Assembly (NCBI GenBank): GCA_035577445.1
Contig: DATLVM010000223.1
Coordinates: 1 to 53,970 of the forward strand
DNA from: Pyrinomonadaceae bacterium
GTDB lineage: Bacteria; Acidobacteriota; Blastocatellia; Pyrinomonadales; Pyrinomonadaceae
Direction of reading: 5' to 3'
Length of the DNA stretch: 53,970 bases
A model generated the notes under the pieces. It was not told the origin of the DNA. It saw only the letters and a list, made by a program, of their open reading frames with translations, and did not search any database. A program made the translations under genes and the position numbers. How positions within the stretch are numbered: the stretch's first letter is position 1; each line of letters begins with the position of its first letter. Of the stretch, positions 1 through 53,970 are shown piece after piece.

Positions 1-446
1 AACAGCGATTGAGCCGTAAAGCCATTGCATCGAACGTCCGTATTTCTGTAATCTATCCAGCCGAAGAGTGCTTCGTCTCCGTCGACATTAACCAGATCGC
101 ACGGATCTTCTCGAATCTTTTCACCAATTCACGTGACGCCATAAACGAGCGTAGGAACGCGGATGCAAGCTTCACCGAGGGCCTCATAGAAGTATCTGCT
201 TACGCTGATGGTGCGAGTGTGAACTTTACTTGGACGGACAACGGCTGCGGCATTCCTAAGGAGGATAGTCAGAGGATATTTGATGCATTTTTCACAAAGA
301 AGCAAGGCGATATCGGCTCCGGGCTTGGACTTCACATCATCAAGACGATCGTGGAAGCCCACAGCGGTCAGATTAGAGTAAGTCCAAAGCCTGGAAAGGG
401 GGCTCATTTCTGTATGACTCTTCCGCTCACAAGCGCCAGCCCTTAA
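1..446 (+). CDS. sensor histidine kinase, C-terminal fragment (HATPase_c domain); 5' end lies outside the window
   Basis: The frame is open from the window edge. Motifs: N-box-like NLFTNSRDAI, G1 DNGCGIP, G2 GSGLGLHIIK. Clearly paralogous to the C-terminus of the 967..4128 kinase. Confidence 0.85.
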   Translation, partial: QRLSRKAIASNVRISVIYPAEECFVSVDINQIARIFSNLFTNSRDAINERRNADASFTEGLIEVSAYADGASVNFTWTDNGCGIPKEDSQRIFDAFFTKKQGDIGSGLGLHIIKTIVEAHSGQIRVSPKPGKGAHFCMTLPLTSASP

Positions 447-487
447 CGAAGGCACAACATTGAAATCGATTAAGGAGAATTGGTCTC

Positions 488-964
488 TTGCTCCACAGCA
501 ACCACACACGTTCTTTCCCTCTCTTTCTGTCGGCGCACAAGCCCATAGTCTCCGGTGGCGCCATCGCAGGGGATGACGAACTCATACTCATCAAAGCGAA
601 AAGACTTAAGATCCTGCTCATTGATGATCGGTCCGACTACAGGGCCGGCCTGAGTTTCATGTTAACGCAGAAGTATGAGGCTGAGGTTACCGATGTCGCT
701 TCCGGGTCGGAGGCAATCAAGAATCTTAGAGCAGGCAGAGTCTTCGACCTTATCTTTATAGACATTAGGATGTCGCCGATGAACGGCTTCGACACCTACT
801 TGAACCTAAGGACGATCGACCCGGAAGTCCCAATGGTTATGATGTCCGCTCACGCAGGAGATGAAGAACTTGAAAGGGCAGAGCGTTTGGGCGTTGAATT
901 ATTGCACAAACCGATACTCGACGAGACCATAACAGATCTGTTAATGCGAATAGAAAGCAGATAG
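488..964 (+). CDS. stand-alone response-regulator receiver (CheY-like) protein
   Basis: Motifs: LKILLIDDRS acidic pocket, FDLIFIDIRMSP phospho-acceptor Asp, VMMSAH, LHKP Lys. There is no output domain. No in-frame ATG precedes the domain, so the start is uncertain (TTG at 488 in the ORF track). The stop lies 2 nt before the next ATG. Confidence 0.8.
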   Translation: MLHSNHTRSFPLFLSAHKPIVSGGAIAGDDELILIKAKRLKILLIDDRSDYRAGLSFMLTQKYEAEVTDVASGSEAIKNLRAGRVFDLIFIDIRMSPMNGFDTYLNLRTIDPEVPMVMMSAHAGDEELERAERLGVELLHKPILDETITDLLMRIESR

Positions 965-966
965 CC

Positions 967-3900
967 ATGAGCAAAAAGATCCTCATAGTTGAAGATGACG
1001 TTAAATTCCGGGACGCGCTCATGCTGATTCTTGAGGACCGAGACTATACGTTCCTCGAAGCGTCTTCTGTCCGTGAGGCGCTTGAATTGATCAGAAGCAA
1101 CCCGGACGTACGGGTCGTGCTTCTGGATTTGAACCTACCTGGGAAATCTGGGACCGAACTCCTCCGGGAACTCAAAGGACAAAATCCCCAGCATAGAGTG
1201 ATCGTTTTAACCGCTCACGAAGAGTTGCTCGCCGCGGAGCAAGCTAAGTCCTACCAAGTCTTTTCATATGCCGCGAAGGCAGGGACCTCGTTGCGCCAGT
1301 CGCTGCGTTTCCAGATTGAGCGTGCTTTCGAAGATCTGGAGAAGGCTTGGCTTTCAAACAAAATAGGAGCACATCTTGAGATAGAAAGAAGGATAGTTTT
1401 ACTGGGTGTCGATAATCGCGAGAATGCTGAAGTCGAATTGGCTGAAGTCTTGAATCTGATATGCGCGCGCGCGTTGGAAATAGTTAACGCGTACACGTGT
1501 CATATCCGTCTCTTCGATCCAGGCAGGGGCGACTTCGTTCTCTGGGCGAGCGAGGGAAGAGATGGCAACGTGCAGGGAATCTTTCAGGAACGTGTACGTC
1601 ATAATGAGCCCTATTCTGGTATTGTCGCCGAGACGAGAAAACCTCTTCCTATAGACGACTTACAGAGTGATCCGCCTTTCAAGGCGATGCTTCAAGCTGC
1701 AATGGAGGGTGAGCCCGATCCGCAATATCTCGAATATTTGAGTAACGCGCGATCCGCCTACGTTGTACCGATTTCCACTGGCATCGTTGGCAACGACATT
1801 GACGCCGTTTTTAATATAAACAGCGAGGAAGAAGGTTTTTTCTTAACAGAAGCAACCCGTGATCTTGTTCACGACTTCGTCACGCAGACAACCCTCGCCT
1901 ACACAAAGTATTTGCTACGGAAGAGGCGAATCGAGATCCATACTGATTATAAGAACATCAGCGCGATGCTTGAGGAAGTGACTGATGTACTCAAGGGTGA
2001 CTACAACCTAAATGAGATATACAAGATAGTTCTGAAACGACTTTCGGATGGACTCAAGCCCGAGATCATCTCCATTTTTCTTTTTAACGAGCTCTCCGGC
2101 CGTTTGAAGAACGTCGCTGAATTTCGTGCTGACACATGGGCGGACAATGTAGAACAAGAGTACTCACCTGGCGAGGGTATGATTGGGCGAATTTACTCGA
2201 GCAGGCAACCGGACAGGTTTATTACCGCGCTTCGGCGACACGTCGATGCGGACGTAAACAAGGCACTGGAGGAAGAGAAAATTGGGAATATCCCTAGTGG
2301 TGATTTACGTCACTATCTCGGCGTACCAATGAAGATTGGCGATGTCATGATTGGAGTCATAAGGGCAATTAACAAAAGGTCCGACTATTACAGCGGGGAA
2401 CCTGAGAAAACCAGCAGCATTTGCCTTCTTAAGGGCGGTTTCAGCGATGACTGTCAACTTGAACTCGAAATGGCTGCGAGCCACCTCGCCGTCGCGATTA
2501 GGAACGCCGAGCTGTTTGCTCAGATTAATAAGAGAGTAAGCCGCCTCAAAGCGGTGGAAGAGGTCGGCAAAAGAATAGGCGCTGAGATGGACGCCCGAGC
2601 TCTGCAAAATATTATTGTCACCTCGGCCGCTGAGTTTTTGCATGCCGAGATCTGCATGCTTTTGTTAACAAACGAGTGGGAGGACGGGATCATCCTCAAA
2701 CAAAGCTATGGAATGCCAGTCACGGATGTCGAAGATATGCATTACGACATCGGCGAAGGCAAGACGGGGACGGTTGCAAAAACGTGGAGCCCAATTTTGG
2801 AGACAGAGGCTGAAGAGCATAGCGGCAAATATGATGACAGGATCATACGCTTTTTGCGGGACAAACATGGAAGTGAAACCGCTAACATAAGATCTTTTAT
2901 GGCTGTTCCCATAATCGGAGAAGGCCGTATTTTGGGCGTAATCAAAGTTATCAATAAGTTAGAGCCACCTTATCAGTTTGATGCTGACGACCTTGAGCTG
3001 TTTCAGATGTTCGCAAGCCAACTAGCGCTGGTAAGATTCCTCTACACGTCATATAGTTATCAGAAAAATATTGTCGACAATTCGCCCGACCCGATCATCT
3101 TTCTTGATAAGGAAGGTAGAGTTGAGGTTTTCAACAAAGCCTGTGAGCAACTCTGGGGATACCGTGCGGCGGAGGTGCTGGAACAATCTGTTGTTGGCCT
3201 GTATGTGTCTGCCGCGCAGGCGCGTAGAATAGGTAGGATGTTGTCAGAAAGCGCCGACCACCGCATTTACAATCTTGAGGAGGAAATCAAGACCAAAGAC
3301 GGGGAAATCATACCGGTGGCCCTGTCGGCCGCTTTCTTATTCGACGAGCGGGGTAATAAGACTGGTAGCATGGGTAACTTCAAGGATCTTCGAGAAATAA
3401 AGAAATTGCAGGATCAGGTGTTGAGAGCTCAAAGAGATGCGGTGGTAGGAAAGTTGGCGTCGACGATCGGGCATGACATCAAACATGATATCGGTGCGGC
3501 CTTGAACTATATTGGCCCGCTACTTCGTAAGTGTGATCCAAAGAAACAGCAGAGGCTTCACGAGATTTATGCGGACATAGACAAAACGCTCCGTGAAGCG
3601 ACTACCAAACTCAAGAACGTATTTGCCACGGTGCAACCTGAACCGCTCCTAAAAGAGACAACTTATGTTGGGCGAGTCTTTAATGAAGAAATAGTCGGCT
3701 CCATGCGCCGGCAAGCGAACGCGAAAGATATCGAGTTCATCCTTACGAGTCCAGACAACGAGCAAAAACTGTCTGTGGATATCAAGCAGATAGAGAATGT
3801 TCTTTGGAATCTATTTGATAATTCGATTGACGCTATTGATAAGAGGGCTTCAGGCCGTGATGGTAGTGAGAAAGGAAGAATAGAGGTTTCGGCCCAAGTC

Positions 3901-4128
3901 AAAGGCCATGCTCTAGAACTTTCGTGGAAAGATAATGGCTGCGGAATATCGAAAGATAAAATGCCCTTCATTTTTGTACCATTTTGGACTGACAAAAAGG
4001 ACGGCAACGGGGTGGGGTTGTACATACTGAAAAGCAACATCGAGAGCCACCTTGGGACCGTGTCGGTAGATTCAACGGCGGGGGAAGGGGCCACGTTCCT
4101 TGTCACTATCCCGATCGCGGAGGATTAA
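967..4128 (+). CDS. hybrid sensor histidine kinase: receiver + 3 GAF-like + PAS + HisKA + HATPase_c
   Basis: N-terminal REC (ILIVEDD, VVLLDLNLPG, VIVLTAH). Three GAF-like blocks (YSGIVAETRKP; GEGMIGRIYSSRQP..LGVPMKIGDVMIGVIRAINK; GEGKTGTVAKTW..MAVPIIGEGRILGVIKVINK). PAS (SPDPIIFLDKEGRVEVFNKACEQLWGY). H-box STIGHDIKHD. N/G boxes NLFDNSIDAI, DNGCGIS, GNGVGLYILK. Confidence 0.9.
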   Translation: MSKKILIVEDDVKFRDALMLILEDRDYTFLEASSVREALELIRSNPDVRVVLLDLNLPGKSGTELLRELKGQNPQHRVIVLTAHEELLAAEQAKSYQVFSYAAKAGTSLRQSLRFQIERAFEDLEKAWLSNKIGAHLEIERRIVLLGVDNRENAEVELAEVLNLICARALEIVNAYTCHIRLFDPGRGDFVLWASEGRDGNVQGIFQERVRHNEPYSGIVAETRKPLPIDDLQSDPPFKAMLQAAMEGEPDPQYLEYLSNARSAYVVPISTGIVGNDIDAVFNINSEEEGFFLTEATRDLVHDFVTQTTLAYTKYLLRKRRIEIHTDYKNISAMLEEVTDVLKGDYNLNEIYKIVLKRLSDGLKPEIISIFLFNELSGRLKNVAEFRADTWADNVEQEYSPGEGMIGRIYSSRQPDRFITALRRHVDADVNKALEEEKIGNIPSGDLRHYLGVPMKIGDVMIGVIRAINKRSDYYSGEPEKTSSICLLKGGFSDDCQLELEMAASHLAVAIRNAELFAQINKRVSRLKAVEEVGKRIGAEMDARALQNIIVTSAAEFLHAEICMLLLTNEWEDGIILKQSYGMPVTDVEDMHYDIGEGKTGTVAKTWSPILETEAEEHSGKYDDRIIRFLRDKHGSETANIRSFMAVPIIGEGRILGVIKVINKLEPPYQFDADDLELFQMFASQLALVRFLYTSYSYQKNIVDNSPDPIIFLDKEGRVEVFNKACEQLWGYRAAEVLEQSVVGLYVSAAQARRIGRMLSESADHRIYNLEEEIKTKDGEIIPVALSAAFLFDERGNKTGSMGNFKDLREIKKLQDQVLRAQRDAVVGKLASTIGHDIKHDIGAALNYIGPLLRKCDPKKQQRLHEIYADIDKTLREATTKLKNVFATVQPEPLLKETTYVGRVFNEEIVGSMRRQANAKDIEFILTSPDNEQKLSVDIKQIENVLWNLFDNSIDAIDKRASGRDGSEKGRIEVSAQVKGHALELSWKDNGCGISKDKMPFIFVPFWTDKKDGNGVGLYILKSNIESHLGTVSVDSTAGEGATFLVTIPIAED

Positions 4129-4174
4129 AGAACTTATGCGAACTTCGGCGCCTAGATTGAATAGGAGAGGAAAT

Positions 4175-4600
4175 ATGCGTCCTAGCAGTCTTTCGAAACC
4201 GCGTAGTGTCCAGATCGATACGGCCAACGCGATCAGAGCCAGGCACCTCAAGGTGATGATTGTTGACGATGAGGCCGTATGGAGACGATCCATGAGATTC
4301 AGACTCATGAGTCTTTATGATCTTGAAGTTAAGGATGTCGGCTCAGGTGACGAGGCCTTGCGGACAATCACTTCCGGCGAAAGATTTGACCTCATTTTCC
4401 TTGATCTTTCGATGCCCGAGATGAGTGGGACACAGGCCTTCGAGAGACTAAGAGATATCGATCCTAACTGTGCAGTAGTCATGATGTCAGCGTATTCGGA
4501 CGGCGAGGAATGGGCTAAGGCAAAACAGCTCAATGTACAAGTGCTTTCTAAGCCTATCATGGACGACGAGCTGGAGAAGGTACTTCTTGAGGTCCCCTAG
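4175..4600 (+). CDS. stand-alone response-regulator receiver (CheY-like) protein
   Basis: ATG at 4175 is preceded by AGGAGAGG. The ORF-track start at 4100 overlaps the kinase and lacks an RBS. Motifs: VMIVDDE, FDLIFLDLSMPE, VMMSAY, LSKP. Paralog of 488..964. Confidence 0.85.
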   Translation: MRPSSLSKPRSVQIDTANAIRARHLKVMIVDDEAVWRRSMRFRLMSLYDLEVKDVGSGDEALRTITSGERFDLIFLDLSMPEMSGTQAFERLRDIDPNCAVVMMSAYSDGEEWAKAKQLNVQVLSKPIMDDELEKVLLEVP

Positions 4601-4685
4601 CAAGTAAACTGACGCTATTTTAGCAACTTAACATTTTAATCTATACAAGCTCTTTTTCGTTTGCCCTGAAGTCTTTCGAGAAGCG

Positions 4686-6443
4686 ATGAAGCGACCCCTC
4701 ATCTTCTTGAGTTACAGCCATAAGGACGAGGTTGAAAAGGACAGGCTGCTGTCCCATGTTCGCGCTGCCCTACAACCCGATATCGCGAATATCTTTAGCG
4801 ACGACAGTCTGGGAGCAGGCGTCGATTGGCAGCAGAACATAGGCAACGCCATCGAGGAGGCGAAGGTGGCCATCCTTCTGGTCACAGCCGATTTCCTCAC
4901 CTCTAACTTTATTATACACACCGAGGTTAAGGCATTTCTTGAGCGTCGCGAGAAGGAAGGTTTGCGGGTTTTCCCTGTGATTGCCAAGGCATGTCCTTGG
5001 AAGAAAGTAGAGTGGCTTAAGGCAATGAACTTAAGGCCACGAAATGGCAGGCCCATCTGGGGCGACGCAGGAACGCATGTCGAAGAAGACCTAGCTGCGA
5101 TTGCAGAAGAAGTCGCTGACATCATCGAACAAGAAAGGATAGAGATAATCAAGCGAGAGAATCACGCAGACAGTTCAACGCAAAGCAAAACCGAGATTCA
5201 TATTGATAAACCTCAGCGACTACCCAGGATTCTATTGGTGGATGATAAAGCCCTTTTCCGCAGGTCCGTCGCATATAACTTGGAAGACCTTGTTACGGTA
5301 ATGGAAGCTGGTTCAGTCGCGGAAGCGATCAAGGTACTTGAGACTAATCAAGATGTGCGGCTCATCTTACTTGATTTGGAACTAGATCGAGGTGAGGACG
5401 GCACTATGGTGCTTGAACACATTAAAGATCGGGCTTCGGATTATCGGGTCATCGTCCTAACCGGGCATCATGAAAGGCTCGCAGCGGAGAAGGCGTCATC
5501 CTATAAGATATTTAGGTATCTCCCGAAGGCGCAAGACGATGCCCCGAGAGAGATTTTGCGGTTCAATGTCGAGGAGGCACTAACCGATCTAAAGCGCGGA
5601 ATTGCGCCGATGGAGCGGGCGTTCGGCGAAGAAACTGTAAAACTGTACCCCAGCCCTTTCATCCACCTTTTTCAGTATTTGAAAAGTGACATTCGGCCCG
5701 GCGAGGCACTCTCTGGCCAAAAAGCCATGCTGGAACTTTTGTTGAACTTCTCCGCTATAGCTTTGCTCTGCGACTACCTGTACGGGGACACAAGGGATAA
5801 TGAACTAGACGCCCAAATCCGGAAAAGACTTTACAAACCGTCTCTTGGTGACTGGTTCAATATCATTAATGAAATAGTGAAGCGGAAGAACTCTTTCAAT
5901 GACACGCTTTTTTTGAATTCATTTCTAATCTTCTATACAGGTAGAAACAAAAAGAACCTGAATGAGTTAATCAGTGTGAGAAACAAATACGTAGGCCACG
6001 GCTCGATGCAGAAGGACTTTGAAGCAGAGAAGGTGGTCAAGCAATGCGATGACCTTTTGGTGGGTTTGTTGCGTGATTATCAGATTATTACCGATTTCCT
6101 CATGTGTTATACGCTCAATGTTGAAAAGCTTAGAACTGGATACGTGTACAGCTTGAAAGAATGCACAGGAGCAAATCATCAATTACTAAACTCCAAGAGA
6201 AGCTTCAACTTTCTTCTGGACGCCCACGAAATGCATCTGGTGAACCTCAAGACAGAACATTACCAAAGCCTCCACCCTTTCATAATCCTGGAGAATTGTT
6301 CTGAGTGTAGGCAACCGGAAGTATTCTTTTATTCCAAATTTTCGAATGGACAATTGTATTATCTGAGTTATACATGTGGGCACTGGTTGATAAAGGAAGA
6401 GTCGGAGAAGGATTTCCTTCAATTGCTAAGAATGGATTCTTAG
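4686..6443 (+). CDS. TIR domain - receiver domain - uncharacterised C-terminal domain (HEPN-like R-x5-H motif, Cys/His cluster) protein
   Basis: N-terminal TIR_2-like region: IFLSYSHKDE ... AILLVTADFLTSNFIIHTEV, retaining the S-x2-F-x5-E glutamate position. Central REC: ILLVDDK, LILLDLELDRGEDG, VIVLTGH, YLPKA. C-terminus: SVRNKYVGHG and CSEC...YTCGHW. Confidence 0.8.
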   Translation: MKRPLIFLSYSHKDEVEKDRLLSHVRAALQPDIANIFSDDSLGAGVDWQQNIGNAIEEAKVAILLVTADFLTSNFIIHTEVKAFLERREKEGLRVFPVIAKACPWKKVEWLKAMNLRPRNGRPIWGDAGTHVEEDLAAIAEEVADIIEQERIEIIKRENHADSSTQSKTEIHIDKPQRLPRILLVDDKALFRRSVAYNLEDLVTVMEAGSVAEAIKVLETNQDVRLILLDLELDRGEDGTMVLEHIKDRASDYRVIVLTGHHERLAAEKASSYKIFRYLPKAQDDAPREILRFNVEEALTDLKRGIAPMERAFGEETVKLYPSPFIHLFQYLKSDIRPGEALSGQKAMLELLLNFSAIALLCDYLYGDTRDNELDAQIRKRLYKPSLGDWFNIINEIVKRKNSFNDTLFLNSFLIFYTGRNKKNLNELISVRNKYVGHGSMQKDFEAEKVVKQCDDLLVGLLRDYQIITDFLMCYTLNVEKLRTGYVYSLKECTGANHQLLNSKRSFNFLLDAHEMHLVNLKTEHYQSLHPFIILENCSECRQPEVFFYSKFSNGQLYYLSYTCGHWLIKEESEKDFLQLLRMDS

Positions 6444-6757
6444 AGGCGTTGCCTTGAAAGTCGTCTCGAAACCTAGCCGCGCTCGGTCAAGAAAGAACCA
6501 CATCCTACGACAGTTCTTCTCGAATGATGCATTCGGACGAGCAAAAGTAAACTTTCTTGTCTATGTTTGACCCCGGTGTTAATCTGAGCGCGTTTAGAAA
6601 CAACGACTGGCGCTTCGCCCACTCACATTTGTAAAGCCACTGGCGCGCCATCATGCCGTCAGATCCGAACTTTTTCAAAACAGGAGCGAACCATCTCCAG
6701 GATCGAGTAGTAGGTATGCCTAACGTGTCGCACTCGATACTTATTTGAACATTTTAG

Positions 6758-7705
6758 ATGTGCGCGGCCGGAGGACTTATGGAAATCATTCTTCGCGCCC
6801 TTCAAGAACTTTGGCGACTATTCTCCTCAAAAGTCTGGAAACCCTTCAGGGACACCTTTATCGGATCCATAGAGATGCTCTGGCTGGCGAAGTGTATGGC
6901 CTACGTTGTTTTGTGGAGTATGAAGCAAACAACTCGGCGCATTTTGGATGCCTCGGGAATCGTGCTTCTCTTTTCCAGCCTACATTTCATGCTTGAGTCT
7001 ATCTCTACTGTGTTCCACGCTGAGTTGTTCAGCGTCACGAAGACAGTAGGAGTCCAAGGAGCGGTCATATTTGTGGCAGGTTGGATGGTCTTCCATAACC
7101 TCAGAGAACTAAGGGCGCGCCGGCGAAAGTCCGTTGTCGTAACCAATCTGGCGATGTTGCTGCAAGAGTTAGGGGGCACAGACTTGGCGGTAGGAGATGC
7201 AAATGTCAGAGAGCAAAAGTTGAATAAATTTGTTACCAAAGCGTCCGTTGCATGTATGAGTAGTTTCGACAAGAAGCTTTGCGTTAAGATGAGTATAATG
7301 TTACCGAGCGACACTGACGGTAAGCTGCGAATCCGTTTCTATGCTGAAGACGCCGGCTACGATACGGATTTCGCATTGGCAAAAGGGGACGGTGCTGCCG
7401 GTAAAGCATATGAAAACAACCACGCCGTCTATGTCCCAGCCGTCAAACAGAGACAGGGTATTACAATATCGTTTCCTGTGAAAAAGTACGGTTTGGCGCC
7501 AAACGTATATTCTCAAGCGAAAGTGGAGCCCTATCAGTCAATTCTCAGCGTCCCTATTCCGACGTTGAATTCAGAAATCCATGACGTTCAGGGTATCTTA
7601 AACCTTGACTCAATCAAGAGAGACGCCTTTACAAGCAGTGATGTCGAGACTGCCCACGCCTTCGCCAGCGCCGTCGGTTTGGCGCTTGACATTCACAAAT
7701 CCTAA
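6758..7705 (+). CDS. membrane-anchored GAF-like domain protein
   Basis: Two to three hydrophobic N-terminal segments (MLWLAKCMAYVVLWSM, GIVLLFSSLHFMLESI, GAVIFVAGWMVFH). The C-terminal half has a GAF-like pattern (GAAGKAYENNHAVYVPAV ... ILSVPIP ... VQGILNLDS). An alternative ATG lies at 6779. Confidence 0.6.
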   Translation: MCAAGGLMEIILRALQELWRLFSSKVWKPFRDTFIGSIEMLWLAKCMAYVVLWSMKQTTRRILDASGIVLLFSSLHFMLESISTVFHAELFSVTKTVGVQGAVIFVAGWMVFHNLRELRARRRKSVVVTNLAMLLQELGGTDLAVGDANVREQKLNKFVTKASVACMSSFDKKLCVKMSIMLPSDTDGKLRIRFYAEDAGYDTDFALAKGDGAAGKAYENNHAVYVPAVKQRQGITISFPVKKYGLAPNVYSQAKVEPYQSILSVPIPTLNSEIHDVQGILNLDSIKRDAFTSSDVETAHAFASAVGLALDIHKS

Positions 7706-7749
7706 GCCTAGAATTCGGCTGGTTTTAGCACCCACATCGGAGGGGGCTT

Positions 7750-7983
7750 ATGAGTGACAAAGTAATGAACTATGGCCTGCAAAACCCTGTAGGGGTTGGG
7801 TATGCAGTTCCTCCAGCAAATGAGTATTCAACATCCCCACCAGGATCTGTAGAAGACTTTTCTGCCCGAATCAATGCATCCATAGAGTCTGCTTGGAGTC
7901 CGCAAAGCGAGACTACTCTTCGCGGTTTTGTTGGGGCCGTAGTCAAGGTCGCCAAAGAGGGGATAAAACAAAGCGAAAAGTAA
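7750..7983 (+). CDS. small hypothetical protein (77 aa)
   Basis: ATG is preceded by a strong SD (GGAGGGGG). It is followed by an intrinsic terminator at 8042..8080. No recognisable motif. Confidence 0.5.
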   Translation: MSDKVMNYGLQNPVGVGYAVPPANEYSTSPPGSVEDFSARINASIESAWSPQSETTLRGFVGAVVKVAKEGIKQSEK

Positions 7984-8041
7984 CAAGAGCAAGCTTTAAC
8001 GAGTAATAGTAGCTTGCGGTCTGATATCGCCATTTTCATAA

Positions 8042-8080
8042 GACCCGCGCTGGTGATGTGTTCACCGCGCGGGTCGTTTT
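8042..8080 (+). terminator. rho-independent terminator
   Basis: Perfect 9-bp stem: GACCCGCGC (8042-8050) pairs with GCGCGGGTC (8067-8075). It is followed by GTTTT. Confidence 0.6.
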
Positions 8081-8434
8081 GATTCCCTACGACAATAGTC
8101 CCGTCGCGTCTACGCCAACCGCCCAATTTAGCCGCTTGAGTAGCGGTAACTATGATGGAAACCAGGGAAAAGTTCACCAACTATGAGAATCCAGAATCAA
8201 TAACTTTGAGAAAGTGCCCGTAAGTTGTTGTACCCTCGTCAACCAGATTTCAATAACTATGAGAACCTAGAAATAATAATGTCGGTTCTCAAAGTTAGTG
8301 ATATCCGCACCATAGTTAGAGATATCCTTCTCGTCGTTAGCGATTCCGTGGTGTTGAGTCGGCCAAAAAATTAATCTCAGCCGAGGTTTTTCGCAGACGT
8401 GCGGAAAGAAATCACGCAAGCCAGAAAGGAAACG

Positions 8435-9508
8435 ATGTCAACCACAATAAGTCCAGATTCAGCTCCTACGATTAGCTCTCTCAGTCCGGGAAACGGCCCA
8501 GTAACTGGTGGAACGACCGTAACAATTAAAGGTCAGAATTTCGTGTCAGAATGCAAAGTGACTTTCGGCAAGGCGGAAGCGCAAATCAAAATCTTCCGCA
8601 GTAGCCAATTGTCCGTAATTACGCCGCCGCAGTCGACCACTGGAGAATTTGATGTGACGGTCGTCAATCCGGGCGGGCAACATGGCACATTGAAAAATGG
8701 TTTTGTTTACCAGGTCCCGCCGCCCCCGGTGATCGGCTCGATTAACCCGACACATGGACCTCAAGGCGGGGGAACGCAAACAACAATCTCGGGCCAGAAT
8801 TTCGTAAACGGATGCAAAGCGGTGTTCGGTGGCATGGAAGCGCCCGTGGTTTTCGTGAGCAGCACGCAACTCTCTGTTATTACACCGCAGCAGACAAGTG
8901 CGGGAGTGGTTAAGGTGGAGGTGGTGAATCCCGACCTGCAAGCCGGAGTGTTGCCGAGTGCTTTTCAGTACGATCCGCCGCCGATCATCCTTGAATTGGT
9001 CCCCAACAGCGGACCGGTGGCTGGCGGGACGCAAGTAACCATTCAGGGGCAGAACTTTGCAGCAAAATGCAAAGCGATTTTCGGCAGAGATGAAGCCGCA
9101 ACGACTTTCAATTCCGCTAACCAGCTATCCGCCATCACCCCGGCACAAAAGAACGCGGGATCGGTTAGTGTGAAAGTGGTTAATCCGGACGGGCAATCGG
9201 CAGTCATTCCGAATAGTTTTCAATATGAGAACCCACCGGCGCCCGCGCCCGTGATCACCTCAATCAACCCAAGCAGCGGAACCTTTGGGACAATAGTGAC
9301 CATTCGAGGGGAAAACTTCGAATACCCATGCACGGTATTATTCGGCAAGGTTCTGACCATCGCACCGCCACCCCGCAACGGCTCCGAATTGGAAGTGAGC
9401 GTACCGGGGCAGCGAACCGCCGGACCGGTCGATGTAACGGTAATCAATCCGGGTGGGGAGTCCAGCACCTTGCCGAATGCTTTTCAGTACAACGAGGACG
9501 ATACGTAA
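8435..9508 (+). CDS. IPT/TIG repeat protein (four tandem ~90-aa Ig-like repeats)
   Basis: Four repeats of the pattern I-x-S-(L/I)-x-P-x-x-G-P-x-x-GGT-x-V/T-TI-x-GQNF ... C-K-x-x-FG ... L-S-(V/A)-ITP ... V-x-V-VNP. ATG at 8435 lies after AAAGGAAAC; the GTG at 8399 in the ORF track is less likely. Confidence 0.8.
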   Translation: MSTTISPDSAPTISSLSPGNGPVTGGTTVTIKGQNFVSECKVTFGKAEAQIKIFRSSQLSVITPPQSTTGEFDVTVVNPGGQHGTLKNGFVYQVPPPPVIGSINPTHGPQGGGTQTTISGQNFVNGCKAVFGGMEAPVVFVSSTQLSVITPQQTSAGVVKVEVVNPDLQAGVLPSAFQYDPPPIILELVPNSGPVAGGTQVTIQGQNFAAKCKAIFGRDEAATTFNSANQLSAITPAQKNAGSVSVKVVNPDGQSAVIPNSFQYENPPAPAPVITSINPSSGTFGTIVTIRGENFEYPCTVLFGKVLTIAPPPRNGSELEVSVPGQRTAGPVDVTVINPGGESSTLPNAFQYNEDDT

Positions 9509-9738
9509 CGGCGTTCGCTCCAGATTCTTCACATTCTCGCAACACTTCTGACGCCAGCCGTTAGTATGCCAGGCTTTACAATGCTCGCGCAGAGCTATCT
9601 TAATTCCCCTTTTTCATCGCCCCTCCACACAAACTGAAGCCGAGGCTTTTGTCGTCTGAACTTGCAACGTTGTTCCGCGAATCTCGCTGACGAGTAATGT
9701 TGCCGCAGCGGCCGAATCCGCGCGCAGAGGCAAGAAAC

Positions 9739-10167
9739 ATGAACAATCGGACGCTGGCGTATGCGCTCGCGCGAATCGCTTACGGAATAACCTTTCTTTT
9801 TTACGGCATCGGGAAATTCAGAGGCGGTCTTTCGAATTTTGTCGGCGGCATGAATCAACAGTTCTCTGGCAAATTGCCGGCCGCGATGGTCATGCCGTTT
9901 GCCTATTTCATTCCGTTTGCCGAGACGATTTCCGGTGCGCTGATTTTGCTCGGTTTGTTTACTCGCGTGGGACTCACACTCTCTGGCGTCTTGCTGATTG
10001 GTTTGACGTTTGGCCTCGTCATACTGGGGCAAGCGCAAATCGTAGCTCACAACCTGCAATACATTCTGCTGAATTTTGTGCTGCTGTGGTTTGTCGACTT
10101 CAATTCGATTTCGATTGATTCATTGATTAGCAAACGACCCGCCGTGGGGTTTACACGTTCGGCATAG
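9739..10167 (+). CDS. DoxX family membrane protein
   Basis: Four hydrophobic helices. N-terminus LARIAYGITFLFYGIGKF is typical of DoxX. ATG at 9739 is chosen over the upstream ORF-track start. Confidence 0.7.
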   Translation: MNNRTLAYALARIAYGITFLFYGIGKFRGGLSNFVGGMNQQFSGKLPAAMVMPFAYFIPFAETISGALILLGLFTRVGLTLSGVLLIGLTFGLVILGQAQIVAHNLQYILLNFVLLWFVDFNSISIDSLISKRPAVGFTRSA

Positions 10168-10190
10168 TCAAAGTTGGAAAGGGATGGGGT

Positions 10191-10850
10191 ATGAGATTCA
10201 GAGTCTGCGTTCTGCCGTTATTGCTTTCTAGTCTGGTCGCTCTCATAGCTTCACCGAATCCCACGACTTCCGCGCGAGCTAGTAATGCACAACCTGCGGG
10301 TACGACTCGCTATCGCCTCGATCCATCGCAGAGTAAATTCGTCGCGCATGCTCTGCCCGGTGGCTTGCTCTGGTTCAAGGGTCACGATCATTTGGTGGCA
10401 GCGCGCGAGTTTAGCGGCGAAGCCGAATTGACCACCGACACCATCAATCCTGCGTCACTGTTGTTGGTCGTCAAGTCCGATTCTATGGGTGAGACAAACG
10501 CGGTCTTCACCGATCAGCAGAAACAGATCATCGACAAAGAGCTGCGCGAGATAGTTTTGTTGCCGGCGCGATATCCGGACATCACGTTCAAGAGCACGGA
10601 GGTGAAGGGCAAACCCGGGAGCAATGAGTACGATTTGAAAATCGGTGGTGACTTAACCTTGCTCGGCGTGACACGTCATATCGAAATCCCCACGCACGTG
10701 ACAATCAGCGGAAATGATTTGCGCGCGCGCGGCGAGTTCTCGATCGACCGCTCCGACTTCAAAGTGAAAGCCACTTCCGCCTTTCACGGCATGATTCGTG
10801 TCCGCAATAAGATCAAATTCAGTTTCGATATAGTCGGTCATCAAATTTAA
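10191..10850 (+). CDS. YceI-like periplasmic protein
   Basis: Signal peptide present. YceI-like pattern: YRLDPSQSKFVAHA ... YPDITFKSTEV ... GDLTLLGVTRHIEIP ... FSIDRSDFKV. DoxX-YceI adjacency is common. Confidence 0.75.
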   Translation: MRFRVCVLPLLLSSLVALIASPNPTTSARASNAQPAGTTRYRLDPSQSKFVAHALPGGLLWFKGHDHLVAAREFSGEAELTTDTINPASLLLVVKSDSMGETNAVFTDQQKQIIDKELREIVLLPARYPDITFKSTEVKGKPGSNEYDLKIGGDLTLLGVTRHIEIPTHVTISGNDLRARGEFSIDRSDFKVKATSAFHGMIRVRNKIKFSFDIVGHQI

Positions 10851-10915
10851 GAGAGCCGGAGACGCGGGTTGCCATCCGCATTGTTGTGCTGGCGGCGGAA
10901 CTTCGGAGGTGAAGT

Positions 10916-12481
10916 CTACCTTCCCATGCCGATCTTTTTGATAAACGATGCGATGGCTTCGTCCGCCGCTTGCGGCTGATCGTCAAGCACGAGCATCCGC
11001 GCGTTGGGAATTTTCACCAGCTCAAGCTGCAGGTGTTTCGGCACCAGTGTCTCCCATGAATCCAGGAACGCCGGCTTTGCAAACGCGTTCGCCGGATCGG
11101 CCAGGAACTTCTCGTCAAAGGTCGGCACTAATGCCAGAATCGGTACGCGCAATTTCGCAAAACCCTGCGTCACATCTGAAGCCCAGAATTCACAGAGATA
11201 GCGAATCTTTACTTCCAGCGGCGCCGCCTCAAGTTCGTCCCAAGCCGTCTGTGCTCGCGTCGCATCGACGCTTAACAACTGTTGTCTCAAATCGCCATTC
11301 TTCCATGTTTCGGGTGTTACAAACTTGAACCACTTGCCGGCCCAACTCTCGTCGACGAAAGCGCCGCGGTCGGAATAAGCGATGGGCGTCTTGCGTGTCG
11401 GATCGGTCGGCGCCGCGAAGAATTGCACCAGGTTCGTGCCGGCGAGGACGACGCCACCAATCTGTTCGGGATGTTCAATCGCCAGCTCGATGGCCGCCTG
11501 CGCCGCCGGTTGACGTTCCGCAACGATCACGGGATGACTCAACTTTTCTTTGCGGATGAGATCGAGAATGTCCTGCTCGAGCCTGCGCGTCCAAGTGAGT
11601 TCGCTGAAGCTGGCGCCTGCCGCAGGCGTAGCGCGCGCCGGCGTTCCATTAAGTCCCGGCGGCGTGAGGAGAAAGATTTTGTATTGCGATTGATTTCGAG
11701 CGATGAAGCTCTCGAACGACCTGTTGCCCGAATACATTCCCGGCACCAGAATGAGAGCCTGTTTGCCCTGACCCGTCTTCGTGATCCTGGGCGGACGATT
11801 GCCCGGAAGCATCTGATAGTCTTTCGGCAGCGCGAGATTGTTGCGACTCACGTCGATCTCGCGTACTCCCGGCGTAGACTTTGACAGATCAATCGCCACA
11901 GATCCGGCATTGGGAAGGTCATCGTTGGTTTGTTGATTCGAGCCGACTGATGCGATCAATTTCATGGTCATCTTGTCGGTGATGTCGGTGCGCTTGACGC
12001 CGACGACAATCGCATCGCCCTCGACCCGAATTTGCAGATTGTTCTGATGCAGATTGGCCAGTTGCTTCGCGTTGACTCCGGCCACGTCAGCTACGCCGAC
12101 CGTTCCTGCAAAGCCGTTGGCAGCTCGCGTCACATTAGCCGTGACCAGCCGGTCGAATTTGAAAGTCTTGTTTGCTCCCCACCAATTGGCCTTGGTTGAA
12201 TCATCGCCGCCGGTGTCGATCGCGATGTTCACACCGAACGCGTCTTTGTTCGGTCGCCCGTAAAGCGCGATGCGGAACCAGAGCGTGTCCTGCTCTTTCT
12301 CATAGCGATAGGCGAGCTGGGCGGCGTCGGGCAGAGAAGGATCGCGGCCATCGCCTTTCGCGTCGAAGGTCACCGCCGAATAAATCTGCGCGTTTGCGAT
12401 TGCGGGCAAGGCCACAATCAAGGCGACGCAAAGCGTAGCCAACGCAATCCGCGTTAAGCGTCGACGTTGATGATTTGTCAT
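10916..12481 (-). CDS. secreted alpha/beta-hydrolase-fold protein with N-terminal beta-rich domain
   Basis: Signal peptide (LATLCVALIVALPAIANAQ). The C-terminal half has an alpha/beta hydrolase layout (ALILVPGMYSG ... VIVAERQPAAQAAIELA ... VLAGTN). The nucleophile motif is atypical. Confidence 0.55.
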   Translation of the reverse strand: MTNHQRRRLTRIALATLCVALIVALPAIANAQIYSAVTFDAKGDGRDPSLPDAAQLAYRYEKEQDTLWFRIALYGRPNKDAFGVNIAIDTGGDDSTKANWWGANKTFKFDRLVTANVTRAANGFAGTVGVADVAGVNAKQLANLHQNNLQIRVEGDAIVVGVKRTDITDKMTMKLIASVGSNQQTNDDLPNAGSVAIDLSKSTPGVREIDVSRNNLALPKDYQMLPGNRPPRITKTGQGKQALILVPGMYSGNRSFESFIARNQSQYKIFLLTPPGLNGTPARATPAAGASFSELTWTRRLEQDILDLIRKEKLSHPVIVAERQPAAQAAIELAIEHPEQIGGVVLAGTNLVQFFAAPTDPTRKTPIAYSDRGAFVDESWAGKWFKFVTPETWKNGDLRQQLLSVDATRAQTAWDELEAAPLEVKIRYLCEFWASDVTQGFAKLRVPILALVPTFDEKFLADPANAFAKPAFLDSWETLVPKHLQLELVKIPNARMLVLDDQPQAADEAIASFIKKIGMGR

Positions 12482-12544
12482 GGCAGTCCTCAGGTTGAAA
12501 CTACGAGACTGCGCGCTAAAAGGTTTTCGAAGGAGATTGGCTCG

Positions 12545-13783
12545 TCAGGCGCGAGTGCGGAGTCGCGGCGGCCGAACCCCGCTCCGCTCATAAATTCGCC
12601 GGCCTTTCCAGGTCACGCCCTTGCCGGTTGTAATTCTGATACTGGAATCAAACAACATCGCGTAGAGCAGACTCAGGCCAAGCGGAGCAGTCAGAGCATA
12701 GGCCGGAGAAACTTCGGAGCGGATGCTCGACATCGCCAGGACAATAACCTGTAGCAACCATGACAACGCGGCGGGAATGATCAAGAGCCGAAGGTCTGGG
12801 CTCGCGCCAGCCGTTATTCCAATCGCCGACGCCAACGCAATCAAGGGCGGGACGAGAGCCATTAAATACATCGAGCAGACGCAGACCAACGCGAACGGAA
12901 GTGAGAACTTAACTCCTGAAAACCAGTTTTTGGTACTGCACTCCCACATCTCGCCGAAGTTTCGATACATGCGTGTGCTGAGGAGATCCGGCGCGTATTC
13001 CGTAAGCAAACGGGCACCGGAACGCTTGATCATCTCAGCCAGGCGCACGTCTTCCATTACTTCATCACGCAAAGCTTCGTAACCGCCGACGCGTTCAAGC
13101 ACGGTGCGGCGCATCAGAAAGAAGCCGCCCATGCCGACAGCTCCGTGCGTCTTGGGGCTACTGATGCGATAGGCCAAACTAAAGATCAGCAGCACCCAAC
13201 CCCAGGTCGGGATCATCACGCGCTCCCAAAAAGAGCCGGCTTCAAAACGCGGGATCAACGTCATCGCATCGCCCTTTTCTGTCAGGATGCGATCCACTGC
13301 GGTGCGCAGAGCTGCCTTGTCAAAGATCATGTCTGCATCGGTTGCCAGTATCCATTCGCCGCGCGCGGGGGCGAGCGCTTGCTGCATGGCGTAGGGCTTC
13401 CCCAACCATCCGGCAGGTAAATCTTCGCCTGTAATTACACGCAGACGTGGATCGCATTTCGCGAACGATTCCAAAATCGTCCCGGTGGCGTCGGTCGAGC
13501 GATCATTGATAGCAATGACTTCAAACGATCCGTAGTCTTGAGCAAGAATTGAGCGGATACAGTCTGCGAGGACACGGTGTTCTTCGTTGCGAGCAGGAAC
13601 CAGGACCGAGACGAGCGGCACATCGCTCGCCGTCAGCCGCGAATCATTCAATCGCGACAAGTGCTTCTGCCGGTAGAGGCCATAAGCCGTAAGCACAACA
13701 CTCCCGACCCAGGCGAGAAAAAGAAGCGAGGCAAAGCCGGTCACGATCGCCAGCGCGTTTGATGCAAAAGAAACTGTGGGCAT
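12545..13783 (-). CDS. family 2 glycosyltransferase, membrane-bound
   Basis: Motifs: VSVLVPARNEE, EVIAINDRSTD, ATDADM (DxD). There are several C-terminal TM helices. The start is reset to ATG 13783 (MPTVSF...) because the 14011 start overlaps the neighbouring gene. Confidence 0.8.
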   Translation of the reverse strand: MPTVSFASNALAIVTGFASLLFLAWVGSVVLTAYGLYRQKHLSRLNDSRLTASDVPLVSVLVPARNEEHRVLADCIRSILAQDYGSFEVIAINDRSTDATGTILESFAKCDPRLRVITGEDLPAGWLGKPYAMQQALAPARGEWILATDADMIFDKAALRTAVDRILTEKGDAMTLIPRFEAGSFWERVMIPTWGWVLLIFSLAYRISSPKTHGAVGMGGFFLMRRTVLERVGGYEALRDEVMEDVRLAEMIKRSGARLLTEYAPDLLSTRMYRNFGEMWECSTKNWFSGVKFSLPFALVCVCSMYLMALVPPLIALASAIGITAGASPDLRLLIIPAALSWLLQVIVLAMSSIRSEVSPAYALTAPLGLSLLYAMLFDSSIRITTGKGVTWKGRRIYERSGVRPPRLRTRA

Positions 13784-13863
13784 GAAGTGTGTATTAACCC
13801 GGTGGCGATCTCCATCTTTCAGGATCGCGACGAACGCCTTACTTACGCGCGGGCGATTGCCGG

Positions 13864-14610
13864 TTACTGGGCCATCGCACGCTTCAGGGCATCGGGCAGT
13901 TGCGATCGATTCGCGGGAAAGGTTCGGTTGATGCGGCTGTTCATCTTCAGGGCGACGTAGACGCTGCCGTCGTTCGTATCGATCGCCAGAATAGCTTCCT
14001 CGATCGTGCATGAATGCGCCATGCAGCCGCGCGTGATGAGTACGTCGCCGTCGGCCTCAAACGGAACTTCGACCTGCATCCGATCGGTGAAGGCTTTGTA
14101 ATTTGCGCCGAGCAATTGACGCAGCCGAGTTTTGATCGCGGGGACACGGCGAAAGAGATCGCTCGGATATTTTCCCGCGTACGCACCGAGGTTAGCGTCG
14201 TGCGGACTCGCTTGACCGCGTGGCAAGGCTTCGACTTTGACGGTGATCGGGCCGCTCCAGGGATCGGCCATCATGCTTTCGCCGACAGAGATCTTATAGT
14301 CACCGGTCTCGTCGGTGTTGCCATCAAAAATCACCCCGCCGGGACCACCCTCCTGCTTTCCCGACGGCCAAATCAACATGCCGCGCGTCGGCCCGCGCGC
14401 ATCGATCTCGACCCGAATATGCTGGCCACTGTTGAGTCGTACGACGAAGAACGCACGGTCGCGCATACCGCGCAAGTATCCTGACGCGCGCCCGACTGTT
14501 GCCGCGCGCGCAAAGACGATTCGGCGCGGAGACTTCTCAGTTTGTGCCGACGCGCTGATGATTGCGGCACAAACGATGATGACGATGGCGAAGGATTTTC
14601 TAACGTTCAT
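13864..14610 (-). CDS. secreted hypothetical protein; C-terminus weakly Ivy-like (C-x2-H-x-C)
   Basis: Signal peptide (FAIVIIVCAAIISASAQ). The C-terminal GCMAHSCTIEEAILAID resembles the CKPHDC region of lysozyme-inhibitor Ivy proteins, but only weakly. Confidence 0.5.
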   Translation of the reverse strand: MNVRKSFAIVIIVCAAIISASAQTEKSPRRIVFARAATVGRASGYLRGMRDRAFFVVRLNSGQHIRVEIDARGPTRGMLIWPSGKQEGGPGGVIFDGNTDETGDYKISVGESMMADPWSGPITVKVEALPRGQASPHDANLGAYAGKYPSDLFRRVPAIKTRLRQLLGANYKAFTDRMQVEVPFEADGDVLITRGCMAHSCTIEEAILAIDTNDGSVYVALKMNSRINRTFPANRSQLPDALKRAMAQ

Positions 14611-14628
14611 CGGGGGAATTCCTTAGAA

Positions 14629-14700
14629 AGTGTCAGAAGCCCGACGACAGGGAGGCAACTTGCGCAGCGAGCCCTCCCTGACGTCGGGCTTCTGACACTT
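14629..14700. repeat. REP-like palindromic element, GTGTCAGAAGCCCGAC family
   Basis: Left arm AGTGTCAGAAGCCCGACGACAGGGAGG and right arm CCTCCCTGACGTCGGGCTTCTGACACT form a ~70-nt hairpin between two minus-strand genes. Confidence 0.85.
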
Positions 14701-14704
14701 CACA

Positions 14705-15724
14705 TTACTTATAGCTAATCACCACGCGCTCGATGGTGGGCGGCAGTTCATGCATTTCACTGCGCGCGAATCCTGCATTCGCGGCCATCTCCTGCAGCTC
14801 GGCAAAGGTGTAAGCATCGCCGCCGGGTGTGCCTCCAAGCATCTGCATGGCGAACGCAGCGGCCTGTGGCGGAGTGATTCGATCATCGTTCGGCACAAAC
14901 TCGAGCGCGACCGCGCGACCGCCCTCCCCTAAGGCTGAATGCACTTTGCGTAAGAGCCATTCGCAAGTCGGCTTATCGAAGTGATGCAGAAAATTCGTGA
15001 GCAGGACCACGTCAAAGTCTGTACCATAGTCAACATCGAATGCGCTGCCTGGGTTCGTATGGTATCGATTATTCACGCTTGCTTTCGCGGCATTTTCTTT
15101 GGCAACTTCGAGCACCACTGGCCAATCGACTGCCGTGACCTCGACCTGCGGATTCTGTTTCGCGAAAGCGATTCCGTAAAGGCCATGACCCGCCGCGATG
15201 TCCAGCACACGCAGCTTTGTATCCTTCGCGGGATCGACTAACTGCGCCATCAACTGTGATGGGAGAGCCATCATCGGCGCCATCGCCCGCGCGAAACGCA
15301 CCCACATCGGATGACTCGGCTCTAGGGCGGTGTCGCTGACACATCCACCGTTCCGCACGGCCTCAGTCAACCGATCAAAGTTGTCCATGATGTAATCCGA
15401 CAAGATGAAATCGGTGACCGTGCCCATGTATGCTGGCGATCGCTGGTCGAGAAACATCGCCGAGTCCTGCGTGAGTGCGTACTTGTCGTCCTGCTTTGTC
15501 AGGAACCCAATGATAGTCAGGAAATCGCAGAGAATGCGCGTGCCCCGCTCAGACGCGCCGCAGCGCTCCGCGATCTCTTTTGCCGTAGTTTTGCCTTCGC
15601 CGATGGCGGTGAATAGTTCAAGCTCGATGGCAGTTTTAATCGCCTGGCTCCGTTGATAGCCGTTCAGAGTGTCGAATATTAGTCCGGGTGATGGTTGTCT
15701 GGTTTGTTGTGGTTCAGTAGACAT
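14705..15724 (-). CDS. class I SAM-dependent O-methyltransferase (dimerisation domain + Methyltransf_2-like)
   Basis: SAM motif VLDIAAGHG, then AVDWP, then NFLHHF. The N-terminal winged-helix dimerisation region is typical of small-molecule O-methyltransferases. Confidence 0.8.
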   Translation of the reverse strand: MSTEPQQTRQPSPGLIFDTLNGYQRSQAIKTAIELELFTAIGEGKTTAKEIAERCGASERGTRILCDFLTIIGFLTKQDDKYALTQDSAMFLDQRSPAYMGTVTDFILSDYIMDNFDRLTEAVRNGGCVSDTALEPSHPMWVRFARAMAPMMALPSQLMAQLVDPAKDTKLRVLDIAAGHGLYGIAFAKQNPQVEVTAVDWPVVLEVAKENAAKASVNNRYHTNPGSAFDVDYGTDFDVVLLTNFLHHFDKPTCEWLLRKVHSALGEGGRAVALEFVPNDDRITPPQAAAFAMQMLGGTPGGDAYTFAELQEMAANAGFARSEMHELPPTIERVVISYK

Positions 15725-15802
15725 GAATTCGGCCCCTTTCGTTTTATGAAGATGGATTAGGGGAAGCGAAAATCTAACGAATAACGCGACGATTGTCTAA
15801 CG

Positions 15803-15890
15803 GTGTCAGAACCGGAGCAGTGAGAAGCCCGAGCGTTAGCGAGGGCTCGCCACGCGAGGGGCCCTCGCTAACGCTCGGGCTTCTGACACT
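15803..15890. repeat. REP-like palindromic element, same family as 14629..14700
   Basis: Sequence reads GTGTCAGAACCGGAGCAGTGAGAAGCCCGAGCGTTAGCGAGGGC ... GCCCTCGCTAACGCTCGGGCTTCTGACAC. It abuts the stop codon of the lipoprotein gene. Confidence 0.85.
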
Positions 15891-16488
15891 AGTTCAGCTT
15901 CAGCGAAACGGGTTGAGCGAGGCCTTCAATCGTTAGGGTTAGTTCTTTTGGGGATGCCACCGGCTCTTTCTTCGCGGTTTGAAAGATCAGAATGCCTTGG
16001 CGTTTGGTTTCCGTGGATGCGAAAGGTGTCTTGAGATCGAACTCGTACGCGCGGAATTCCTTCTCAAAAGTTTTGCGCGAATTCGGATTGTAGGCGAAGA
16101 CGTCGTTGGCCTTCAGAATGCGCGAGATGGCCGCCTTCGCAGAAATCAATTTCCAATCCGAACTCGAAGCATCGTGCAGACGAAACTTGAGCTTCTTGAA
16201 TTCAATCGGATTACCGCCGTTGTGAATTACCTCCAAACGAATGGGCAACAAACCGGCGAGCTGCAGGTTCGATTCGAACAGTTCCTGTGTTTCTTCGTCG
16301 GTCAACAGGGGCGCGGCGCGAAACGTGATGACTCCGACGTTGGCACTGGCCGCCGAAGCGGATAGCGGCGGAAGCGCGCCGGCTGGCTTAACTTTGAACA
16401 GGGATTTACTGCACGAAGCGTGCAAAAGCAGCAGAGACAACAAGAGCGCGAGCGAAGCGATTGATCGATACTTCGTCGCGCCCTTCAT
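15889..16488 (-). CDS. probable lipoprotein, unknown function
   Basis: Signal peptide ends in LLLHASC, a near-lipobox with Cys. No other motif recognised. Confidence 0.55.
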   Translation of the reverse strand: MKGATKYRSIASLALLLSLLLLHASCSKSLFKVKPAGALPPLSASAASANVGVITFRAAPLLTDEETQELFESNLQLAGLLPIRLEVIHNGGNPIEFKKLKFRLHDASSSDWKLISAKAAISRILKANDVFAYNPNSRKTFEKEFRAYEFDLKTPFASTETKRQGILIFQTAKKEPVASPKELTLTIEGLAQPVSLKLN

Positions 16489-16503
16489 GATTTTCGATTG
16501 GAA

Positions 16504-18246
16504 CTAACTAGCGATCTGAATCGTTTCACCGGCGGCAGTAGCGACGCTGGATCCCAAGCGATGAAGCTGCGTTGCGTCGATCATGTTGAGGCCCTGGTCG
16601 CGCACGGTCTTGAATCCGGGGATGATGTCGTCAACGGGTGCGCGCATCACATCTCTGGTGCGCTTATGGCCGGTGTAATCGAGATAGAGATGCTTGCGCA
16701 TGAAGCGATCGGGCACGCCGGCAAACCGGTATAGCGGATACTTGATTCCGTTACCGAACAGCTTGCGGCCGAGCATGTAGTAGTAGATCGGCACGCCCAG
16801 AGAGAACTTCATGTTTGCGGTACCTCCACCGTGCCAGAAATGTAAGTTGTACTTCCAGCAAGTGTAGAAGAATTCCCACTGAAGATCCGTCATCTCGATC
16901 AACTTCGCGCTGTCCTTCTGCTGCATGCGCGTGTCTTCGAGAGGCACGAAGAACGTGGGCACGAATGTGCCCTTGGCGTCGCGTAGATCGTAGAGCAGCT
17001 TCAGCGATTCTTTCGTGTCGGCTTCGGTTTCGCCCGGCAGGCCGATGATGAAGGTGCAGAATGGGAACCAGTTGTGCTTATTGAGAATCTCCATTCCCTT
17101 GAGCACGACGTCGCGCCATTGATGCGCCTTGTACGGATAAGCCTTGCCCTTCATGAAGATGTCGAAGAGGCGCGAACTGCCCGTTTCCAATCCGATAATC
17201 GGATCGGTGATGCAGTGATTCGCGTCGGTGGATTCCTTGTGCTTGACGTGAGAGAAGGGAACGATTAACGGCGTCAGTCTCTCAACGATAGTCGGATCCT
17301 TCACCACGGGCGCCATCGTGATGTGCGACATCTGCAACGTGTTGATTCCGGGCACGCTCTTCACACTGCGCAACATCGTTTCGAGCGCGGGCACGTTGGT
17401 CTCAAAGTTCGCCCTCTGCTCGTAAAGGAACATGTCCTCACTTGCGAGCATTATTTCGGTTGCGCCTTCACGGGCATTCACGCGAGCGCTTTCGAGGATG
17501 TGTTCGAGCGGGAATGAACGGCCAACCTTGGTTGCTGGGCCGCAGAACTGGCAACCGCGACCACAGCCGCGCGTGATTTCGACGACGCCGAATGTCGAGC
17601 GATGGCGCACGACGGGAATCTCTTCGACCGTCGGCTGCATGCTCTTCGGAAGTTTGATGATGCGCTCCAGCGTTGGATCGCCGTCCATCATGCGCTTAAA
17701 CAATTCGCTGAAGACGCGCTCGATCTCACCGTCGATTAGATAGTCGACGTTGAATTCATCGAGCCGGTTCGCGCGCTCCAGTTGCCAGGCGCCGGGTCCG
17801 CCGATCACGATCTTCGGCCGATATTTCTTGATGACGGGATGCGTGACGATCTTCAGAAATTCCGCAGCGTTGACGGGAATCAGGTTCTTGCCGGCGATCT
17901 TTGAATAAACATCCGTCGCATACGAGATGCCCAGCGGATTGTGGGCGTGAATAGCAATGACTTTCGTTTCCGGCCCGACGAATCTTTCCAGATACTCGTG
18001 ATAACAAACCACGACGTCTTCTTCCGCATACTCGCGCAGCAGCAGCGTCTCGACCATGCGCAGTCCGTTGGGGACATACTTGGCCCGACCATCCGGCCAG
18101 GATTCATTCTTGAGCGACTCTTCAGGTATCCACCGCGCGCCGAACTTAGCGGGAATCGTCGCCGAGAGCATCTGTTGCCAGATGCTGTGGCGCCACTCGC
18201 TCGCCTCGCTAGAGGATGCGGTTAAGACGATTTTCGGTGAACCCAA
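16504..18246 (-). CDS. radical SAM protein with N-terminal B12-binding-like domain
   Basis: C-x3-C-x2-C cluster (GCGRGCQFC). TTG start at 18246 lies 8 nt after GGAGG. Confidence 0.8.
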   Translation of the reverse strand: MGSPKIVLTASSSEASEWRHSIWQQMLSATIPAKFGARWIPEESLKNESWPDGRAKYVPNGLRMVETLLLREYAEEDVVVCYHEYLERFVGPETKVIAIHAHNPLGISYATDVYSKIAGKNLIPVNAAEFLKIVTHPVIKKYRPKIVIGGPGAWQLERANRLDEFNVDYLIDGEIERVFSELFKRMMDGDPTLERIIKLPKSMQPTVEEIPVVRHRSTFGVVEITRGCGRGCQFCGPATKVGRSFPLEHILESARVNAREGATEIMLASEDMFLYEQRANFETNVPALETMLRSVKSVPGINTLQMSHITMAPVVKDPTIVERLTPLIVPFSHVKHKESTDANHCITDPIIGLETGSSRLFDIFMKGKAYPYKAHQWRDVVLKGMEILNKHNWFPFCTFIIGLPGETEADTKESLKLLYDLRDAKGTFVPTFFVPLEDTRMQQKDSAKLIEMTDLQWEFFYTCWKYNLHFWHGGGTANMKFSLGVPIYYYMLGRKLFGNGIKYPLYRFAGVPDRFMRKHLYLDYTGHKRTRDVMRAPVDDIIPGFKTVRDQGLNMIDATQLHRLGSSVATAAGETIQIAS

Positions 18247-18533
18247 GGAGAGCCTCCAGGAATTGGTCGAGAGACAGCAAGTAAATACGGGGCGGATAAT
18301 AACATCAGTAACTTACGCTGCCAAGCACAATGTCTAAACAGTTTTGCCAGAGACGGAGCGGGGTAACCCCGGAGAACATCCTATGTACGGTTCACGACGT
18401 TGTGTGATATAGTCCGGCTCCACTGGAGTCGCTTTGGTTCGTACTCTTATTTTTTAGTCGATTCATCATCCCCCGTTGCGGCGGCTTTTCGGGTCTTCTA
18501 AACCAAGTCTTTACTGCTGAATCTCGGAGCGTT

Positions 18534-20078
18534 ATGAGAATTCTCCTTTACAACCCGGACAATGGGATCACCCGCAACTTCATGCCACATTTGTGGATGT
18601 TTCTGCTCAAGGCCCTCACGCCGCCTGAGCATGAGGTCCTGCTCATCGATGGAAACGCCAAACCGCTGGATGATGAGCAACTCGTTGAATACATCCAGCG
18701 CGAGAAGATAGGCCTTGTCGGCATCGGCGCAATGACCCGCATGGTTGCCAAGGCGTATCGCGTTGCTGACGCAATTCGGGCGGCCGGCATTCCCGTCGTG
18801 ATGGGCGGTCCGCATGTGACTGAGCTGCCGGATGAAGCGCTGGGTAAGGACGGCGGCCCGCGACACTGCGATGCCGTAGCCCTCGGTGAAGCCGATGAGA
18901 CCTGGCCGCGAATTATCGAAGATGCAGCGCGTGGTCAGTTGCAAGAGATCTACGCACCGCTCGATGAGACGGGAAAAGAACGCAAACCTTCGCTGCAACC
19001 TTATCCAACTATTCCGTGGGAAGAGATGGAACTTGAGCAGTTTGATATGGTTCCCAAGCCGGTGCGTGGCTTACTTGAGCGTTACGGCAGCGGCTGGCAG
19101 TCGCTTCATCTCATCCCGATCGAATCTGGTCGAGGCTGTCCCTATGGCTGCGAGTTCTGCACCGTGACCGGATTCTTTGGCGATTCGATCCGCTTTCGTA
19201 GCAATGACAGTATCGTCGAAGAGTTGCTCCGTTTGAAACGACGCGCGCGTAAGGCGCGGGGCCAGGTGATGGTGTTCTTCATTGATGACAACTTTGCCAT
19301 CAATATCAAACGAACAAAGTCCCTGCTGCGCGACATCATTACCGCGGGTGCGCAATTGCCCTGGCTCGCGCAAATCAGCGCGAACCTTTTACGTGACGAA
19401 GAGCTGGTCGAACTAATGGCTGAGTCCGGCTGTCGCTGGGTCTTCATCGGGATGGAATCGATCGATCCAGTCAACCTCGCCGACGTGGCCAAGAGCTTCA
19501 ACAAGCCGAGCGAATACGCGCCTGTGCTGAATCGACTGGCGCAGCGCGGAATCTACGCCGTGACCTCGTTCATTTTCGGATTGGACAACGACACACCGGG
19601 CGTAGCGGATCGCACCCTCGAGGCGATCGAAAGTTGGCCGGCGGGACTTCCGGTGTTTGGACAGCTCACGCCTTTTCCGTCGACGCCTTTGTATGAACGC
19701 CTCAAGAAGGACGGGCGATTGACGCGACCGAAGCATTGGCTGGAGTTCGCACCGTATCAAATGGCGAATAGGCCTCTGAAGATAAGCATCAAGCAAACGC
19801 ATCAGGAATTGAACAAAGCCTGGACCGTTTCCTACAGCGCAAAGCGGACCGAGCGCGCCCTCGAATCACTTAGTGACAAGTCGATTCACGATCGGGCCAT
19901 GCATCTGGTCATGCGCATCATGTTTCGTGGCATTTATTTCCCGCAGATAAACAAGCGCGACTGGTTCAAGACTGTCCTGGAAAATCGCCGTCCCATTTAT
20001 ATGCTGGTGCGCGAAGGGTTCAAGCAGTGGCGCTCGACGCGACGACGAGCATCAGTCGTACCGGCAGCGACGGCCTAG
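18534..20078 (+). CDS. class B (B12-binding domain) radical SAM protein
   Basis: The N-terminal region MRILLYNP ... LVGIGAMT ... VVMGGPHV is a typical B12-binding domain. Cluster motif: SGRGCPYGCEFC. Confidence 0.85.
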   Translation: MRILLYNPDNGITRNFMPHLWMFLLKALTPPEHEVLLIDGNAKPLDDEQLVEYIQREKIGLVGIGAMTRMVAKAYRVADAIRAAGIPVVMGGPHVTELPDEALGKDGGPRHCDAVALGEADETWPRIIEDAARGQLQEIYAPLDETGKERKPSLQPYPTIPWEEMELEQFDMVPKPVRGLLERYGSGWQSLHLIPIESGRGCPYGCEFCTVTGFFGDSIRFRSNDSIVEELLRLKRRARKARGQVMVFFIDDNFAINIKRTKSLLRDIITAGAQLPWLAQISANLLRDEELVELMAESGCRWVFIGMESIDPVNLADVAKSFNKPSEYAPVLNRLAQRGIYAVTSFIFGLDNDTPGVADRTLEAIESWPAGLPVFGQLTPFPSTPLYERLKKDGRLTRPKHWLEFAPYQMANRPLKISIKQTHQELNKAWTVSYSAKRTERALESLSDKSIHDRAMHLVMRIMFRGIYFPQINKRDWFKTVLENRRPIYMLVREGFKQWRSTRRRASVVPAATA

Positions 20079-20085
20079 GCTGAAG

Positions 20086-21045
20086 TTAGATCCGCTCAAG
20101 CACCATCGTCCTGGGAATACCCTGTAAGTCTTTCCGAGCTTCGATCAAATTCCACACTTTACGATCGATCAGGTTGAGCAATAGCTCTGCTTGTCCGAAT
20201 CCAAACTCGAACACCAGGTGACCTCCGGTCTGAATTCGAGGCGGCGCTTCGCGCAGCAGGCGGCGAATTACGTCCAGACCATCGGTTCCTCCCGCTAAAG
20301 CTGATCGAGGCTCGTAGCCGACTTCGCGTTGCAGCGAATCGATATCGTCATCCGGAACGTAAGGCGGATTGGAAACGATTAAGTCGAATTGTTCGTCGCG
20401 CGGTATCGCCGTCAACAAATCGGATTCAATCAACTGCAAGCGATCGGCTACGCGATGTGTTTGGGCATTGCGACGCGCGACATTCAAAGCAGCAGGCGAA
20501 ACATCAATCGCGATCCCCTTCGCGTTCGGCAACTCATGAAGAATCGAGATCGCCAGGCAGCCCGAACCCGTGCCGACGTCCACCAATCTTGACAAACGAT
20601 CCTTTGCCAGCAACTCGAGCGCGACTTCAACAATCGCTTCGCTTTCAGGGCGAGGAATCAACACCTCTGGTGTGACTTCGAAATCGAGTTTAAAAAACTC
20701 CTGATGTCCGGTGAGGTATTGCAGCGGCTCGCCCGCGGCACGCCGAACCACCAACAACTGAAACATACCGAGCTGATCAGGATCCAAAACATGTTCGGGA
20801 TGGGCCAGTATGAATGTCCGGTCTCGGTTCATTATATGACTCAATAGCGAACCTGCTTCGAGCCGCGCCTGCTCGCTCTTCGCCAGCGCAGCCGTTGCTT
20901 CGGCCAGTGCGTTCTGTACTGTGATGCCCCTCTTCAAGCTCAACCCGGTTCCATTTAATTGTTGCTCGGCACGTGGATTGTATATTAGGCTTGCGGCCGA
21001 AAAGGAAATCGATGGCGCGCGATTGGTCAAATTGCGCGATAGCAT
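20086..21045 (-). CDS. prmC: peptide chain release factor N5-glutamine methyltransferase
   Basis: Motifs: GEPLQYLTG, VDVGTGSGC, IVSNPPY (NPPY). The true start is probably downstream of 21045 because the N-terminal ~35 aa look non-conserved. Confidence 0.85.
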   Translation of the reverse strand: MLSRNLTNRAPSISFSAASLIYNPRAEQQLNGTGLSLKRGITVQNALAEATAALAKSEQARLEAGSLLSHIMNRDRTFILAHPEHVLDPDQLGMFQLLVVRRAAGEPLQYLTGHQEFFKLDFEVTPEVLIPRPESEAIVEVALELLAKDRLSRLVDVGTGSGCLAISILHELPNAKGIAIDVSPAALNVARRNAQTHRVADRLQLIESDLLTAIPRDEQFDLIVSNPPYVPDDDIDSLQREVGYEPRSALAGGTDGLDVIRRLLREAPPRIQTGGHLVFEFGFGQAELLLNLIDRKVWNLIEARKDLQGIPRTMVLERI

Positions 21046-21204
21046 TCGCCGGAACCGCTACGGGATTGAAACTTTTATTTCGTTAGTACGAAGCGAGTCT
21101 CGTTTCTTCCCGTACGGACGGCGGAATCCCGGTCACTGATCGGGATTTCGCAGTTCGAAGGCAGAGCTGAAAAAATTTTAGCGAAAGGAACTTCTCCTTA
21201 ACTA

Positions 21205-21573
21205 ATGACCGCGCTCGCAAAAAGCCTGCTTCTCTTCGCGTTGAATTGGATGGACGCGCAGCTCACGCTGCTGTGGGTTCGGAGCAACATCGCGAGCGAA
21301 GGCAATAGCTTGATGAATCAGTTGATCCGGCTTGGCGATGCGCCCTTTCTTTTGGTCAAGCTGGCGATCGGCGCTTTCGCGGCTTACGTGCTCTATCGTT
21401 GCGCACATCTCACCATCGCGCGCCGCGGCATGCAGCTCGTTCTCGGAATTTACTTTGCCATCATGTTTGTTCATGTTGCGACCGGAATGTCGGCCCTCGG
21501 ATGGTCGCAGCCTCTGGCCGTGATTACTTATGTCTGCCACATGCCCCACACACTCCTGACGCTCTTCGCGTGA
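21205..21573 (+). CDS. small membrane protein, DUF5658-like
   Basis: LNWMDAQLTLLWV...ASEGNSLMN matches the LN-x2-D ... E-(A/G)-N-P/S-L pattern. Three to four TM helices. Confidence 0.5.
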   Translation: MTALAKSLLLFALNWMDAQLTLLWVRSNIASEGNSLMNQLIRLGDAPFLLVKLAIGAFAAYVLYRCAHLTIARRGMQLVLGIYFAIMFVHVATGMSALGWSQPLAVITYVCHMPHTLLTLFA

Positions 21574-21722
21574 TTCGCGGCTGTCTACCCCTTTCTTTTT
21601 ACCTTCGATTTCGGAACCGATACCCCTCCTGAAGCGTTTTGCAATTGCGCTTTGCGCAACCGTAAACTACCGCCACGGCATCTTAGTCACCGGCTTTCAT
21701 CGGCATCAGGAGATACAAATTT

Positions 21723-22883
21723 ATGTATAAGTTAACAGCCCGACAGATTTTGATGGTCGCGTTCGCTTCGGCCGTATTTGCGGTCGTCGGCGTCATCGGT
21801 TTTCAACAAATCTATAATCGTCTGCCGTTTGGCTCGGCTGCCGTCGCGCCGCTGGCGAGCATCACCGACCCGGCCCTGGCGACCGACGAACAGAACAACA
21901 TCGAAGTGTACAAAGCAATTTCGCCGGGCGTCGTGAACATCAGTTCGACGACGCTGGTGCGCGGTTTCTTTGGACTGATGGTTGAGCCGGAAGAGGGAAC
22001 TTGCTCAGGTTCGATCATCGATGACCAGGGCAACATCGTCACGAATTATCATTGCATCGAGAACGTGCAGAAATTGACGGTCAGTCTCGGCGGGGGCAGG
22101 AAGTACCCGGCGAGAGTCGTCGGCGGTGATATAGACACAGACCTGGCCGTGATTCGCATGACTGAGTTGCCGAGAGAGCCGTTGACCTTAGTGCCGCTGG
22201 GCGACTCAGACAAGTTAAGCGTCGGTCAGAAGGTCCTGGCGATCGGAAATCCGTTCGGGCTGGATCGCACTCTGACGACGGGCGTTATCAGCGGACTCGA
22301 GAGACCGATTCGCGCGCAGAACAACAGACAGATTGAAGGCGCCATTCAAACTGATGCTTCGATCAATCCGGGAAATTCGGGTGGGCCGTTGCTTGATTCA
22401 CATGGTCGAATGATTGGCATCAACTCTCAGATACTTTCACCTTCGGGCGCGTCGGCGGGCGTGGGCTTTGCAATTCCCGTGAGCATCGCTAAGCGGATCG
22501 TTCCGGAATTGGTTCGCAACGGATCGATTCAGCGACCAAAGCTCGGCATTCAACCGCGTGATATTGCATCGCTCGGCTCGCAATCTCAGTTACCGGTCTC
22601 TGATGGGGTGTTGATTCTGGCGACCCAACCCGGTGGCCCGGCGGCAAACGCAGGATTGCGCGGCTTGGTCGAGACGGAAGACGGGCAGATCGAACTCGGC
22701 GACATCATCGTGGCCATCGACGGTGAGAAGATTGAAAACAACGACGACATCTACAAGGTGATGGACAAGCACCACATGGGTGACACGGTGAACGTTGAAG
22801 TGATTCGCCGTGGCCGGCGTCTGACTGTTCCGGTGAAGCTGACCGAGGCCCCGACAACGCGCCGTAGAGGATTCGGCGAATAG
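21723..22883 (+). CDS. HtrA/DegP-family serine protease with C-terminal PDZ domain
   Basis: Catalytic triad context: TNYHC, DTDLAV, GNSGGPLLD. PDZ region: GVLILATQPGGPAANAGLRG ... GDIIVAIDG. Confidence 0.9.
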   Translation: MYKLTARQILMVAFASAVFAVVGVIGFQQIYNRLPFGSAAVAPLASITDPALATDEQNNIEVYKAISPGVVNISSTTLVRGFFGLMVEPEEGTCSGSIIDDQGNIVTNYHCIENVQKLTVSLGGGRKYPARVVGGDIDTDLAVIRMTELPREPLTLVPLGDSDKLSVGQKVLAIGNPFGLDRTLTTGVISGLERPIRAQNNRQIEGAIQTDASINPGNSGGPLLDSHGRMIGINSQILSPSGASAGVGFAIPVSIAKRIVPELVRNGSIQRPKLGIQPRDIASLGSQSQLPVSDGVLILATQPGGPAANAGLRGLVETEDGQIELGDIIVAIDGEKIENNDDIYKVMDKHHMGDTVNVEVIRRGRRLTVPVKLTEAPTTRRRGFGE

Positions 22884-22907
22884 ATTTACCTTCGCTTGGA
22901 AACAGAG

Positions 22908-22946
22908 ACGCGCGTCGTGATGAGCGACGCGCGTTTTGTTTTTTTT
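22908..22946 (+). terminator. rho-independent terminator
   Basis: Perfect 10-bp stem: ACGCGCGTCG (22908-22917) pairs with CGACGCGCGT (22925-22934). It is followed by TTTGTTTTTTTT. Confidence 0.8.
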
Positions 22947-22991
22947 GGAGTGCTGGCGGCTTGACAGCCGTTTAATGATCGAACAAATCTC

Positions 22992-23345
22992 TCAGCCCGG
23001 CGGCCACGTCATCTCGCGCCCACCGAGTACATGGACGTGCAAGTGAAAGACAGACTGTCCAGCGCCGCTGCCAGTGTTGACGACGGTGCGATAGCCGCCA
23101 CCGTCAGACAATCCGTGATCGTTGGCGACGCGCGCTGAGACTCTCAGCAAATGGCCGAGCAGCGATTCATCCTTCTGCGAAGCATCGTCGAGCGAGTCCA
23201 TGTGCTCGCGCGGAATAATCAATAAGTGCGTTGGGGCCTGCGGGTTGACATCGCGAATTACGACACAGCGGCCGTCCTGGTAGACGACATCGGCTGCCGC
23301 GGTTCCCGCGAGGATCTTACAAAAGAGGCAATCTTGTTCGCTCAT
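22992..23345 (-). CDS. HIT (histidine triad) family protein
   Basis: HLHVHVLGG histidine triad. CLFCKI N-terminal zinc-motif-like region. Confidence 0.9.
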   Translation of the reverse strand: MSEQDCLFCKILAGTAAADVVYQDGRCVVIRDVNPQAPTHLLIIPREHMDSLDDASQKDESLLGHLLRVSARVANDHGLSDGGGYRTVVNTGSGAGQSVFHLHVHVLGGREMTWPPG

Positions 23346-23357
23346 GATCTCCTTGTG

Positions 23358-23918
23358 TTAACCAATTATCTCCTCTACTCGCAGTGAGAGGTTTGGAACG
23401 GTCAGCGAATGCAACTGTTCTCCGAGACCGAAAGTCGTTGAGTCTGTGTAAGCTCCCGCCGCTGGTGTGCCGTAGACTTCAATAATTCGATTAGGCAAGT
23501 TCACCAGCCAAACCTCAGGAACGTCAGCACGAGCGTACAGCGGCACCTTGACGTTGCGGTCAGTCAGGATCGTAGCGTCAGAAACTTCGACGATTACCAA
23601 AACGTCTTCAGCCGTCGGATGGCTAGTGGTATAGAAATCGTCACGCGGTTTCAAGACTGCGATGTCTGGCACTGGCTCGGAAAAATCATAAAGTCTGACC
23701 GGGTTCTGCACTGCAACTATCGCCCCTTCGCCGAGACACTTCTTGAGAAGTAGTTCAAGCCGGTTTACATGACCGGCATGGGCGCTTCCAATTGGAGGCA
23801 TGCGAATTATCTCTCCTTCAATCAGTTCAACCCGATCGTCCGGCTGCAACACGCCTACTTCAGCCAGCCGGTAATACTGGTCAACGTTGAAGTGCCATCG
23901 TTCAAGCTGTGCCGACAT
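23358..23918 (-). CDS. Uma2 family (DUF820) putative endonuclease
   Basis: Typical Uma2 pattern: VELIEGEIIRMPPIGSAHA ... PDIAV ... VIVEVSD ... K-x-P-LYA. Confidence 0.75.
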   Translation of the reverse strand: MSAQLERWHFNVDQYYRLAEVGVLQPDDRVELIEGEIIRMPPIGSAHAGHVNRLELLLKKCLGEGAIVAVQNPVRLYDFSEPVPDIAVLKPRDDFYTTSHPTAEDVLVIVEVSDATILTDRNVKVPLYARADVPEVWLVNLPNRIIEVYGTPAAGAYTDSTTFGLGEQLHSLTVPNLSLRVEEIIG

Positions 23919-23977
23919 CTTCTGCCCAACTCCCCTGGACGAGTCCTGATGTTATCACAGGTAGTCCCGCTTCGAAC

Positions 23978-25294
23978 CTATGCTTCGGCCATTGCCGGGT
24001 CGCTCGTCGCCAACGGCGCAGTCACCGATTCACGCACGCGTTCGATATCGCCGCCAACAGCTCTTAGCTTCGTTTCGATTTTCTCGTAGCCGCGATCGAT
24101 GTGATACACGCGGTCGATAATTGTTTCACCTTCGGCTACTAAACCGGCCAGCACTAACGAAGCTGAGGCGCGCAGATCGGAAGCCTGCACGCGCGCGCCG
24201 ACCAGCGCGCTCGGCCCATCAACGATCGCCTTATCGTGAGTGACTTGAACGCGCGCGCCCATGCGTTGCAACTCAGAGGCGTGCATAAAACGATTCTCAA
24301 AAACAGTTTCCGTGATGACTGATCGGCCGTTGGCCTGCGTCATCAAAGTCATGTACTGGGCCTGCATATCAGTCGGAAAAGCTGGGTACGGTTCCGTCAT
24401 CAGGTCGCCGGCGTGTAATCCGCGGGCGCTGCGGCGAACATGCAGAGTGCTTTGATTTACTTCTTCGATCTCCACGCCCACTTCTCGCAGCTTCCCGATG
24501 ATTCGATTGCAGTGTTCCGGATTGCAGTCTTTGATTTCGAGTTCGCCTTTCGTAATTGCGGCGGCGACAATGAATGTTCCGGTTTCGATTCGATCCGGGA
24601 TGATCGTGTGCTGCGCGCCGCCCAAAGCTTCCATGCCATCAATTTCGATCTTCGGGGTGCCGGCGCCACGCACGCGCGCGCCCATCTTGTTGAGCAACTC
24701 CGCGAGATCTTTTACTTCCGGCTCGCGCGCAGCGTTATTGATGACGGTACGTCCGCGCGCCAGCGTCGCCGCCATCATCAAGTTTTCTGTTCCGGTAACA
24801 GAAATCTTTTCGAAAGTAATGTCCGCGCCCTTCAATCCGTCTTCAGGCGCGCGGGCAACGACGTCACCGGCTTCGAGAAAGACTTCGGCGCCCATTTTTG
24901 TTAATCCCGCGAGATGCAAATCGATCGGACGGGCGCCGATCGCGCAACCGCCTGGCAGCGAAACTCTCGCTTTACCGAAGCGAGCAATCAGCGGCCCAAG
25001 GGCGAGCACCGACGCGCGCATCGTCTTTACCAGGTCATAAGGAGCAGCCTGCAGCTCGATGTGAGCGGCCGAGATCTTGTGTGTGCGCAACTCCGGCGTC
25101 AGCACATGCGCGCCAATGTCTTCGAGCAAACGGCGCATCGTGATGATGTCCCGCACGTAAGGAATGTTGTGCAGCGTGACATCTTCAGCGGTGAGAATCG
25201 CTGCAGCCATACAAGGCAGCGCTGAGTTCTTAGCGCCGCTGATCGTGACGCGACCTTTAAGCGGATTGCCACCGCTGATGCGAAATTTGTCCAC
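23978..25294 (-). CDS. murA: UDP-N-acetylglucosamine 1-carboxyvinyltransferase
   Basis: N-terminus MDKFRISGG..L.G.V.ISGAKNSALP. Active-site loop LPGGCAIGARPIDLH with Cys. Confidence 0.95.
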   Translation of the reverse strand: MDKFRISGGNPLKGRVTISGAKNSALPCMAAAILTAEDVTLHNIPYVRDIITMRRLLEDIGAHVLTPELRTHKISAAHIELQAAPYDLVKTMRASVLALGPLIARFGKARVSLPGGCAIGARPIDLHLAGLTKMGAEVFLEAGDVVARAPEDGLKGADITFEKISVTGTENLMMAATLARGRTVINNAAREPEVKDLAELLNKMGARVRGAGTPKIEIDGMEALGGAQHTIIPDRIETGTFIVAAAITKGELEIKDCNPEHCNRIIGKLREVGVEIEEVNQSTLHVRRSARGLHAGDLMTEPYPAFPTDMQAQYMTLMTQANGRSVITETVFENRFMHASELQRMGARVQVTHDKAIVDGPSALVGARVQASDLRASASLVLAGLVAEGETIIDRVYHIDRGYEKIETKLRAVGGDIERVRESVTAPLATSDPAMAEA

Positions 25295-25345
25295 GCTGGA
25301 AGATTAAAGGAAAAGACAAAGAACCGCGAGTGAAAGTTGCCCCGA

Positions 25346-27007
25346 CTAGCTGGAGGGCGCGCCACCGCGATATCGCATCCACAGGTCGTTAAATTTCCAG
25401 AACACCTGGTTCATTATTTCCGGTGTTGGATTCGGATTGTTAAGTAGAGCACGCATCTGATCGAAAAGTTGTTTGTCTGCGGCGCTGGCGTTGTTATCGA
25501 GACTATTGAGCGCATTCTTGATCATCGCGCTCCACGTTCCATAGGCCGCCCGGAGCTGGCCTGACTGGTCGGCATCGGGGTGCAACGACAGCCAGGCATA
25601 CCAATTCTGAAGTTCGCCGCCGACTCGATACATGTCGCTCCACCAGCTTCCCTGCAAATAGAAGTTTGCAGTTCTCAGGCTGGGATTGTTTCTGAGATAG
25701 TTGAGAATCTGCGCCGGACTTCCCGGCGGACGCGTCGAGTACCAAGCCGTCTTGTCTTCGGCAAAAAGCTGGAAGGACCACTTGCAAGTCTCCGCGTCCA
25801 TGCTGAACGAAATGGCGTACTCCTTGCTATTCGTGCCGATTTTTTGCGCGCCAAACTGAAAACCATAAAACGGCCGGCTCGTTTTCTCGTCGCGGTAAGG
25901 GCCAGCCATTGACACACTCGTGTTGCCGCCCGCTTCGTTGGTCTCGCCTCCCTTGACGCGTTGCACCATCACCGAAGAGAGTTGCGAAATGATCGAGTGG
26001 TCAGCGAGATGGCAGAACAGCCATTCGATGTAGAAAGGCTTACCGTCCTGAGTGAACTCCCATTCGTAGTCTTGCCCGTCGATCTTCATCGTGAGTTTGT
26101 TTCGGAATATCTGAAAGCCATTCCCGTTTGCATCCCAAAAGGCGAGTTCGCCGTTTTGATTCAAAAACCTCTTGCAGCAATCCGTGTCCTCTTTGGTAAA
26201 GGTCGCCTCACCATTGTTCGGCACAGGAGAGACTTGTGGCCCGCTGGTTCGCGCAGAGTTCGCGGGAGACGGACTTGGCGATGGTGACGCCGTTGATGTC
26301 GAAGAAGGAGTTGGTGCCGGCGTCGGTTTACTGGTGACAGGCGACGGACTCGGAGCCGTTGACAGCGTATTCGGAATCGTTGCGGTGATGTTGAAGCCGC
26401 CAGCACCAGTTCCGGTGATGCCAGCGCTCGAATTGTAGGTGCCGCTTGAGGAAACCTGCGACGGGTTGATGACGATGTTCTGGATATTGCCGCCGGTGAG
26501 GTTGATGTTCTGCGGTGTCTGATTCTGAAGCTGCACCGGGACGGGCTGGGTAATGCCCTGAAGACCCTGCACCTCGATGTGTAGCTCAATTGATTCACCC
26601 TTCAGCAACGAAGTCTTCGGCGCGGTCAGATCGATCTTCAGGGCGCGGAAGTTTCCGGTCGCAGTTTTGCCGTTCTCATTAACAGTGACGTCATTCGGGC
26701 CAATCACGGTGGTGGGAATTTCGAAGGTCGCCGCGGACTTTGACTCAGCAATAACCGGCATCCTGGCACCGCCAACTTCAATTTTTGTGTTGGACGCGTC
26801 GCCATCAAACGGACCGGTAATCACGTACGGCCGTCCACTTTGAGCTAACGGTGGAAACGAAAACCTGCCCTGCGCGCGTTGTATGGCCGAATTTGCGCTG
26901 ATGATTGTCGACTTATGCGCCGAAGTTGTTGAATTCTTCTGAAGTGCGGTAAGACAAACTAGAGCTGCAAAGAAGAAGCAAGTGTAGAACAGACGTCGGG
27001 GAATCAT
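25346..27007 (-). CDS. secreted hypothetical protein with Pro/Ser/Thr-rich linker
   Basis: Signal peptide present. N-terminal beta-rich region, then low-complexity TAPSPSPVTSKPTPAPTPSSTSTASPSPSPSP, then a C-terminal ~300-aa domain without recognisable motifs. Confidence 0.6.
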   Translation of the reverse strand: MIPRRLFYTCFFFAALVCLTALQKNSTTSAHKSTIISANSAIQRAQGRFSFPPLAQSGRPYVITGPFDGDASNTKIEVGGARMPVIAESKSAATFEIPTTVIGPNDVTVNENGKTATGNFRALKIDLTAPKTSLLKGESIELHIEVQGLQGITQPVPVQLQNQTPQNINLTGGNIQNIVINPSQVSSSGTYNSSAGITGTGAGGFNITATIPNTLSTAPSPSPVTSKPTPAPTPSSTSTASPSPSPSPANSARTSGPQVSPVPNNGEATFTKEDTDCCKRFLNQNGELAFWDANGNGFQIFRNKLTMKIDGQDYEWEFTQDGKPFYIEWLFCHLADHSIISQLSSVMVQRVKGGETNEAGGNTSVSMAGPYRDEKTSRPFYGFQFGAQKIGTNSKEYAISFSMDAETCKWSFQLFAEDKTAWYSTRPPGSPAQILNYLRNNPSLRTANFYLQGSWWSDMYRVGGELQNWYAWLSLHPDADQSGQLRAAYGTWSAMIKNALNSLDNNASAADKQLFDQMRALLNNPNPTPEIMNQVFWKFNDLWMRYRGGAPSS

Positions 27008-27170
27008 TCTTTACCTCAGAGTTTAAGCGTTCTTTGGATTCGAACTGAACGCGATTGAATGAAGCCCGACTTCCGCGAAATGAATTCATCGCAGCATATA
27101 TTACTTAACGCGAGTAAACCAGCTAGGTTAGACCTTTGACCATTGGTCAAAGAATCATCCCGATTGGCGT

Positions 27171-27674
27171 TTAGAGTTCTTTGGCCACTTGGGCTGCGAT
27201 GTCTTTGACTGAATCTGACTCTGTCGCCGCTACTCGACGATTTGAAAGAGCATAGTCAGCGCGTCGCGATTCATAACGCGACCAGGCCGATTCGCGATCG
27301 GGAGCGAGTGGGCGTGCTGTTGCGGCCGCGACGATTCGGTTCCAACAGATCTCGAAAGGCACATCGAGCCAGACGGCCTCGCACTCATGAAGGGCCGCGA
27401 GCGTGCGATTCGCGGGAATTGTCCATGTCCCACCGCCGAGCGCGATTACTCGCGCATCTTTGTTTTGCAGAACATCGCGCAGTGCGAGCGTTTCGAGTTC
27501 CCGAAATGTTTCTTCACCGTCTTGTTGAATTATTTCTGCGGGTGAACGACCGTGACGTTCGGTGATGAATGAGTCCAAATCGACATAGTTACAATCCAAT
27601 TGCCGCGCGAGTTCTTTTGCGACAGTGGTTTTGCCGCAAGCCATGAAGCCGAGAATGACGATTCGACGATTCAT
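27171..27674 (-). CDS. aroK: shikimate kinase
   Basis: Walker A GFMACGKTT appears right after MNRRIVIL. The start is reset to ATG 27674 because the 17 upstream codons of the ORF track are translated from the palindromic repeat. Confidence 0.85.
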   Translation of the reverse strand: MNRRIVILGFMACGKTTVAKELARQLDCNYVDLDSFITERHGRSPAEIIQQDGEETFRELETLALRDVLQNKDARVIALGGGTWTIPANRTLAALHECEAVWLDVPFEICWNRIVAAATARPLAPDRESAWSRYESRRADYALSNRRVAATESDSVKDIAAQVAKEL

Positions 27675-27682
27675 TTGCAGTT

Positions 27683-27792
27683 GTGTCAGAACCGGGAGCG
27701 GTAGCGACCGGATCAAGTGTAGCAATGATTTGGAACCGCGGCGGCGGAGAGGCTTTCCCTGATCCGGTCGCTACCGCTCCCGGTTCTGACAC
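27683..27792. repeat. REP-like palindromic element, GTGTCAGAACCGGGAGC variant
   Basis: About 32-nt arms: GTGTCAGAACCGGGAGCGGTAGCGACCGGATCA pairs with TGATCCGGTCGCTACCGCTCCCGGTTCTGACAC. It lies between the aroA stop and the aroK start. Confidence 0.9.
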
Positions 27793-27797
27793 TTATT

Positions 27798-29165
27798 TCA
27801 CCTTTCAACTACTGATTCAAGCAGTTCGAAAAACTCCGGAAACGAAACGGCAACGCATTCAGCGCCGGCAATTTCCGTCTCGCCTTCGGCCAACAAGCCG
27901 GCCACGGCAAAGGCCATCGCGATGCGATGATCGCCGCGCGGATCAATCTTCGCGCCGCGAAGTTTCATCAGCCCATTGACGCGCAGTCCATCCTCGAACT
28001 CTTCTACTTGCGCTCCCATCGCGCGCAGATTCTCGACGGTCGTTGAAATGCGATCTGATTCCTTGACGCGCAACTCTCTCGCGTCGCGAATCTCGATGCC
28101 GCCTTCGATTTGCGATCCGAACACGGCGATCAACGGCAGCTCGTCAATCAGTTTCGGAATCGCGAGACCGTTCACAGTCAGCGTTGAATCGATGCGGTCA
28201 GAAATTCGCACCTCTTTCCCTGTGACTCGAACCGAACCGACTGGCTCATTGCTTTGCACGCCCAGGTCATCAATCACAACGTTGCTGCCAAGCTGTTGCA
28301 GCGTCTCGATAAATGCCGCGCGCGTTTCGTTAAGCCCGACGCGGTTAACTTCTAAGAATGATTCTGGCAGCAACGCAGCCGCCGCAATGAAATAAGCCGC
28401 CGAAGAAATGTCACCCGGCACGTCAACATCGCACGCATGCAATTGCGCCCGACCGTCGAGAGATGCAAACCGCGCGTTTTCAGGTTCACGCTCTGGCTTT
28501 CCTGTTTCGATGTTCGCGCCGAACAGCTTCAGCATGCGTTCGGTGTGATCGCGCGTGGCTTCGTTTTCGATCACTGTCGTTTTGCCTTCAGCGGGCAGCC
28601 CGCCGAGGAGAATGCATGATTTCACCTGGGCGCTCGCGACCAGCAACTCGTAATTGATCGCCTTCAATCGTTTGCTGCCGCGAATCGTCAGAGGCGCGCG
28701 CCCGTCGTTTGAAGAAATGTTCGCCCCCATCATTTCCAGCGGCTCGATGATCCTCTGCATCGGACGTGAGCGCAGCGATTCATCGCCTGTCAAAGTCGCC
28801 TCGAAATCGCATCCTGCTAAAATCCCTGCCAGCAGGCGCATCGTTGTGCCGCTGTTGCCGCAATCCAGCGGCGCGTCCGGCGCACGCAATCCGCCAGGGC
28901 CAACACCATAGATCGTCACATCATTCCCGGTCCCTTCAATTCGCACACCGAGCTGCCGCAGACACGAAAGCGTCGCCGCGCAATCAGCGCTCGTCGAATA
29001 ATTTGTGACGTGCGACGCACCGTCAGCGAGCGCGGCAATCATCGCGGCGCGATGGGAAATCGATTTATCGCCCGGCACGCGGATGCGACCGCGAATACGT
29101 TTTGCTGCTTGGACAATCACTAAGTGAATCTTACCTTCGTGAGTAACCATAACGATAGCCGACAA
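27798..29165 (-). CDS. aroA: 3-phosphoshikimate 1-carboxyvinyltransferase (EPSP synthase)
   Basis: Motifs: VPGDKSISHR, LDCGNSGTTMRLLAGIL, and a C-terminal RGDHRIAMAF. An alternative start lies at 29150. Confidence 0.95.
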   Translation of the reverse strand: MSAIVMVTHEGKIHLVIVQAAKRIRGRIRVPGDKSISHRAAMIAALADGASHVTNYSTSADCAATLSCLRQLGVRIEGTGNDVTIYGVGPGGLRAPDAPLDCGNSGTTMRLLAGILAGCDFEATLTGDESLRSRPMQRIIEPLEMMGANISSNDGRAPLTIRGSKRLKAINYELLVASAQVKSCILLGGLPAEGKTTVIENEATRDHTERMLKLFGANIETGKPEREPENARFASLDGRAQLHACDVDVPGDISSAAYFIAAAALLPESFLEVNRVGLNETRAAFIETLQQLGSNVVIDDLGVQSNEPVGSVRVTGKEVRISDRIDSTLTVNGLAIPKLIDELPLIAVFGSQIEGGIEIRDARELRVKESDRISTTVENLRAMGAQVEEFEDGLRVNGLMKLRGAKIDPRGDHRIAMAFAVAGLLAEGETEIAGAECVAVSFPEFFELLESVVER

Positions 29166-29311
29166 GATATCGGCGCGCTCCGCAGGCAGATGTCCGCGCT
29201 TCTTTCGCAGTTTCTTGACATGCCCCCAGCGCGCGTGTTACACGAACGTCCTCGTTCGCTCATTATTGCAGCAGCCGAACCGGAACCCCGGCGAGAAAGG
29301 CCGCGCCTTTT

Positions 29312-29725
29312 GTGACCGACCAAACGACGCGACTAGTTTTGCCCAGCCACGTTGAGGCCGTTGCCGATGCCGCCGCGGCGGTGACGGACTTCATTCGTAA
29401 CTGTGGCGCGTCTGAGGAAGCCGGTTTTGGAGTCGAGATGGCTGTGCGCGAGGCCGTCACGAATGCAGTGGTCCACGGTAATCAGGAAGACGAAGCCAAG
29501 TCAGTTGAAGTCATCTTGAATTGCCATGACAACGAACTCGAAGTTGAAGTGAGAGATCAAGGTGCCGGGTTTGATCCGCAGGATGTGCCTGATCCTACCG
29601 ATCCGGCGAACCTCCTGAAGACTTCAGGACGCGGCATCTTTCTGATGCGGACCTTCATGGATGACATTCAATGGTTGCCAACTCCTGAAGGCGGCACCGC
29701 GGTACGAATGATAAAAAGACTTTAG
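29312..29725 (+). CDS. anti-sigma regulatory factor / serine protein kinase (RsbW/SpoIIAB-like)
   Basis: HATPase_c_2 motifs: EAVTNAVVHGN, DQGAGFD, GRGIFLMRTFMD. GTG start. Confidence 0.8.
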   Translation: MTDQTTRLVLPSHVEAVADAAAAVTDFIRNCGASEEAGFGVEMAVREAVTNAVVHGNQEDEAKSVEVILNCHDNELEVEVRDQGAGFDPQDVPDPTDPANLLKTSGRGIFLMRTFMDDIQWLPTPEGGTAVRMIKRL

Positions 29726-29815
29726 ATTTTTGATCGTTGATTTGGGATTTGTGATCGGCCACCCCAAAGTGACAGACTGGTCGAGTCAAAATCGCAAATC
29801 AGAAATTGAAAATCC
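29725..29815. repeat. imperfect inverted low-complexity repeat (GATTTTNGAT.../...AAATCAGAAATTGAAAATC)
   Basis: 29725-29757 and 29786-29815 are approximate reverse complements built from GATTT/AAATC units. Confidence 0.5.
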
Positions 29816-29830
29816 CTTAGGAGCGTAATC

Positions 29831-30178
29831 ATGGCAGAACTAAACATTCGCGAGCGACAAGCCGGCGATATCACCGTGTTGGACATGGACGGCCGCATCA
29901 CGATTGGCGAAGGCAGCGTCGCTTTGCGCAGCGCGATTCGCCGGTTGCTCGAAGAAGGCAAGAAGAAGATCCTGCTTAACCTGGCAGGCGTTGGTTACAT
30001 CGATTCCAGCGGCATCGGCGAACTGGTTTCGAGTTACACGGCCATCAACAAAGAAGGTGGCCAGTTGAAATTGTTGAGTCTGACCCAAAAGCTTCAGGAT
30101 CTGCTCACCATCACCAAGCTGCTCACCGTTTTCGATGCTTACGACACCGAAGCTGATGCGCTGAGTAACTTCAAATAA
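29831..30178 (+). CDS. STAS-domain anti-sigma-factor antagonist
   Basis: The YIDSSGIGELV phosphorylatable-serine loop is present. 115 aa. Confidence 0.85.
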   Translation: MAELNIRERQAGDITVLDMDGRITIGEGSVALRSAIRRLLEEGKKKILLNLAGVGYIDSSGIGELVSSYTAINKEGGQLKLLSLTQKLQDLLTITKLLTVFDAYDTEADALSNFK

Positions 30179-30226
30179 GATTCGAACAACGTGCGCATCT
30201 TTTGCGTAAGGTAACTGGAGGTTTTA

Positions 30227-30574
30227 ATGGCTCAACTGAATATTAAGAAACGGCAAGCCGGCGACGTGGCAATTCTCGATCTGGACGGTGAGGTTCGCAT
30301 CGGCGACAGCGCCACCGCGCTGCGTACCGCGATTCGCGATCTGGTCGCGGGAGGCAGTCAAAAGATCTTGTTGAATCTCGGTGGCGTAAAGTACATCGAC
30401 TCAAGCGGCATCGGCGAATTGATCGCGAACTACACGACAGTTGGTCGCACTGGTGGTCAACTCAAGCTGCTCAATCTTACTGAGAAGGTCCAGGATCTGC
30501 TCGTGATCACCAAGCTGCTGACAGTGTTCGATGTTTATGACAACGAAGCTGACGCGCTGGCGAGCTTCAAATAG
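30227..30574 (+). CDS. STAS-domain anti-sigma-factor antagonist (tandem paralog)
   Basis: Same length (115 aa) and the same YIDSSGIGELI loop. Roughly two thirds of residues are identical to the preceding gene by eye. Confidence 0.85.
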   Translation: MAQLNIKKRQAGDVAILDLDGEVRIGDSATALRTAIRDLVAGGSQKILLNLGGVKYIDSSGIGELIANYTTVGRTGGQLKLLNLTEKVQDLLVITKLLTVFDVYDNEADALASFK

Positions 30575-30653
30575 GATCGGCTAATGAAGGATCAGCTACG
30601 GCCCAGTTATTTGCTGGGCCGTATTTTTATGCGTCAGTGATATCATCTCCGCC

Positions 30654-31283
30654 GTGATCCCTGAGAAATTCGACAAAGCCGCCAGCGATGCGATCGCGCA
30701 AACCGTCGCTGACATCGAGAAGCAAACTAATGCCGAAGTCGTTGTCGTGGTGCGCGGCCGCTCAGGCACGTACCGGCACGCGGACTATCTGTTCGGCGCG
30801 TTCGTGGCTTTCATCGGGGTGATTTTGATTCTCTTCTCGCCCTGGGAATTTCACACCTACTGGATTCCTTTTGATGTCGTCGCTCTGTTCATTGCGGGAG
30901 CATGGGTATCTTCGCGCGGTGATTTTTTGCGCCGCCTGTTGACGACGAAAGCCTTTCAAACGAAGGCGGCACGCGCGGGCGCGGCGGCGATGTTCTACGA
31001 AGCGGGCATCGCGAACACGTCCGCCGAGAACGGCGTGCTGATCTATCTGTCACTACTGGAGCGACAACTGGAAATCATTGCTGACCGCGGCATCCTAACC
31101 AGTGTGCCGCCGCTGAAATGGAACCATGCGGTCTATGAAATTAAGGAATCAGCGCAGCGACCGACGCCAACTATGTTGATTGGCGGCCTCGAGTCATTGG
31201 GCAAACTGCTGGCTGAACATGTGCCTGCCACCGGCGAAAATCCGAATGAATTGGCCGACGGGCCGCGCATTGAACTGAAATGA
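30654..31283 (+). CDS. TPM-domain-like membrane protein
   Basis: AIAQTVADIEKQTNAEVVVVV resembles the TPM/YgcG signature. Two TM helices. GTG start. Confidence 0.5.
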   Translation: MIPEKFDKAASDAIAQTVADIEKQTNAEVVVVVRGRSGTYRHADYLFGAFVAFIGVILILFSPWEFHTYWIPFDVVALFIAGAWVSSRGDFLRRLLTTKAFQTKAARAGAAAMFYEAGIANTSAENGVLIYLSLLERQLEIIADRGILTSVPPLKWNHAVYEIKESAQRPTPTMLIGGLESLGKLLAEHVPATGENPNELADGPRIELK

Positions 31284-32902
31284 CTTTGAAATCTCAAATC
31301 TCAAATTCGAAATCAACGCTGAGGTTGCGTTTGAAATCTCGAATTTTGAATTTGGAATTTCGAAGGATCGGTTCGCGATCGGCGTGGCGGCTACTCCTGA
31401 TTTGTACAACGGCGCTAACCGTCCTCGCGCTGGCAATGGACGTGTACTCCCGCGTAGGCGGCGGCGGCTCTTACGGCGGCGGCGGTGGCGGACATGGGGG
31501 CGGAGGCGGCGGCGCAGGCGCGCTCGTTTATTTGCTCGTTAGGTTCTTGCTGTGGCTGACGATCGAGCATCCGGTCATCGGCATTCCGGTCGATATCGTC
31601 GTCATCGCGATCGTCATCTATTGGTTCGCGAAGCCTTCGAACAAGAGCGTCTCGATCACCTCAACCTCCATGGTCGCGCCTGACTCAGTCGCTACTGTCG
31701 CCCAGCAACAGCGGAGTGTTCAGCGCGCGTTCAATCAACTGCGTCGCTTCGATCCGAATTTTTCGGAAATCATCTTCACTGATTTCTGTTATGCCTTGTA
31801 CGGGCGCTCTCATGATGCGCGCGGACATGGAGCGAGAGCGCTTAATGATTTGTCGCCTTACTTGAGCGATACAGCGCGCGGTTCATTGTTGCAACTCAAC
31901 TCGCCAACTCTGAAAGCAGTGCAGGGAATCATTGTCGGCGCGATGAAGGTCGTGAATGTGCGTGGGCTTGACCAGCCAATGGTCAACATCACGATCGACT
32001 TCGAATCGAACTACACGGAATTCACGCCGCGTGAGGGCGATCCGCGTGGCGAAATGAGTTACTACGTGCGCGAGCGTTGGGTGCTTGAGCGCAAGCGCGA
32101 CGTGTTGTCGCCAACACCGGACCAGGCGACCGCGTTGCATTGTCCGCGATGCGGTGCGGCCCTGCAGAAAGATACAAACGGCGCCTGTGCGTTCTGCGGC
32201 ACAAAGATCGAGAGCGGCGAATTCCAATGGTACGTGCGCACGATTCAGACGCTCAGCCGCGAAGCGCGTGGGCCGTTGCTGACGTCCGATGTGCCGGAAG
32301 TGGGAACGCTTAACGCGACGATCATGCAGCCGAATTTCCCCGCGGTGCGCGCGGCGTTCGAACAGAACAATCCCGACTTCAACTGGGCAGCTTTTCAGGC
32401 GCGCGCGCGCATGATCTTCAACGAGCTGCAAAATGCCTGGTCAACCTTGCAGTGGGAAAAGGCTCGGCCCTTCGAAACTGACAACATCTTTCAAATGCAT
32501 CGTTATTGGATCGAAGCTTATAAAGCCCAGAAACTCAGAAACGCCCTCGACCAATGCCAAATCACCGCGATGCAACCCGCGAAGATCAAAGTCGATTCTT
32601 TCTACAATTCGATCACGCTGCGCATCTTCGCGCAGGGGTACGATTACACGGTGAATCAAAATGGAGGAGTTGTTGCGGGATCAAACAGAAACCTCAGAAA
32701 GTGGAGTGAATACTGGACGTTCGTGCGTTATTGCAAAGCGAAACCGGTGGCTGCGCGTGCCGATCTCAATTGCCCGAATTGCGGCGCGCCTTTGAAAGTA
32801 AATGCCGTGGGCATTTGCGAATTCTGCGGTGGAAAGATCACCTCGGGAGAATTCGATTGGGTGCTCTCCAAGATCGAGCAGGACGAGAGCTACACGGGAT
32901 AG
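31280..32902 (+). CDS. membrane protein with Gly-rich segment and two Tim44-like + zinc-ribbon modules
   Basis: Signal-anchor AWRLLLICTTALTVLALA, then a GGGGSYGGGGGGHGGGGGG run. Two repeats each end in C-P-x-CGA ... C-x-FCG-x-KI-x-SGEF-x-W. The start is uncertain because the first ~30 codons are translated from the low-complexity repeat. Confidence 0.6.
   Translation: MTLKSQISNSKSTLRLRLKSRILNLEFRRIGSRSAWRLLLICTTALTVLALAMDVYSRVGGGGSYGGGGGGHGGGGGGAGALVYLLVRFLLWLTIEHPVIGIPVDIVVIAIVIYWFAKPSNKSVSITSTSMVAPDSVATVAQQQRSVQRAFNQLRRFDPNFSEIIFTDFCYALYGRSHDARGHGARALNDLSPYLSDTARGSLLQLNSPTLKAVQGIIVGAMKVVNVRGLDQPMVNITIDFESNYTEFTPREGDPRGEMSYYVRERWVLERKRDVLSPTPDQATALHCPRCGAALQKDTNGACAFCGTKIESGEFQWYVRTIQTLSREARGPLLTSDVPEVGTLNATIMQPNFPAVRAAFEQNNPDFNWAAFQARARMIFNELQNAWSTLQWEKARPFETDNIFQMHRYWIEAYKAQKLRNALDQCQITAMQPAKIKVDSFYNSITLRIFAQGYDYTVNQNGGVVAGSNRNLRKWSEYWTFVRYCKAKPVAARADLNCPNCGAPLKVNAVGICEFCGGKITSGEFDWVLSKIEQDESYTG
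31286..31365. repeat. low-complexity AAATCTCAAAT/GAAATTCGAAAT repeat block
   Basis: Sequence reads TTGAAATCTCAAATCTCAAATTCGAAATC ... TTTGAAATCTCGAATTTTGAATTTGGAATTTCGAA. A related block lies at 33011..33043. Confidence 0.7.
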
Positions 32903-33010
32903 AAGATTTATTTGCCATTTGAACATTCCTAAGAGTTAGTATCGAGGTTTTTCGCCTTGCGAAGCTCGGTATGGTCCAACTGACGCGGACGATTTAAGGT
33001 TCGCAATGAC

Positions 33011-33043
33011 AAATTCCAAATCTCAAATCTCAGATGTCAAATG
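33011..33043. repeat. low-complexity AAATCTCAAATCTCA repeat
   Basis: AAATTCCAAATCTCAAATCTCAGATGTCAAATG has the same unit as 31286..31365. Confidence 0.6.
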
Positions 33044-33230
33044 GTCTGGCCCAGCGATTGCTGCGAATTGTTCGCTCACGTTACAAGCTTGACGCTTTCC
33101 AAATCCGCTTGTTAGACTCGAATTACGTTCAAGGACAGACCCGAACACCAATCTCGCGAACGCAGTATTTTGTCTATAGGCCACAAGGTGTGACTTGCCT
33201 GGTGCTCGTAAAACTAGTCGGAGGTGTTAA

Positions 33231-33776
33231 GTGGGCTTCAAGGTCGGCCAGAAAGTTGTTTATCCCAATCACGGTATCGGCACAATCGAACAGATTGAAC
33301 AGAAGCAAATCGGAGCCGTCGCGCTTCCGTTCTACACGCTGCGACTTGCCGCTACTAATTCCCTCGTTCTCGTTCCTGTCTCCAATGCAATTGAAGTAGG
33401 ACTCCGTCGCCCCATTTCTTCAGGTGAATGCGATTCGCTCTTCAAAATGCTGGCCGAGGATTTCTCGACGCCGGCGAATGATTGGAAAGACCGCTTCAAA
33501 GATTTCTCCGATAAGATGCGGACCGGGAACATTTTTGAAGTTGCTGACGTGCTCAAGCACCTCAGTTATCTGAGCAGGTTAAAGCCGCTTTCATTCCGCG
33601 AGCAGCGGATGCTGGAGCGGTCCCGCTACCTGGTCGTTTCGGAACTTGCCGCAGTTTGTCGCCAGGCCGAATGCAATATCGAACCCCGCGTTGAGAACGC
33701 ACTGGCACAAGCCTGGACGAGGCACGACCGGCGATCCATTGGCCGCGCGCGCGTGGCCGCTGCCGGCGTACACTGA
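33231..33776 (+). CDS. carD: CarD/CdnL-family RNA-polymerase-binding transcription regulator
   Basis: N-terminal Tudor-like F-K-V-G-Q-K-V-V-Y-P-N-H-G-I-G-T-I. GTG start lies after GGAGG. Confidence 0.85.
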   Translation: MGFKVGQKVVYPNHGIGTIEQIEQKQIGAVALPFYTLRLAATNSLVLVPVSNAIEVGLRRPISSGECDSLFKMLAEDFSTPANDWKDRFKDFSDKMRTGNIFEVADVLKHLSYLSRLKPLSFREQRMLERSRYLVVSELAAVCRQAECNIEPRVENALAQAWTRHDRRSIGRARVAAAGVH

Positions 33777-33896
33777 GCTAAACTTCAATTCTAAAGAAAT
33801 TGCGCTGGTGGCTCCCCACGGCGGGCGGCTGATGTCTGTGCACAGGCCATGTTAGAATGTCACCCAAAGGTGCTCCCATTTTCACTTAGCTAAGAG

Positions 33897-35312
33897 ATGG
33901 ACGATCCTGCTAGTAATTTGCTGGCCTTTTTGGCCGAAGACGGTCCGCACTTACCTACTCTGTTCAGCGTACTGGCGAAACTCTTCGCCGTCTTGTTTTT
34001 TGTCGGGGCGAACGCGTTTTTCGTGGGCGCCGAATTCGCGCTGGTATCGGTGCGCCGCACGCGTCTGGAAACACGCGCTGCCGCCGGTAGCCGGCGGGCG
34101 CAGGCCGCCGTCCGGCTAATCAACGATCCGAGTTTCTTTATTTCTTCCACACAGCTTGGGGTAACGCTCGCATCACTGGCGTTGGGTTGGATCGGCGAGC
34201 CAACTCTGGCGAGTCTGCTTGAACCACTGGCGGAAGCAATAGCGCCGGCGGGCAGAGCAGCTTATGTCGCACATATTCTGGCGATCATCATCGCTTTTGC
34301 TGTGATCACTTTTCTGCACATCGTGCTGGGCGAATTGATGCCAAAAATGGCCGCGCTTGAGCGAGCAGAAGGCCTGGCGTTGTTCGTGGCGCGTCCGCTC
34401 GAATTGTTCGCAAAGGTTTTTCGCGCTCCGATCTGGGTCTTTAATCGTACCGGAGCAGCGCTCGGCCGATTGATTGGGTTGAAGTCATCGCTGCAACACA
34501 CTGCCGTCTACAGCGAAGTAGAACTCAGACAACTCATCGACATCTCGCGCGAGAGTGGTCACTTGCGCGCTGAAGAGCGTCGGTTGATTCATCGTGTCTT
34601 CGAATTCTCAGACACGTTGGTAAGGGAAGCGATGGTGCCGCGACCGCAGATAGCGGCGATCTCAGCCGATTGTTCGCTCGCAGACATCCGGCGTGCATTT
34701 CAACAACATCGCTATTCGCGTCTTCCTGTCTACCGCGATTCATTGGACAACGTGATCGGATTCATTCACAGCAAAGACTTGATGCCTTATCTGCTGCGTC
34801 CCGATGATTTCAAGCTTGAGTATGTCCTACAACCGCCGATGTACGTGGTAGATACAGCGCGACTTGAAGATGTGCTCCGTCAGATGCAAAGGAAGAAGAC
34901 GCACTTTGGCTTCGTCGTGGATGAGCACGGCGGAATCGAAGGCATCATCACGTTGGAAGATTTGCTCGAAGAAATTGTCGGCGACATTTCAGATGAGCAC
35001 GACGAAGAAGTAAACGAGCAAATCACGCCAGTGAGTGAGAGGATGTACGCCCTGGACGGCTCGCTGGCGGTGCGCGATCTGAATCGGCGCTTGAAGACAT
35101 CGCTCCCGGAGTCGGAGGCGTATACGACCGTCGGCGGTTACCTCATGAGTGTCGCCGGCCACGTCTTGCAGCCCGGTGAAGTGATTGAAGCCGACGGATT
35201 GAAGTTTGTCGTTGAGAAAGTCGAGCGCCGTCGATTACTGAAGGTCACGCTTGAATTGTCTGAGAGAAAAACGGAAGTTGAACCTGCCGAATCCGCCCCG
35301 GCCGCGCACTGA
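33897..35312 (+). CDS. CNNM/DUF21 - CBS pair - CorC_HlyC family transporter-associated protein (hemolysin-like)
   Basis: Four N-terminal TM helices (FFVGAEFALVSV). CBS region (REAMVPRPQI ... LPVY ... GFVVDEHGGIEGIITLEDLLEEIVGDI). CorC_HlyC C-terminus. Confidence 0.9.
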   Translation: MDDPASNLLAFLAEDGPHLPTLFSVLAKLFAVLFFVGANAFFVGAEFALVSVRRTRLETRAAAGSRRAQAAVRLINDPSFFISSTQLGVTLASLALGWIGEPTLASLLEPLAEAIAPAGRAAYVAHILAIIIAFAVITFLHIVLGELMPKMAALERAEGLALFVARPLELFAKVFRAPIWVFNRTGAALGRLIGLKSSLQHTAVYSEVELRQLIDISRESGHLRAEERRLIHRVFEFSDTLVREAMVPRPQIAAISADCSLADIRRAFQQHRYSRLPVYRDSLDNVIGFIHSKDLMPYLLRPDDFKLEYVLQPPMYVVDTARLEDVLRQMQRKKTHFGFVVDEHGGIEGIITLEDLLEEIVGDISDEHDEEVNEQITPVSERMYALDGSLAVRDLNRRLKTSLPESEAYTTVGGYLMSVAGHVLQPGEVIEADGLKFVVEKVERRRLLKVTLELSERKTEVEPAESAPAAH

Positions 35313-35336
35313 GGTGGCGCAAATTACCGATTTGCG

Positions 35337-36344
35337 CTACGCGGCTCGAAACAAATTACTGCTGAATCGCTTGCCTTTGTCCAACCACTGATGCTCCAGT
35401 TTGAAACCGGACTGCGTCCCTAATTCTCGCAAGCCTTGTAAGTCAAACTTGTAGGAGTTTTCCATGTGAATTCGCTCGCCCATCTTGAATTCAACTGATG
35501 AGTTGAGTTCACGGATGTCGACCGTCTGATCGCGCAGGCTCTCGAGATAGACTTCCACCCGTCCGGCTGATTCGTTGTAAGCAGAGCGCAAACCGAACGC
35601 CCACAGATCGATGTTGGCTCCCAGTTCGCGATTGATGCGCGCGAGTTCGTTGACGATGAACGCACGCGTTACCCCCAGCGGGTCATTGTAAGCAGCCTCA
35701 AGCACCGCCGCGTCCTTTTTCAAATCCGCGCCCAGCAGAAGCGCATCGCCTTTGCGCAAAACTTTCCGGATGGCGCGGAGGAAGCGCAAGGCATCATCTG
35801 GCTCGAAGTTGCCGATGTTCGATCCGAGAAACAGAACGAGCGCAGGCTCCGATCCAGCTAGTTTCAACGCATCCAACGCCTGAAAGTAATCGGCCGCGTA
35901 GGCTTCGATTTGCAGCGCGGGATATGAAACCAGCAGCGCATGAGAACTTTCTTCGAGCGCCGACGCGGAAATATCCACGGGAACAAACAGCAGATCGGCC
36001 TGGCGCCGGAAAAATGCGTCGATGACTTTGCGCGTCTTTTCAGCGCTGCCGCTACCCAGTTCGATCAGTGTGTGACAATCGGGCGTCGCAGAGACGATAT
36101 CATCAGCGTGATTCGTAAGGATCTCGTCTTCGGATCTGGTCAAATAATATTCATCAACTTCACAGATCGCTTCGAACAAGCGAGAGCCTAACTCGTCGTA
36201 GAGATACTTCGGGAAGAGCTGCTTCGGCGTGGAAGACAGCCCGCGCTGAACATCGCGCGCGAAGTCCGCGTGCCCATTCCGCTGCGCCAGATCGTGAATG
36301 ATGAGGCGCGACTCCCAACCCTCTGATTTGAGTGCGGCGACCAA
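35337..36344 (-). CDS. egtD: EgtD-like SAM-dependent histidine N-alpha-methyltransferase family protein
   Basis: PKYLYDELGSRLFEAICEVDEYYLTRSE, ELGSGS and FLGSNIGNF are typical of the EgtD / Methyltransf_33 family. The start codon is non-ATG in the ORF track and is uncertain. Confidence 0.7.
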   Translation of the reverse strand: MVAALKSEGWESRLIIHDLAQRNGHADFARDVQRGLSSTPKQLFPKYLYDELGSRLFEAICEVDEYYLTRSEDEILTNHADDIVSATPDCHTLIELGSGSAEKTRKVIDAFFRRQADLLFVPVDISASALEESSHALLVSYPALQIEAYAADYFQALDALKLAGSEPALVLFLGSNIGNFEPDDALRFLRAIRKVLRKGDALLLGADLKKDAAVLEAAYNDPLGVTRAFIVNELARINRELGANIDLWAFGLRSAYNESAGRVEVYLESLRDQTVDIRELNSSVEFKMGERIHMENSYKFDLQGLRELGTQSGFKLEHQWLDKGKRFSSNLFRAA

Positions 36345-36464
36345 GTTGCAGCTTTATGGTTTCGGTGATTTAGAGGAGGGATTATACGCGCGAGTCGCAA
36401 AGGAACAAAAAGGGCAATCGAGCCGCGCTCAATTGCCCAGGAAATCTGCCAACTTCGAAAGCCC

Positions 36465-37529
36465 TTAAATTATGACGCTCCGCGAACGGATGATTCGTGG
36501 CGCGCGCCTCGGCACGGTGACTTCGATTGGCGGAGTCGCCGGAACATCGATCTGTGGGATTTCGATCTTCATCGGCGGTATCGAGCGGACCTTGACGGAA
36601 GGAATCGTAATTCGTCGTGTTCCCAAGGTTCCCGGCCTGAAAAGATCCTGGTTCGGATTCTTTTCCGGCGTCACCGTTACCGTGCGCGTGTTCTTATCGC
36701 GCACAACGGTTAGCGACACATCGCCAGTTTCCTTCTTTCCCAGAACGCGAGTGATATCGCCGGGTGACGTAACCTTCTCACCATCGATCGCGGTGATTAC
36801 GTCGCCGGCCTTCAATCCCGCCTTTGCAGCCGGACTGTTGTCGCTGACCGAAGTAATCAACACGCCACCGTCCTTCACGCCAAAGTAATCGGCGAGTTGC
36901 TTGCTGAGACTCTGAGTGCTAACGCCAATGCGGCGGTTCGCGCCGAGCGTCCAGACCATTGGGCCATCGCCGCCGCCAATTGACGGAGGCCAATTGCCAT
37001 TCGGAAACACGCGGATGCCATCTTCGTCACTATCGCGGCGCAGGATTCGGGGGAACGAGCCGCTAAAGATGTTGTCCATCTTCCGCTTGCTCAAGGTTGC
37101 GCTTAATTCCTGTTCCGATCCGCCGCGGCTGATCGTCAAACGCACGTTCTGATCTGCGGACGATTCGTTGACCAGACGAGTGAGCTTGCGCACGCTCTTA
37201 ACGGATTCGCCGTCAAAGCGAAGGATGACATCGTCTTTGCGCAGGCCGGCTTTCTCGGCCGGACTGTCTTTCACGACTTCGGTGACGCCGACGCCGCGTA
37301 CTTCGCGCATGCCGTAACGCGCCATGTTTTCTTTGCTGATGTCTTCAGTGCCGACGCCGAGAAACGCGCCGTCGCCAACGAAGAATGACAGCGTGCGCGC
37401 CGTCGAGCCCGGATCCTGGTCGTCGATCAGAGCCATGTTTCCGGCTTCCTGCGCGTAAACAATGCCGCCTGCGATTGCGGCCAGCGCAGCAACCAAGCCG
37501 ATAAATAACGCCAATTTTTTGCGAGACAT
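36465..37529 (-). CDS. secreted protein with two PDZ domains
   Basis: Signal peptide LALFIGLVAALAAIAGGIVYA. Two PDZ signatures: GVGVTEVVKDSPAEKAGLRKDDVIL and GVLITSVSDNSPAAKAGLKAGDVITAIDG. Confidence 0.8.
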   Translation of the reverse strand: MSRKKLALFIGLVAALAAIAGGIVYAQEAGNMALIDDQDPGSTARTLSFFVGDGAFLGVGTEDISKENMARYGMREVRGVGVTEVVKDSPAEKAGLRKDDVILRFDGESVKSVRKLTRLVNESSADQNVRLTISRGGSEQELSATLSKRKMDNIFSGSFPRILRRDSDEDGIRVFPNGNWPPSIGGGDGPMVWTLGANRRIGVSTQSLSKQLADYFGVKDGGVLITSVSDNSPAAKAGLKAGDVITAIDGEKVTSPGDITRVLGKKETGDVSLTVVRDKNTRTVTVTPEKNPNQDLFRPGTLGTRRITIPSVKVRSIPPMKIEIPQIDVPATPPIEVTVPRRAPRIIRSRSVII

Positions 37530-37737
37530 ACTGATCCTCCGGAAAGGTTTTGTTGGGTTTCACGCAGCTGGACGGAGGTCAGTTCCAAATTGTTTGCGAG
37601 GAAATAGGTCAACGGAGCGCGGGCATCCTTGCCCGCAAAGCGTGCGCAGCACGCTCAACAACGGTTCGCGCTGCGCGCTCAGGCGGGCAGAGATGCCCGC
37701 GCTCCATTACGTGAATCTCGATCCTGGATATTGGATC

Positions 37738-38700
37738 TTAATGTGAAGCCAACGTGCGATAGACTTCGCGTCCATCGCTAATCTCCACTGCGATCTTTCC
37801 TTCAGACTCGGCATAGTCGAGATGCGCCACCGCCTCAGACACCGCGAGGAAACGATGAACGTCATCAGCGTCCGGAAACATCTTCCGCGAAACTTCCCAG
37901 GCCGTTGCGCCGTTCTTCGGCACGAAACTGATTACAGCATCCTGACGCTCGCGAATCGCTCGGAGGTAACGATTGAACAGTTCCTCGAAGTCGTGAATCG
38001 GCTCTCCGTGGCCACCGTAGATCAATGTGGGCGCAAAGCTACGCACCCGCGCGAGACTGACGAGATACTCGGCCAATGATTTGAATCGGCGTGTAGGATC
38101 GATCGGATCCGGGGAGATGACCGGATTCGGAGTGATGCGCTTCAGAACACAATCGCCGGCAATCACGGTGCGATCGGCTTCGCGCAGAAACGAGCATGAT
38201 CCCGGCGTGTGACCGGGCGTGTGAATCACGCGCAGCGAACCCGCATCGAATTCCAGTTCATCGCCGTCGATCAACTCGGTGCAATGATCGTCATCCAGCG
38301 AATCTGCGTATTGCCGCACCTCTTCATACAAACGGCGCATCGACTGAATGTCGTCATCCGGCACGCCGGCACGTTGCAGCAGCCTCAGGTTTTCTTCGTG
38401 CTCGAGTCGCGCCGCGCGATGACCGGTTTCCCAACCATGAACGAACACCTCGGCATCCTTGGCCTCATCGCGCAGTGAACGCGCCAGTCCGCAATGATCT
38501 TCGTGCGCATGCGTGAGCACGATGCGGCGAATATCACCCGTCGTCACGCCGTTTTGTCGCAGACCGGCACGCAACGCATCGACGGCTTCGCGCGTCTTCG
38601 GGCCAGTATCGATGATCGTGATCGGATCTTCCTTGACGAGATAGACGTTGACCGCGCCGATGTAGAACGGAGTTGGAAGTGAGATGGGGATGATCTTCAT
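37738..38700 (-). CDS. MBL-fold metallo-hydrolase
   Basis: HAHEDHCG (H-x-H-x-DH) motif, and later HTPGHTPG. The start is reset to ATG 38700 (MKIIPISL...) because the upstream 23 codons derive from a palindromic repeat. Confidence 0.85.
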   Translation of the reverse strand: MKIIPISLPTPFYIGAVNVYLVKEDPITIIDTGPKTREAVDALRAGLRQNGVTTGDIRRIVLTHAHEDHCGLARSLRDEAKDAEVFVHGWETGHRAARLEHEENLRLLQRAGVPDDDIQSMRRLYEEVRQYADSLDDDHCTELIDGDELEFDAGSLRVIHTPGHTPGSCSFLREADRTVIAGDCVLKRITPNPVISPDPIDPTRRFKSLAEYLVSLARVRSFAPTLIYGGHGEPIHDFEELFNRYLRAIRERQDAVISFVPKNGATAWEVSRKMFPDADDVHRFLAVSEAVAHLDYAESEGKIAVEISDGREVYRTLASH

Positions 38701-38787
38701 TGCCGATTTATGATTGCCAATTGCCGATTGAATCACAATCGCGGTCGCCCGCAAATCGGCAATCGCCAATTGGCAATCGGCAATGAA
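38701..38787. repeat. palindromic GCCAATTGCCGAT-type intergenic repeat
   Basis: ATTGCCAATTGCCGATT ... AATCGGCAATCGCCAATTGGCAATCGGCAAT fills the whole MBL/fadE intergenic space. Confidence 0.75.
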
Positions 38788-40575
38788 CTAGTAGACGTAC
38801 TTATTCGCTTCAATCATCGCATTCGCGATGCGCTGGCGCGCCGCGACCGTGTTGATAGGCGTCATCTTCGTAAAACGACGCAAGGCCGCGAGCAGCGTGC
38901 GCAGTTCGTCACCCTCGGCCATCGCCGCCAGCGTGTTCTTCGCGTAAGCCTCGATGCGTTCCACAGCGTCGTTACAGAACACGCGCGTTATGTCGATGAA
39001 GCGTTCGGCGGCTTTCTCGCCCTGCGACCCAGCGACTTTCTGCGTGCGCAGGATCGCGGACTCCATCGCGTACGCATCCATGATGATGTCCGCCACCCCC
39101 ATCAGAATCTCCTGTTGATCGGCGAGTGTCATCATGTATTTCTGCGCGGCGGTGCCGAGCGTCATTAACGCGACCTTCTTAGCGTTCGTCGCGAGCTTCT
39201 GTTCAGTCGCCAAAAGACTCTCGTCCGTATCGAACGAAGGCATCGAGGGATTCAGGATCTCGTCCATCAATCCCTGGGCGGCGGGAAGCAGCGCGAGCCG
39301 CCCGCTCAGCGCCGCCTTCATCAAGCGTCCCGGGATCAGCATGCGATTGATTTCGTTTGTGCCCTCAAAGATGCGATTGATGCGCGTGTCGCGATAGGCG
39401 CGTTCAGCCGGATAGTCCGCCGAATAGCCATAGCCGCCGAAAATCTGCACCATCTCGTCGGTGATGTAATTGCAGTATTCCGACAGCGCCACTTTGATGA
39501 TCGAACATTCAGCAGCGTACTCTTCGATCGCTTTCAGGCGCGCGTCCATATCGTTCGAATCTTCGATCGCGCCGAGGCCTTCTTCAATCATGCCCAGTGT
39601 GCGATAAGTCATCGCTTCGCCTACCCAAGTGCGAATCGCCATCTCGCCAAGCTTTGACTTGATCGCGCCAAATGAAGAAATCGATTTGCCGAACTGGTGA
39701 CGTTCGTTCGCGTATTTGACGGACTCAGTCACGGCCAGCTTCATTCCGCCCAGGCACATCGCGCCGAGTTTGAAGCGTCCAATGTTGAGAATGTTGAAGG
39801 CGATCTTGTGACCCTTGCCGACTTCACCCAGCAAATTTTCAGCCGGACATTTTGCGTCCGCGAGAATCAGCGGCGTCGTGCTCGAGCCCTTGATGCCCAT
39901 CTTGTGTTCTTCGGCGCCGGGCCGGCAGCCTTCCTGGCGGTCGACGATGAACGCGGTGAATTTGTCGCCGTCTACTTTCGCGAACACCACGAAGATGTCG
40001 GCGAAACCGCCGTTCGTAATGAACATCTTCTCGCCGTTGAGAATGTATTCGCGGCCGTCAGCGCTCAACTTCGCCGTCGCTTTCGCAGCCATCGCGTCCG
40101 AACCTGAGCCGGCTTCCGTCAACGCATAAGCCGTGATCAATTCACCCGCGGCAATCTTTGGCAGATAGTTTTGTTTCGCCGCTTTAGTGCCGAAATAGAT
40201 GATCGGTAAGAGACCAATGCCGCTCTGCGCGCCCAGCGTCGTGGCGAAGGATGCAGAGCGGCCGAGGTTTTCCGCGATCAGCGAGCCGCTCGTTTGATCG
40301 AGCGCCAGGCCACCGTATTCTTCCGGAATGTTGGCGCCGACCAGGCCAAGATCCGCGGCCTGCTTCACCAATTGCCGCGCGAGGTTCCAGTCTTTCGCTT
40401 CCAGTTCGTTGATGCGGGGCAGAACCTCCGCGTCCATGAATTGCCGCGTCGTGTCGGCGATCATGCGATGCTCTTCGTTGAAATCTTCAGGCGTGAATAC
40501 TTCCGCGGGCGTGCGTTCTTCGATTAGAAAACTTCCGCCTTTGATGATTTCCTTCTTATCGATTACGGCTGACAT
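38788..40575 (-). CDS. fadE: long-type acyl-CoA dehydrogenase
   Basis: ACAD N, middle and C domains (YALTEAGSGSD, FITNGG, QIFGGYGY) plus a ~200-aa C-terminal extension. At 595 aa it has the same size class as Bacillus FadE. Confidence 0.85.
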   Translation of the reverse strand: MSAVIDKKEIIKGGSFLIEERTPAEVFTPEDFNEEHRMIADTTRQFMDAEVLPRINELEAKDWNLARQLVKQAADLGLVGANIPEEYGGLALDQTSGSLIAENLGRSASFATTLGAQSGIGLLPIIYFGTKAAKQNYLPKIAAGELITAYALTEAGSGSDAMAAKATAKLSADGREYILNGEKMFITNGGFADIFVVFAKVDGDKFTAFIVDRQEGCRPGAEEHKMGIKGSSTTPLILADAKCPAENLLGEVGKGHKIAFNILNIGRFKLGAMCLGGMKLAVTESVKYANERHQFGKSISSFGAIKSKLGEMAIRTWVGEAMTYRTLGMIEEGLGAIEDSNDMDARLKAIEEYAAECSIIKVALSEYCNYITDEMVQIFGGYGYSADYPAERAYRDTRINRIFEGTNEINRMLIPGRLMKAALSGRLALLPAAQGLMDEILNPSMPSFDTDESLLATEQKLATNAKKVALMTLGTAAQKYMMTLADQQEILMGVADIIMDAYAMESAILRTQKVAGSQGEKAAERFIDITRVFCNDAVERIEAYAKNTLAAMAEGDELRTLLAALRRFTKMTPINTVAARQRIANAMIEANKYVY

Positions 40576-40660
40576 GATTAGATCCTCCTACGTACTCGCG
40601 TTTAGAGGCGGCACTCGTGCTGCGACCGAGCGGCAGACAAGTCCGCCGTCTAAACGACAT

Positions 40661-41187
40661 TCATCTCTCTTCTAACTGATTTGCGATTTCCGACGGCATC
40701 AGTTGCCGAAGTTCCGGATAGCTCTCAGCGATCCGAATGAGATCCAGCTCGTCCTTCTTTCGTTTCGATAAGCGACGTTTCGGATCGCTCCAAGCCCAAA
40801 CTTTCCCACGTACGACATTTGCGAGCGAGGCTACCGGAACCTCGCAGCCCAGGACTGTGTTTCGTTCAGTATCCGCCAGGAAATTCTGATACCTCGGATC
40901 GGTGGTGAATTGAATTCGCAGTTCGCTGCCTTTCATTTGCGCGTTGACTGAATGCTCATGCTCAGTGACCTGAAATCCGGCAGCGCTCAATTCGTTCTGG
41001 ATCGTGGGTAGCGAAGCCGACACAACCACCATGTCAGCATCCATCGTGTATACCGGTTCGACATAGCAGTTGACTGCGAGTCCTCCGACCAAACACCACG
41101 GACCATGTTTGCTCAGAATCGTGATCACCGCAGCGAAATCGCTTGCGCCGCCGTTCGTAACCGACTCAAATATTTCGGTTGCCGTCA

Positions 41188-41188
<1 letters not shown>
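40661..41188 (-). CDS. nucleotidyltransferase-fold hypothetical protein
   Basis: VGGLAVNCYVEPVYTMDADMVV matches the minimal NTase G-[GS]-x9-13-D-x-D signature. Its ATG overlaps the fadA stop (TGATG). Confidence 0.55.
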
Positions 41189-42366
<1,178 letters not shown>

Positions 42367-42381
42367 GATCCTAATTCCTTA

Positions 42382-42451
42382 CTTTGCGTATCTTTGCGCC
42401 TTTGCGAGTTGGCGTGAAATAGCCTCACGCAAAGGCGCCAAGACGCAAAGG
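42382..42451. repeat. palindromic CTTTGCGCCTTTGCG intergenic repeat
   Basis: CTTTGCGTATCTTTGCGCCTTTGCGAG ... CTCACGCAAAGGCGCCAAGACGCAAAGG forms a hairpin between fadN and fadA. Confidence 0.7.
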
Positions 42452-42462
42452 AACGCCAAGAC

Positions 42463-44904
42463 TTAATTCCTCAGAGGCTTCCCCGTTTTCAACATATGCC
42501 CGATGCGATCCTGCGTCTTGCGGGTTCCGATCAAAGACAGAAACGCTTCGCGTTCTAAATCGAGCAAGTACTGTTCACTAACTTTCGTTGTGTGATTCAA
42601 ATCGCCACCGGTTAGTATTCTGGCCAGCTTTTCACCAATCAACGCATCGTGATCCGAAATGTAACCCGCGCGCTTCATGAGATGCACGCCAAGCTTCAAA
42701 GTGGCCAACGCCGGTGCGCCCAAAGCGAGAATGTCCGTCCGCTGTTGCGCTTGAACATAACCAGTAGCGGCTAATGCCAGCACCTGTTTCTTCGCATCGG
42801 CAATTAATCGATCGGAATTCATCGAGATCGAATCTTCATCGCGCAGGAATCCAAAGTCACGCGCTTGTTCGGCTGAGGTGGCGACCTTCGCCAGAGCAAT
42901 GGTTTCGAAGGCCCGTTTCACAAACGGAAATGGATCAGCATCTTTCATATCGGCGGGAATCGAATCCATCGCGCGCACCAGCATCTCTTTCGTGCCGCAG
43001 CCCGCAGGAATAATTCCGACGCCAACTTCGACCAGGCCGATGTAGGTTTCCGCCGCGGCGCGTACACGATCCGCGTGCAAAACCATCTCGCAGCCTCCGC
43101 CGAAAACCATCTGGAACGGCGCGACCACGACTGGCTTCGGCGAATAGCGCAGGCTCATCACAGATGATTGGAAGTAGCGACCAATCATCTCGAGTTCTTC
43201 CCAGTTTTCGTCCTGCGCTTCCATCAACATCAGCATCAGGTTCGCGCCGACTGAAAAGTTGACGCCTTGATTGCCAACCACGAGGCCCACGAAATTCTTT
43301 TCGGTTTCCGAAATCGCAAAGCGCAGCATCTCGAGCGTGTCGCCACCGATCGAATTCATCTTCGAATGAAATTCGACACCGGCGACGCCATCGCCGAGAT
43401 CGATCATCGATGCGCCGGAATTCTTTTTGATCACTCCGGTGCGATCCTTCAGCGATTTCAAAACAATTGTGCCCGGCGGATCCGAAAGCGGAATATATCT
43501 GGACGACGTAAAATCGAAATAGAAGCGTTGCCCGTTTTCCTGTTTGTAGAAAGTCTTCGCGCCTGAGTCGAGCATCGACTGCACATTCGGCGGAACCGCG
43601 CGCCCTTCTTCCTTTAACTTGGCGACTGATTTCTCGACGCCAATCGCGTCCCAAACTTCGAACGGCCCAAACTCCCAGTTGAAACCCCAGCGCATGGCGC
43701 GATCGATTTCGACAACGGTGTCAGCAATTTCCGGAATTCGATCAGCGGTGTAGGTGAGCGTTCTCGAAATCGTTTTCCACAGAAAAGCGCCGACGCGTTC
43801 CTTCGACCAGACGAGCGCCTTCAGACGATCTCGCAGGTCCTCAACGTTCTTGGCCATTTCCAGGGCAGGGAACTTGACCTTCTGCGATGGACGATAATCG
43901 AGGGTGGCGGTATCGAGCGTCCAAATCTCTCGCTTATCGCCCTCGCCTTTTTTGCGCTGATAGAAGCCACCCTTGGTCTTGTTGCCGAGAATTCCACGGT
44001 CAATCATCTTCGTGACGAATTCAGGCATGACGAACGTCTCGCGCTCAGGATCGTCGGGAAGGTTTTCGTGCAGGTTCTTGACGACGTGCGCCAACACATC
44101 AAGGCCGACTAGATCGAAGGTGCGAAACGTCGCGGTCTTCGGCCGACCAGCGGCGGGCCCGGTGATCTTGTCCACCTCTTCGATCGAGTAACCGTCTTCC
44201 AGCATCGTGCGCATCGTTACCAACGCGCCGTAGGTGCCGATGCGATTCGCGATGAAGTTCGGCCGATCCTTCGCGACTACCACGCCTTTGCCCAGCCGCT
44301 CGTCGAGGAAGCCAAACATCGAGCAGGAAACTTCCGGCTTCGTCCACTCAGTGCGAATCAACTCGACGAGGTGCATGTAACGCGGCGGGTTGAAAAAGTG
44401 CATGCCGAGGAAGTGCGCTTTGAAATCATCGGAGCGTCCTTCGGCGAGCTGCTTGAGCGGAATGCCGCTCGTGTTCGAAGCGACGATTGCGCCAGGTTTA
44501 CGATGCTGTTCGACTTTCTCGTAGAGGCTGCGTTTGATTTCGAGATTCTCGACGACTGCTTCGATGATCAGGTCACAGTCTTTGAGCTGCGGCAGATCGT
44601 CTTCAAAGTTTCCAATCGCAACGAGAGAAGCGCGATCGGCGGTGAAGAAAGCTGCGGGCTTGGCTTTCTTTGCGGCTTCAAGACCGGCGCGAGCGATGAA
44701 ATTTCGATCGGGCTCTTGCACCCTTTCCGCTTCGCTTGCCTTCCCTGACGGTCGGGCTTCTGACACGCTCTTTGCCGGCGCGTTGGATTCCTTCGGCACA
44801 ATGTCGAGGAGAAGCGTCGGCACGCCCGCGTTCGCGAGGTGCGCGGCGATTTGCGCGCCCATTGTGCCCGCGCCCAGCACAGCAGCTTTTTTGACCTGAA
44901 TCAT
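42463..44904 (-). CDS. fadN: bifunctional 3-hydroxyacyl-CoA dehydrogenase / enoyl-CoA hydratase, FadN-type domain order (HAD N-terminal, ECH C-terminal)
   Basis: N-terminal Rossmann motif KKAAVLGAGTMGAQIA. C-terminal crotonase fold (APFQMVFGGGCEM). ATG 44904 (MIQVKKAAVLG) is preferred because the 44934 start lies inside a palindromic operator-like site. Confidence 0.9.
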   Translation of the reverse strand: MIQVKKAAVLGAGTMGAQIAAHLANAGVPTLLLDIVPKESNAPAKSVSEARPSGKASEAERVQEPDRNFIARAGLEAAKKAKPAAFFTADRASLVAIGNFEDDLPQLKDCDLIIEAVVENLEIKRSLYEKVEQHRKPGAIVASNTSGIPLKQLAEGRSDDFKAHFLGMHFFNPPRYMHLVELIRTEWTKPEVSCSMFGFLDERLGKGVVVAKDRPNFIANRIGTYGALVTMRTMLEDGYSIEEVDKITGPAAGRPKTATFRTFDLVGLDVLAHVVKNLHENLPDDPERETFVMPEFVTKMIDRGILGNKTKGGFYQRKKGEGDKREIWTLDTATLDYRPSQKVKFPALEMAKNVEDLRDRLKALVWSKERVGAFLWKTISRTLTYTADRIPEIADTVVEIDRAMRWGFNWEFGPFEVWDAIGVEKSVAKLKEEGRAVPPNVQSMLDSGAKTFYKQENGQRFYFDFTSSRYIPLSDPPGTIVLKSLKDRTGVIKKNSGASMIDLGDGVAGVEFHSKMNSIGGDTLEMLRFAISETEKNFVGLVVGNQGVNFSVGANLMLMLMEAQDENWEELEMIGRYFQSSVMSLRYSPKPVVVAPFQMVFGGGCEMVLHADRVRAAAETYIGLVEVGVGIIPAGCGTKEMLVRAMDSIPADMKDADPFPFVKRAFETIALAKVATSAEQARDFGFLRDEDSISMNSDRLIADAKKQVLALAATGYVQAQQRTDILALGAPALATLKLGVHLMKRAGYISDHDALIGEKLARILTGGDLNHTTKVSEQYLLDLEREAFLSLIGTRKTQDRIGHMLKTGKPLRN

Positions 44905-44918
44905 GGCGGTAGATAATA

Positions 44919-44938
44919 CTGAATGAGTATTCATTCAG
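44919..44938. promoter_or_regulatory. palindromic operator-like site CTGAATGA-GTAT-TCATTCAG upstream of fadN
   Basis: Perfect 8-bp arms with a 4-bp spacer, 15-34 nt upstream of the preferred fadN ATG. Confidence 0.6.
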
Positions 44939-44976
44939 CAAGCTTCGCAACGGTTTTTCTCAGTCAACTCCGACGC

Positions 44977-45040
44977 TGTGGGTTCGGTCATAAAGTGAGA
45001 TTGGTAGGTCATAAAGTGAAATCCTTCTGTCATAAAGTGG
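44977..45040. repeat. transposon end A: three phased copies of the GGTCATAAAGTGA motif
   Basis: TCATAAAGTG starts at 44988, 45009 and 45030, an exact 21-bp phasing. A degenerate copy (TCATAATG) lies at 45063. Confidence 0.8.
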
Positions 45041-45178
45041 TGCGGAGAAATAGGGGTTTGATTCATAATGCTGCTACTCAAACCTAATAGCTTCCACCAT
45101 AAGACTCCGCGCATAAAGAGGCTGGAGAAAGACGAGCACTAACGACATTGGGTCGGAATCATTGCTATCAGAAATTAG

Positions 45179-45207
45179 TTGACTGCCGGCATAGATTGGA
45201 ATATTTT
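45179..45207 (+). promoter_or_regulatory. sigma-70-like promoter candidate for the cargo operon
   Basis: TTGACT (45179-45184), a 17-nt spacer, then TATTTT (45202-45207). It lies about 210 nt upstream of the first cargo ATG. Confidence 0.4.
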
Positions 45208-45415
45208 CTTATCCGCATTTACCAACAGGCTGGTCCTCAGAGCCTACCCCTTTTATGGCGTTCTCTTCAGTACTAGCCTCTTACTAAGCCAATCAGGCTG
45301 GTTTGGCCACCAGTTTCCCAATTTCTAATTCTAAAATGGCAAGGGGAATTAGAATCACGCGATCGAAAATAGGCTGGAAAAGCTCGGTTCCAATCAGGAA
45401 GGGATAAATTGAAAC

Positions 45416-46603
45416 ATGTCAACACCTCACATGCTTTCTACTAACTTATATCTGTCTAACACGGCCAATGTACTTTCAGCCGGCCAACAACTGCGAGACA
45501 TGTTGGGCGAAGATGTCGAGACGCTGGATTACGCAGTGACACGTTTGGAAGAAGCCTCCAGAAATCAGGAAGATGGGGCGACTAAGTATCGTGCGTTCAT
45601 GTTCGCTGAGCTGGAGACGAGCGGAGCTGTGCAAAAAGAGAGGCGAGAAAGGATAACTGAAGATGTATTTGCCAGTGTACTGACGGATCTGCAAATAGCG
45701 AACGTGTTAATGGCAGCGGGAAATGCCGTAGGAGAGACTAATGGCGACTCAAGGCCTCAATTGCTTGACGAAGCTTTGAACGATTTGGATGAGACGACTC
45801 CGGTGATTCAAAGAGGTCTATCCAGTCCACTGGCCAAAGGGTCAGAGCCAGGTCGTTTCAACTTTTCAGGAACTTCTGCTCAACCAACTGTTTTCACATC
45901 AGCCGACGTAGCCTCTGCCGTTCAAACCTTTCAGAAAACTTCCTATGAGACTCTGGATAAGCTTGTCGGCGGTGTCCATGAGGTAGCCCTTGGCGTTTTC
46001 GACGCCTTACAACGGCTTGGTCCGCAAGAAATATTAGAAGCGCTGAACCAATTGGGAGGACCCGTGCAAACCTTCACCGGCATGATACGTCGGTTGATTA
46101 ATCAGGGAATCCAGAAGATGAAACAAGCCCTTGACGATTTGGTCCGCCTGATAGGCAACGATGCGATCGCGAAACTGAGAGACAAGATCAAAGAATTGTG
46201 GAAAGACAGAGAGCAGGGAATAATCGATAAGCTTCTAGCCAAGATTGTCGGCGTTGAGAACACGCGTGCCAGTATTACAACCATCTTGAGTCTCGAGGGG
46301 ATTGACAGGGACACTGCGGATCGCGGCAGCAACGATCTGTCACAACTCTTGATTCCGTACAGGAACAATGTGGAAATGGCAAAAAAAGCTGTGAAAGCGA
46401 TCAGCTTTGGCAGCAGCGTGCTAATCTTGACGCCAATTGCCGGTCATCATATAGCGCTATTTGCGGCTTCCTCTTATCTGATAATCCTAACGGCTGTCAT
46501 TCTGATTGCAATGGACTATGCCGACTCAGGGGGCATTCTTCAGCGCGTTCGCGGGGTAGGCGAGATTGCCGAGGGCCTCCGAGCACACGGGACCGTCCAA
46601 TAA
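45416..46603 (+). CDS. hypothetical helical protein with C-terminal two-helix membrane anchor (cargo gene A)
   Basis: RBS AGGAAGGG. 395 aa, predicted largely helical from composition. The C-terminus contains AISFGSSVLILTPIAGHHIALF and SSYLIILTAVILIAMDY. No signal peptide. Confidence 0.7.
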   Translation: MSTPHMLSTNLYLSNTANVLSAGQQLRDMLGEDVETLDYAVTRLEEASRNQEDGATKYRAFMFAELETSGAVQKERRERITEDVFASVLTDLQIANVLMAAGNAVGETNGDSRPQLLDEALNDLDETTPVIQRGLSSPLAKGSEPGRFNFSGTSAQPTVFTSADVASAVQTFQKTSYETLDKLVGGVHEVALGVFDALQRLGPQEILEALNQLGGPVQTFTGMIRRLINQGIQKMKQALDDLVRLIGNDAIAKLRDKIKELWKDREQGIIDKLLAKIVGVENTRASITTILSLEGIDRDTADRGSNDLSQLLIPYRNNVEMAKKAVKAISFGSSVLILTPIAGHHIALFAASSYLIILTAVILIAMDYADSGGILQRVRGVGEIAEGLRAHGTVQ

Positions 46604-46645
46604 TCCGGGAATTATAGGCAAGCCACCACTTGGTAAGGACGAACA

Positions 46646-47842
46646 ATGTCGGGTTTAGAGCGTACCGCTTTGGATGAAAAATCCCTCATATTAGTACATG
46701 TGCGTGCCCTGCTTGAGCAACTCGATTGGGCCGAGTCTTCATTGCGCACCACTGGTATCGAGCCTCGGATAATGGAGGCCGCGAGAGTTGGTTTTGCCGT
46801 CTTATTTAAGCAGAGGCGAAATGAGCTGACGCGTATGCAAGCCTCAATCGCTAAAGGCGCGATACAGGCCGACGCCTGGAAGCAATTGCGAACCTTCAGG
46901 CGTTCATGCGCAGAGCTCTTCAAGGAGTGTCTTGAGTTTCTGGGGGGCGCCATGCTCCGTGCCGCGCATAAAAAAGATGACATTTGCGAAATTGCGGACG
47001 CCCTATTAATTGAATTAAGTCGCAATACCCCGATTCAGTGGAAAGGCGTCACGCTGTTGGCCGAGGCCAATTTTTTTACCGAGACGACGGGGCTGATACG
47101 TTTACCGTTTCCCGATTACGGTATCTGGAACTTGCCGATTGCGGTCCATGAGCTCGGACATTTCATTGGACCTCGGATTCCCGATGGAATGGGCGGCTTT
47201 CCATTCCAAGCGCTTCAACAAAATGTCCCGGCTAGCCTCTCAGTCAAAGGCGTGGAACAGGAAAAATCTCATTTGCGGGAACTCTTTTCTGATCTGTTTG
47301 CGACGTATGCCCTGGGCCCTGCCTATGCTTGTTCTTGTATCCTACTGCGTTTCGATCCTCAAGATGCCACGGCTTGCGAGGACAGCGAAACACATCCCAG
47401 CCATGCCAAACGCGTCCATTTCATTCTTAAAGCGCTTGACCAGATGAGTAAAACTACTGAGGGATGGCCTTATGCGAACATGATCGACCACCTGCAAGCT
47501 CTTTGGGATCGGATTCTGACACGCGCCGGGCACGAAAAATGTCTCGACGAAAAAAAGATTCCGCCTCTTAACTACCAGTTGTTTGAACTCTACCCGATAC
47601 TCGCCAAATTTGTGCCGACAGTTCAATACGACGGTTGGGACCGCGCCGTTGCACTGAGTAACGAACTGTCGCTTGGCCGGAAACCGGCGGCGCTCCTGCA
47701 AGCTGAGGATACAATCGCTGACGTGCTTAATGCCGCCTGGTTATGGCGGCTGCGACAAAATGTTGAGAACAGCAACACTGTGCATCAGGTGAATCTTGAA
47801 GCTATTGCCCTGTGTCGCGAGGTCATCGGCGTCGGCCGATGA
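46646..47842 (+). CDS. HExxH zinc-metallopeptidase-like protein (cargo gene B)
   Basis: LPIAVHELGHFIG is followed 40 residues later by RELFSDLFATYALGPAY, a candidate third-ligand Glu and gluzincin-like helix. RBS AAGGACG. Confidence 0.7.
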   Translation: MSGLERTALDEKSLILVHVRALLEQLDWAESSLRTTGIEPRIMEAARVGFAVLFKQRRNELTRMQASIAKGAIQADAWKQLRTFRRSCAELFKECLEFLGGAMLRAAHKKDDICEIADALLIELSRNTPIQWKGVTLLAEANFFTETTGLIRLPFPDYGIWNLPIAVHELGHFIGPRIPDGMGGFPFQALQQNVPASLSVKGVEQEKSHLRELFSDLFATYALGPAYACSCILLRFDPQDATACEDSETHPSHAKRVHFILKALDQMSKTTEGWPYANMIDHLQALWDRILTRAGHEKCLDEKKIPPLNYQLFELYPILAKFVPTVQYDGWDRAVALSNELSLGRKPAALLQAEDTIADVLNAAWLWRLRQNVENSNTVHQVNLEAIALCREVIGVGR

Positions 47843-47921
47843 CCATGAACTCTTGACTCCTGATAAGACTGCTTATCAGGTTCACAAGAGTTCGCGCCGA
47901 AGTGAACAAGGAGAATGTGAT

Positions 47922-49229
47922 ATGGACCTCATCATTAAAATACGATTAGAGGCACTGAAAAATAACTTAACCAAGATCCGCCAGATCTTAGAATCGGTGA
48001 AGGGCCGGCGATACGAGATCGATGAGTTGAGCAACGGTCTAACCCTTTCCCAGGAAAAGCTTGACTTGGTGGGGGAAAACGTCACGAACGTTTTGAATAC
48101 ATCACGAAACACATTCGCCAGGAAGCAAATAGATGAAGGTCTCACGCGGCTGTTGGAAGTCGCCGAAGAAAAGGCAATTAGTCTCCGTCAAGACTTAGAG
48201 AAGACCAAGGAAGCCATTAAGGCGATACAGACTCGATGGACGCTGATAGAAGAAGGATTTGAAGCTAAAGTTAAGGAAGATCTAGATGACAAGATTGGCT
48301 CATGGTTTAACGAAATCGACGATGACATCAAGGCGCTCAGCGGCGCCCCATCCAGCGTATTGAATAAGCAAATTGAAAAAGCCTGGGGCGACTATAACAA
48401 AATCATGTCGCAGCAGAGCCAACTTGTTTTCTCTAACTATGTGGAATTTCTTGGCGGGCTAGCGTTGCGCGGCGCTGGCCTTGATGAAGGAATCTGCCGG
48501 ATAGCCGATGAGCTAATGCGAAGTTGCGGCTCATTTGGAACAACCCATTGGTCGGCGCTGACCATTCCGGCGAGTCAAGAAGCCATGACGCTGGCGCGCA
48601 GCATTCGCGTGCGATTTCCGGAGTGGACCATATGGGCCGTTCCGCTTACGGCCCACGAATTAGGACAGGTCGTGATAAGAGGCAACTCTAAACTTGAAAG
48701 TTACATTAATATGCAATACCCGGCTCGCACTAAGAAAACCATGAAGAAGGCCATGAAAGGCCAACAGCATATGCGCATCTATTTGGCGGATGCTTTTGCC
48801 ACTTATGTGATGGGGCCTGCCTATGCCTGCTCCGTAATCCTGCTTCGATTCAATCCCCTGTCAGACAATCAAGACAGCGACTATCCCGCAGATGCCAAAC
48901 GAGCACACGTTGTATTAAGTACGTTGAAGAAGATGGGGAGCGATCCGCTTATTGGCACGCCCTACGAGGATATTGTCGATAAATTGAAAATCGAATGGGA
49001 TGCTGCCCTCGCTCAGGCACAAACCCAAGCCCCCGCGACTTGGGACGAAGACGTAATGCTCCTCGATGGATGGATTGATCGTTTATTGGAAGAACTAAGC
49101 ACGACCTATCCCAACAGCCTATATCAGGGCGGACTGTGGAAGAGCACGCGAGAGGCCTTGAAGCTTCTTCTTAAGGGCGAAGACCCCGGAGGTAAATTGA
49201 AAGGGCGCGAAGATTGGGGGACGTGCTGA
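47922..49229 (+). CDS. coiled-coil + degenerate (HELGQ) zincin-like paralog of gene B (cargo gene C, main frame)
   Basis: ATG 47922 lies after AAGGAGA. It aligns with gene B through EFLGG, ICxIAD, IWxxPxxxHELG, FATYxxGPAYACSxILLRF and AKRxHxxL. It has HELGQ instead of HELGH and RIYLAD instead of RELFSD. The frame ends at TGA 49227-49229 just after a G5 run. Confidence 0.7.
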   Translation: MDLIIKIRLEALKNNLTKIRQILESVKGRRYEIDELSNGLTLSQEKLDLVGENVTNVLNTSRNTFARKQIDEGLTRLLEVAEEKAISLRQDLEKTKEAIKAIQTRWTLIEEGFEAKVKEDLDDKIGSWFNEIDDDIKALSGAPSSVLNKQIEKAWGDYNKIMSQQSQLVFSNYVEFLGGLALRGAGLDEGICRIADELMRSCGSFGTTHWSALTIPASQEAMTLARSIRVRFPEWTIWAVPLTAHELGQVVIRGNSKLESYINMQYPARTKKTMKKAMKGQQHMRIYLADAFATYVMGPAYACSVILLRFNPLSDNQDSDYPADAKRAHVVLSTLKKMGSDPLIGTPYEDIVDKLKIEWDAALAQAQTQAPATWDEDVMLLDGWIDRLLEELSTTYPNSLYQGGLWKSTREALKLLLKGEDPGGKLKGREDWGTC

Positions 49230-49408
49230 ACGCAGCCTGGGCCTGTCGGGTTGATAACGTGGACGAGTCCCTGAAGATTGCTAAGAACGCCGAAGAACTG
49301 TGGCGCCAGATTGAAAAGAAAAAGAGTGAGACTCCAGAGCGTCAGGTCTCCTCATCTGGATATCCAGCAAACAGAGTTCCCCGCATTCAAGCGGACAAGA
49401 AGTCATGA
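49214..49408 (+). CDS. C-terminal segment of cargo gene C in the -1 frame
   Basis: GDVLNAAWACRVDN aligns with ADVLNAAWLWRLRQN near the C-terminus of gene B. Its stop overlaps the ATG of the TPR gene (ATGA at 49405-49408). Confidence 0.6.
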   Translation: MGDVLNAAWACRVDNVDESLKIAKNAEELWRQIEKKKSETPERQVSSSGYPANRVPRIQADKKS

Positions 49409-51795
49409 CAACCAAAAACTCGCGAAGTCGACATTCGAACGCCACCGGCCTGCCGCTGACTAATCTGGAAAGCAGATTTGATCTGGCCCCAGCCGTGCGC
49501 TTGCCCAGTCCCGATTCTTTCGCGCCATACCGATCGGATCTTAACCGGGCTTTGAGCGAATATAATCTGGCAAACTTTGACGAAGCCAAGTTAATCCTTA
49601 GCAAGCTGTCGTCAGGTCTAAAACAGATCCTGGACACTAAAGTCAAAGACAGTGGGCAAGCTCATTTGTTATACGCCTCGACATTGACTGCTCTAGGTCG
49701 GACTTGCGAACGATTGGGCCAGGAAAAAGGCGCCACCAGCGCCTTCGAAAAAGCAGCGGCGGAGTTCAAAAAGTGGATTTCCGAAGCAGAAGAACCCGCC
49801 GATCAGTTGTATTCAGATTACGGCGTAGCCCTTTTTAAGATTGCGCGCCCAAGGTTAACCATTCAAGTTTTTCGCGAGGTTCTCAAGCGAGGGACTCTTA
49901 ACGCTGAGAGCAATCGTTATATGGGCATCTGCCTGGGTCGACTAGGCAAATACAAGGAGGCCGAGGAGCGTTTTAGCGAAGCTCTCAAACAAGATCCGGA
50001 TCACTACATGACGCATAAGGCCCTGGGTGAGATGCTTGCAAAGCAGGGCAAGATTCATGAAGCAGTGGTCGAATACCACGCCACAGTTCTTTATATGGTC
50101 GACTCCGGATTGGCGGATGAGGCTCTCGATATTTTGGAACACATCCTGAAGTTGACAAAGCGGGATTCGCAATACCTCGCGCTCAAGGGAGAGATTTTAC
50201 GTAGTAAGGGCGATTTAAAGGGCGCGTTCAGAGCCTTAAATCAGAGTCTCAAGCGCCAGCCAAAAAATGCATTTGCCAGCGCCGTAAAGGGCTTGGTGTT
50301 GTTAGCGTTGAATAAGAATGAGGAGGGCGTTCGCCTTCTGGAGAAAGCCCTTAGGTTGGACTCGACCCTCGACTGGGTGCCCCTGGAATTGGCTAACGCT
50401 CAATATAGGATGAGACGTTACAAAAGGGCTCTGTCCGCTTTGAATCAGGCTCTGGCTAGAGACCCTGGCAATGTGAGCGCGTTGTCTCATAAGGCAGAAA
50501 CCCTAAATGCTATGGGTCGAAACACCGAAGCCCTCCTGGTTTTGGACGAAGCCCTCAAACTCAAACCAGACGCACTCCTCCTGGGGTTAAAAGGACGAGT
50601 GCTACGCCACTTGAATCGCTACGAGAAAGCCCTCAAGGTCCTGCGAGCGTCGATAAATCTTGACGCTCGTGTTGCCTGGGTTCATGCAGAGTTAGGCGCC
50701 GTTCTTTATGCTCTTGGCCAAAACGAAGAAGCGCTCCAAGCGGTGATTGACGGCCTCGCAATTCAGCCAGATAACGTCTTTGCCTTAAGTTACAAGGGTG
50801 AGATCCTCCGAGCGCTCGAAAAAAGCGAGGAGGCGCTGCAAGTCATGAATCAAACCCTGGCATTGTCTCCCCACGATCCCTGGGCACTCGGCACTAAAGG
50901 CCAAGCGCTTCGCGATGTGGGGCGGGCCGGAGAAGCTATTGACGTCCTGCAACAGTCAATCGAACTTGACCCGACATTAGCGTGGGTACACTTAGAACTA
51001 AGCGCAGCGCATTATGGTCTGGGCCACTACCGGTCCGCCTTGGAATCGCTAGACAAGGCGTTGCGACTCCAGAATGATAGCGATTGGTACCTCTTCAAAG
51101 CTCACATCCTCTGTGAGGTCGCCGAGTTCAAGGCTGCGGTCAAGGCCCTGCACCGCGCAATCCAAATTAATAGGAATGTCGCAGAGGCGTTCGGCCTTTT
51201 GGGATGGGCCTTACAACATCTCGGAGTCAAGCAGGCAAGAAACACATTACAGGCTTATGAATCTGCCGTAAACCTGGAGCCGGATAACTTATGGTGGCAT
51301 AAAGGCGTCGCCAACAGTCTCTACCTAATGGGCAACCAAAAGGGAGCTGCCGCCAAATACAGATGGGTCGTGGAGCAAGCTAGAAGGCGGGCTAAAAAAG
51401 AAAATGCTGAGGCAAAATTTCTGTCGCTGGTCGCTTGGTGCCAATATCGTCTCGGGAAGTGCGAACAGGCCGTACAACTATTCAGTGAGGTTATTTCGCT
51501 CGATCCGCAGCAGTTTGCCAGCCAATTCGATTTAGCTTTGTCTCTGATTTGTTGCGGACGTTATAGTGAAGCGTTGCGCGAGTATAACCGCGGAGTAAGA
51601 GCCTCGATGGAATTACCCGCACTACGGTGTCGCAGCCTGACCTTTGTGGCTTTGTACGACCTCAACATAGCCGTGAGAATGCACCGTCAGTTAGCAGAGG
51701 TAGAAGAGTTAAATGAAGCCCGAGCTCTGCTCGAAACTACCTACAAGCAATCATCGGAACTTGGCGCTCTGAGCCAGACTGTAGCTCCGGAATAG
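49405..51795 (+). CDS. large TPR-repeat protein (cargo gene D)
   Basis: 796 aa. There are more than 15 consecutive 34-aa TPR-like units with the pattern A-x3-L-x2-AL-x-L-x-P-x3-A/W repeated throughout. Confidence 0.85.
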   Translation: MTTKNSRSRHSNATGLPLTNLESRFDLAPAVRLPSPDSFAPYRSDLNRALSEYNLANFDEAKLILSKLSSGLKQILDTKVKDSGQAHLLYASTLTALGRTCERLGQEKGATSAFEKAAAEFKKWISEAEEPADQLYSDYGVALFKIARPRLTIQVFREVLKRGTLNAESNRYMGICLGRLGKYKEAEERFSEALKQDPDHYMTHKALGEMLAKQGKIHEAVVEYHATVLYMVDSGLADEALDILEHILKLTKRDSQYLALKGEILRSKGDLKGAFRALNQSLKRQPKNAFASAVKGLVLLALNKNEEGVRLLEKALRLDSTLDWVPLELANAQYRMRRYKRALSALNQALARDPGNVSALSHKAETLNAMGRNTEALLVLDEALKLKPDALLLGLKGRVLRHLNRYEKALKVLRASINLDARVAWVHAELGAVLYALGQNEEALQAVIDGLAIQPDNVFALSYKGEILRALEKSEEALQVMNQTLALSPHDPWALGTKGQALRDVGRAGEAIDVLQQSIELDPTLAWVHLELSAAHYGLGHYRSALESLDKALRLQNDSDWYLFKAHILCEVAEFKAAVKALHRAIQINRNVAEAFGLLGWALQHLGVKQARNTLQAYESAVNLEPDNLWWHKGVANSLYLMGNQKGAAAKYRWVVEQARRRAKKENAEAKFLSLVAWCQYRLGKCEQAVQLFSEVISLDPQQFASQFDLALSLICCGRYSEALREYNRGVRASMELPALRCRSLTFVALYDLNIAVRMHRQLAEVEELNEARALLETTYKQSSELGALSQTVAPE

Positions 51796-51991
51796 GCAAT
51801 GCTAGCCGCCTGCGACTCTTCCAAGGTGCCTTCGTTCGAATACCTGCGCTGAAACCAGGTAGGCGATCTGTCGTTAGCCGGTCGCGAAAGTTAGGAGTGA
51901 CGAAAACTCAAGACGGCAAGGGGCAAAAAGGCTCTGAACAAATTCATAGCAAAATAAAACTGCCTCCCCGGAGGCGGACATAGGAAACTTT

Positions 51992-52120
51992 CAACTTATG
52001 CCCGAAAACTGTAGGAAATTTTCACGTTATGCCCGACTTTATTTTCACTTAATGACCGAATCGCGCCTATAAGTCGTTGATACCACGTAGAAGCTATTTC
52101 ACTTAATCACCGAACCCACA
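51992..52120. repeat. transposon end B: four copies of the inverted subterminal motif
   Basis: The reverse-complement motif occurs as CAACTTATGC (51992), CACGTTATGC (52023), CACTTAATGA (52046) and CACTTAATCA (52100). Each is followed by CCGA(A/C). Confidence 0.8.
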
Positions 52121-52565
52121 GACGCCGCCGATGCGCAAGCTTCTTACGTCGTGCAACAACAATCGGGAGCAACTAGATCGAAAACGCCACGAAGCCGCCA
52201 AGATTAGAAAATAGAAGAGCGAAAGTATCCAGCCTGTAGACGACCGGCCCAAGACCCCAGGATTCTCCGCGACCGTCTTTGCCTTTGCTCAAGGCACTCA
52301 ACGAAAATTGCGCCGAGCGAACCCGCCAGATTTTTTTCTCAACAACTAAACCTTTCCGCAGCAACACCCACTTATAGCGATGTCTGGAGAAGACAAGCGA
52401 CCTATTCAAGGGGAAAACCTGAAACCCATCGATTGTCGCTCGCGCTACGCCAAAAAAAATGAATTACCAGCGGTTAAATACTCATGGCGGCTATCGCTTA
52501 TTACGGATGCGGCGGTAACACAAAACGCCTTGTTAAAGCGTCCATTCAGCTAAAGGAGATCAACC

Positions 52566-52970
52566 ATGCCATCGATCAACAATCGTCAACTGACTCTGAC
52601 CACCGTCAATGACAATGTCACCATCAATGTTGCCTACAACGCGGTTTTTAGCGCATTTGAACGGCGCTTAGCCGGGCTCGGTTTGGCGTTCCGAGAAAGA
52701 ATTGCTGTACTCGGGGTGGATCCCGACGAGGGATCCACAACCGGCTCGGTTTTGCATAACTTCACCGGTACAAATTTAGCGGTAACGGACGGTGCCGCCT
52801 CACAGACAATCCCGCGTAATGTCTCAATGACTGTCCCCAGAAGGTCGCTGCAAGAGGATACCGCAGGGGATAGAGATGAGATTTGTTGTAGGATTCGAAT
52901 AGAAGCCAATGGTCTTCCGCCCGCAGTGACGCCGGATGCCTTTACTGATCAGGAGAATCTACTCGGATAG
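52566..52970 (+). CDS. hypothetical protein (134 aa)
   Basis: Strong RBS AAGGAGA lies 7 nt before the ATG. No recognisable motif. Confidence 0.55.
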   Translation: MPSINNRQLTLTTVNDNVTINVAYNAVFSAFERRLAGLGLAFRERIAVLGVDPDEGSTTGSVLHNFTGTNLAVTDGAASQTIPRNVSMTVPRRSLQEDTAGDRDEICCRIRIEANGLPPAVTPDAFTDQENLLG

Positions 52971-53032
52971 CAAAGCTAAAGCCTAACAAGGGCATCGTGG
53001 TTCATAGGTAAGAACTTCGAGCCACCTCTCGG

Positions 53033-53071
53033 CCGCTGCGCTTCTCGGAAAAATGCGGCGGGCGATTTTTT
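53033..53071 (+). terminator. possible rho-independent terminator
   Basis: CCGCTGC (53033-53039) pairs with GCGGCGG (53055-53061), including one G-U. It is followed by GCGATTTTTT. Confidence 0.4.
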
Positions 53072-53160
53072 GAGTCACCGGCGCCAAATCCTTCACACCA
53101 ACCCAGACTCGGCGTATCATGACGCGCCTAGCAGAACCAGCCTAACAACTCACGTTAGGG

Positions 53161-53429
53161 GATCCGATCGAACAGTACGAAGACGATCCGAACATGACCG
53201 TGGTCGACGCCGGCAGCCGAAACCTGATCGTCGCTTATCCTGACGAAATTCTCTTTGAGGGATTGACAAGATGGTGCGCAACGACATCGGACGCTTACCG
53301 GTTGTCAATCGCGAGCATCCGCGGCAGCTTGTAGGGCATCTCGGCCGGGCGGCGGTAATGACCGCACGGCTGCATCGTCACAGAGAAGAGCATGAACGCG
53401 AGCCGGGATGGTTGCAAAGATTGGCGTAA
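53161..53429 (+). pseudogene. remnant of the C-terminal CBS-domain region of a larger gene (frameshifted, N-terminally truncated)
   Basis: 53271-53429 encodes MVRNDIGRLPVVNREHPRQLVGHLGRAAVM..., a typical second CBS motif. The preceding frame reads ...NLIVAYPDEILFEGLTR and is offset by one nucleotide. No upstream body of the gene is present. Confidence 0.45.
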
Positions 53430-53519
53430 TCACTTTGTGCTTTCTCGTGGGACTATTCACGTCGCCGGGTGCCTATCTCAAAAACGTGAATGCGCCGCGG
53501 GCATGTAAAGCACGCACGT

Positions 53520-53936
53520 CTAGCAGGCGGGAACTACGCCTGGACTGAGGACGATCACGCAACCGCCGCCTGGAGTCTGTTGATTCTCGTCGTTGTTTCC
53601 GAGCGCCACGGCCAGCAGGATCGCGACTGCGCCGCCGACTCCAAAGATGATTCCGAGAGTCTTCTTCTTGTTCGAGGAATTCTGGGTCTGCTGTTGCCCG
53701 GTTTGTACAGGGCTGGTCGACAGGCTCTCTCCGAATTTGAGGAGACGCGCCTGGCCGTTGTGATGAACTTCGACTTCGCCACTCATTACAGACAGCTTTG
53801 TGCCGGCACACTCAGTTGCCTCAACCATTATTAAAACGGCTTCATCGACTGACTTCTTATTAATCGAGACGTCCGCGGTACTGAAATCCAGATCTATGCC
53901 CGCGGGAATGTTGAGCAACGCACGCCCGGTGTGCAT
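53520..53936 (-). CDS. hypothetical protein with FecR-like beta segment and a TM helix
   Basis: GTKLSVMSGEVEVHHNGQARLLKFGES resembles a FecR-domain strand pattern. Hydrophobic LGIIFGVGGAVAILLAVALG is present. It lies near the window edge and the start is uncertain. Confidence 0.35.
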   Translation of the reverse strand: MHTGRALLNIPAGIDLDFSTADVSINKKSVDEAVLIMVEATECAGTKLSVMSGEVEVHHNGQARLLKFGESLSTSPVQTGQQQTQNSSNKKKTLGIIFGVGGAVAILLAVALGNNDENQQTPGGGCVIVLSPGVVPAC

Positions 53937-53970
53937 CGACCCGAGTACGCGCCGCTCTGAAGACTCGATC

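What the first reader, a model, noticed from the sequence alone, without database searches (positions are those of the whole stretch)
967..6443. Detocs-like layout: kinase / receiver-only protein / receiver-fused TIR effector
Seen in sequence: a hybrid kinase (REC + 3 GAF + PAS + HK) is followed by a receiver-only protein and then a protein with a receiver domain between a TIR domain and an unknown C-terminal domain. The receiver of the TIR protein is most similar to the receiver at the N-terminus of the kinase: RVIVLTAHEELLAAEQAKSYQVFSY versus RVIVLTGHHERLAAEKASSYKIFRY, and VVLLDLNLPG versus LILLDLELDR. Established knowledge (from memory): the anti-phage Detocs system consists of a sensor kinase, a receiver-only buffer protein and a receiver-effector protein, the effector usually being a PNP-type nucleosidase. 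TIR domains are NAD-consuming or signal-producing immune modules. Inference: this locus could be a Detocs-like defensive phosphorelay. Its sensor differs (GAF/PAS instead of TPR), its effector differs (TIR plus a possible HEPN), and the TIR-REC domain order is unusual. I do not know of a described system with this composition.
Basis: partly seen in the sequence, partly recalled or inferred. Interest (0 to 1): 0.8.

Follow-up and report, generated by a model that had tools for sequence, protein, structure and literature searches.

The report
Two-component cassette driving a TIR effector
A conserved five-gene set of two sensor kinases and receiver proteins in soil Acidobacteria ends in a protein that joins an immune-type TIR domain and a second, unnamed defence-linked domain to a phosphorylation switch, so it probably works like the anti-phage Detocs system without being related to it.

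Summary
At 967-6443 there is a REC-GAF-GAF-PAS histidine kinase, a receiver-only protein, and a 585-aa protein with TIR, receiver and an unknown C-terminal domain ("X"). The unit is larger than reported. It is a five-gene cassette (kinase / receiver / hybrid kinase / receiver / TIR-REC-X), and the window's left edge cuts its first kinase. Five other loci carry all five genes, and three short contigs carry the last three. A sister branch of the family (six loci) pairs the effector with a different, membrane kinase. Full-length relatives were found only in Pyrinomonadaceae/Acidobacteria assemblies.

The phospho-acceptor residues and a TIR glutamate are invariant. X gives a confident model with no match to any solved or viral structure, and it carries an HEPN-type RNx4-5H motif and a CxxC...H site. 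It occurs in at least 1,380 protein clusters: as the output of plain response regulators, at the N-terminus of NACHT/AAA_16 STAND proteins, and in extra genes inside type I restriction operons.

Bona fide Detocs proteins score strongly on PADLOC's PDC-M60 models, while the window's receivers score only at generic level. My reading is that it is Detocs-like in logic, is not a Detocs member, and is probably a phosphorylation-gated dual effector. The defence role is inferred, not shown.

The parts
3..446 (+). C-terminal end (ATP-binding domain) of the first kinase, HK1. The window's left edge cuts the gene.
   Evidence: HATPase_c 2.2e-24. The frame is open from base 3. It is 56% identical to residues 745-886 of the 889-aa GAF-PAS kinase that opens the cassette in L002. 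The N, G1 and G2 boxes are visible in the translation.
488..964 (+). REC1, a stand-alone receiver protein
   Evidence: Response_reg 4.5e-19. It is 40.5% identical to REC2. A gene occupies the same position in L001, L002, L003, L007 and L089.
967..4128 (+). HK2, a cytoplasmic hybrid histidine kinase: REC, a GAF-like region, two GAF domains, PAS, a His-box region and the ATPase domain
   Evidence: Pfam domains. H-box ...STIGHDIKHDIG..., N box NLFDNSIDA, G1 DNGCGI and G2 GNGVGL are visible in the translation. No hydrophobic segment. Orthologues are 42-64% identical in L001-L003, L007 and L089.
4175..4600 (+). REC2, a stand-alone receiver protein. The ORF is open from 4100, and the ATG at 4175 fits the length of homologues.
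   Evidence: Response_reg 4.3e-21. Translation. Homologues of 143 aa sit in the same position.
4686..5135 (+). TIR domain of the effector protein (residues 1-150). The invariant glutamate E80 is at 4923-4925.
   Evidence: TIR_2 44.9 bits and TIR 25.8 bits. ThsB-type TIR 7.6e-21. S73, F75, I76 and E80 are invariant in 24 family members. Coordinates checked.
5220..5585 (+). Receiver domain of the effector protein (residues ~179-300). The phospho-acceptor D230 is at 5373-5375.
   Evidence: Response_reg 4.9e-14. D230, T259 and K281 are invariant. It is 45.8% identical to the N-terminal receiver of HK2. Foldseek gives TM 0.8-0.87 to CheY-like structures. Coordinates checked.
5619..6443 (+). Domain X (residues 312-585): a helical bundle carrying RNKYVGH (5979-5999), followed by a beta-rich part with CSEC (6297-6308) and H566
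   Evidence: The domain-only model has pLDDT 90.3 and pTM 0.90. No structural match at E<0.001 in PDB or BFVD. No Pfam, NCBIfam or PDB sequence match. A profile finds 1,380 clusters at E<=1e-3. Motif coordinates checked.

Best explanation
The locus is a five-gene, same-strand, tightly spaced cassette. It encodes two cytoplasmic GAF/PAS histidine kinases, each followed by a stand-alone receiver, and ends in a response regulator with two output domains.

**Proposed mechanism (inferred)**
1. The kinases autophosphorylate when their GAF/PAS modules detect an intracellular cue.
2. Phosphate passes to D230 of the effector's receiver. It also passes to the closely related receiver at the N-terminus of HK2, which would couple the two kinases.
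3. Receiver phosphorylation drives dimerisation or oligomerisation. Both TIR NADases and HEPN-type RNases need this to form active sites.
4. The TIR then consumes or converts NAD+, and domain X (an HEPN-like, zinc-binding output module) acts on nucleic acid. The cell is arrested or killed.
5. With no Hpt domain in the cassette, the two stand-alone receivers most likely act as phosphate sinks that set an activation threshold, as proposed for DtcB.

**What is shown:** the domains, the conserved catalytic and acceptor residues, the conserved gene linkage, and the defence-type company kept by both the TIR subfamily and X.

**What is inferred:** the signal, the phosphotransfer routes, both enzymatic activities, and the biological role in conflict or defence.
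For: **Gene linkage**
- Five other loci carry all five genes (L001, L002, L003, L007, L089).
- Three short contigs carry the last three genes (L090, L091, L095).
- Six loci of a sister type carry TIR-REC-X (split into two genes in L096) + TM-kinase + REC protein + a 230-aa protein (L004, L005, L008, L009, L093, L096).
- L089 adds a second REC-TIR gene right after the effector.
- More distant GAF-kinase + REC-X and GAF-kinase + TIR-REC pairs occur in L086 and L014.

**Conserved residues**
- TIR E80 and receiver D230, T259 and K281 are invariant.
- Kinase motifs are intact.

**Domain X behaves as an output domain**
- It is C-terminal to REC in 11 of 70 mid-sized proteins and is also fused to cNMP-binding domains.
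- Among the 20 large proteins, 11 match AAA_16 and 8 match NACHT, and X lies at the N-terminus, just before the Walker A motif, in many of them.
- It is fused to N6_Mtase, Methylase_S, Eco57I, PD-T4-6-like kinases and Macro.
- It is carried by extra genes inside complete type I R-M operons.
- R-N-x3-4-H is conserved at >=90% for R and N across diverse members.

**Company kept by the TIR subfamily**
- Its nearest relatives are the N-terminal TIRs of AAA_16/NACHT-TPR, SIR2_2, WD40 and PNP proteins.

**The Detocs precedent**
- His, Asp and effector mutants abolish defence, and a DtcB Asp mutant is toxic (10.1101/2023.01.24.525353).
Against: - No defence phenotype or biochemistry exists for any member.
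- In the window, L001 and L002 the cassette lies beside the same housekeeping genes (O-methyltransferase, B12-radical SAM, PrmC, trypsin-PDZ protease, EPSP synthase). Its divergence (48-64%) is comparable to theirs (52-85%). This looks like vertical inheritance in one lineage, not a mobile defence island.
- No homologue was found in viral contigs, and no known defence system was seen next to it in the window.
- X has no significant structural or profile match to HEPN. The best is HepT at TM 0.36-0.38, E 0.6-1, and Pfam AbiU2 in 3 of 24 members at E 0.004.
- Type-B members have lost the R-N/H motif.
- E80 sits one residue away from the position that a weak alignment pairs with the catalytic Glu of plant RUN1.
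Confidence: 0.5

Rival explanations
1. It is a lineage-specific physiological signalling network with no defence role. The two GAF/PAS kinases integrate metabolic or redox/nucleotide cues. The TIR-REC-X regulator adjusts NAD+ levels or makes an NAD-derived signal, for example to enter dormancy or respond to starvation in oligotrophic soil Acidobacteria.
For: - The chromosomal position next to housekeeping genes is conserved in three genomes, and divergence is similar to the neighbours.
- Taxonomic range is narrow: full-length matches come only from Pyrinomonadaceae/Acidobacteria assemblies.
- It is absent from viral contigs.
- Multi-kinase, multi-receiver layouts with GAF/PAS inputs are typical of housekeeping signalling.
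- The sensors are not hypervariable: HK2 is 42-64% identical and the effector 42-61%.
Against: - Both output domains keep defence-type company: STAND NTPases, SIR2, R-M operons, PD-T4-6-like kinases.
- The cassette's G+C is 5-8 points below its flanks in the window, L001 and L007.
- Some relatives lie near integrases, TIR-WD40 or CHAT-TPR genes.
Confidence: 0.27
2. X is a nucleic-acid-binding (regulatory) output domain, so the protein is an unusual transcription or RNA-binding response regulator. The TIR serves only as a protein-interaction module.
For: - X has a CxxC...H element that weakly resembles a TFIIS/RPB9 zinc ribbon (JGI label of P0019).
- N-terminal output domains of STAND regulators such as AfsR are DNA-binding domains (established knowledge).
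- Type-B members lack the R-N/H motif yet keep X.
Against: - The TIR keeps an invariant glutamate and the SxF/Ix3E helix.
- X is embedded in R-M operons and fused to methylase/specificity modules, protein kinases and Macro. These positions are usually filled by toxic effectors.
- No HTH or known DNA-binding fold was detected.
Confidence: 0.12
3. It is a true, divergent member of the Detocs family (DtcA/DtcB/DtcC homologues).
For: It has the same three functional roles. The receivers score weakly on the DtcB-type model PDC-M60B (19-23 bits).
Against: - Genuine DtcB and DtcC score 62-96 and 66-216 bits on the same models.
- There is no match to the M60A or M60C models.
- The sensor is GAF/PAS, not TPR.
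- BLASTP shows only generic receiver similarity.
Confidence: 0.04

Closest known systems
Detocs (DtcA/DtcB/DtcC; Rousset et al., bioRxiv 10.1101/2023.01.24.525353)
   Same: A histidine kinase, a receiver-only protein and a receiver fused to a cell-arresting effector are encoded together. The effector is presumably switched on by Asp phosphorylation, and the free receiver probably buffers stray phosphate.
   Different: - There is no sequence relatedness beyond the generic receiver fold.
- The sensors are cytoplasmic GAF/PAS, not TPR.
- There are two kinases and four receivers instead of one kinase and two receivers.
- The effector has two output domains (TIR + X) flanking the receiver, instead of REC followed by PNP, hydrolase, REase or TOPRIM.
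- It is found in Acidobacteria, in a conserved chromosomal position.
- No experimental evidence exists.
Thoeris ThsB and other bacterial TIR effectors
   Same: The TIR domain matches the ThsB-type profile (7.6e-21) and keeps an invariant glutamate in the expected helix.
   Different: No ThsA-type partner (SIR2 or Macro-SLOG) is nearby. The TIR is fused to a receiver domain, so its trigger would be phosphorylation and not direct phage sensing.
HEPN abortive-infection RNases linked to restriction systems (PrrC/RloC, DUF4145 and AbiU2 families; Anantharaman et al. 2013, PMC3710099)
   Same: X has an R-N-x3-4-H motif between the last two long helices of a helical bundle. X-bearing genes sit inside type I R-M operons. 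X is fused to many conflict-type domains.
   Different: There is no significant profile or fold match to any HEPN family. X carries an additional ~110-residue beta domain with a CxxC...H site. Membership is therefore unproven.
Bacterial NLR-like STAND proteins (Avs/bNACHT) with N-terminal effector domains
   Same: Both the TIR subfamily and X occur at the N-terminus of AAA_16/NACHT-TPR/WD40 proteins. The domains are therefore shared parts of that toolkit.
   Different: Here the switch is a phospho-receiver fed by kinases, not a STAND NTPase.

Membership tests
Detocs | DtcA: histidine kinase with an N-terminal TPR sensor, matching the DtcA profile | tested here: not met
   The kinases carry GAF and PAS domains and no TPR. 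There is no PDC-M60A match in PADLOC.
Detocs | DtcB: a receiver-only protein encoded in the operon | tested here: met
   There are two such genes, at 488-964 and 4175-4600. Each has the Asp, Ser and Lys of an active receiver.
Detocs | Sequence membership of the receivers and effector in the DtcB/DtcC profiles | tested here: not met
   Control: real DtcB scores 62-96 bits on PDC-M60B and real DtcC 66-216 bits on PDC-M60C. The window proteins score 19-23 bits on M60B only. BLASTP shows only generic similarity.
Detocs | DtcC: N-terminal receiver followed by a toxic effector domain | tested here: inconclusive
   The receiver is followed by domain X, whose activity is unknown, and preceded by a TIR. 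The order differs from DtcC.
Detocs | Phage defence that depends on the kinase His, the receiver Asp and the effector active site | not testable with these tools
   This needs cloning and phage assays.
TIR NADase / signal-producing effectors (Thoeris ThsB-like) | TIR fold and profile match | tested here: met
   PF13676 scores 44.9 bits (cut-off 28) and PF01582 25.8 bits (cut-off 21.3). ThsB 7.6e-21. The full-length model pairs with the TIR-bearing plant NLR RPP1 in Foldseek; that alignment spans the whole model.
TIR NADase / signal-producing effectors (Thoeris ThsB-like) | Catalytic glutamate | tested here: inconclusive
   E80 is invariant in 24 members. In a weak alignment to RUN1 it lies one residue after the catalytic Glu position.
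TIR NADase / signal-producing effectors (Thoeris ThsB-like) | A partner ThsA (SIR2 or Macro with SLOG) encoded nearby | tested here: not met
   No such domain was found in the ORFs scanned within 1-12 kb of the window or in the homologous loci.
HEPN superfamily | Rx4-6H motif | tested here: met
   RNKYVGH at residues 432-438. R and N are >=90% conserved across diverse X domains, with spacing of 4 or 5. The motif is lost in type-B members.
HEPN superfamily | Significant profile or fold similarity to a known HEPN family | tested here: not met
   Pfam finds only AbiU2, in 3 of 24 members, best E 0.004. PDB profile searches are empty. The best Foldseek HEPN hit is HepT at E 0.6-1, TM 0.36-0.38.
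Classical multi-step phosphorelay (His-Asp-His-Asp) | An Hpt phosphotransfer domain | tested here: not met
   No Hpt family appears among the Pfam hits of any cassette protein. The free receivers are therefore more likely sinks than shuttles.

The most novel reading that the evidence does not exclude
Domain X is an unnamed, widespread effector family (at least 1,380 clusters at 50% identity). It would be an HEPN-like nuclease with a zinc-binding beta domain that bacteria plug into three kinds of switch: phospho-receivers, NLR-like STAND NTPases and restriction-modification operons. This cassette would then be the prototype of a phosphorelay-gated immune effector that fires two weapons at once, TIR NAD+ cleavage and X. 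A more speculative extension is that the GAF domains of the kinases read a nucleotide made by the TIR, closing a feedback loop.
Probability: 0.25. Interest if true: 0.8.

Novelty: new variant of a known kind. Interest (0 to 1): 0.62.

Why it matters
Detocs showed that two-component signalling can itself be an immune system. This locus suggests the idea arose independently, with other sensors (GAF/PAS), a more elaborate circuit (two kinases, four receivers) and other weapons (TIR plus X). It does so in a phylum, Acidobacteriota, whose defence repertoire is barely explored.

It also flags domain X as a large family without annotation. X sits in the effector slot of NLR-like proteins and inside restriction operons, so it is a concrete target for biochemical discovery. 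If the cassette proves to be physiological instead, it would be a rare case of a bacterial TIR enzyme under direct phosphorylation control.

Tried and rejected
- **Structure and profile searches for X** gave nothing significant: Foldseek against PDB and BFVD, Pfam, NCBIfam, and PDB sequence profiles built from both a narrow and a broad alignment. The HEPN label therefore stays a hypothesis.
- **The full-length model** only recovered CheY-like and plant NLR TIR structures.
- **A second word-indexed protein search with X** returned only close relatives.
- **Viral contigs:** no relative found.
- **Literature searches** for TIR/receiver or HEPN/receiver regulators found no description of this architecture. 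The Aravind-lab papers mention receivers in conflict systems only without kinases.
- **The downstream gene at 6758-7705** (weak GAF) was considered as a sixth component and rejected, because it is absent from all homologous loci.
- **Promoter and terminator scans** were uninformative.
- **Predicting which kinase serves which receiver** by covariation was not attempted, because about 9 loci are too few.
- **Detocs membership** was rejected after the positive-control scan.


Full report
**1. What is in the sequence**

The first 6.4 kb of the window carries five ORFs on the + strand, with gaps of 2 to 85 bases.
- **3-446:** the C-terminal ATPase domain of a histidine kinase (HATPase_c 2.2e-24). 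Its frame is open to the window edge. It aligns at 56% identity to residues 745-886 of an 889-aa GAF-PAS kinase in a related locus.
- **488-964:** a receiver-only protein.
- **967-4128:** a 1053-aa hybrid kinase with Response_reg, two GAF stretches, PAS and HATPase_c. Its H, N, G1 and G2 boxes are recognisable and it has no hydrophobic segment.
- **4175-4600** (ORF open from 4100): a second receiver-only protein.
- **4686-6443:** a 585-aa protein with TIR_2 (44.9 bits against a cut-off of 28), Response_reg (4.9e-14) and 274 C-terminal residues with no family. PADLOC matches its N-terminus to the ThsB-type TIR model at 7.6e-21.

A 315-base gap follows. The next gene (6758-7705) has no counterpart in related loci.

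However, its coordinates capture only the last three genes of a five-gene unit. The third GAF domain is also not supported: two pass thresholds, and region 130-335 is GAF-like at best.

**2. The receivers fall into two classes**

The receiver of the TIR protein and the N-terminal receiver of the hybrid kinase are 45.8% identical (E 1e-29). The two stand-alone receivers are 40.5% identical to each other. Cross-class identities are 24-31%.

All four keep the acidic pair, the acceptor Asp, the Thr/Ser and the Lys. The same relation between the effector receiver and the HK2 receiver holds in every related locus (40-50% identity). The second kinase resembles the first over its GAF-PAS-kinase part (33-38% identity). 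The cassette therefore looks like a duplicated kinase-receiver pair. One kinase and the effector share a second receiver type.

**3. The family and its gene neighbourhoods**

A protein search found about 25 full-length relatives at 41-61% identity. In a scan of one genome per species, the full-length protein appeared only in four Pyrinomonadaceae/Acidobacteria assemblies; other hits matched only the TIR, or the TIR and receiver. A metagenome scan added seven loci. Two locus types emerge.

- **Type A** has the same five genes in the same order.
  - All five genes are present in L001, L002, L003, L007 (the same contig as L092) and L089.
  - The last three genes run up to the contig end in L090, L091 and L095.
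- **Type B** (L004, L005, L008, L009, L093, L096) has the effector followed by three genes:
  - a membrane-spanning HisKA kinase of about 560 aa;
  - a receiver protein with a C-terminal extension;
  - a conserved ~230-aa protein without a Pfam match.

Three further observations fit the same pattern.
- In L096/L097 the TIR (151 aa) and REC-X (437 aa) are separate adjacent genes.
- In L089 an extra 268-aa REC-TIR gene follows the effector.
- More distant examples pair GAF kinases with the same kinds of regulator: L086 has REC-DUF294 / GAF kinase / REC-X, and L014, from a Caldilineaceae assembly, has a GAF kinase followed by TIR-REC.

In every locus that retains flanking sequence on the side where the kinase genes lie, the effector sits next to kinase and receiver genes.

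**4. Conserved residues**

In 24 aligned family members:
- the TIR keeps S73, F75, I76 and E80 invariant;
- the receiver keeps D230, T259 and K281 invariant;
- the C-terminal domain keeps C538, C541 and H566 invariant, and H438 in at least 90%.

The R432-N433 pair is present in all but three aligned members (P0020-P0022). At least two of these (P0020, P0022) come from type-B loci, as does the related split-gene protein P0121, which also lacks the pair.

In a weak alignment to the plant TIR RUN1, E80 lies one residue after the catalytic glutamate position. Catalytic competence is therefore likely but not shown.

**5. The C-terminal domain X**

- **Structure.** Modelled alone with the family alignment, X gives a confident structure (pLDDT 90.3, pTM 0.90). 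A bundle of long helices is followed by a nine-stranded beta part. The RNKYVGH motif lies between the last two long helices, and the CxxC lies in a beta hairpin.
- **No known relative.** Foldseek finds nothing below E 0.001 in PDB or BFVD. The only suggestive hit is the HEPN toxin HepT, at TM 0.36-0.38 and E 0.6-1. Pfam, NCBIfam and PDB sequence profiles are silent, apart from AbiU2-HEPN in 3 of 24 members at E 0.004 and an insignificant RPB9 zinc-ribbon match.
- **Wide distribution.** A profile search of 1.84 billion representatives finds 1,380 proteins at E<=1e-3 and 358 at E<=1e-10.
- **Partners in 70 mid-sized proteins:** Response_reg (11), Methylase_S (9), N6_Mtase (8), TPR (7), squalene-cyclase-like toroids (6), ORC/CDC6-like (5), protein kinase (4), cNMP-binding (4), Eco57I (3) and Macro (2). 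The kinases among them match PD-T4-6 defence kinase models.
- **Partners in 20 large proteins:** 11 match AAA_16 and 8 match NACHT, with TPR or WD40 in several. X lies at the N-terminus, just before the Walker A motif, in many of them.
- **Genomic context.** Two X-bearing genes examined lie inside complete type I restriction operons, next to HsdM, HsdS and HsdR.
- **Family signature.** Across this diversity the signature is YPxPIA, RPxLGxW, RNx3-4H, CxxC and YLSYxxGH.

X is therefore a promiscuous output module of conflict-type proteins. The motif, its position and the R-M context resemble HEPN abortive-infection RNases (PMC3710099). Membership is not demonstrated.

**6. Why the TIR-REC order looks odd**

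REC-X proteins of about 400 aa are a family in their own right. The Pyrinomonadaceae branch has simply acquired a TIR at the N-terminus, and in one lineage the TIR remains a separate gene. The TIR itself belongs to a subfamily whose closest relatives (50-62% identity) are the N-terminal TIRs of AAA_16/NACHT-TPR, SIR2_2, WD40, FGE-sulfatase, kinase and PNP proteins.

**7. Comparison with Detocs**

The Detocs paper describes three proteins: DtcA (TPR + kinase), DtcB (receiver-only, proposed phosphate buffer) and DtcC (receiver + PNP). The alternative effectors listed are hydrolase/TM, REase and TOPRIM, not TIR.

As a control, I scanned the published DtcB and DtcC sequences against PADLOC. They hit PDC-M60B at 62-96 bits and PDC-M60C at 66-216 bits. 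The window's receivers reach 19-23 bits on M60B and nothing else. BLASTP shows only generic receiver similarity.

The locus therefore works like Detocs on paper, but it is not a member.

**8. Genomic context**

The window, L001 and L002 share the genes on one side of the cassette: O-methyltransferase, B12-radical SAM, PrmC, trypsin-PDZ protease and EPSP synthase. These are 52-85% identical, against 48-64% for the cassette proteins. This points to vertical inheritance in one lineage, probably Pyrinomonadaceae.

In contrast, the cassette's G+C is lower than its flanks in the window (0.48 against 0.555), L001 and L007. Its flanks differ in L003 and L007. Some relatives lie near integrases, TIR-WD40 or CHAT-TPR genes. 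No viral contig carries it. The context is thus ambiguous about a defence role.

**9. Mechanism and verdict**

The best-supported reading, at about 50%, is a phosphorylation-gated dual effector in a conflict system.
- The GAF/PAS kinases sense an intracellular cue.
- Phosphate reaches D230.
- Receiver-driven oligomerisation activates the TIR and X.
- The free receivers act as sinks, because no Hpt domain is present.

The dependence of TIR NADases and HEPN RNases on self-association is established knowledge. Its application here is inference.

The main rival, at about 27%, is a lineage-specific physiological signalling network that uses a TIR enzyme as output. In either case the composition appears undescribed in the literature searched. 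I rate it a new variant of a known kind, with interest of about 0.6. Much of that interest rests on domain X.

Noticed in passing
window 1-9000 versus 9600-45000: The cassette region has G+C of 0.47-0.50, against about 0.555 for the rest. The same dip is seen in L001 and L007 although the chromosomal position is conserved. This is unexplained; it could reflect old foreign origin or a composition bias.
   Followed up: partly
window 6758-7705 (+): A 315-aa protein with a weak, sub-threshold GAF match lies just downstream of the cassette. It is absent from all homologous loci, so it is probably not part of the system.
   Followed up: partly
window 8399-9508 (+): A protein made of four IPT/TIG repeats (8e-54), followed by small ORFs at 9697-10167 and 10191-10850 that were not characterised. 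This roughly 8-kb stretch separates the cassette from the O-methyltransferase gene, which is directly adjacent to the cassette in L002.
   Followed up: no
window 45416-51795 (+): A second low-G+C stretch (0.47-0.52) holds three consecutive ORFs of 395, 398 and 477 aa with no Pfam match; the first and third also have no PDB sequence match, and the second was not searched there. A 796-aa TPR protein follows. This may be another accessory island.
   Followed up: partly
window 23978-25294 and 27798-29165 (-): There are two EPSP_synthase-family genes 2.5 kb apart, presumably AroA and MurA, which share this Pfam family.
   Followed up: no
L089 10833-11639 (+): A 268-aa REC-TIR protein lies directly after the TIR-REC-X gene. 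Its receiver is 45-48% identical to the effector and HK2 receivers, so it would be a second TIR output on the same cassette. An ORF that looks integrase-like by eye (not checked against any profile) lies about 2.5 kb further on.
   Followed up: partly
L096 9420-11314 and L097: The TIR (151 aa) and REC-X (437 aa) are separate adjacent genes, seen in two samples. A phage-type integrase lies about 9 kb upstream.
   Followed up: partly
L004 7888-8580 and its counterparts in L005, L008, L009, L093: A conserved ~230-aa protein of type-B loci has no Pfam match. It contains ...FCGHG... and ...AFCSNAA... motifs that resemble a caspase/CHAT-like His-Cys dyad. This was judged by eye and is untested.
   Followed up: no
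L098 4837-7092 and L099 8001-10166: Genes that carry domain X fused to specificity-like or methylase-like modules are inserted in complete type I R-M operons. This arrangement recalls PrrC/RloC.
   Followed up: partly
window 35337-36344 (-): A histidine-specific SAM methyltransferase (Methyltransf_33, 1e-105), the EgtD type of ergothioneine synthesis.
   Followed up: no

What the first reader, a model, noticed from the sequence alone, without database searches (positions are those of the whole stretch)
44972..52125. 7.1-kb cargo-only transposon with TGT...ACA inverted repeats and a 5-bp target duplication, inserted just upstream of the fad operon
Seen in sequence: TGTGGGTTCGGTCATAAAGTGA (44977-44998) is matched in inverted orientation at 52099-52120, with 20 of 22 positions identical including the first 12. 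The pentamer GACGC flanks both ends in direct orientation (44972-44976 and 52121-52125). Removing the element and one GACGC copy restores a continuous sequence ...CAGTCAACTCCGACGCCGCCGATGCGC.... Established knowledge: 5'-TG...CA-3' termini, 5-bp duplications and multiple subterminal transposase-binding repeats characterise Tn7-like, Tn5053/Tn402 and Mu-type DDE transposons, and IS21 shares multi-repeat ends. Inference: this is a non-autonomous element mobilised in trans. None of its ORFs shows a DDE transposase, a Walker-A ATPase (TnsC/TniB/MuB/IstB type) or a resolvase. It sits 39 nt from the fadN operator-like palindrome, so it has separated the fad operon from its former upstream region.
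Basis: partly seen in the sequence, partly recalled or inferred. Interest (0 to 1): 0.85.

Follow-up and report, generated by a model that had tools for sequence, protein, structure and literature searches.

The report
Cargo-only Tn7-like transposon at fadN site
The 7.1-kb segment is a real transposon that carries only passenger genes. It belongs to a large, undescribed family in soil Acidobacteria that repeatedly inserts at one fixed spot beside the fadN promoter, yet no copy examined encodes its own transposase.

Summary

The element has four passenger genes and no transposase, ATPase or recombinase.

It is one member of a large family. About 260 ends occur in about 190 contigs, including 52 Pyrinomonadaceae/Blastocatellia genome assemblies. 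The ends are asymmetric as in Tn7: one has contiguous sites, the other has spaced sites with an IHF-like motif. Other copies also have 5-bp duplications.

The position is not incidental. In 53 loci the contiguous-site end lies 32-35 nt from the conserved fadN promoter/FadR-box block, always in one orientation. The cargo differs each time, and elements often stack head-to-tail.

The closest relatives (FadN 94% and 91% identical) keep the promoter but lack the element.

No TnsB/TniA, TnsC/TniB, TniQ/TnsD or MuA/MuB was found in about 1.4 Mb around these ends. The only recurrent internal gene is a DnaG-type primase (DUF3854), which the window copy lacks.

Best reading: a non-autonomous Tn7-like element moved in trans by an unidentified helper. 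This is a new variant of a known kind, and the missing transposase is the open question.

The parts
44913..44942 (-). Conserved fadN promoter/operator block ATAATAC-TGAATGA-N4-TCATTCA-GCAAG. On the fadN strand this reads -35 TTGCTG, a 17-nt spacer holding the FadR-type palindrome, then -10 TATTAT. It is the candidate attachment-site recognition sequence.
   Evidence: It aligns at a fixed distance from the element terminus in 24 of 24 genome loci and in 53 loci overall. It is identical in the close relatives L202 and L203, which lack the element. It is the only such palindrome in the window.
44943..44976 (.). 34-nt spacer between the conserved block and the element. It is not conserved between genomes. 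Its last 5 nt are the target duplication.
   Evidence: Right-justified alignment of 24 loci. Distance distribution 32-35 nt, mode 33/34.
44972..44976 (+). Left copy of the 5-bp target-site duplication, GACGC.
44977..52120 (+). The whole element, 7144 bp.
44977..45043 (+). Attachment-site-proximal end. It has the terminal TGTGGGTT followed by three contiguous ~21-nt repeats with core GGTCATAAAGTGA. This is the equivalent of the Tn7 right end.
   Evidence: D5, D16. The same architecture is seen in about 99 family ends.
45416..46603 (+). Cargo gene 1, 395 aa. It is coiled-coil-rich with two C-terminal hydrophobic helices and has no family assignment.
   Evidence: It is conserved as the first gene of the same four-gene cassette in L199-L201.
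46646..47842 (+). Cargo gene 2, 398 aa. All-alpha protein with an invariant HExxH (H168, E169, H172) plus D216 and H250. Predicted zincin-like metallopeptidase of an Acidobacteria-restricted family.
   Evidence: 161 homologues, all unnamed. Invariant columns. AlphaFold2 model with pLDDT 92. No significant PDB fold match.
47922..49229 (+). Cargo gene 3, a paralogue of gene 2 with HELGQ in place of HExxH, so probably not catalytic. It is 435 aa from the ATG at 47922 as called in the source assembly. The mechanical ORF starts at TTG 47796 (477 aa).
   Evidence: 36% identity to gene 2 over 199 aa, E=2e-33. Gene call in L001.
49405..51795 (+). Cargo gene 4, a 796-aa tetratricopeptide-repeat protein.
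   Evidence: TPR_2 at 6.6e-52, among others.
51989..52120 (-). Distal end. It has the terminal site plus three spaced repeats (52043-52060, 52020-52037, 51989-52006). This is the equivalent of the Tn7 left end. The ~140-nt block is 75-93% identical to about 100 other family ends.
   Evidence: (D2).
52070..52082 (-). IHF-like motif TATCAACGACTTA (WATCAANNNNTTR) between the terminal site and the second site of the distal end.
   Evidence: An IHF-like motif was used to define the spaced-site class (100 ends), so its presence in that class is by construction. None of the 70 contiguous-site ends has it. The spacer is visibly conserved in the raw end sequences. Window coordinates read.
52121..52125 (+). 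Right copy of the 5-bp target-site duplication, GACGC.

Best explanation
The segment 44977-52120 is a non-autonomous, cargo-only member of a large Tn7-like-type transposon family in Pyrinomonadaceae/Blastocatellia.

Shown:
- It has asymmetric ends built from multiple ~21-nt repeats behind 5'-TGTGGG termini, and a 5-bp target duplication.
- It sits in the family's preferred attachment site. The contiguous-site end lies 34 nt from the conserved fadN promoter/FadR-operator block, in the family's invariant orientation.
- It carries a four-gene operon (membrane protein, HExxH protein, inactive paralogue, TPR protein). The same operon exists elsewhere as an ordinary chromosomal operon without transposon ends.
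- It has no transposition genes.

Inferred:
- A DDE transposase of the TnsB/TniA/MuA kind binds the repeats, pairs the ends, and joins the 3' CA-OH ends to target phosphates staggered by 5 bp.
- A sequence-specific target selector, TnsD/TniQ-like or guide-RNA based, recognises the fadN promoter/operator block and places the insertion a fixed distance away, as TnsD does at glmS.
- Both proteins are supplied in trans by a helper that was not found in any locus examined.
- Repeated use of the same site stacks elements head-to-tail and builds a variable island of defence, kinase and other accessory genes beside the fad operon.
For: Ends and duplication:
- Searches show them in the window, with 0 of 100 shuffles giving two matches.

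Family size:
- The 21-nt end pattern found 69 blocks in the species-representative genomes. 67 of them come from 52 acidobacterial assemblies, against about 4 hits that I estimate by chance for a 19-base specified pattern in 596 Gb on both strands; 2 of the 69 lie outside Acidobacteriota.

End architecture:
- Two end types are present, contiguous-site and spaced-site. No contiguous-site end has the IHF-like motif that marks the spaced-site ends.

Attachment site:
- 24 of 24 genome loci have fadN next to the contiguous-site end at exactly the same distance from the promoter/operator block, across non-conserved spacer DNA.
- In the full census, 53 contiguous-site or unclassified ends lie 28-44 nt from the block, most at 32-35 nt. 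None of the 102 spaced-site ends is next to the block.

Duplications elsewhere:
- Of 16 convergent pairs of unlike ends, 4 have perfect 5/5 duplications and 3 have 4/5. About 0.016 perfect pairs are expected by chance.

Stacking:
- About 48 ends abut another end, with a 5-8 nt spacer in all but two.

Cargo:
- It differs in every genome: pAgo with a PD-(D/E)XK nuclease, Thoeris, STAND NTPases, restriction-modification, Ser/Thr kinases, TonB-type barrels.
- The window's cassette occurs without ends in L199-L201.

Polymorphism:
- The closest relatives keep the promoter block but have no ends or repeat motifs within 22 kb.

Conservation of the ends:
- The terminal 25 nt are identical in most copies, although fadN DNA is only 72-81% identical between the same genomes. 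This argues for functional constraint or recent spread.
Against: - No cognate transposase was found. Tn7 TnsA-E, Tn402 TniA/B/Q/R and Mu A/B, used singly and as profiles, gave no credible hit. The search covered the window, 69 genome blocks, 119 metagenome blocks and about 15 larger loci, about 1.4 Mb in all. TnsB and TniA do find each other at E=1e-17 in the same test, so the panel has reach.
- No protein family other than cargo and a primase recurs inside the ends.
- All 16 or so complete elements are transposase-free.
- Tn7-like elements normally show strong target immunity (PMC11014353). Frequent tandem stacks do not fit that.
- Many ends lie in unrelated, motif-less contexts. A second, non-specific pathway has to be assumed.
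- The sampled blocks are at most 8-22 kb, so a helper far from the ends, or with diverged ends, would be missed.
Confidence: 0.68

Rival explanations
1. The family is moved by machinery that is not a canonical Tn7/Tn5053/Mu transposase. Candidates are an unrecognised transposase family, a host-encoded (domesticated) enzyme conserved in Pyrinomonadaceae, or an enzyme carried by the ICE-like elements that share the DUF3854 primase. The primase module would support a replicative or extrachromosomal step.
For: - No TnsB/TniA/MuA, TnsC/TniB/MuB or TniQ/TnsD hit in about 1.4 Mb around about 260 ends.
- The only conserved internal module is a DnaG-type primase followed by small PASTA-domain proteins, starting 85-300 nt inside the contiguous-site end. 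That is where Tn7-like elements keep their tns operon.
- Divergent homologues of that primase sit in ICE-like elements next to a tyrosine integrase.
- Tandem stacking suggests there is no TnsB/TnsC-type target immunity.
Against: - TGT...ACA termini, 5-bp duplications of arbitrary sequence, multiple ~21-nt sites in a contiguous-versus-spaced arrangement, an IHF-like site in the spaced end, and fixed-distance, fixed-orientation targeting together form the signature of TnsB-type transposition.
- The primase model matches DnaG, T7 gp4 and T4 gp61 primases only. It has no RNase-H-like fold.
- The primase is pseudogenised in about 15 copies and absent from the window copy and many others, so it cannot be needed in cis.
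Confidence: 0.15
2. A Mu-like transposable prophage, or a Tn5053/Tn402-type (TniABQ) element, supplies the transposase rather than a Tn7-type TnsABC+TnsD system.
For: - 5-bp duplications, TG...CA ends and multiple binding sites are shared by Mu and Tn5053.
- The end asymmetry resembles Mu attL (spaced) and attR (contiguous).
- Many copies lie in diverse, motif-less sites, as expected for a low-specificity pathway.
Against: - Mu inserts nearly at random, and Tn5053-type elements hunt res sites. Neither is known to insert at a fixed distance from a chromosomal promoter in one orientation.
- No MuA/MuB or TniA/TniB/TniQ/TniR hit was found.
- The end pattern gave no match in 2.9 million viral contigs.
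Confidence: 0.1
3. The element is an immobile relic. An extinct transposon family left ends around islands that are now inherited only vertically, and nothing moves them today.
For: - No helper was found.
- Many ends are degenerate, with 4-6 mismatches.
- Many convergent pairs lack matching duplications.
- Primase genes are often pseudogenised.
Against: - The window copy and several others have perfect termini and perfect 5-bp duplications.
- In stacks, the attachment-site-proximal copy is intact and the displaced copy degenerate. That implies successive insertions over time.
- The terminal 25 nt are identical across species whose fadN DNA is only 72-81% identical.
- Cargo differs between close relatives, and the closest relatives lack any element.
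Confidence: 0.05
4. It is an integrative island inserted by a tyrosine or serine site-specific recombinase, and the inverted repeats are incidental.
For: Insertion is site- and orientation-specific next to a conserved sequence. Tyrosine integrases occur in the ICE-like elements that share the primase.
Against: - The flanking 5-mers differ in every genome while the termini are constant. That requires staggered cleavage and repair, not crossover in a shared core.
- No integrase lies in or next to the element.
- The repeats are inverted terminal repeats, not direct att repeats.
Confidence: 0.02

Closest known systems
Tn7 and Tn7-like transposons with TnsD/TniQ-directed attachment sites (Tn7 at glmS, Tn6022/AbaR at comM)
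   Same: - 5'-TGT...ACA-3' termini.
- Several ~21-22-bp repeats per end, contiguous at the end nearest the recognised sequence and spaced at the other.
- 5-bp duplication.
- Insertion at a fixed distance from a conserved recognition sequence, into non-conserved DNA, in one orientation.
- Formation of cargo and defence islands at the site.
(Tn7 properties from established knowledge and from PMC11014353 and PMC8649781.)
   Different: - No tnsA/B/C or tniQ/tnsD in this copy or in any of about 190 family loci.
- The recognised sequence is a promoter/operator upstream of a gene, not the 3' end or interior of a coding sequence.
- Tandem stacks are common, which does not fit the strong target immunity measured for Tn6022 (PMC11014353).
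- The gene next to the right-type end, where one is present, is a DnaG-type primase.
Mobile insertion cassettes (MICs) and other non-autonomous derivatives (MITEs, Tn3-derived TIMEs) moved in trans
   Same: Transposon ends flank passenger genes with no transposase. There are multiple copies with target duplications. A 408-bp MITE-sized member also exists at the same site (L064 1644-2051). The definition of MICs is from my own knowledge of the IS231/Bacillus literature.
   Different: - MICs coexist with an identifiable parent IS that has the same ends. No parent was found here.
- The ends are Tn7-like multi-site ends, not simple IS inverted repeats.
- Insertion is attachment-site-directed.
- Cargo is up to several genes, and the non-autonomous forms appear to make up the whole sampled family.
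Tn5053/Tn402 family (TniA/TniB/TniQ/TniR)
   Same: TGT termini, 5-bp duplication, repeated subterminal sites, orientation-specific targeted insertion (established knowledge). The TniA reference protein was taken from R751.
   Different: That family targets res sites of plasmids and Tn21-type transposons. No TniA/B/Q/R homologue was found here. The end sequences are unrelated.
Bacteriophage Mu and mini-Mu
   Same: TG...CA ends, 5-bp duplication, three sites per end with spaced-versus-contiguous asymmetry, IHF involvement (established knowledge).
   Different: Mu inserts almost at random. No MuA/MuB homologue was found, and no viral contig carries the ends.

Membership tests
Tn7-like transposons | Terminal 5'-TGT...ACA-3' within short terminal inverted repeats | tested here: met
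   TGTGGGTTCGGT... at 44977 and its reverse complement at 52120. The same terminus occurs in about 260 family ends.
Tn7-like transposons | Multiple ~22-bp transposase-binding repeats, arranged asymmetrically (contiguous at the right end, spaced at the left end) | tested here: met
   Three contiguous repeats at 21-nt spacing on one end. Four repeats at 31/23/54-nt spacing on the other. The two end classes hold family-wide. Protein binding was not tested.
Tn7-like transposons | 5-bp target-site duplication | tested here: met
   GACGC/GACGC in the window. Perfect 5/5 also in L043, L045 and L178, and 4/5 in three more of 16 pairs.
Tn7-like transposons | Attachment-site insertion at a fixed distance and in a fixed orientation relative to a conserved recognised sequence, with the right end proximal | tested here: met
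   53 ends lie mostly 32-35 nt from the fadN promoter/operator block. All are contiguous-site or unclassified ends; none of the 102 spaced-site ends is next to the block.
Tn7-like transposons | Element-encoded TnsB-family DDE transposase | tested here: not met
   No hit in the window or in any family locus with Tn7 TnsB, Tn402 TniA or Mu A, singly or as a profile. No rve or Mu-transposase Pfam domain in the four ORFs.
Tn7-like transposons | Element-encoded TnsC/TniB AAA+ regulator and TniQ/TnsD target selector | tested here: not met
   No credible hit. The only marginal hits (E about 0.004-0.009, 10-14 bits) are on short spurious ORFs.
Tn7-like transposons | Target immunity (no second insertion near an existing copy) | tested here: inconclusive
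   About 48 ends abut another end, with 5-8 nt spacers in all but two. This argues against effective immunity. However, the displaced copies are often degenerate, and the timing is unknown.
Non-autonomous cargo cassette (MIC-type) moved in trans | Transposon ends flank passenger genes only | tested here: met
   Four cargo ORFs and no transposition gene. The same cassette occurs elsewhere without ends.
Non-autonomous cargo cassette (MIC-type) moved in trans | A cognate autonomous element with matching ends exists in the same host lineage | tested here: not met
   None among 69 genome blocks, 119 metagenome blocks and about 15 extended loci. Whole genomes could not be scanned with these tools.
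Tn5053/Tn402 family | TniA/TniB/TniQ (plus or minus TniR), and insertion into res sites | tested here: not met
   No Tni homologues. The target is a chromosomal promoter region.
Integrase-driven genomic island | Tyrosine or serine recombinase, and direct att repeats sharing a core with the target | tested here: not met
   No recombinase. The boundaries are inverted repeats, and the flanking 5-mers differ between genomes.

The most novel reading that the evidence does not exclude
An entire transposon family in Pyrinomonadaceae/Blastocatellia may consist of cargo-only 'hitchhiker' elements. They would build a variable accessory and defence island at a promoter/operator attachment site while depending on a helper that is not a conventional, end-linked TnsABC-TniQ module. 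That helper could be host-domesticated, ICE-borne or of an unrecognised enzyme family. The DnaG-type primase module would be the family's only self-encoded function.
Probability: 0.2. Interest if true: 0.85.

Novelty: new variant of a known kind. Interest (0 to 1): 0.72.

Why it matters
Surveys of Tn7-like transposons start from TnsB and the other core genes (PMC8649781). Families whose sampled members are all cargo-only are therefore invisible to them.

This family shows that Tn7-style, attachment-site-directed insertion can build a hypervariable island from transposase-free cassettes. The island carries pAgo, Thoeris, STAND NTPases, restriction-modification, kinases and unknown operons. It spans at least 52 species-level genomes of an abundant, hard-to-culture soil lineage.

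It adds a new kind of attachment site. The recognised sequence is a promoter/repressor-operator block, with insertion 32-35 nt outside the -35 element so that the operon stays expressed.

It also raises a concrete, testable problem. What supplies the transposase and the target selector, and why does target immunity not prevent stacking?

If the helper is a compact TnsB/TnsC/TniQ set that recognises a 30-bp DNA site, it would be a new programmable-insertion scaffold. If it is something else, that would be more surprising still.

The ends also give a practical handle for delimiting mobile cargo in Acidobacteria metagenomes.

Tried and rejected
- Pfam, NCBIfam, PADLOC and PHROGs on the four ORFs found only TPR repeats.

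- I hoped the ORFs just inside other copies' ends would include a shared transposase. Clustering and Pfam showed only diverse cargo.

- A reference panel (Tn7 TnsA-E from R721, Tn402 TniA/B/Q/R from R751, Mu A/B), used singly and as profiles, was run against six-frame ORFs of every locus. It gave nothing credible. The one TniA-like hit (L158) is an IS3-family insertion sequence that landed inside a transposon end.

- I considered whether the conserved Zn-ribbon/Toprim protein (DUF3854) might be a new transposase. AlphaFold2 plus Foldseek show a DnaG-type primase. The gene is often a pseudogene or absent.

- I walked outward from primase homologues on long contigs, looking for tns genes. I found cargo, or ICE-like elements with a tyrosine integrase, but no tns genes.

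- Both end subfamilies gave no hit in viral contigs. The end sequence gave no hit in the plasmid collection, and the primase gave only distant clostridial DUF3854 hits there.

- I looked for an exact empty site. The closest relatives (L202, L203) lack the element, but the DNA next to the promoter is not alignable, so the predicted junction CAACTCCGACGCCGCCGATG could not be confirmed.

- Non-fadN insertion contexts were searched for a shared motif or a second FadR box. None was found.

- Rfam and promoter/terminator scans of the element gave nothing above background.

- The fold search on cargo gene 2 found no significant PDB neighbour. The best match was ACE at E=0.58.

- Literature searches found no description of this family.

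Full report
**1. The observation**

The window reads ...CAGTCAACTCC GACGC TGTGGGTTCGGTCATAAAGTGA... at 44972-44998, and ...TCACTTAATCACCGAACCCACA GACGC CGCCGATGCGC... at 52099-52125. The two 22-nt arms agree at 20 of 22 positions. The repeat finder extends them to 26 nt at 88% complementarity (I1).

A degenerate 22-mer covering both arms occurs only at these two places in 54 kb, in inverted orientation. It occurs in none of 100 dinucleotide-preserving shuffles.

Inside each arm there are further copies of a core GGTCATAAAGTGA. On the left there are three, at 21-nt spacing (44983, 45004, 45025). On the right there are four, at 31/23/54-nt spacing (51989, 52020, 52043, 52097).

G+C is 0.47-0.52 inside the element and 0.55-0.57 in the fad flank.

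Four co-oriented ORFs fill the interior. They have no hit to any transposase, AAA+ ATPase or recombinase in Pfam, NCBIfam, PADLOC or PHROGs. Only the last ORF is recognisable, as a TPR protein.

**2. It is one member of a large family**

An exact scan of one genome per species with TGTGGGTTCGGTNATNAAGTG returned 69 blocks. I estimate about 4 hits by chance for a pattern with 19 specified bases in 596 Gb read on both strands. Of the 69 blocks, 67 come from 52 assemblies of Pyrinomonadaceae, Blastocatellia or unclassified Acidobacteriota. The Micromonospora and Rubrivivax hits have no further repeats and look like chance.

The source of the window is itself a soil metagenome assembly.

The ends fall into two classes. 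One class has 3-4 contiguous sites, like the window's 44977 end. The other has a ~140-nt block, 75-93% identical between copies, with spaced sites, like the window's 52120 end.

The spaced-site ends carry a match to the IHF consensus WATCAANNNNTTR between the first and second site. I used that motif to define the class (100 ends), so its presence there is by construction. None of the 70 contiguous-site ends has it. The spacer that holds it is also visibly conserved in the raw end sequences. In the window it is TATCAACGACTTA, at 52070-52082 on the minus strand.

A second terminal subfamily, TGTGGGATCCGGCATTAAATGAAAT, uses the same target site.

**3. The insertion point is an attachment site**

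BLASTN of the window's left flank showed that in about 24 of the genome blocks the contiguous-site end abuts the 5' end of the fadN homologue, exactly as in the window.

Aligning the outside flanks by the element terminus puts a conserved 30-nt block in register in all 24: ATAATAC-TGAATGA-N4-TCATTCA-GCAAG. The 34 nt between this block and the terminus are unrelated from genome to genome.

Read on the fadN strand, the block is a -35 TTGCTG, a 17-nt spacer that contains the FadR-type palindrome, and a -10 TATTAT. This is my reading of the sequence. The element therefore lands just outside the promoter and leaves it intact.

In the full census of about 260 ends in 190 loci:
- 53 contiguous-site or unclassified ends lie next to the block, most at 32-35 nt (mode 33/34).
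- None of the 102 spaced-site ends lies next to the block.

Fixed distance, fixed orientation and a non-conserved insertion point are the logic of TnsD at attTn7. That comparison rests on established knowledge and is summarised in PMC11014353.

The palindrome occurs only once in the window.

Other ends lie in varied contexts with no shared motif. The family therefore also inserts elsewhere.

**4. It transposes, or did**

Among 16 convergent pairs of one contiguous-site and one spaced-site end, four have perfect 5-bp duplications: the window (GACGC), L043 (TCGTC), L045 (AGTTC) and L178 (GGCTG). Three more match at 4 of 5 positions. About 0.016 perfect pairs are expected by chance.

The duplicated 5-mers differ in every genome while the termini stay constant. 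This excludes crossover in a shared core by a site-specific recombinase. It points to staggered cleavage followed by repair.

About 48 ends abut the opposite-type end of another element, with a 5-8 nt spacer in all but two. These are head-to-tail stacks, as expected if the same target position is hit again with a wobble of 0-3 nt. In several stacks the attachment-site-proximal copy has perfect termini and the displaced copy has 4-6 mismatches, which gives a time order.

Element sizes range from 408 bp (L064, MITE-like) to 7.1 kb.

The terminal 25 nt are identical in most copies, although fadN DNA is only 72-81% identical between these genomes.

The two closest relatives I could retrieve (FadN 94% and 91% identical) have the identical promoter/operator block. 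They have no end and no repeat motif anywhere in 22 kb. Window 53197-53970 is syntenic with L202 5433-6175. The 7.1 kb is therefore not ancestral sequence. The DNA next to the block is too variable to recover the exact empty junction.

**5. Cargo**

The content differs in almost every copy:
- pAgo with a PD-(D/E)XK nuclease (L009)
- STAND NTPases (L010, L051)
- Thoeris (L075)
- a type III restriction-modification-like system (N6/N4 methyltransferase next to a ResIII-family helicase; L077)
- Ser/Thr kinases with TPR or WG repeats (22 loci)
- TonB-type barrels, hydrolases and two-component proteins
.

The window's cassette has four genes:
- Gene 1 is a coiled-coil protein with two C-terminal hydrophobic helices.
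- Gene 2 is an all-alpha protein with an invariant HExxH plus D216 and H250.
- Gene 3 is its paralogue, with HELGQ at the same place (36% identity).
- Gene 4 is a TPR protein.

Gene 2 has 161 homologues. All are unnamed, and those with a source name come from Acidobacteria. The alignment confirms the motif. The AlphaFold2 model is confident (pLDDT 92), but has no significant neighbour in the PDB (best match ACE, E=0.58).

The same four genes, in the same order, occur in three other contigs with no transposon ends or repeat motifs. In one of them they lie between a TonB-dependent-type barrel and TonB_C/TPR genes.

My inference is that an ordinary chromosomal operon was captured between transposon ends. 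It is probably an envelope-associated metallopeptidase system. Its function is not established.

**6. The missing transposase**

I built a panel from annotated records: Tn7 TnsA-E (R721), Tn402 TniA/B/Q/R (R751) and Mu A/B. In this test TnsB and TniA find each other at E=1e-17.

The panel was searched against six-frame ORFs of the window, the 69 genome blocks, the 119 metagenome blocks and the extended loci, about 1.4 Mb in total. It gave no credible hit. The one rve-like hit is an IS3-family element inserted into an end in L158.

Unbiased clustering of all ORFs found no recurrent family inside the ends apart from cargo and one gene, a 383-435-aa protein. This gene starts 85-300 nt inside the contiguous-site end. 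It is intact in 11 loci and truncated in about 15. It is followed by one or two small PASTA-domain ORFs.

The protein belongs to DUF3854. Its AlphaFold2 model matches DnaG-type primases: Aquifex primase 2au3 at E=7.6e-8, with the top 35 hits all DnaG, T7 gp4 or T4 gp61. It is a primase, not a transposase, and the window copy lacks it.

More distant homologues of the primase sit in ICE-like elements, with a TraG-like ATPase, a ribonucleotide reductase and a tyrosine integrase next to secG.

The ends are absent from 2.9 million viral contigs and from the plasmid collection.

**7. Interpretation**

The anatomy and behaviour are those of a Tn7-like transposon. The gene content is that of a mobile insertion cassette.

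I therefore rate 'non-autonomous Tn7-like-type element moved in trans, with attachment-site targeting by a TnsD/TniQ-like or guide-based selector' as most likely, at about 0.68.

It cannot be filed as a member of the Tn7-like family in the strict sense, because the defining proteins were looked for and not found.

Two departures from the model are notable. First, not one autonomous copy appeared among about 260 ends. Second, tandem stacking does not fit the strong target immunity measured for Tn6022 (PMC11014353).

The rivals are:
- a non-canonical or host/ICE-borne helper (0.15)
- a Mu- or Tn5053-type helper (0.10)
- an extinct family (0.05)
- an integrase-driven island (0.02)

Published surveys of Tn7-like elements are seeded with TnsB and report only four acidobacterial species (PMC8649781). 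I found no description of this family.

**8. Verdict**

It includes a family-wide attachment site at a promoter/operator, head-to-tail island building, and a transposase that remains unaccounted for.

I class it as a new variant of a known kind, with interest 0.72.

Noticed in passing
window 40661-41191 (-), between fadA and fadE; L202 12462-13028: A 175/176-aa ORF with only a faint AbiEii hit sits between fadA and fadE in the window (listed for L001). In the closest relative, a ParE/antitoxin pair sits between fadN and fadA instead. The fad operon itself seems to collect small selfish modules.
   Followed up: no
window 1-9000: There is a second low-G+C stretch (0.45-0.50, against about 0.55). 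It encodes a 1053-aa PAS histidine kinase, a 585-aa response-regulator protein and a choice-of-anchor-Z repeat protein. No transposon ends of this family occur there.
   Followed up: partly
L158 12042-13630: An IS3-family insertion sequence (OrfA/OrfB with an rve domain) has inserted 25 nt inside a transposon end, splitting it.
   Followed up: yes
L079, L204, L205-L207 (gene at 10001-11233 in L205): Divergent DUF3854 primase homologues lie in ICE-like elements. The gene order is SLT, a TraG-like ATPase, unknown 630-720-aa proteins, a class II-type ribonucleotide reductase, the primase, a small ORF, then a tyrosine integrase abutting secG-tpiA-pgk-gap.
   Followed up: partly
L064 1644-2051: A 408-bp element with one spaced-site end and one contiguous-site end (second subfamily) and no ORF sits at the fadN attachment site. 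It is a MITE-sized member of the family, and its flanks do not match (2 of 5).
   Followed up: partly
L011 5388 and L060 2134 (two contigs of the same MAG, JBBPID01): A different species has a contiguous-site end at fadN flanked by GACGC, and on another contig a spaced-site end flanked by GACGC in the same sense. That distal end is 93% identical to the window's. The 5-mer is the same as in the window, although the rest of the 34-nt spacer differs. This could be chance, a target preference or shared ancestry.
   Followed up: no
22 family loci, e.g. L169 3452-6610, L018 4116-6557, L069 3-1751: Eukaryote-like Ser/Thr kinases fused to TPR or WG repeats are the commonest cargo class. Small PASTA-domain proteins follow the primase. 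A functional link between the two is possible but was not tested.
   Followed up: no
window 51962-51975: A G+C-rich hairpin GCCTCCCCGGAGGC lies just inside the distal end. On the minus strand it is followed by a T-run (terminator-like). It could stop transcription entering from outside.
   Followed up: no

What the first reader, a model, noticed from the sequence alone, without database searches (positions are those of the whole stretch)
44977..45070. Phased arrays of subterminal repeats: 21-bp periodicity at one end, four spaced copies at the other
At end A, the core TCATAAAGTG begins at 44988, 45009 and 45030. The spacing is exactly 21 bp, two helical turns, and a degenerate TCATAATG lies at 45063. 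At end B, the inverted core occurs at 51992 (CAACTTATGCCCGAA), 52023 (CACGTTATGCCCGAC), 52046 (CACTTAATGACCGAA) and 52100 (CACTTAATCACCGAA), with spacings of 31, 23 and 54 bp. Asymmetric ends with 3-4 binding sites, contiguous at one end and spaced at the other, are the architecture known for TnsB sites in Tn7-like elements, including CRISPR-associated transposons. The consensus is roughly TTCGG(T/G)CAT(A/T)AAGTGAAA.
Basis: partly seen in the sequence, partly recalled or inferred. Interest (0 to 1): 0.7.

Follow-up and report, generated by a model that had tools for sequence, protein, structure and literature searches.

The report
Ends of a transposase-less Tn7-like transposon
The two repeat arrays are the right and left ends of a 7.1-kb Tn7-like mobile element that carries cargo genes but no transposase of its own, inserted at a fixed spot beside the FadR operator of a fatty-acid-degradation operon, a spot that a whole family of such elements in soil Acidobacteria uses.

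Summary
Window 44977-52120 is a 7,144-bp element with TGTGGGTTCGG…/…CCGAACCCACA termini and a perfect 5-bp target duplication (GACGC). It has three repeats 21 bp apart at one end and four repeats spaced 54/23/31 bp at the other. The claimed fourth copy at 45063 is out of phase and unsupported.

The Tn7-like reading is supported. The same terminal 21-mer marks about 70 ends in Pyrinomonadaceae/Blastocatellia genomes, with both architectures conserved. Contiguous (right) ends lie 35-39 bp from a FadR-box palindrome in the fad-operon promoter in 40 loci. Spaced (left) ends never do, and they carry an IHF-like site between sites 1 and 2, as in type I-F CRISPR-associated transposons (CASTs).

Large relatives link an identical right tip to tnsA on one sequence. 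They encode TnsA, TnsB (E=7e-78 to a solved CAST TnsB), TniB and two TniQ proteins, but no Cas genes. The window element has none of these, so it depends on a helper in trans or is a decayed copy.

Unusual family features are abundant cargo-only derivatives, head-to-tail arrays, and a DnaG-type primase at the right end. Verdict: a new variant of a known kind, of moderate interest.

The parts
44919..44938 (.). FadR-box palindrome CTGAATGAGTATTCATTCAG. It lies in the 17-bp spacer of a TTGCTG…TATTAT promoter of the fadB-like operon and is the landmark of the attachment site.
   Evidence: The core is identical to the crystallised B. halodurans FadR operator (PMC5397183). It lies 38 bp from the element tip. 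42 family right ends lie 35-48 bp from the same box.
42463..44904 (-). fadB-like gene (3-hydroxyacyl-CoA dehydrogenase / enoyl-CoA hydratase), the first gene of the fad operon next to the attachment site. The likely ATG is at 44904.
   Evidence: Pfam 3HCDH_N, 3HCDH and ECH_1. The same operon flanks family right ends.
44972..44976 (+). Target-site duplication, att-proximal copy (GACGC).
   Evidence: Read; 5/5 identical to 52121-52125.
44977..45043 (+). Right end. It comprises the tip TGTGGGTT and three contiguous putative TnsB-binding sites: R1 44983-44997, R2 45004-45018, R3 45025-45039 (21-bp phase).
   Evidence: D8, I1. The family consensus has sites at offsets 10/31/52. Homology to the family ends at about nt 63-72.
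45063..45070 (+). It is probably not a site.
   Evidence: It is out of phase (33 bp from R3). It lies outside the family-conserved segment.
45416..46603 (+). Cargo ORF1 (395 aa), function unknown.
   Evidence: No Pfam, NCBIfam or PDB match and only a weak PADLOC hit. No homologue in other family elements.
46646..47842 (+). Cargo ORF2 (398 aa), function unknown; a paralogue of ORF3.
   Evidence: ORF2 and ORF3 cluster together, and DNA repeats D1 and D9 link them.
47796..49229 (+). Cargo ORF3 (477 aa), function unknown; a paralogue of ORF2.
49405..51795 (+). Cargo ORF4 (796 aa), a tetratricopeptide-repeat (TPR) protein.
   Evidence: Pfam TPR families, E down to 7e-52.
51989..52120 (-). Left end. 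It comprises the tip (…AACCCACA at 52113-52120) and four spaced putative TnsB sites: L1 52097-52114, L2 52043-52060, L3 52020-52037, L4 51989-52006.
   Evidence: D2, I1, I13. The spacings of 54/23/31 are identical to the family offsets of 10/64/87/118. Homology to the family extends about 139 nt.
52070..52082 (-). IHF-like consensus TATCAACGACTTA (WATCAANNNNTTR) between L1 and L2.
   Evidence: Present in 31 of 44 family left ends and in the window. An IHF site in this position is functional in type I-F CAST left ends (PMC10201428).
52121..52125 (+). Target-site duplication, distal copy (GACGC).

Best explanation
The two arrays are the cis-acting right (44977-45043) and left (51989-52120) ends of a 7,144-bp Tn7-like transposon.

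Proposed mechanism:
1. Each roughly 19-bp repeat is a binding site for a TnsB-type DDE transposase. Three head-to-tail sites at the right end and four spaced sites at the left end load TnsB protomers. An IHF-like bend between L1 and L2 helps them pair the ends asymmetrically.
2. TnsA and TnsB cut at the TGT/ACA tips.
3. TniB (TnsC) and a TniQ-family selector mark the target beside the FadR-box promoter of the fad operon.
4. The element is joined about 38 bp from the box, right end proximal, with a 5-bp staggered cut that becomes the GACGC duplication.

The window element encodes none of these proteins. It is a cargo-only derivative that keeps just the minimal ends. It either relies on a related autonomous element (over 31 kb, carrying primase, TnsA, TnsB, TniB and two TniQ proteins) acting in trans, or is a copy that lost its core genes in place.

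Shown here: the anatomy, family conservation, the attachment-site geometry, and the physical linkage of identical ends to tns genes.
Inferred: TnsB binding to the repeats, IHF use, which protein reads the target, and mobilisation in trans.
For: - **Anatomy.** TGT…ACA tips, a 26-nt terminal inverted repeat, a 5/5 target duplication, and 21-bp versus 54/23/31-bp site spacing.
- **Motif confined to the ends**.
- **Family.** 69 genome loci carry the same 21-mer, nearly all in Pyrinomonadaceae/Blastocatellia, and fall into two conserved end classes.
- **Attachment site.** 42 right ends lie 35-48 bp from the FadR box, 40 of them at 35-39 bp. None of 46 left ends does. The spacer sequence is not conserved, and the distance from box to coding sequence varies from 44 to 152 bp.
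- **Linkage.** L089 has the box, a 38-bp spacer, an identical right tip and then tnsA, with no internal ends. The merged L075+L164 sequence has a right end and the tns module on one contig.
- **Proteins.** TnsA-like_N, rve, Mu-transpos_C, TniB and TniQ all exceed Pfam thresholds. TnsB scores 7e-78 against PseCAST TnsB and 8e-21 against Tn7 TnsB. Both TniQ proteins are closest to type I-F CAST TniQ.
- **Comparison with Tn7.** The Tn7 right end, taken from a real record, shares the TGTGGG tip, a first site 8-9 nt in, and four contiguous roughly 22-bp sites.
- **IHF site.** A site between L1 and L2 is documented for type I-F CASTs.
- **Minimal ends.** Homology to the family is confined to about 68 nt (right) and about 139 nt (left), close to the 70/144 bp used for mini-Tn7.
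Against: - No transposition gene lies in the window element or anywhere in the 54-kb window, so no helper has been shown for this genome.
- No left end of an autonomous element was reached; those elements exceed 31 kb.
- Binding of TnsB to the repeats is untested.
- Head-to-tail arrays in relatives sit uneasily with the strong target immunity of characterised Tn7-like elements.
- In autonomous relatives the tns operon is 9-13 kb inside the element and a primase sits next to the right end. This is not the canonical Tn7 layout.
Confidence: 0.85

Rival explanations
1. The ends are Tn7-like, but the window element was never mobilised in trans. On this view it is an autonomous element that inserted once at the attachment site and later lost its primase and tns genes by internal deletion or cargo replacement. 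The repeat arrays would then be relics.
For: Truncated primase remnants sit just inside at least 15 family right ends, which shows frequent decay in place. A tniQ fragment lies next to a truncated left end in L058. A perfect duplication would survive internal deletion. No helper is in the window.
Against: The window element keeps no remnant of any core gene. Similarity to the family stops exactly at the functional site arrays. Many small complete elements exist, including a 408-bp cargo-less one (L063) and arrays with 5-bp spacers. The same cargo-only element occurs at 96.7% identity with different outside flanks in L040 and L058.
Confidence: 0.35
2. The 21-bp tandem repeats are iterons of a replication origin, bound by the element's primase/Rep-like protein (DUF3854), and are not transposase sites.
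For: The repeats are direct and spaced two helical turns apart. In full-length relatives they lie immediately upstream of a DnaG-type primase gene. DUF3854 proteins act as plasmid Rep proteins in cyanobacteria.
Against: The window element has the repeats but no primase. The same repeats occur inverted at the far end, with TGT/ACA tips and a 5-bp duplication. Primase homologues also occur in integrase-type islands and in a T4SS-like block, without these repeats.
Confidence: 0.03
3. The arrays are arm-type sites of a tyrosine or serine site-specific recombination system, that is, an integrative island with an integrase, an excisionase and IHF.
For: There is an IHF-like site and multiple arm-like repeats. 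Large relatives carry an excisionase-family HTH_17 gene. Related primase islands carry a tyrosine integrase.
Against: No integrase occurs in any transposon-ended element. The 5-bp flanking duplication differs in sequence between genomes, which indicates staggered target cleavage and not a shared core. TnsA and TnsB are physically linked to the ends.
Confidence: 0.03
4. The ends belong to a different DDE family with multi-site ends and 5-bp duplications (Tn5053/Tn402 or Mu-like), not to the Tn7 family.
For: Tn402-type and Mu ends also have several subterminal sites and 5-bp duplications (established knowledge). The ATPase matches the Pfam TniB model.
Against: A TnsA endonuclease is present, and TnsB matches solved Tn7-family and CAST TnsB proteins far better than anything else. 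The tip TGTGGG is identical to that of Tn7. No resolvase or res module was seen.
Confidence: 0.03

Closest known systems
Tn7 (prototype; TnsABC+D, attTn7 downstream of glmS)
   Same: - Identical TGTGGG tip, with the first site 8-9 nt in.
- Four contiguous roughly 22-bp TnsB sites at the right end and spaced sites at the left end.
- 5-bp duplication.
- Right end proximal to a conserved landmark at a fixed distance.
- TnsA + TnsB + AAA+ adaptor + TniQ-family selector.

   Different: - TnsB is only distantly related (8e-21).
- The attachment site is a promoter/operator region upstream of a gene, not the 3' end of a coding sequence.
- In autonomous relatives the tns operon is internal and a primase sits at the right end.
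- The window copy has no tns genes.
- Natural tandem arrays are common.
Type I-F3 CRISPR-associated transposons (Tn6677/VchCAST, PseCAST)
   Same: - Nearest solved TnsB (7e-78 and 5e-67) and nearest TniQ.
- An IHF consensus lies between the two terminal left-end TnsB sites.
- Asymmetric ends and right-end-proximal insertion.
   Different: - No Cas genes or CRISPR array in any context examined.
- Target selection is presumably by two TniQ proteins that carry HTH_17 domains.
- Four left-end sites, not three.
Tn6022/AbaR-type Tn7-like islands and other att-specific Tn7-like elements
   Same: Tn7-like core, a dedicated chromosomal attachment site, diverse (often defence) cargo, and island formation.
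   Different: Tn6022 shows very strong target immunity at an occupied site. This family forms head-to-tail arrays with roughly 5-bp spacers. The attachment site and the selectors also differ.
Laboratory mini-Tn7 / mini-CAST donors, and non-autonomous derivatives of other transposons (MITEs, mobile insertion cassettes)
   Same: Only the cis-acting ends are retained (about 68 nt right and about 139 nt left, against 70/144 bp in mini-Tn7). Cargo lies between them and the transposase would be supplied in trans.
   Different: These are natural, they carry up to several kb of varied cargo, and they accumulate at one chromosomal site. I found no published description of natural Tn7-like equivalents.

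Membership tests
Tn7-like transposons | Terminal 5'-TGT…ACA-3' inverted termini | tested here: met
   TGTGGGTTCGG at 44977 and CCGAACCCACA ending at 52120.
Tn7-like transposons | 5-bp target-site duplication | tested here: met
   GACGC on both sides, 5/5. Array spacers in relatives are mostly 5 bp, and one contig reuses the same 5-mer, ACATG.
Tn7-like transposons | Multiple transposase-binding repeats arranged asymmetrically: contiguous at the right end and spaced at the left | tested here: met
   Window offsets are 10/31/52 at one end and 10/64/87/118 at the other. Both are conserved, in 23 right and 44 left family ends.
Tn7-like transposons | The element encodes TnsA + TnsB (DDE) + TnsC/TniB + a TniQ/TnsD selector | tested here: not met
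   Not met for the window element, which has no such gene. Met for autonomous relatives with the same right end: L089, L159, L165, L167 and L075+L164. The window copy is therefore a non-autonomous or decayed member.
Tn7-like transposons | Site- and orientation-specific insertion at a fixed distance from a conserved landmark, right end proximal | tested here: met
   42 right ends and no left ends lie 35-48 bp from the FadR box; the window distance is 38 bp.
Tn7-like transposons | TnsB physically binds the repeats | not testable with these tools
   This needs a footprint or EMSA.
Tn7-like transposons | Target immunity (no second insertion next to a resident copy) | tested here: inconclusive
   Head-to-tail arrays are common in relatives, which argues for weak or absent immunity. 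The timing and mechanism of array formation are unknown.
CRISPR-associated transposons (CAST) | A nuclease-deficient CRISPR-Cas module and a CRISPR array inside the element | tested here: not met
   No Cas domain appears in the precomputed Pfam annotation of five tns-bearing contexts. The window element has four ORFs and none is Cas-like.
Tn5053/Tn402 family | TniA/TniB/TniQ without TnsA, plus a resolvase and res site | tested here: not met
   TnsA is present (45 bits against a 26.5 cutoff). No resolvase was seen in the contexts.
Iteron-type replication origin | Direct repeats at a single locus next to a rep gene, not bounded by inverted termini or a target duplication | tested here: not met
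   The same repeats occur inverted 7 kb away, at TGT/ACA termini with a 5-bp duplication. The window element has no rep or primase gene.

The most novel reading that the evidence does not exclude
In Pyrinomonadaceae, a Tn7-like system may work as a natural gene-cassette platform. On this reading, one large helper (primase, TnsA, TnsB, TniB and two TniQ-HTH proteins) mobilises many transposase-less cargo cassettes in trans. The cassettes go to a single chromosomal hotspot defined by the FadR operator of the fad promoter, possibly by reading the repressor-operator complex. They stack head to tail with little or no target immunity. The result would be functionally analogous to an integron but built from transposon ends.
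Probability: 0.25. Interest if true: 0.7.

Novelty: new variant of a known kind. Interest (0 to 1): 0.45.

Why it matters
The value lies in the family they led to.

- **A new attachment site.** As far as I could find, this is an undescribed Tn7-like lineage in soil Acidobacteria. Its attachment site is a transcription-factor operator and promoter (a FadR box), not a coding sequence, a tRNA or a CRISPR-guided site.
- **A CAST-like TnsB without CRISPR.** Its TnsB is a close relative of type I-F CAST TnsB but has no CRISPR-Cas partner.
- **A different lifestyle.** The family has spawned many natural 'mini' elements that carry diverse cargo and stack in arrays at one site.

If mobilisation in trans and weak target immunity are real, the family is a natural model for multi-copy, site-specific cargo stacking. 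It would also supply compact ends (about 70 and 140 bp) and new protein-only target selectors for genome engineering. The finding also shows that transposon cargo surveys anchored on transposase genes will miss such elements.

Tried and rejected
- **Transposase inside the window element.** Pfam, NCBIfam, PADLOC and PDB sequence searches of ORF1-4 found none.
- **Transposase next to the 75 ends from genomes.** Pfam scans of 39 individual ORFs and a batch of 87 more found only cargo. No recombinase family was shared by two or more ORFs. The batch output lists only the top 25 families, so single occurrences could have been missed.
- **The conserved gene at the right end (DUF3854) as a novel Toprim transposase.** Rejected. 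The AlphaFold model (pLDDT 67) matches DnaG and T7 primase catalytic cores. Homologues also sit in tyrosine-integrase islands and in a T4SS-like block.
- **phmmer with real Tn7 TnsA/B/C.** Searches of about 1.4 Mb of end- or primase-centred DNA found nothing, because the tns operon lies 9-13 kb inside. It was found only by anchoring on the internal HTH_17 regulator.
- **The 796-aa unannotated ORF after the primase in L070.** It is present in only 5 of 21 elements, so it is cargo.
- **Viral contigs.** No match to the end.
- **Merging 8-kb genome blocks into arrays.** The blocks do not overlap.
- **The left end of an autonomous element.** Not reached within 31 kb, and the look-up quota was then exhausted.

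Full report
**1. Observation**

Reading the sequence confirms every coordinate in the finding.
- TCATAAAGTG starts at 44988, 45009 and 45030, with an exact 21-bp phase.
- The inverted cores start at 51992, 52023, 52046 and 52100, with spacings of 31, 23 and 54 bp.

The repeat finder recovers both arrays (D8, D2). It also finds a 26-nt, 88% terminal inverted repeat, CTGTGGGTTCGGTCATAAAGTGAGAT / ATTTCACTTAATCACCGAACCCACAG, at 44976-45001 and 52096-52121.

The termini are TGT…ACA. The element (44977-52120, 7,144 bp) is flanked by a perfect 5-bp direct repeat, GACGC, at 44972-44976 and 52121-52125.

The core motif is not scattered. Six matches (up to 1 mismatch) occur in 54 kb against 1.5 expected, and five of them are in the two ends. 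The exact 15-nt tip occurs only at the two termini. GC content is about 0.50 inside against 0.55-0.58 outside.

The 'degenerate TCATAATG at 45063' is the one unsupported detail. It is 33 bp, not 21 bp, from the third site. Relatives place a fourth site at offset 73-75. Similarity of this end to the family stops at nt 63-72.

**2. Contents of the window element**

The interior holds four + strand ORFs. Three have no match in Pfam, NCBIfam, PADLOC or PDB sequences: 45416-46603, 46646-47842 and 47796-49229, the last two being paralogues. The fourth is a 796-aa TPR protein, 49405-51795.

There is no transposase, ATPase or TniQ in the element. tblastn with the family's own core proteins finds nothing anywhere in the window.

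**3. The ends define a family**

A scan of 185,579 species-representative genomes for TGTGGGTTCGGTNATNAAGTG returned 69 loci. All but two chance hits are in Pyrinomonadaceae/Blastocatellia (Acidobacteriota) MAGs.

Oriented inward, the ends fall into two conserved classes.
- 23 'R' ends have sites at offsets 10/31/52(/73-75), like window end A.
- 44 'L' ends have sites at 10/64-65/87-88/118-119. These spacings (54/23/31) are exactly those of window end B.
- Between L1 and L2, 31 of 44 L ends and the window carry WATCAANNNNTTR (AATCAATAACTTA; TATCAACGACTTA in the window).

Genes just inside the ends are extremely diverse. They include Ser/Thr kinases fused to repeat domains, TPR-CHAT, HEAT/TPR, multicopper oxidases, a chromate transporter, permeases, TonB-type receptors, KaiC-like ATPases, sigma factors and hydrolases.

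Some elements are tiny. L063 holds a 408-bp cargo-less element.

**4. A dedicated attachment site**

Right ends sit next to one conserved sequence, the palindrome CTGAATGA-N4-TCATTCAG upstream of the fadB-like/thiolase/acyl-CoA-dehydrogenase operon.

Across all loci, 42 R ends lie 35-48 bp from it, 40 of them at 35-39 bp with a mode of 38. The window distance is 38 bp. None of 46 L ends lies near it. The intervening spacer is not conserved.

The distance from the palindrome to the conserved GxGxMG codons of fadB varies from 44 to 152 nt (SD 25). The insertion point is therefore measured from the palindrome and not from the coding sequence.

The palindrome lies in the 17-bp spacer of a TTGCTG…TATTAT promoter. 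Its half-sites are those of the TetR-family FadR box. The window's core TGAATGAATACTCATTCA is identical to the B. halodurans operator crystallised with FadR, and the B. subtilis consensus is WTGAATGAMTANTCATTCAN (PMC5397183).

Many loci show elements abutting head to tail with spacers of about 5 bp. In one contig the att-proximal duplication (ACATG) equals the array spacer, as expected for repeated insertion at the same 5-bp target.

**5. Finding the transposase**

No transposition gene lies beside any of the 75 ends.

The only gene recurrently found inside R ends is a 383-aa Zn-ribbon + Toprim protein (DUF3854). It is full length in L008 and survives as truncated remnants in at least 15 loci. 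I considered it as a novel transposase and rejected that. Its AlphaFold model (pLDDT 67) matches DnaG and T7 primase catalytic cores. Homologues also occur beside tyrosine integrases and in a T4SS-like block without these ends.

Real Tn7 TnsA/B/C (fetched from NZ_CP024247.1) found nothing in about 1.4 Mb of end- or primase-centred DNA.

Clustering the genes downstream of the primase revealed a small PASTA protein (19 of 21 loci). It also revealed an internal excisionase-family HTH_17 regulatory module 7-10 kb inside.

Using that module as an anchor exposed the missing genes in L158 and L159:
- TnsA (Tn7_TnsA-like_N, 45 bits)
- TnsB (rve 38 bits, Mu-transpos_C 42 bits)
- TniB (94 bits)
- a 654-aa protein with two HTH_17 domains
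- TniQ (32 bits)

All the named Pfam domains score above their gathering thresholds.

tblastn then showed the same p131-tnsA junction in L089, whose R tip is identical to the window's 21-mer. It sits 38 bp from the FadR box, with no other end in between.

TniQ homologues on known contigs gave complete modules: TnsA about 221 aa, TnsB about 775 aa, TniB 309 aa, and two TniQ+HTH_17 proteins of 748-874 and 415-473 aa.

L164 overlaps L075 exactly. The merged 40.9-kb sequence has the R end, the primase, cargo, the tns module and more cargo, and no L end for over 31 kb. No Cas genes were annotated in these contexts.

The TnsB matches solved TnsB proteins: PseCAST 7e-78, Tn6677 5e-67, ShCAST 1e-30, Tn7 8e-21. 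Both TniQ proteins are closest to type I-F CAST TniQ.

**6. Mechanism**

The evidence supports the standard Tn7-family pathway.
1. TnsB protomers bind R1-R3 and L1-L4.
2. The gap between L1 and L2 is closed by an IHF-type bend. That is a demonstrated requirement in VchCAST, whose IHF site AATCAGCAAACTTA occupies the same position (PMC10201428).
3. TnsA and TnsB excise at the TGT/ACA tips.
4. A TniQ-family selector and TniB mark the target next to the FadR box.
5. Strand transfer occurs with a 5-bp stagger, right end proximal.

Shown here: the anatomy, its conservation, the attachment-site geometry, and the linkage of identical ends to tns genes.
Inferred: TnsB binding, IHF use, and which selector reads the site.

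For the window copy, the source of transposase is open. Similarity to the family is confined to about 68 nt (R) and about 139 nt (L), close to the 70/144 bp used in mini-Tn7 donors. Its cargo is unique, and it keeps no remnant of core genes. Small complete relatives are common, and one cargo-only element recurs at 96.7% identity with different flanks in L040 and L058. Together these favour mobilisation in trans. However, decay of an autonomous copy in place, which is clearly frequent in the family, cannot be excluded.

**7. Comparison and novelty**

The element works like, and by its ends belongs to, the Tn7-like transposons. Its nearest characterised relatives are type I-F3 CASTs, but it fails the CAST criterion because it has no CRISPR-Cas module. 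It is not a Tn5053/Tn402-type element because TnsA is present.

Departures from the canonical pattern:
- The attachment site is beside a transcription-factor operator in a promoter.
- A primase sits at the right end, and the tns operon is internal.
- There are two TniQ-HTH_17 selectors.
- Natural transposase-less derivatives are abundant.
- Arrays form despite the strong target immunity reported for Tn6022 (PMC11014353).

Literature searches found no description of this family or of natural non-autonomous Tn7-like cassettes. Benler et al. list only four acidobacterial hosts.

**8. Verdict**

The feature is a real pair of ends of a Tn7-like element that lacks its own transposase. I rate it a new variant of a known kind, with interest 0.45.

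Noticed in passing
L011, L012, L016, L018, L032, L068, L092, L101 (junctions …ACCCACA-N5-TGTGGGT…): Family elements are stacked head to tail with spacers of about 5 bp. In contig JBASRE010000059.1 the att-proximal duplication (ACATG, L013) equals the array spacer (L068). This is unexpected given the strong target immunity reported for other Tn7-like elements.
   Followed up: partly
L008:5397-6548(-); remnants in L018, L060, L034, L065, L002, L004, L048, L010, L033, L026, L046, L069, L039, L056, L064: A 383-aa Zn-ribbon + Toprim (DUF3854) protein is the first gene inside autonomous right ends and has a DnaG-primase fold. Its role in a cut-and-paste transposon is unexplained. A small PASTA-domain gene follows it in 19 of 21 elements.
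   Followed up: yes
L105, L106, L110, L112 (upstream of 10001); L074, L076: Primase homologues at 58-72% identity sit directly after a tyrosine-integrase gene, or after a ribonucleotide-reductase gene in a T4SS-like block. Neither context has the transposon ends. The primase module has evidently moved between different kinds of mobile island.
   Followed up: partly
L085:9862: A family right end with a primase is inserted away from any FadR box, apparently within coding sequence. This may be evidence of a second, non-att targeting pathway, consistent with the two TniQ proteins.
   Followed up: no
L063:1644-2051: A 408-bp MITE-like family element with both ends and no cargo sits at the same fadB attachment site. 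Its flanks do not form a duplication.
   Followed up: partly
L040:4198-8000 and L058:2244-5996: The same cargo-only element (96.7% identity over 3.77 kb) lies next to completely different outside sequence in two MAGs. In L058 it abuts a truncated left end and a 19-aa tniQ remnant.
   Followed up: partly
window 46646-47842 and 47796-49229: Cargo ORF2 and ORF3 are paralogues (DNA repeats D1 and D9, about 1.5 kb apart). Neither they nor ORF1 match any profile or solved-structure sequence. With the downstream TPR protein they could form an uncharacterised system.
   Followed up: partly
window 40661-41191 (-): A 176-aa ORF with a partial AbiEii (type IV toxin) match lies between the thiolase and acyl-CoA dehydrogenase genes of the fad operon. 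The syntenic loci L070, L073 and L075 have no gene there.
   Followed up: no
window 23358-23918 (-): A Uma2-family putative restriction endonuclease (Pfam 9.5e-30). It surfaced only as a spurious 10-bit phmmer hit to Tn7 TnsB.
   Followed up: yes
L008:217-2643(-); L070:14841-17274; L164:13858-16256: Cargo of autonomous relatives includes a Piwi-domain (pAgo-like) protein, a Thoeris-like ThsB/SIR2 cluster, and a nested IS21-type insertion (rve + IstB).
   Followed up: no
L072:642, L073:9891, L075:9663, L101, L103: A sub-lineage uses variant tips and sites (TGTGGGATCCGGCATTAAATGAAAT) together with a more divergent primase (70-77% identity). This hints that the ends co-vary with the element's proteins.
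   Followed up: no

What the first reader, a model, noticed from the sequence alone, without database searches (positions are those of the whole stretch)
45416..51795. Four-gene operon of unknown function carried as the sole transposon cargo (candidate novel conflict/defence or stress system)
Seen in sequence: four co-directional, tightly packed genes with gaps of 42 and 79 nt and one 4-nt overlap. Gene A is a 395-aa helical protein with a C-terminal two-helix membrane anchor. Gene B is a 398-aa HExxH zincin-like protein. Gene C is a paralog of B with a ~150-aa coiled-coil extension and a degenerate active site. Gene D is a 796-aa TPR protein. I recognise no nuclease, ATPase, kinase or transposase motif. 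The region is AT-richer than the core. Established knowledge: cargo of Tn7-like and related transposons is enriched for defence and other conflict systems. TPR arrays frequently act as sensors, and protease/pseudoprotease pairs and membrane-anchored effectors recur in such systems. Inference: this is a self-contained module with a sensor (TPR), a protease switch (B/C) and a membrane effector (A). I know of no described counterpart.
Basis: partly seen in the sequence, partly recalled or inferred. Interest (0 to 1): 0.85.

Follow-up and report, generated by a model that had tools for sequence, protein, structure and literature searches.

The report
Uncharacterised protease operon on mini-transposon
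A conserved, undescribed four-gene module (membrane protein, live and dead zinc protease pair, long TPR protein) found across many phyla is here the only cargo of a transposase-less Tn7-like element, and it is a credible but unproven candidate for a new conflict or immune system.

Summary
Four co-directional genes (A 45416-46603, B 46646-47842, C 47922-49229 plus 49214-49408, D 49405-51795) fill a 7,144-bp element (44977-52120). The element has Tn7-type ends and a perfect 5-bp target duplication, and carries no transposase.

One caveat: gene C is frameshifted, with a G6 run read as G5 near 49216-49220.

B is a gluzincin. HE[FL]GH, the Glu/Asp third ligand and D216 are kept in 42 of 42 relatives. 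C is a conserved dead paralog, and some relatives fuse the dead and live halves. D is TPR throughout. A is an all-helical protein with a C-terminal hydrophobic hairpin.

B, C and D co-occur in at least 35 of 45 loci, spread over about seven bacterial phyla plus one Methanothrix MAG. A is present in about two thirds. All four genes show dN/dS of 0.16-0.27.

A, B and C have no Pfam, NCBIfam or significant PADLOC match. Confident AlphaFold models of A and B have no Foldseek match.

B's nearest outgroup family sits inside pAgo/Cas4-like nuclease operons.

Defence is plausible but untested. Only about half of the 12 contexts I annotated look island-like, and A is not universal.

Verdict: real, apparently undescribed, function unproven.

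The parts
44913..44942 (.). Attachment-site motif ATAATACTGAATGA-N4-TCATTCAGCAAG. It is outside the element and overlaps the start codon (44932-44934) of the FadB-like gene on the minus strand.
   Evidence: In 25 loci an element end lies 28-40 nt from this motif (22 of 25 at 32-35 nt, mode 33-34). The sequence in between is not conserved. The window spacing is 34 nt.
44972..44976 (.). Left copy of the 5-bp target-site duplication GACGC.
44977..45039 (+). Compact transposon end (Tn7 'right-end'-like). The terminus is TGTGGGTTCGGTCATAAAGTGA, with three repeats at 21-nt spacing.
   Evidence: (I1, D5). The same end type is found in metagenome loci.
45179..45290 (+). Leader block with a sigma70-like site (TTGACT-17-TATTTT, 45179-45207). 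It is conserved only in the second transposon-borne copy, L197.
   Evidence: There is no RNA-structure signal and no Rfam match. The promoter role is inferred.
45416..46603 (+). Gene A: a 395-aa all-helical protein without a signal peptide. It has a C-terminal hydrophobic hairpin or anchor (about 326-366) and an invariant tail motif (D367, Y368, D370, G380).
   Evidence: pLDDT 88.8, pTM 0.90. No Foldseek match and no Pfam match.
46646..47842 (+). Gene B: a 398-aa active-type gluzincin. The conserved residues are H168, E169, H172, E212, D216, H250, P251 and R256.
   Evidence: and (pLDDT 94.9, pTM 0.92). No Pfam, NCBIfam, PADLOC, PDB or Foldseek match.
47922..49229 (+). Gene C, main frame: a dead paralog of B (HELGQ, third ligand changed to Ile) with an N-terminal coiled-coil extension of about 150 aa.
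49214..49408 (+). Gene C, displaced C-terminal part (GDVLNAAWACR...) in another frame. The frameshift is in the G run near 49216-49220. The stop codon overlaps D's ATG by 4 nt.
   Evidence: G5 here against G6 in L001 and L197. C is intact in L196 and L197.
49405..51795 (+). Gene D: a 796-aa protein made of TPR repeats from end to end.
   Evidence: Its length varies from 659 to about 1,500 aa among full-length relatives.
51981..52120 (-). Dispersed transposon end (Tn7 'left-end'-like) with four repeats, ending ...TCACTTAATCACCGAACCCACA.
   Evidence: D2, D10, I1. Its layout is conserved in metagenome loci.
52121..52125 (.). Right copy of the 5-bp target-site duplication GACGC.

Best explanation
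SHOWN. This is a self-contained, horizontally mobile four-gene module. Its invariant core has three parts: an active gluzincin protease (B), a catalytically dead paralog with a coiled-coil extension (C), and a long all-TPR protein (D). The usual fourth partner is a cytoplasmic, all-helical protein with a C-terminal hydrophobic hairpin (A). In this window the module has been captured as the only cargo of a non-autonomous Tn7-like element. That element is inserted at a family-specific attachment site 34 nt from a conserved palindrome at the 5' end of a fadB-like gene.

INFERRED mechanism. B and C form a hetero-pair in which the dead subunit holds or positions the live one. The D solenoid is the scaffold or sensor that binds a trigger protein or peptide. 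Trigger binding releases B's proteolytic activity. B then cuts A, possibly at its conserved loop or tail, so that A's hydrophobic hairpin damages the membrane. In cassettes without A, B would cut other cellular or invader proteins. The outcome would be growth arrest or cell death of the abortive-infection or conflict type.

In this particular copy, the frameshift in C would remove a conserved helix and the translational coupling to D. If the frameshift is real, the module may be impaired here.
For: Gene order:
- The A-B-C-TPR order is conserved in loci down to about 25-35% identity. This covers Acidobacteriota, Chloroflexota, Verrucomicrobiota, Planctomycetota, Actinomycetota, Methylovulum, a deltaproteobacterium and a Methanothrix MAG.
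- 35 of 45 loci carry B, C and TPR on the fetched DNA.
- The B superfamily is large: 2,502 representatives at E<=1e-3 and 1,052 at E<=1e-30.

Chemistry:
- B keeps HE[FL]GH, the E/D212 ligand, D216, H250, P251 and R256 in 42 of 42 relatives.
- C keeps the structural residues (D216, R256, N362, W365) but only 22/42, 11/42 and 2/42 of the three zinc ligands.
- Single polypeptides with a dead half followed by a live half exist, for example P0216. This argues for physical pairing of B and C.

Selection and mobility:
- dN/dS is 0.16-0.27 for all four genes.
- C and D overlap by 4 nt in relatives.
- The flanking genes differ in every genome.
- In L195 the cassette lies between 220-bp direct repeats.
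- The window and L197 carry it inside Tn7-like ends.

Conflict hints:
- The nearest outgroup of B (hhalign probability 98.8%, E 8.7e-17) lies in the operon HTH, Cas4-like nuclease, pAgo, 143-aa gene, zincin. A pAgo homolog is present in 24 of 28 such loci. In the locus scanned with PADLOC (L071), pAgo_II scored E=0 and Aga_Cas4-like_Nuc scored 6.7e-116.
- Sister elements with the same ends carry TIR, caspase, CHAT, NACHT-C and kinase-TPR genes.
- TA, IS or NACHT genes lie near the cassette in L003, L004, L193, L195 and L197.
- Published work reports that Tn7-like cargo is rich in defence genes (PMC8649781).
Against: - No experiment or known-family membership links any of the four proteins to immunity. 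PADLOC gives nothing for B or C. For A it gives only a 16-bit, E 0.0012 hit to PD-T7-4.
- About half of the annotated contexts are ordinary housekeeping neighbourhoods (L001, L194, L196, L198, L200).
- No relatives were found in 2.9 million viral contigs or in PLSDB plasmids.
- None of the 119 other elements with the same ends carries the cassette.
- A is undetectable in 16 of 45 loci, so it cannot be the universal effector.
- Cleavage of A, B-C pairing and D sensing are all inference.
- The Foldseek searches did not even recover known zincins for B. Protease activity rests on motif conservation and on the predicted strand-helix-helix layout.
Confidence: 0.4

Rival explanations
1. A non-immune cellular module for regulated proteolysis or stress signalling at the inner face of the membrane. 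Examples would be turnover of a membrane-anchored regulator, or envelope or nutrient-stress signalling. On this view it spreads horizontally as an accessory trait and was picked up once by a transposon by chance.
For: - Many contexts are housekeeping or regulatory. They include a TonB receptor and TonB (L001), a histidine kinase with a sigma54 activator directly upstream (L193), ECF sigma factors (L194), GGDEF proteins and BlaI/BlaR (L198).
- Purifying selection acts on all four genes.
- No defence HMM matches.
- None of the 119 sister transposons sampled carries it.
Against: - The distribution is patchy across distant phyla and one archaeon, with a different insertion point in each genome.
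- There is no conserved metabolic or regulatory neighbour.
- The first gene varies or is missing.
- D's repeat number varies widely.
- The sister zincin family lies in pAgo operons.
- The cassette can be carried by a mobile element.
Confidence: 0.25
2. A toxin-antidote (addiction) module. B would be a toxic protease, the dead paralog C its stoichiometric inhibitor, and D a chaperone or stabiliser. The module would stabilise the DNA segment that carries it.
For: - The live and dead paralogs are always adjacent and are sometimes fused.
- Gene overlaps are tight.
- The module is carried on a mobile element.
- TA pairs often lie nearby.
Against: - Four large genes totalling more than 6 kb are atypical for an addiction module.
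- The window copy has a frameshift in the supposed antidote C, yet B's active-site motif is intact. Under this model that would be lethal unless the frameshift is a sequencing error or the truncated C still works.
- Fused dead-live proteins cannot be regulated by differential stability.
Confidence: 0.1
3. The four genes serve the transposon itself, in transposition, target choice or regulation. On this view they stand in for the tnsABCD genes, which sit in this position in Tn7.
For: The operon reads inward from the compact end, where Tn7 keeps its tns genes. The element has no recognisable transposase.
Against: - The same cassette occurs in about 40 loci without any such ends.
- Conversely, 119 loci with the same ends lack the cassette. 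Two other complete elements at the same site carry unrelated cargo and also no tns genes.
- None of the four proteins has a DDE, AAA+ or DNA-binding motif.
Confidence: 0.02

Closest known systems
Tn7-like transposons and their cargo (Tn7; survey in Benler et al. 2021, PMC8649781)
   Same: - The termini read TGT...ACA, starting TGTGGG as in Tn7.
- Several roughly 20-bp subterminal repeats are arranged asymmetrically, compact on one side and dispersed on the other.
- There is a 5-bp target duplication.
- Insertion occurs at a fixed distance from a conserved host sequence.
- Tandem copies accumulate at the site, with exactly 5 bp between abutting ends.
   Different: - There are no tnsA, tnsB, tnsC or tniQ genes in this element, in two other complete elements, or within 11 kb of a third end. 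No autonomous partner was found in the sampled data.
- The attachment site lies at the 5' end or promoter side of a fadB-like gene, not downstream of a conserved gene's 3' end.
Zincin-like gene in pAgo plus Cas4-family nuclease operons (pAgo-ACE systems, PMC12094033)
   Same: It is homologous to B (hhalign probability 98.8%). The shared motifs are HExxH, ExFxDLFATYxLGPAY, HPxxxR and LLNxAW, and the size is similar (about 377 aa).
   Different: - It is a single gene with no dead paralog, no TPR protein and no A-like gene.
- Its partners are an HTH protein, a PD-(D/E)XK nuclease and a pAgo.
- The two pAgo papers I checked do not mention a peptidase, so its own role is unknown.
Thermolysin-type gluzincins (MEROPS clan MA(E); from my own knowledge)
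   Same: - HExxH sits on a helix that follows a small beta-sheet.
- The third ligand Glu lies in an E-x-x-[AS]-D helix (compare NEAISD in thermolysin).
- A conserved His lies further downstream.
   Different: - There is no sequence or Foldseek match to any known peptidase family.
- The spacing from HExxH to Glu is 40 residues.
- Large helical N- and C-terminal parts are specific to this family.
ImmA/IrrE (M78) and CapP regulators of mobile elements and CBASS
   Same: These are cytoplasmic HExxH proteases that act as switches in mobile-element or defence contexts. The only similarity seen was weak and local, around HExxH, to CapP 7t5t (E 0.49).
   Different: - There is no Pfam Peptidase_M78 match, even at E<=1.
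- There is no HTH partner in the cassette.
- B is a much larger protein with a dead paralog and a TPR partner.
Bacterial gasdermin-protease and other protease-triggered abortive-infection systems (analogy of logic only)
   Same: In those systems a protease, often fused to TPR or other repeats, is encoded next to a membrane-active effector that it activates.
   Different: - A is all-helical, not a gasdermin.
- The protease is a zincin, not a caspase-like or trypsin-like enzyme.
- The TPR is a separate protein.
- No cleavage has been shown.

Membership tests
Tn7-like transposon | Terminal inverted repeats ending 5'-TGT...ACA-3' | tested here: met
   The arms 44976-45001 and 52096-52121 are 26 nt long and 88% complementary. 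The terminus is TGTGGGTTCGG.
Tn7-like transposon | Multiple subterminal transposase-binding repeats, arranged differently at the two ends | tested here: met
   There are 3 repeats at 21-nt spacing on the left and 4 repeats at spacings of 31, 23 and 54 nt on the right. The repeat occurs 4 times in the window against 0.06 expected. Binding by a transposase is inferred.
Tn7-like transposon | 5-bp target-site duplication | tested here: met
   GACGC flanks both ends. Abutting elements are separated by exactly 5 bp in L004, L115 and L123.
Tn7-like transposon | Encodes a TnsB-type DDE transposase with TnsA, TnsC and a target selector | tested here: not met
   No such genes occur in the element, and none turned up in the Pfam scans of 36 window ORFs. 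None occurs in the complete elements L100 and L122, in 11 kb of L089, or among the 25 families listed for 71 interior ORFs. The element is therefore non-autonomous, and the family assignment rests on its ends only.
Tn7-like transposon | Site-specific insertion at a fixed distance from a conserved host sequence | tested here: met
   In 25 loci an end lies 28-40 nt from the motif (22 of 25 at 32-35 nt, mode 33-34) at the fadB-like gene start.
Zincin / gluzincin metallopeptidase (gene B) | HExxH motif plus a downstream Glu as third zinc ligand | tested here: met
   HE[FL]GH is present in 42 of 42 relatives. Position 212 is E in 41 and D in 1. D216 is present in 42 of 42.
Zincin / gluzincin metallopeptidase (gene B) | Zincin fold recognisable against known structures | tested here: inconclusive
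   The AlphaFold model (pLDDT 94.9) has strands 136-154 followed by the HExxH helix 164-177 and the Glu helix 200-223. Foldseek against the PDB gave no hit with E<0.001, and profile searches of PDB sequences gave nothing significant.
Zincin / gluzincin metallopeptidase (gene B) | Peptidase activity | not testable with these tools
   This needs biochemistry.
Known anti-phage defence systems (PADLOC-DB v2) | Significant HMM match of the component proteins to a catalogued system | tested here: not met
   B and C have no hit at E<=1. A has only PD-T7-4 at E 0.0012 (16 bits). D matches only generic TPR models.
ImmA/IrrE (Peptidase_M78) | Match to Pfam PF06114 and an adjacent HTH repressor | tested here: not met
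   There is no Pfam hit at E<=1 and no HTH gene in the cassette.
PspA/IM30 (suggested by one source's name for an A homolog) | Match to PspA/IM30 family models | tested here: not met
   The only Pfam hit for A is Sds3 at E 0.098. There is no NCBIfam hit and no Foldseek hit. The JGI name 'phage shock protein A' on P0159 is unsupported.

The most novel reading that the evidence does not exclude
The B-C-D core, usually with A, is a previously unrecognised and widespread immune or conflict system built on a protease. A TPR solenoid would sense invader proteins and license a hetero-pair of live and dead zincins. The zincin fold would be a new defence-associated enzyme family, also used as an unnoticed accessory gene of pAgo/Cas4-nuclease operons. 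The window would additionally show that cargo-only Tn7-like mini-elements shuttle such systems into a dedicated chromosomal site.
Probability: 0.35. Interest if true: 0.85.

Novelty: categorically new. Interest (0 to 1): 0.72.

Why it matters
If the module is an immune or conflict system, it would add a family with three unusual features: a metalloprotease as its central enzyme, a paired pseudo-enzyme, and a separate giant TPR protein. Two of its proteins have confidently predicted folds with no solved relative.

The homology to a gene conserved in pAgo/Cas4-nuclease operons gives a second, independent entry point for experiments. It also suggests that those Argonaute systems have an overlooked component.

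Cultured hosts exist (Methylovulum miyakonense HT12, Asanoa siamensis NBRC 107932, Nonomuraea sp. NBC_01738), so the question is directly testable.

Separately, the vehicle is informative. A family of Tn7-like elements is abundant in soil metagenomes, and many members carry only cargo. All insert at a fixed distance from a palindrome at the fadB start. This is a natural system for studying trans-mobilised cargo elements and a new attachment site.

Tried and rejected
Searches that found nothing:
- Pfam, NCBIfam and PADLOC scans of A, B and C.
- PDB sequence and profile searches. These gave only weak coiled-coil hits and a CapP hit at E 0.49.
- Foldseek of both models against the PDB, and of A against BFVD.
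- Relatives of B in IMG/VR viral contigs and PLSDB plasmids.
- Rfam matches or RNA structure in the leader.
- Three literature searches for a described counterpart.

Ideas rejected:
- The cassette is generally transposon-borne. No inverted repeats flank it in 37 other loci, and none of 119 loci with the same ends has it.
- The four genes are transposition genes (same two calls).
- A is a PspA-like protein.
- D has a distinct non-TPR N-terminal domain. Its N-terminus matches D's own internal TPR repeats.

Dead ends:
- I could not find the autonomous transposase partner. The recurrent 400-aa protein just inside nine compact ends has only a sub-threshold DUF3854 hit and no PDB relative.
- A second profile search for A homologs was limited by the candidate cap and added little.
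- One alignment-based site count was mis-registered, then timed out on the first repeat. It was redone successfully.

Full report
1. WHAT IS IN THE SEQUENCE

The four ORFs exist as described.
- A runs 45416-46603 (395 aa).
- B runs 46646-47842 (398 aa).
- D runs 49405-51795 (796 aa).
- C's mechanical ORF begins at a TTG (47796).

- C's frame stops at 49229.
- The part that aligns with the conserved C-terminal helix of B and of all C homologs (GDVLNAAWACR...) lies in a different frame (49214-49408).
- That ORF's stop codon overlaps D's ATG.
- Two relatives have GGGGGG where the window has GGGGG. C is intact, at 495-496 aa with a 4-nt overlap to D, in the closest relatives.
- C therefore carries a 1-nt homopolymer deletion here. 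I cannot tell whether it is a mutation or an assembly error.

G+C is about 0.50 across the genes, against 0.54-0.58 in the adjacent core.

2. THE VEHICLE

The genes sit in a 7,144-bp element (44977-52120).
- It has a 26-nt terminal inverted repeat, TGTGGGTTCGGTCATAAAGTGA / ...TCACTTAATCACCGAACCCACA.
- Three repeats lie at 21-nt spacing at the left end and four dispersed repeats at the right end.
- A perfect 5-bp duplication, GACGC, flanks it.
- The repeat occurs four times in the window, only at the two ends, against 0.06 expected.
- Nothing else is encoded inside. Pfam scans of 36 window ORFs (all but two of the non-nested ORFs of 150 aa or more, plus two short ORFs just right of the element) found no transposase domain.

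- In 20 of these loci a FadB-like gene lies just outside the end.
- In 25 loci, counting the window itself, an end lies 28-40 nt from the motif ATAATACTGAATGA-N4-TCATTCAGCAAG. In 22 of the 25 the distance is 32-35 nt, with a mode of 33-34.
- The motif overlaps the fadB start codon, and the spacer between motif and end is not conserved.
- Abutting elements are separated by exactly 5 bp.

This is the behaviour of a Tn7-like, site-specific element family. However:
- Two other complete elements (L100, 5.6 kb; L122, 6.9 kb) carry unrelated cargo and no tns genes.
- Eleven kilobases inside a third end have none.
- The 25 families listed for 71 interior ORFs include TPR, NACHT-C, TIR, caspase, CHAT and kinase domains, but no transposase family.

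'Tn7-like' therefore rests on end anatomy, the target duplication and the targeting behaviour. The element is non-autonomous, and I did not find its helper.

3. THE MODULE IS CONSERVED AND MOBILE IN ITS OWN RIGHT

B has 161 homologs in the indexed search. In the exhaustive search it has 2,502 representatives at E<=1e-3 and 1,052 at E<=1e-30. All are unnamed and none has a Pfam domain.

Contig look-ups and a scan of one genome per species show the order A, B, C, TPR repeatedly.
- The taxa are Acidobacteriota, Chloroflexota, Verrucomicrobiota, Planctomycetota, Actinomycetota, Methylovulum miyakonense, a deltaproteobacterium and a Methanothrix MAG.
- 35 of 45 loci have B, C and TPR on the fetched DNA. 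Most of the rest are truncated contigs.
- An A homolog is found in 29 of 45 loci, and a second profile round adds none.
- In A-less cassettes the upstream gene varies. Examples are a metzincin-like protein in L013, a small 3-TM protein in L028 and a DUF559-like protein in L010.

The invariant core is therefore B-C-D.

Other evidence on mobility and selection:
- The flanking genes differ in every genome.
- In L195 the cassette lies between 220-bp direct repeats of an enoyl-CoA hydratase gene's 5' end.
- Only the window and L197 have it inside Tn7-like ends, at the same fadB site. L197 is 78.5% identical at the nucleotide level, and its left terminus has decayed to TATGGG.
- All four genes show dN/dS of 0.16-0.27.
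- Identities are mosaic. C is 90% identical to L197's C, while A and B are closer to L196. This suggests recombination among cassette variants.

4. THE PROTEINS

B:
- 42 of 42 relatives keep HE[FL]GH, an acidic residue 40 positions downstream within E-x-F-[AS]-D, D216, H250-P251 and R256.
- From my own knowledge of clan MA(E), this is the thermolysin-type gluzincin arrangement.
- The AlphaFold model is confident (pLDDT 94.9, pTM 0.92). It shows a small sheet followed by the two motif-bearing helices.
- Even so, Foldseek finds nothing in the PDB.

C:
- It is paralogous to B (E 8e-34).
- It keeps the structural residues, but the three zinc ligands survive in only 22/42, 11/42 and 2/42 relatives.
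- It has an N-terminal coiled-coil extension.
- Natural fusions of a dead half to a live half exist. This argues that B and C work as a pair.

D is TPR from end to end. Its length among full-length relatives ranges from 659 to about 1,500 aa.

A:
- It is all-helical (pLDDT 88.8, pTM 0.90) and has no signal peptide.
- It has a C-terminal hydrophobic hairpin and an invariant tail motif.
- It has no structural relative in the PDB or BFVD.

5. A NEW LINK

The weakest tblastn hits in the genome scan form a separate family of about 377 aa. It shares B's motifs (hhalign probability 98.8%, E 8.7e-17 over 251 columns).

In 28 loci from Bacteroidota, Latescibacterota, Planctomycetota, Chloroflexota and others it sits in a conserved operon. 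The order is HTH, PD-(D/E)XK nuclease, an 800-aa protein, a 120-145-aa protein, the zincin, then two small ORFs.
- In the locus scanned with PADLOC (L071), the nuclease is an Argonaute-associated Cas4-like nuclease (6.7e-116) and the 800-aa protein is a class II pAgo (E=0).
- pAgo homologs are present in 24 of the 28 loci and the nuclease in 22 of 28.
- pAgo/Cas4-family systems are experimentally supported immune systems (PMC12094033).
- Neither that paper nor the 2018 pAgo census (PMC6299218) mentions a peptidase partner.

This is guilt by association at the superfamily level. It is not proof for the cassette.

6. MECHANISM

Shown:
- The component anatomy.
- The live and dead paralog pair, and its fusions.
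- A TPR partner translationally coupled in relatives.
- Purifying selection.
- Horizontal mobility.

Inferred:
- D acts as scaffold or sensor.
- The B-C hetero-pair acts as a gated protease.
- A, where present, is the substrate or effector at the membrane.

I give the conflict or abortive-infection reading a probability of 0.4. Against it:
- There is no catalogued defence family match.
- About half of the 12 annotated contexts are housekeeping neighbourhoods.
- The cassette is absent from viral contigs and plasmids.
- It is absent from 119 sister transposons.
- A is not universal.

Rivals:
- A non-immune regulated-proteolysis or stress module (0.25).
- A toxin-antidote pair (0.1). This fits poorly with a frameshifted 'antidote' sitting next to an intact 'toxin'.
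- A role in transposition (0.02). This is contradicted.

7. NOVELTY AND SCORE

No library or paper I could search describes the cassette or the A, B and C families. The chemistry of B is of a known kind (a zincin). The proposed logic resembles protease-triggered effector systems, but no membership test for a known system is met.

I rate the gene system as categorically new, with its function unproven. I score interest at 0.72. The family is large and spans many phyla. Two of its proteins have confident models without a solved structural relative. It has an unexpected tie to Argonaute operons and an instructive mobile vehicle. Against that, there are no functional data, and this particular copy may be damaged.

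Noticed in passing
window 49205-49230 (G run near 49216-49220): Gene C is frameshifted by a G6 to G5 change relative to L001 and L197. Its conserved C-terminal helix and the 4-nt overlap with D lie in another frame. This is either a real inactivating mutation or a homopolymer assembly error.
   Followed up: partly
window 44913-44976; loci L074-L192: A family of Tn7-like ends is abundant in soil metagenomes (at least 119 loci). They insert about 33-34 nt from a palindrome that overlaps the fadB-like start codon, about 42 nt upstream of the ATG, on the promoter side of a beta-oxidation operon. How fadB is then transcribed is unexplained.
   Followed up: partly
L100:5444-11080, L122:135-7039, L089:3629-14782, L004:20830-21100, L115, L123, L134: Other elements with the same ends also lack transposase genes and carry varied cargo. 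Examples are a Fer4 protein, an oxidoreductase, an SDR-PEMT fusion, an ECF sigma factor with a kinase-TPR protein, and HTH with M78. Elements stack in tandem with exactly 5 bp between abutting ends. No autonomous partner was found.
   Followed up: partly
L085:12718-13923, L089:3712-4917, L094, L093, L145, L181 (nine loci): A conserved protein of about 400 aa lies immediately inside the compact end of nine elements. It has only a sub-threshold DUF3854 (Toprim-like) Pfam hit and no PDB relative. Its role, in mobility or as cargo, is unknown.
   Followed up: partly
L046-L073, e.g. L071:5220-11116: A zincin family of about 377 aa, homologous to B, is a conserved member of the operon HTH, Cas4-like nuclease, pAgo, small protein, zincin, two small ORFs. 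The two pAgo papers I checked do not mention a peptidase partner.
   Followed up: partly
P0216, P0248, P0257 and about ten more; L034, L037: Single polypeptides of 760-880 aa join a dead zincin half (for example HELGL) to a live half (HEFGH). These are natural fusions of the C-type and B-type paralogs.
   Followed up: yes
window genes A-D compared with L196, L197, L001: Identities are mosaic. C is 90% identical to L197's C but 65% to L196's, whereas A and B are closer to L196 (81% and 77%) than to L197 (71% and 67%). This suggests recombination between cassette variants.
   Followed up: no
L195:8073-8292 and 17070-17289: The cassette lies between 220-bp direct repeats (91-94% identical) of the 5' end of an enoyl-CoA hydratase gene. 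This is an insertion scar of a different kind from the Tn7-like one.
   Followed up: partly
L013:9106-9966, L010:8688-9527, L028:3321-3851: In cassettes without A, the gene just upstream of B differs: a metzincin-like HELGHxxGxxHE protein, a DUF559/Vsr-like domain protein, or a small 3-TM protein. This may be effector swapping or may be coincidental neighbours.
   Followed up: no
window 45179-45290: A leader block that includes a sigma70-like TTGACT-17-TATTTT site is conserved only between the two transposon-borne copies (window and L197). It is absent from the other 196 fetched loci.
   Followed up: partly
window 488-7705: A lower-G+C block (0.45-0.50) encodes a run of signalling proteins: receiver domains, a 1,053-aa REC-GAF-PAS histidine kinase, a TIR-receiver fusion (4686-6443) and a GAF protein. 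The TIR-REC fusion may deserve its own look.
   Followed up: no
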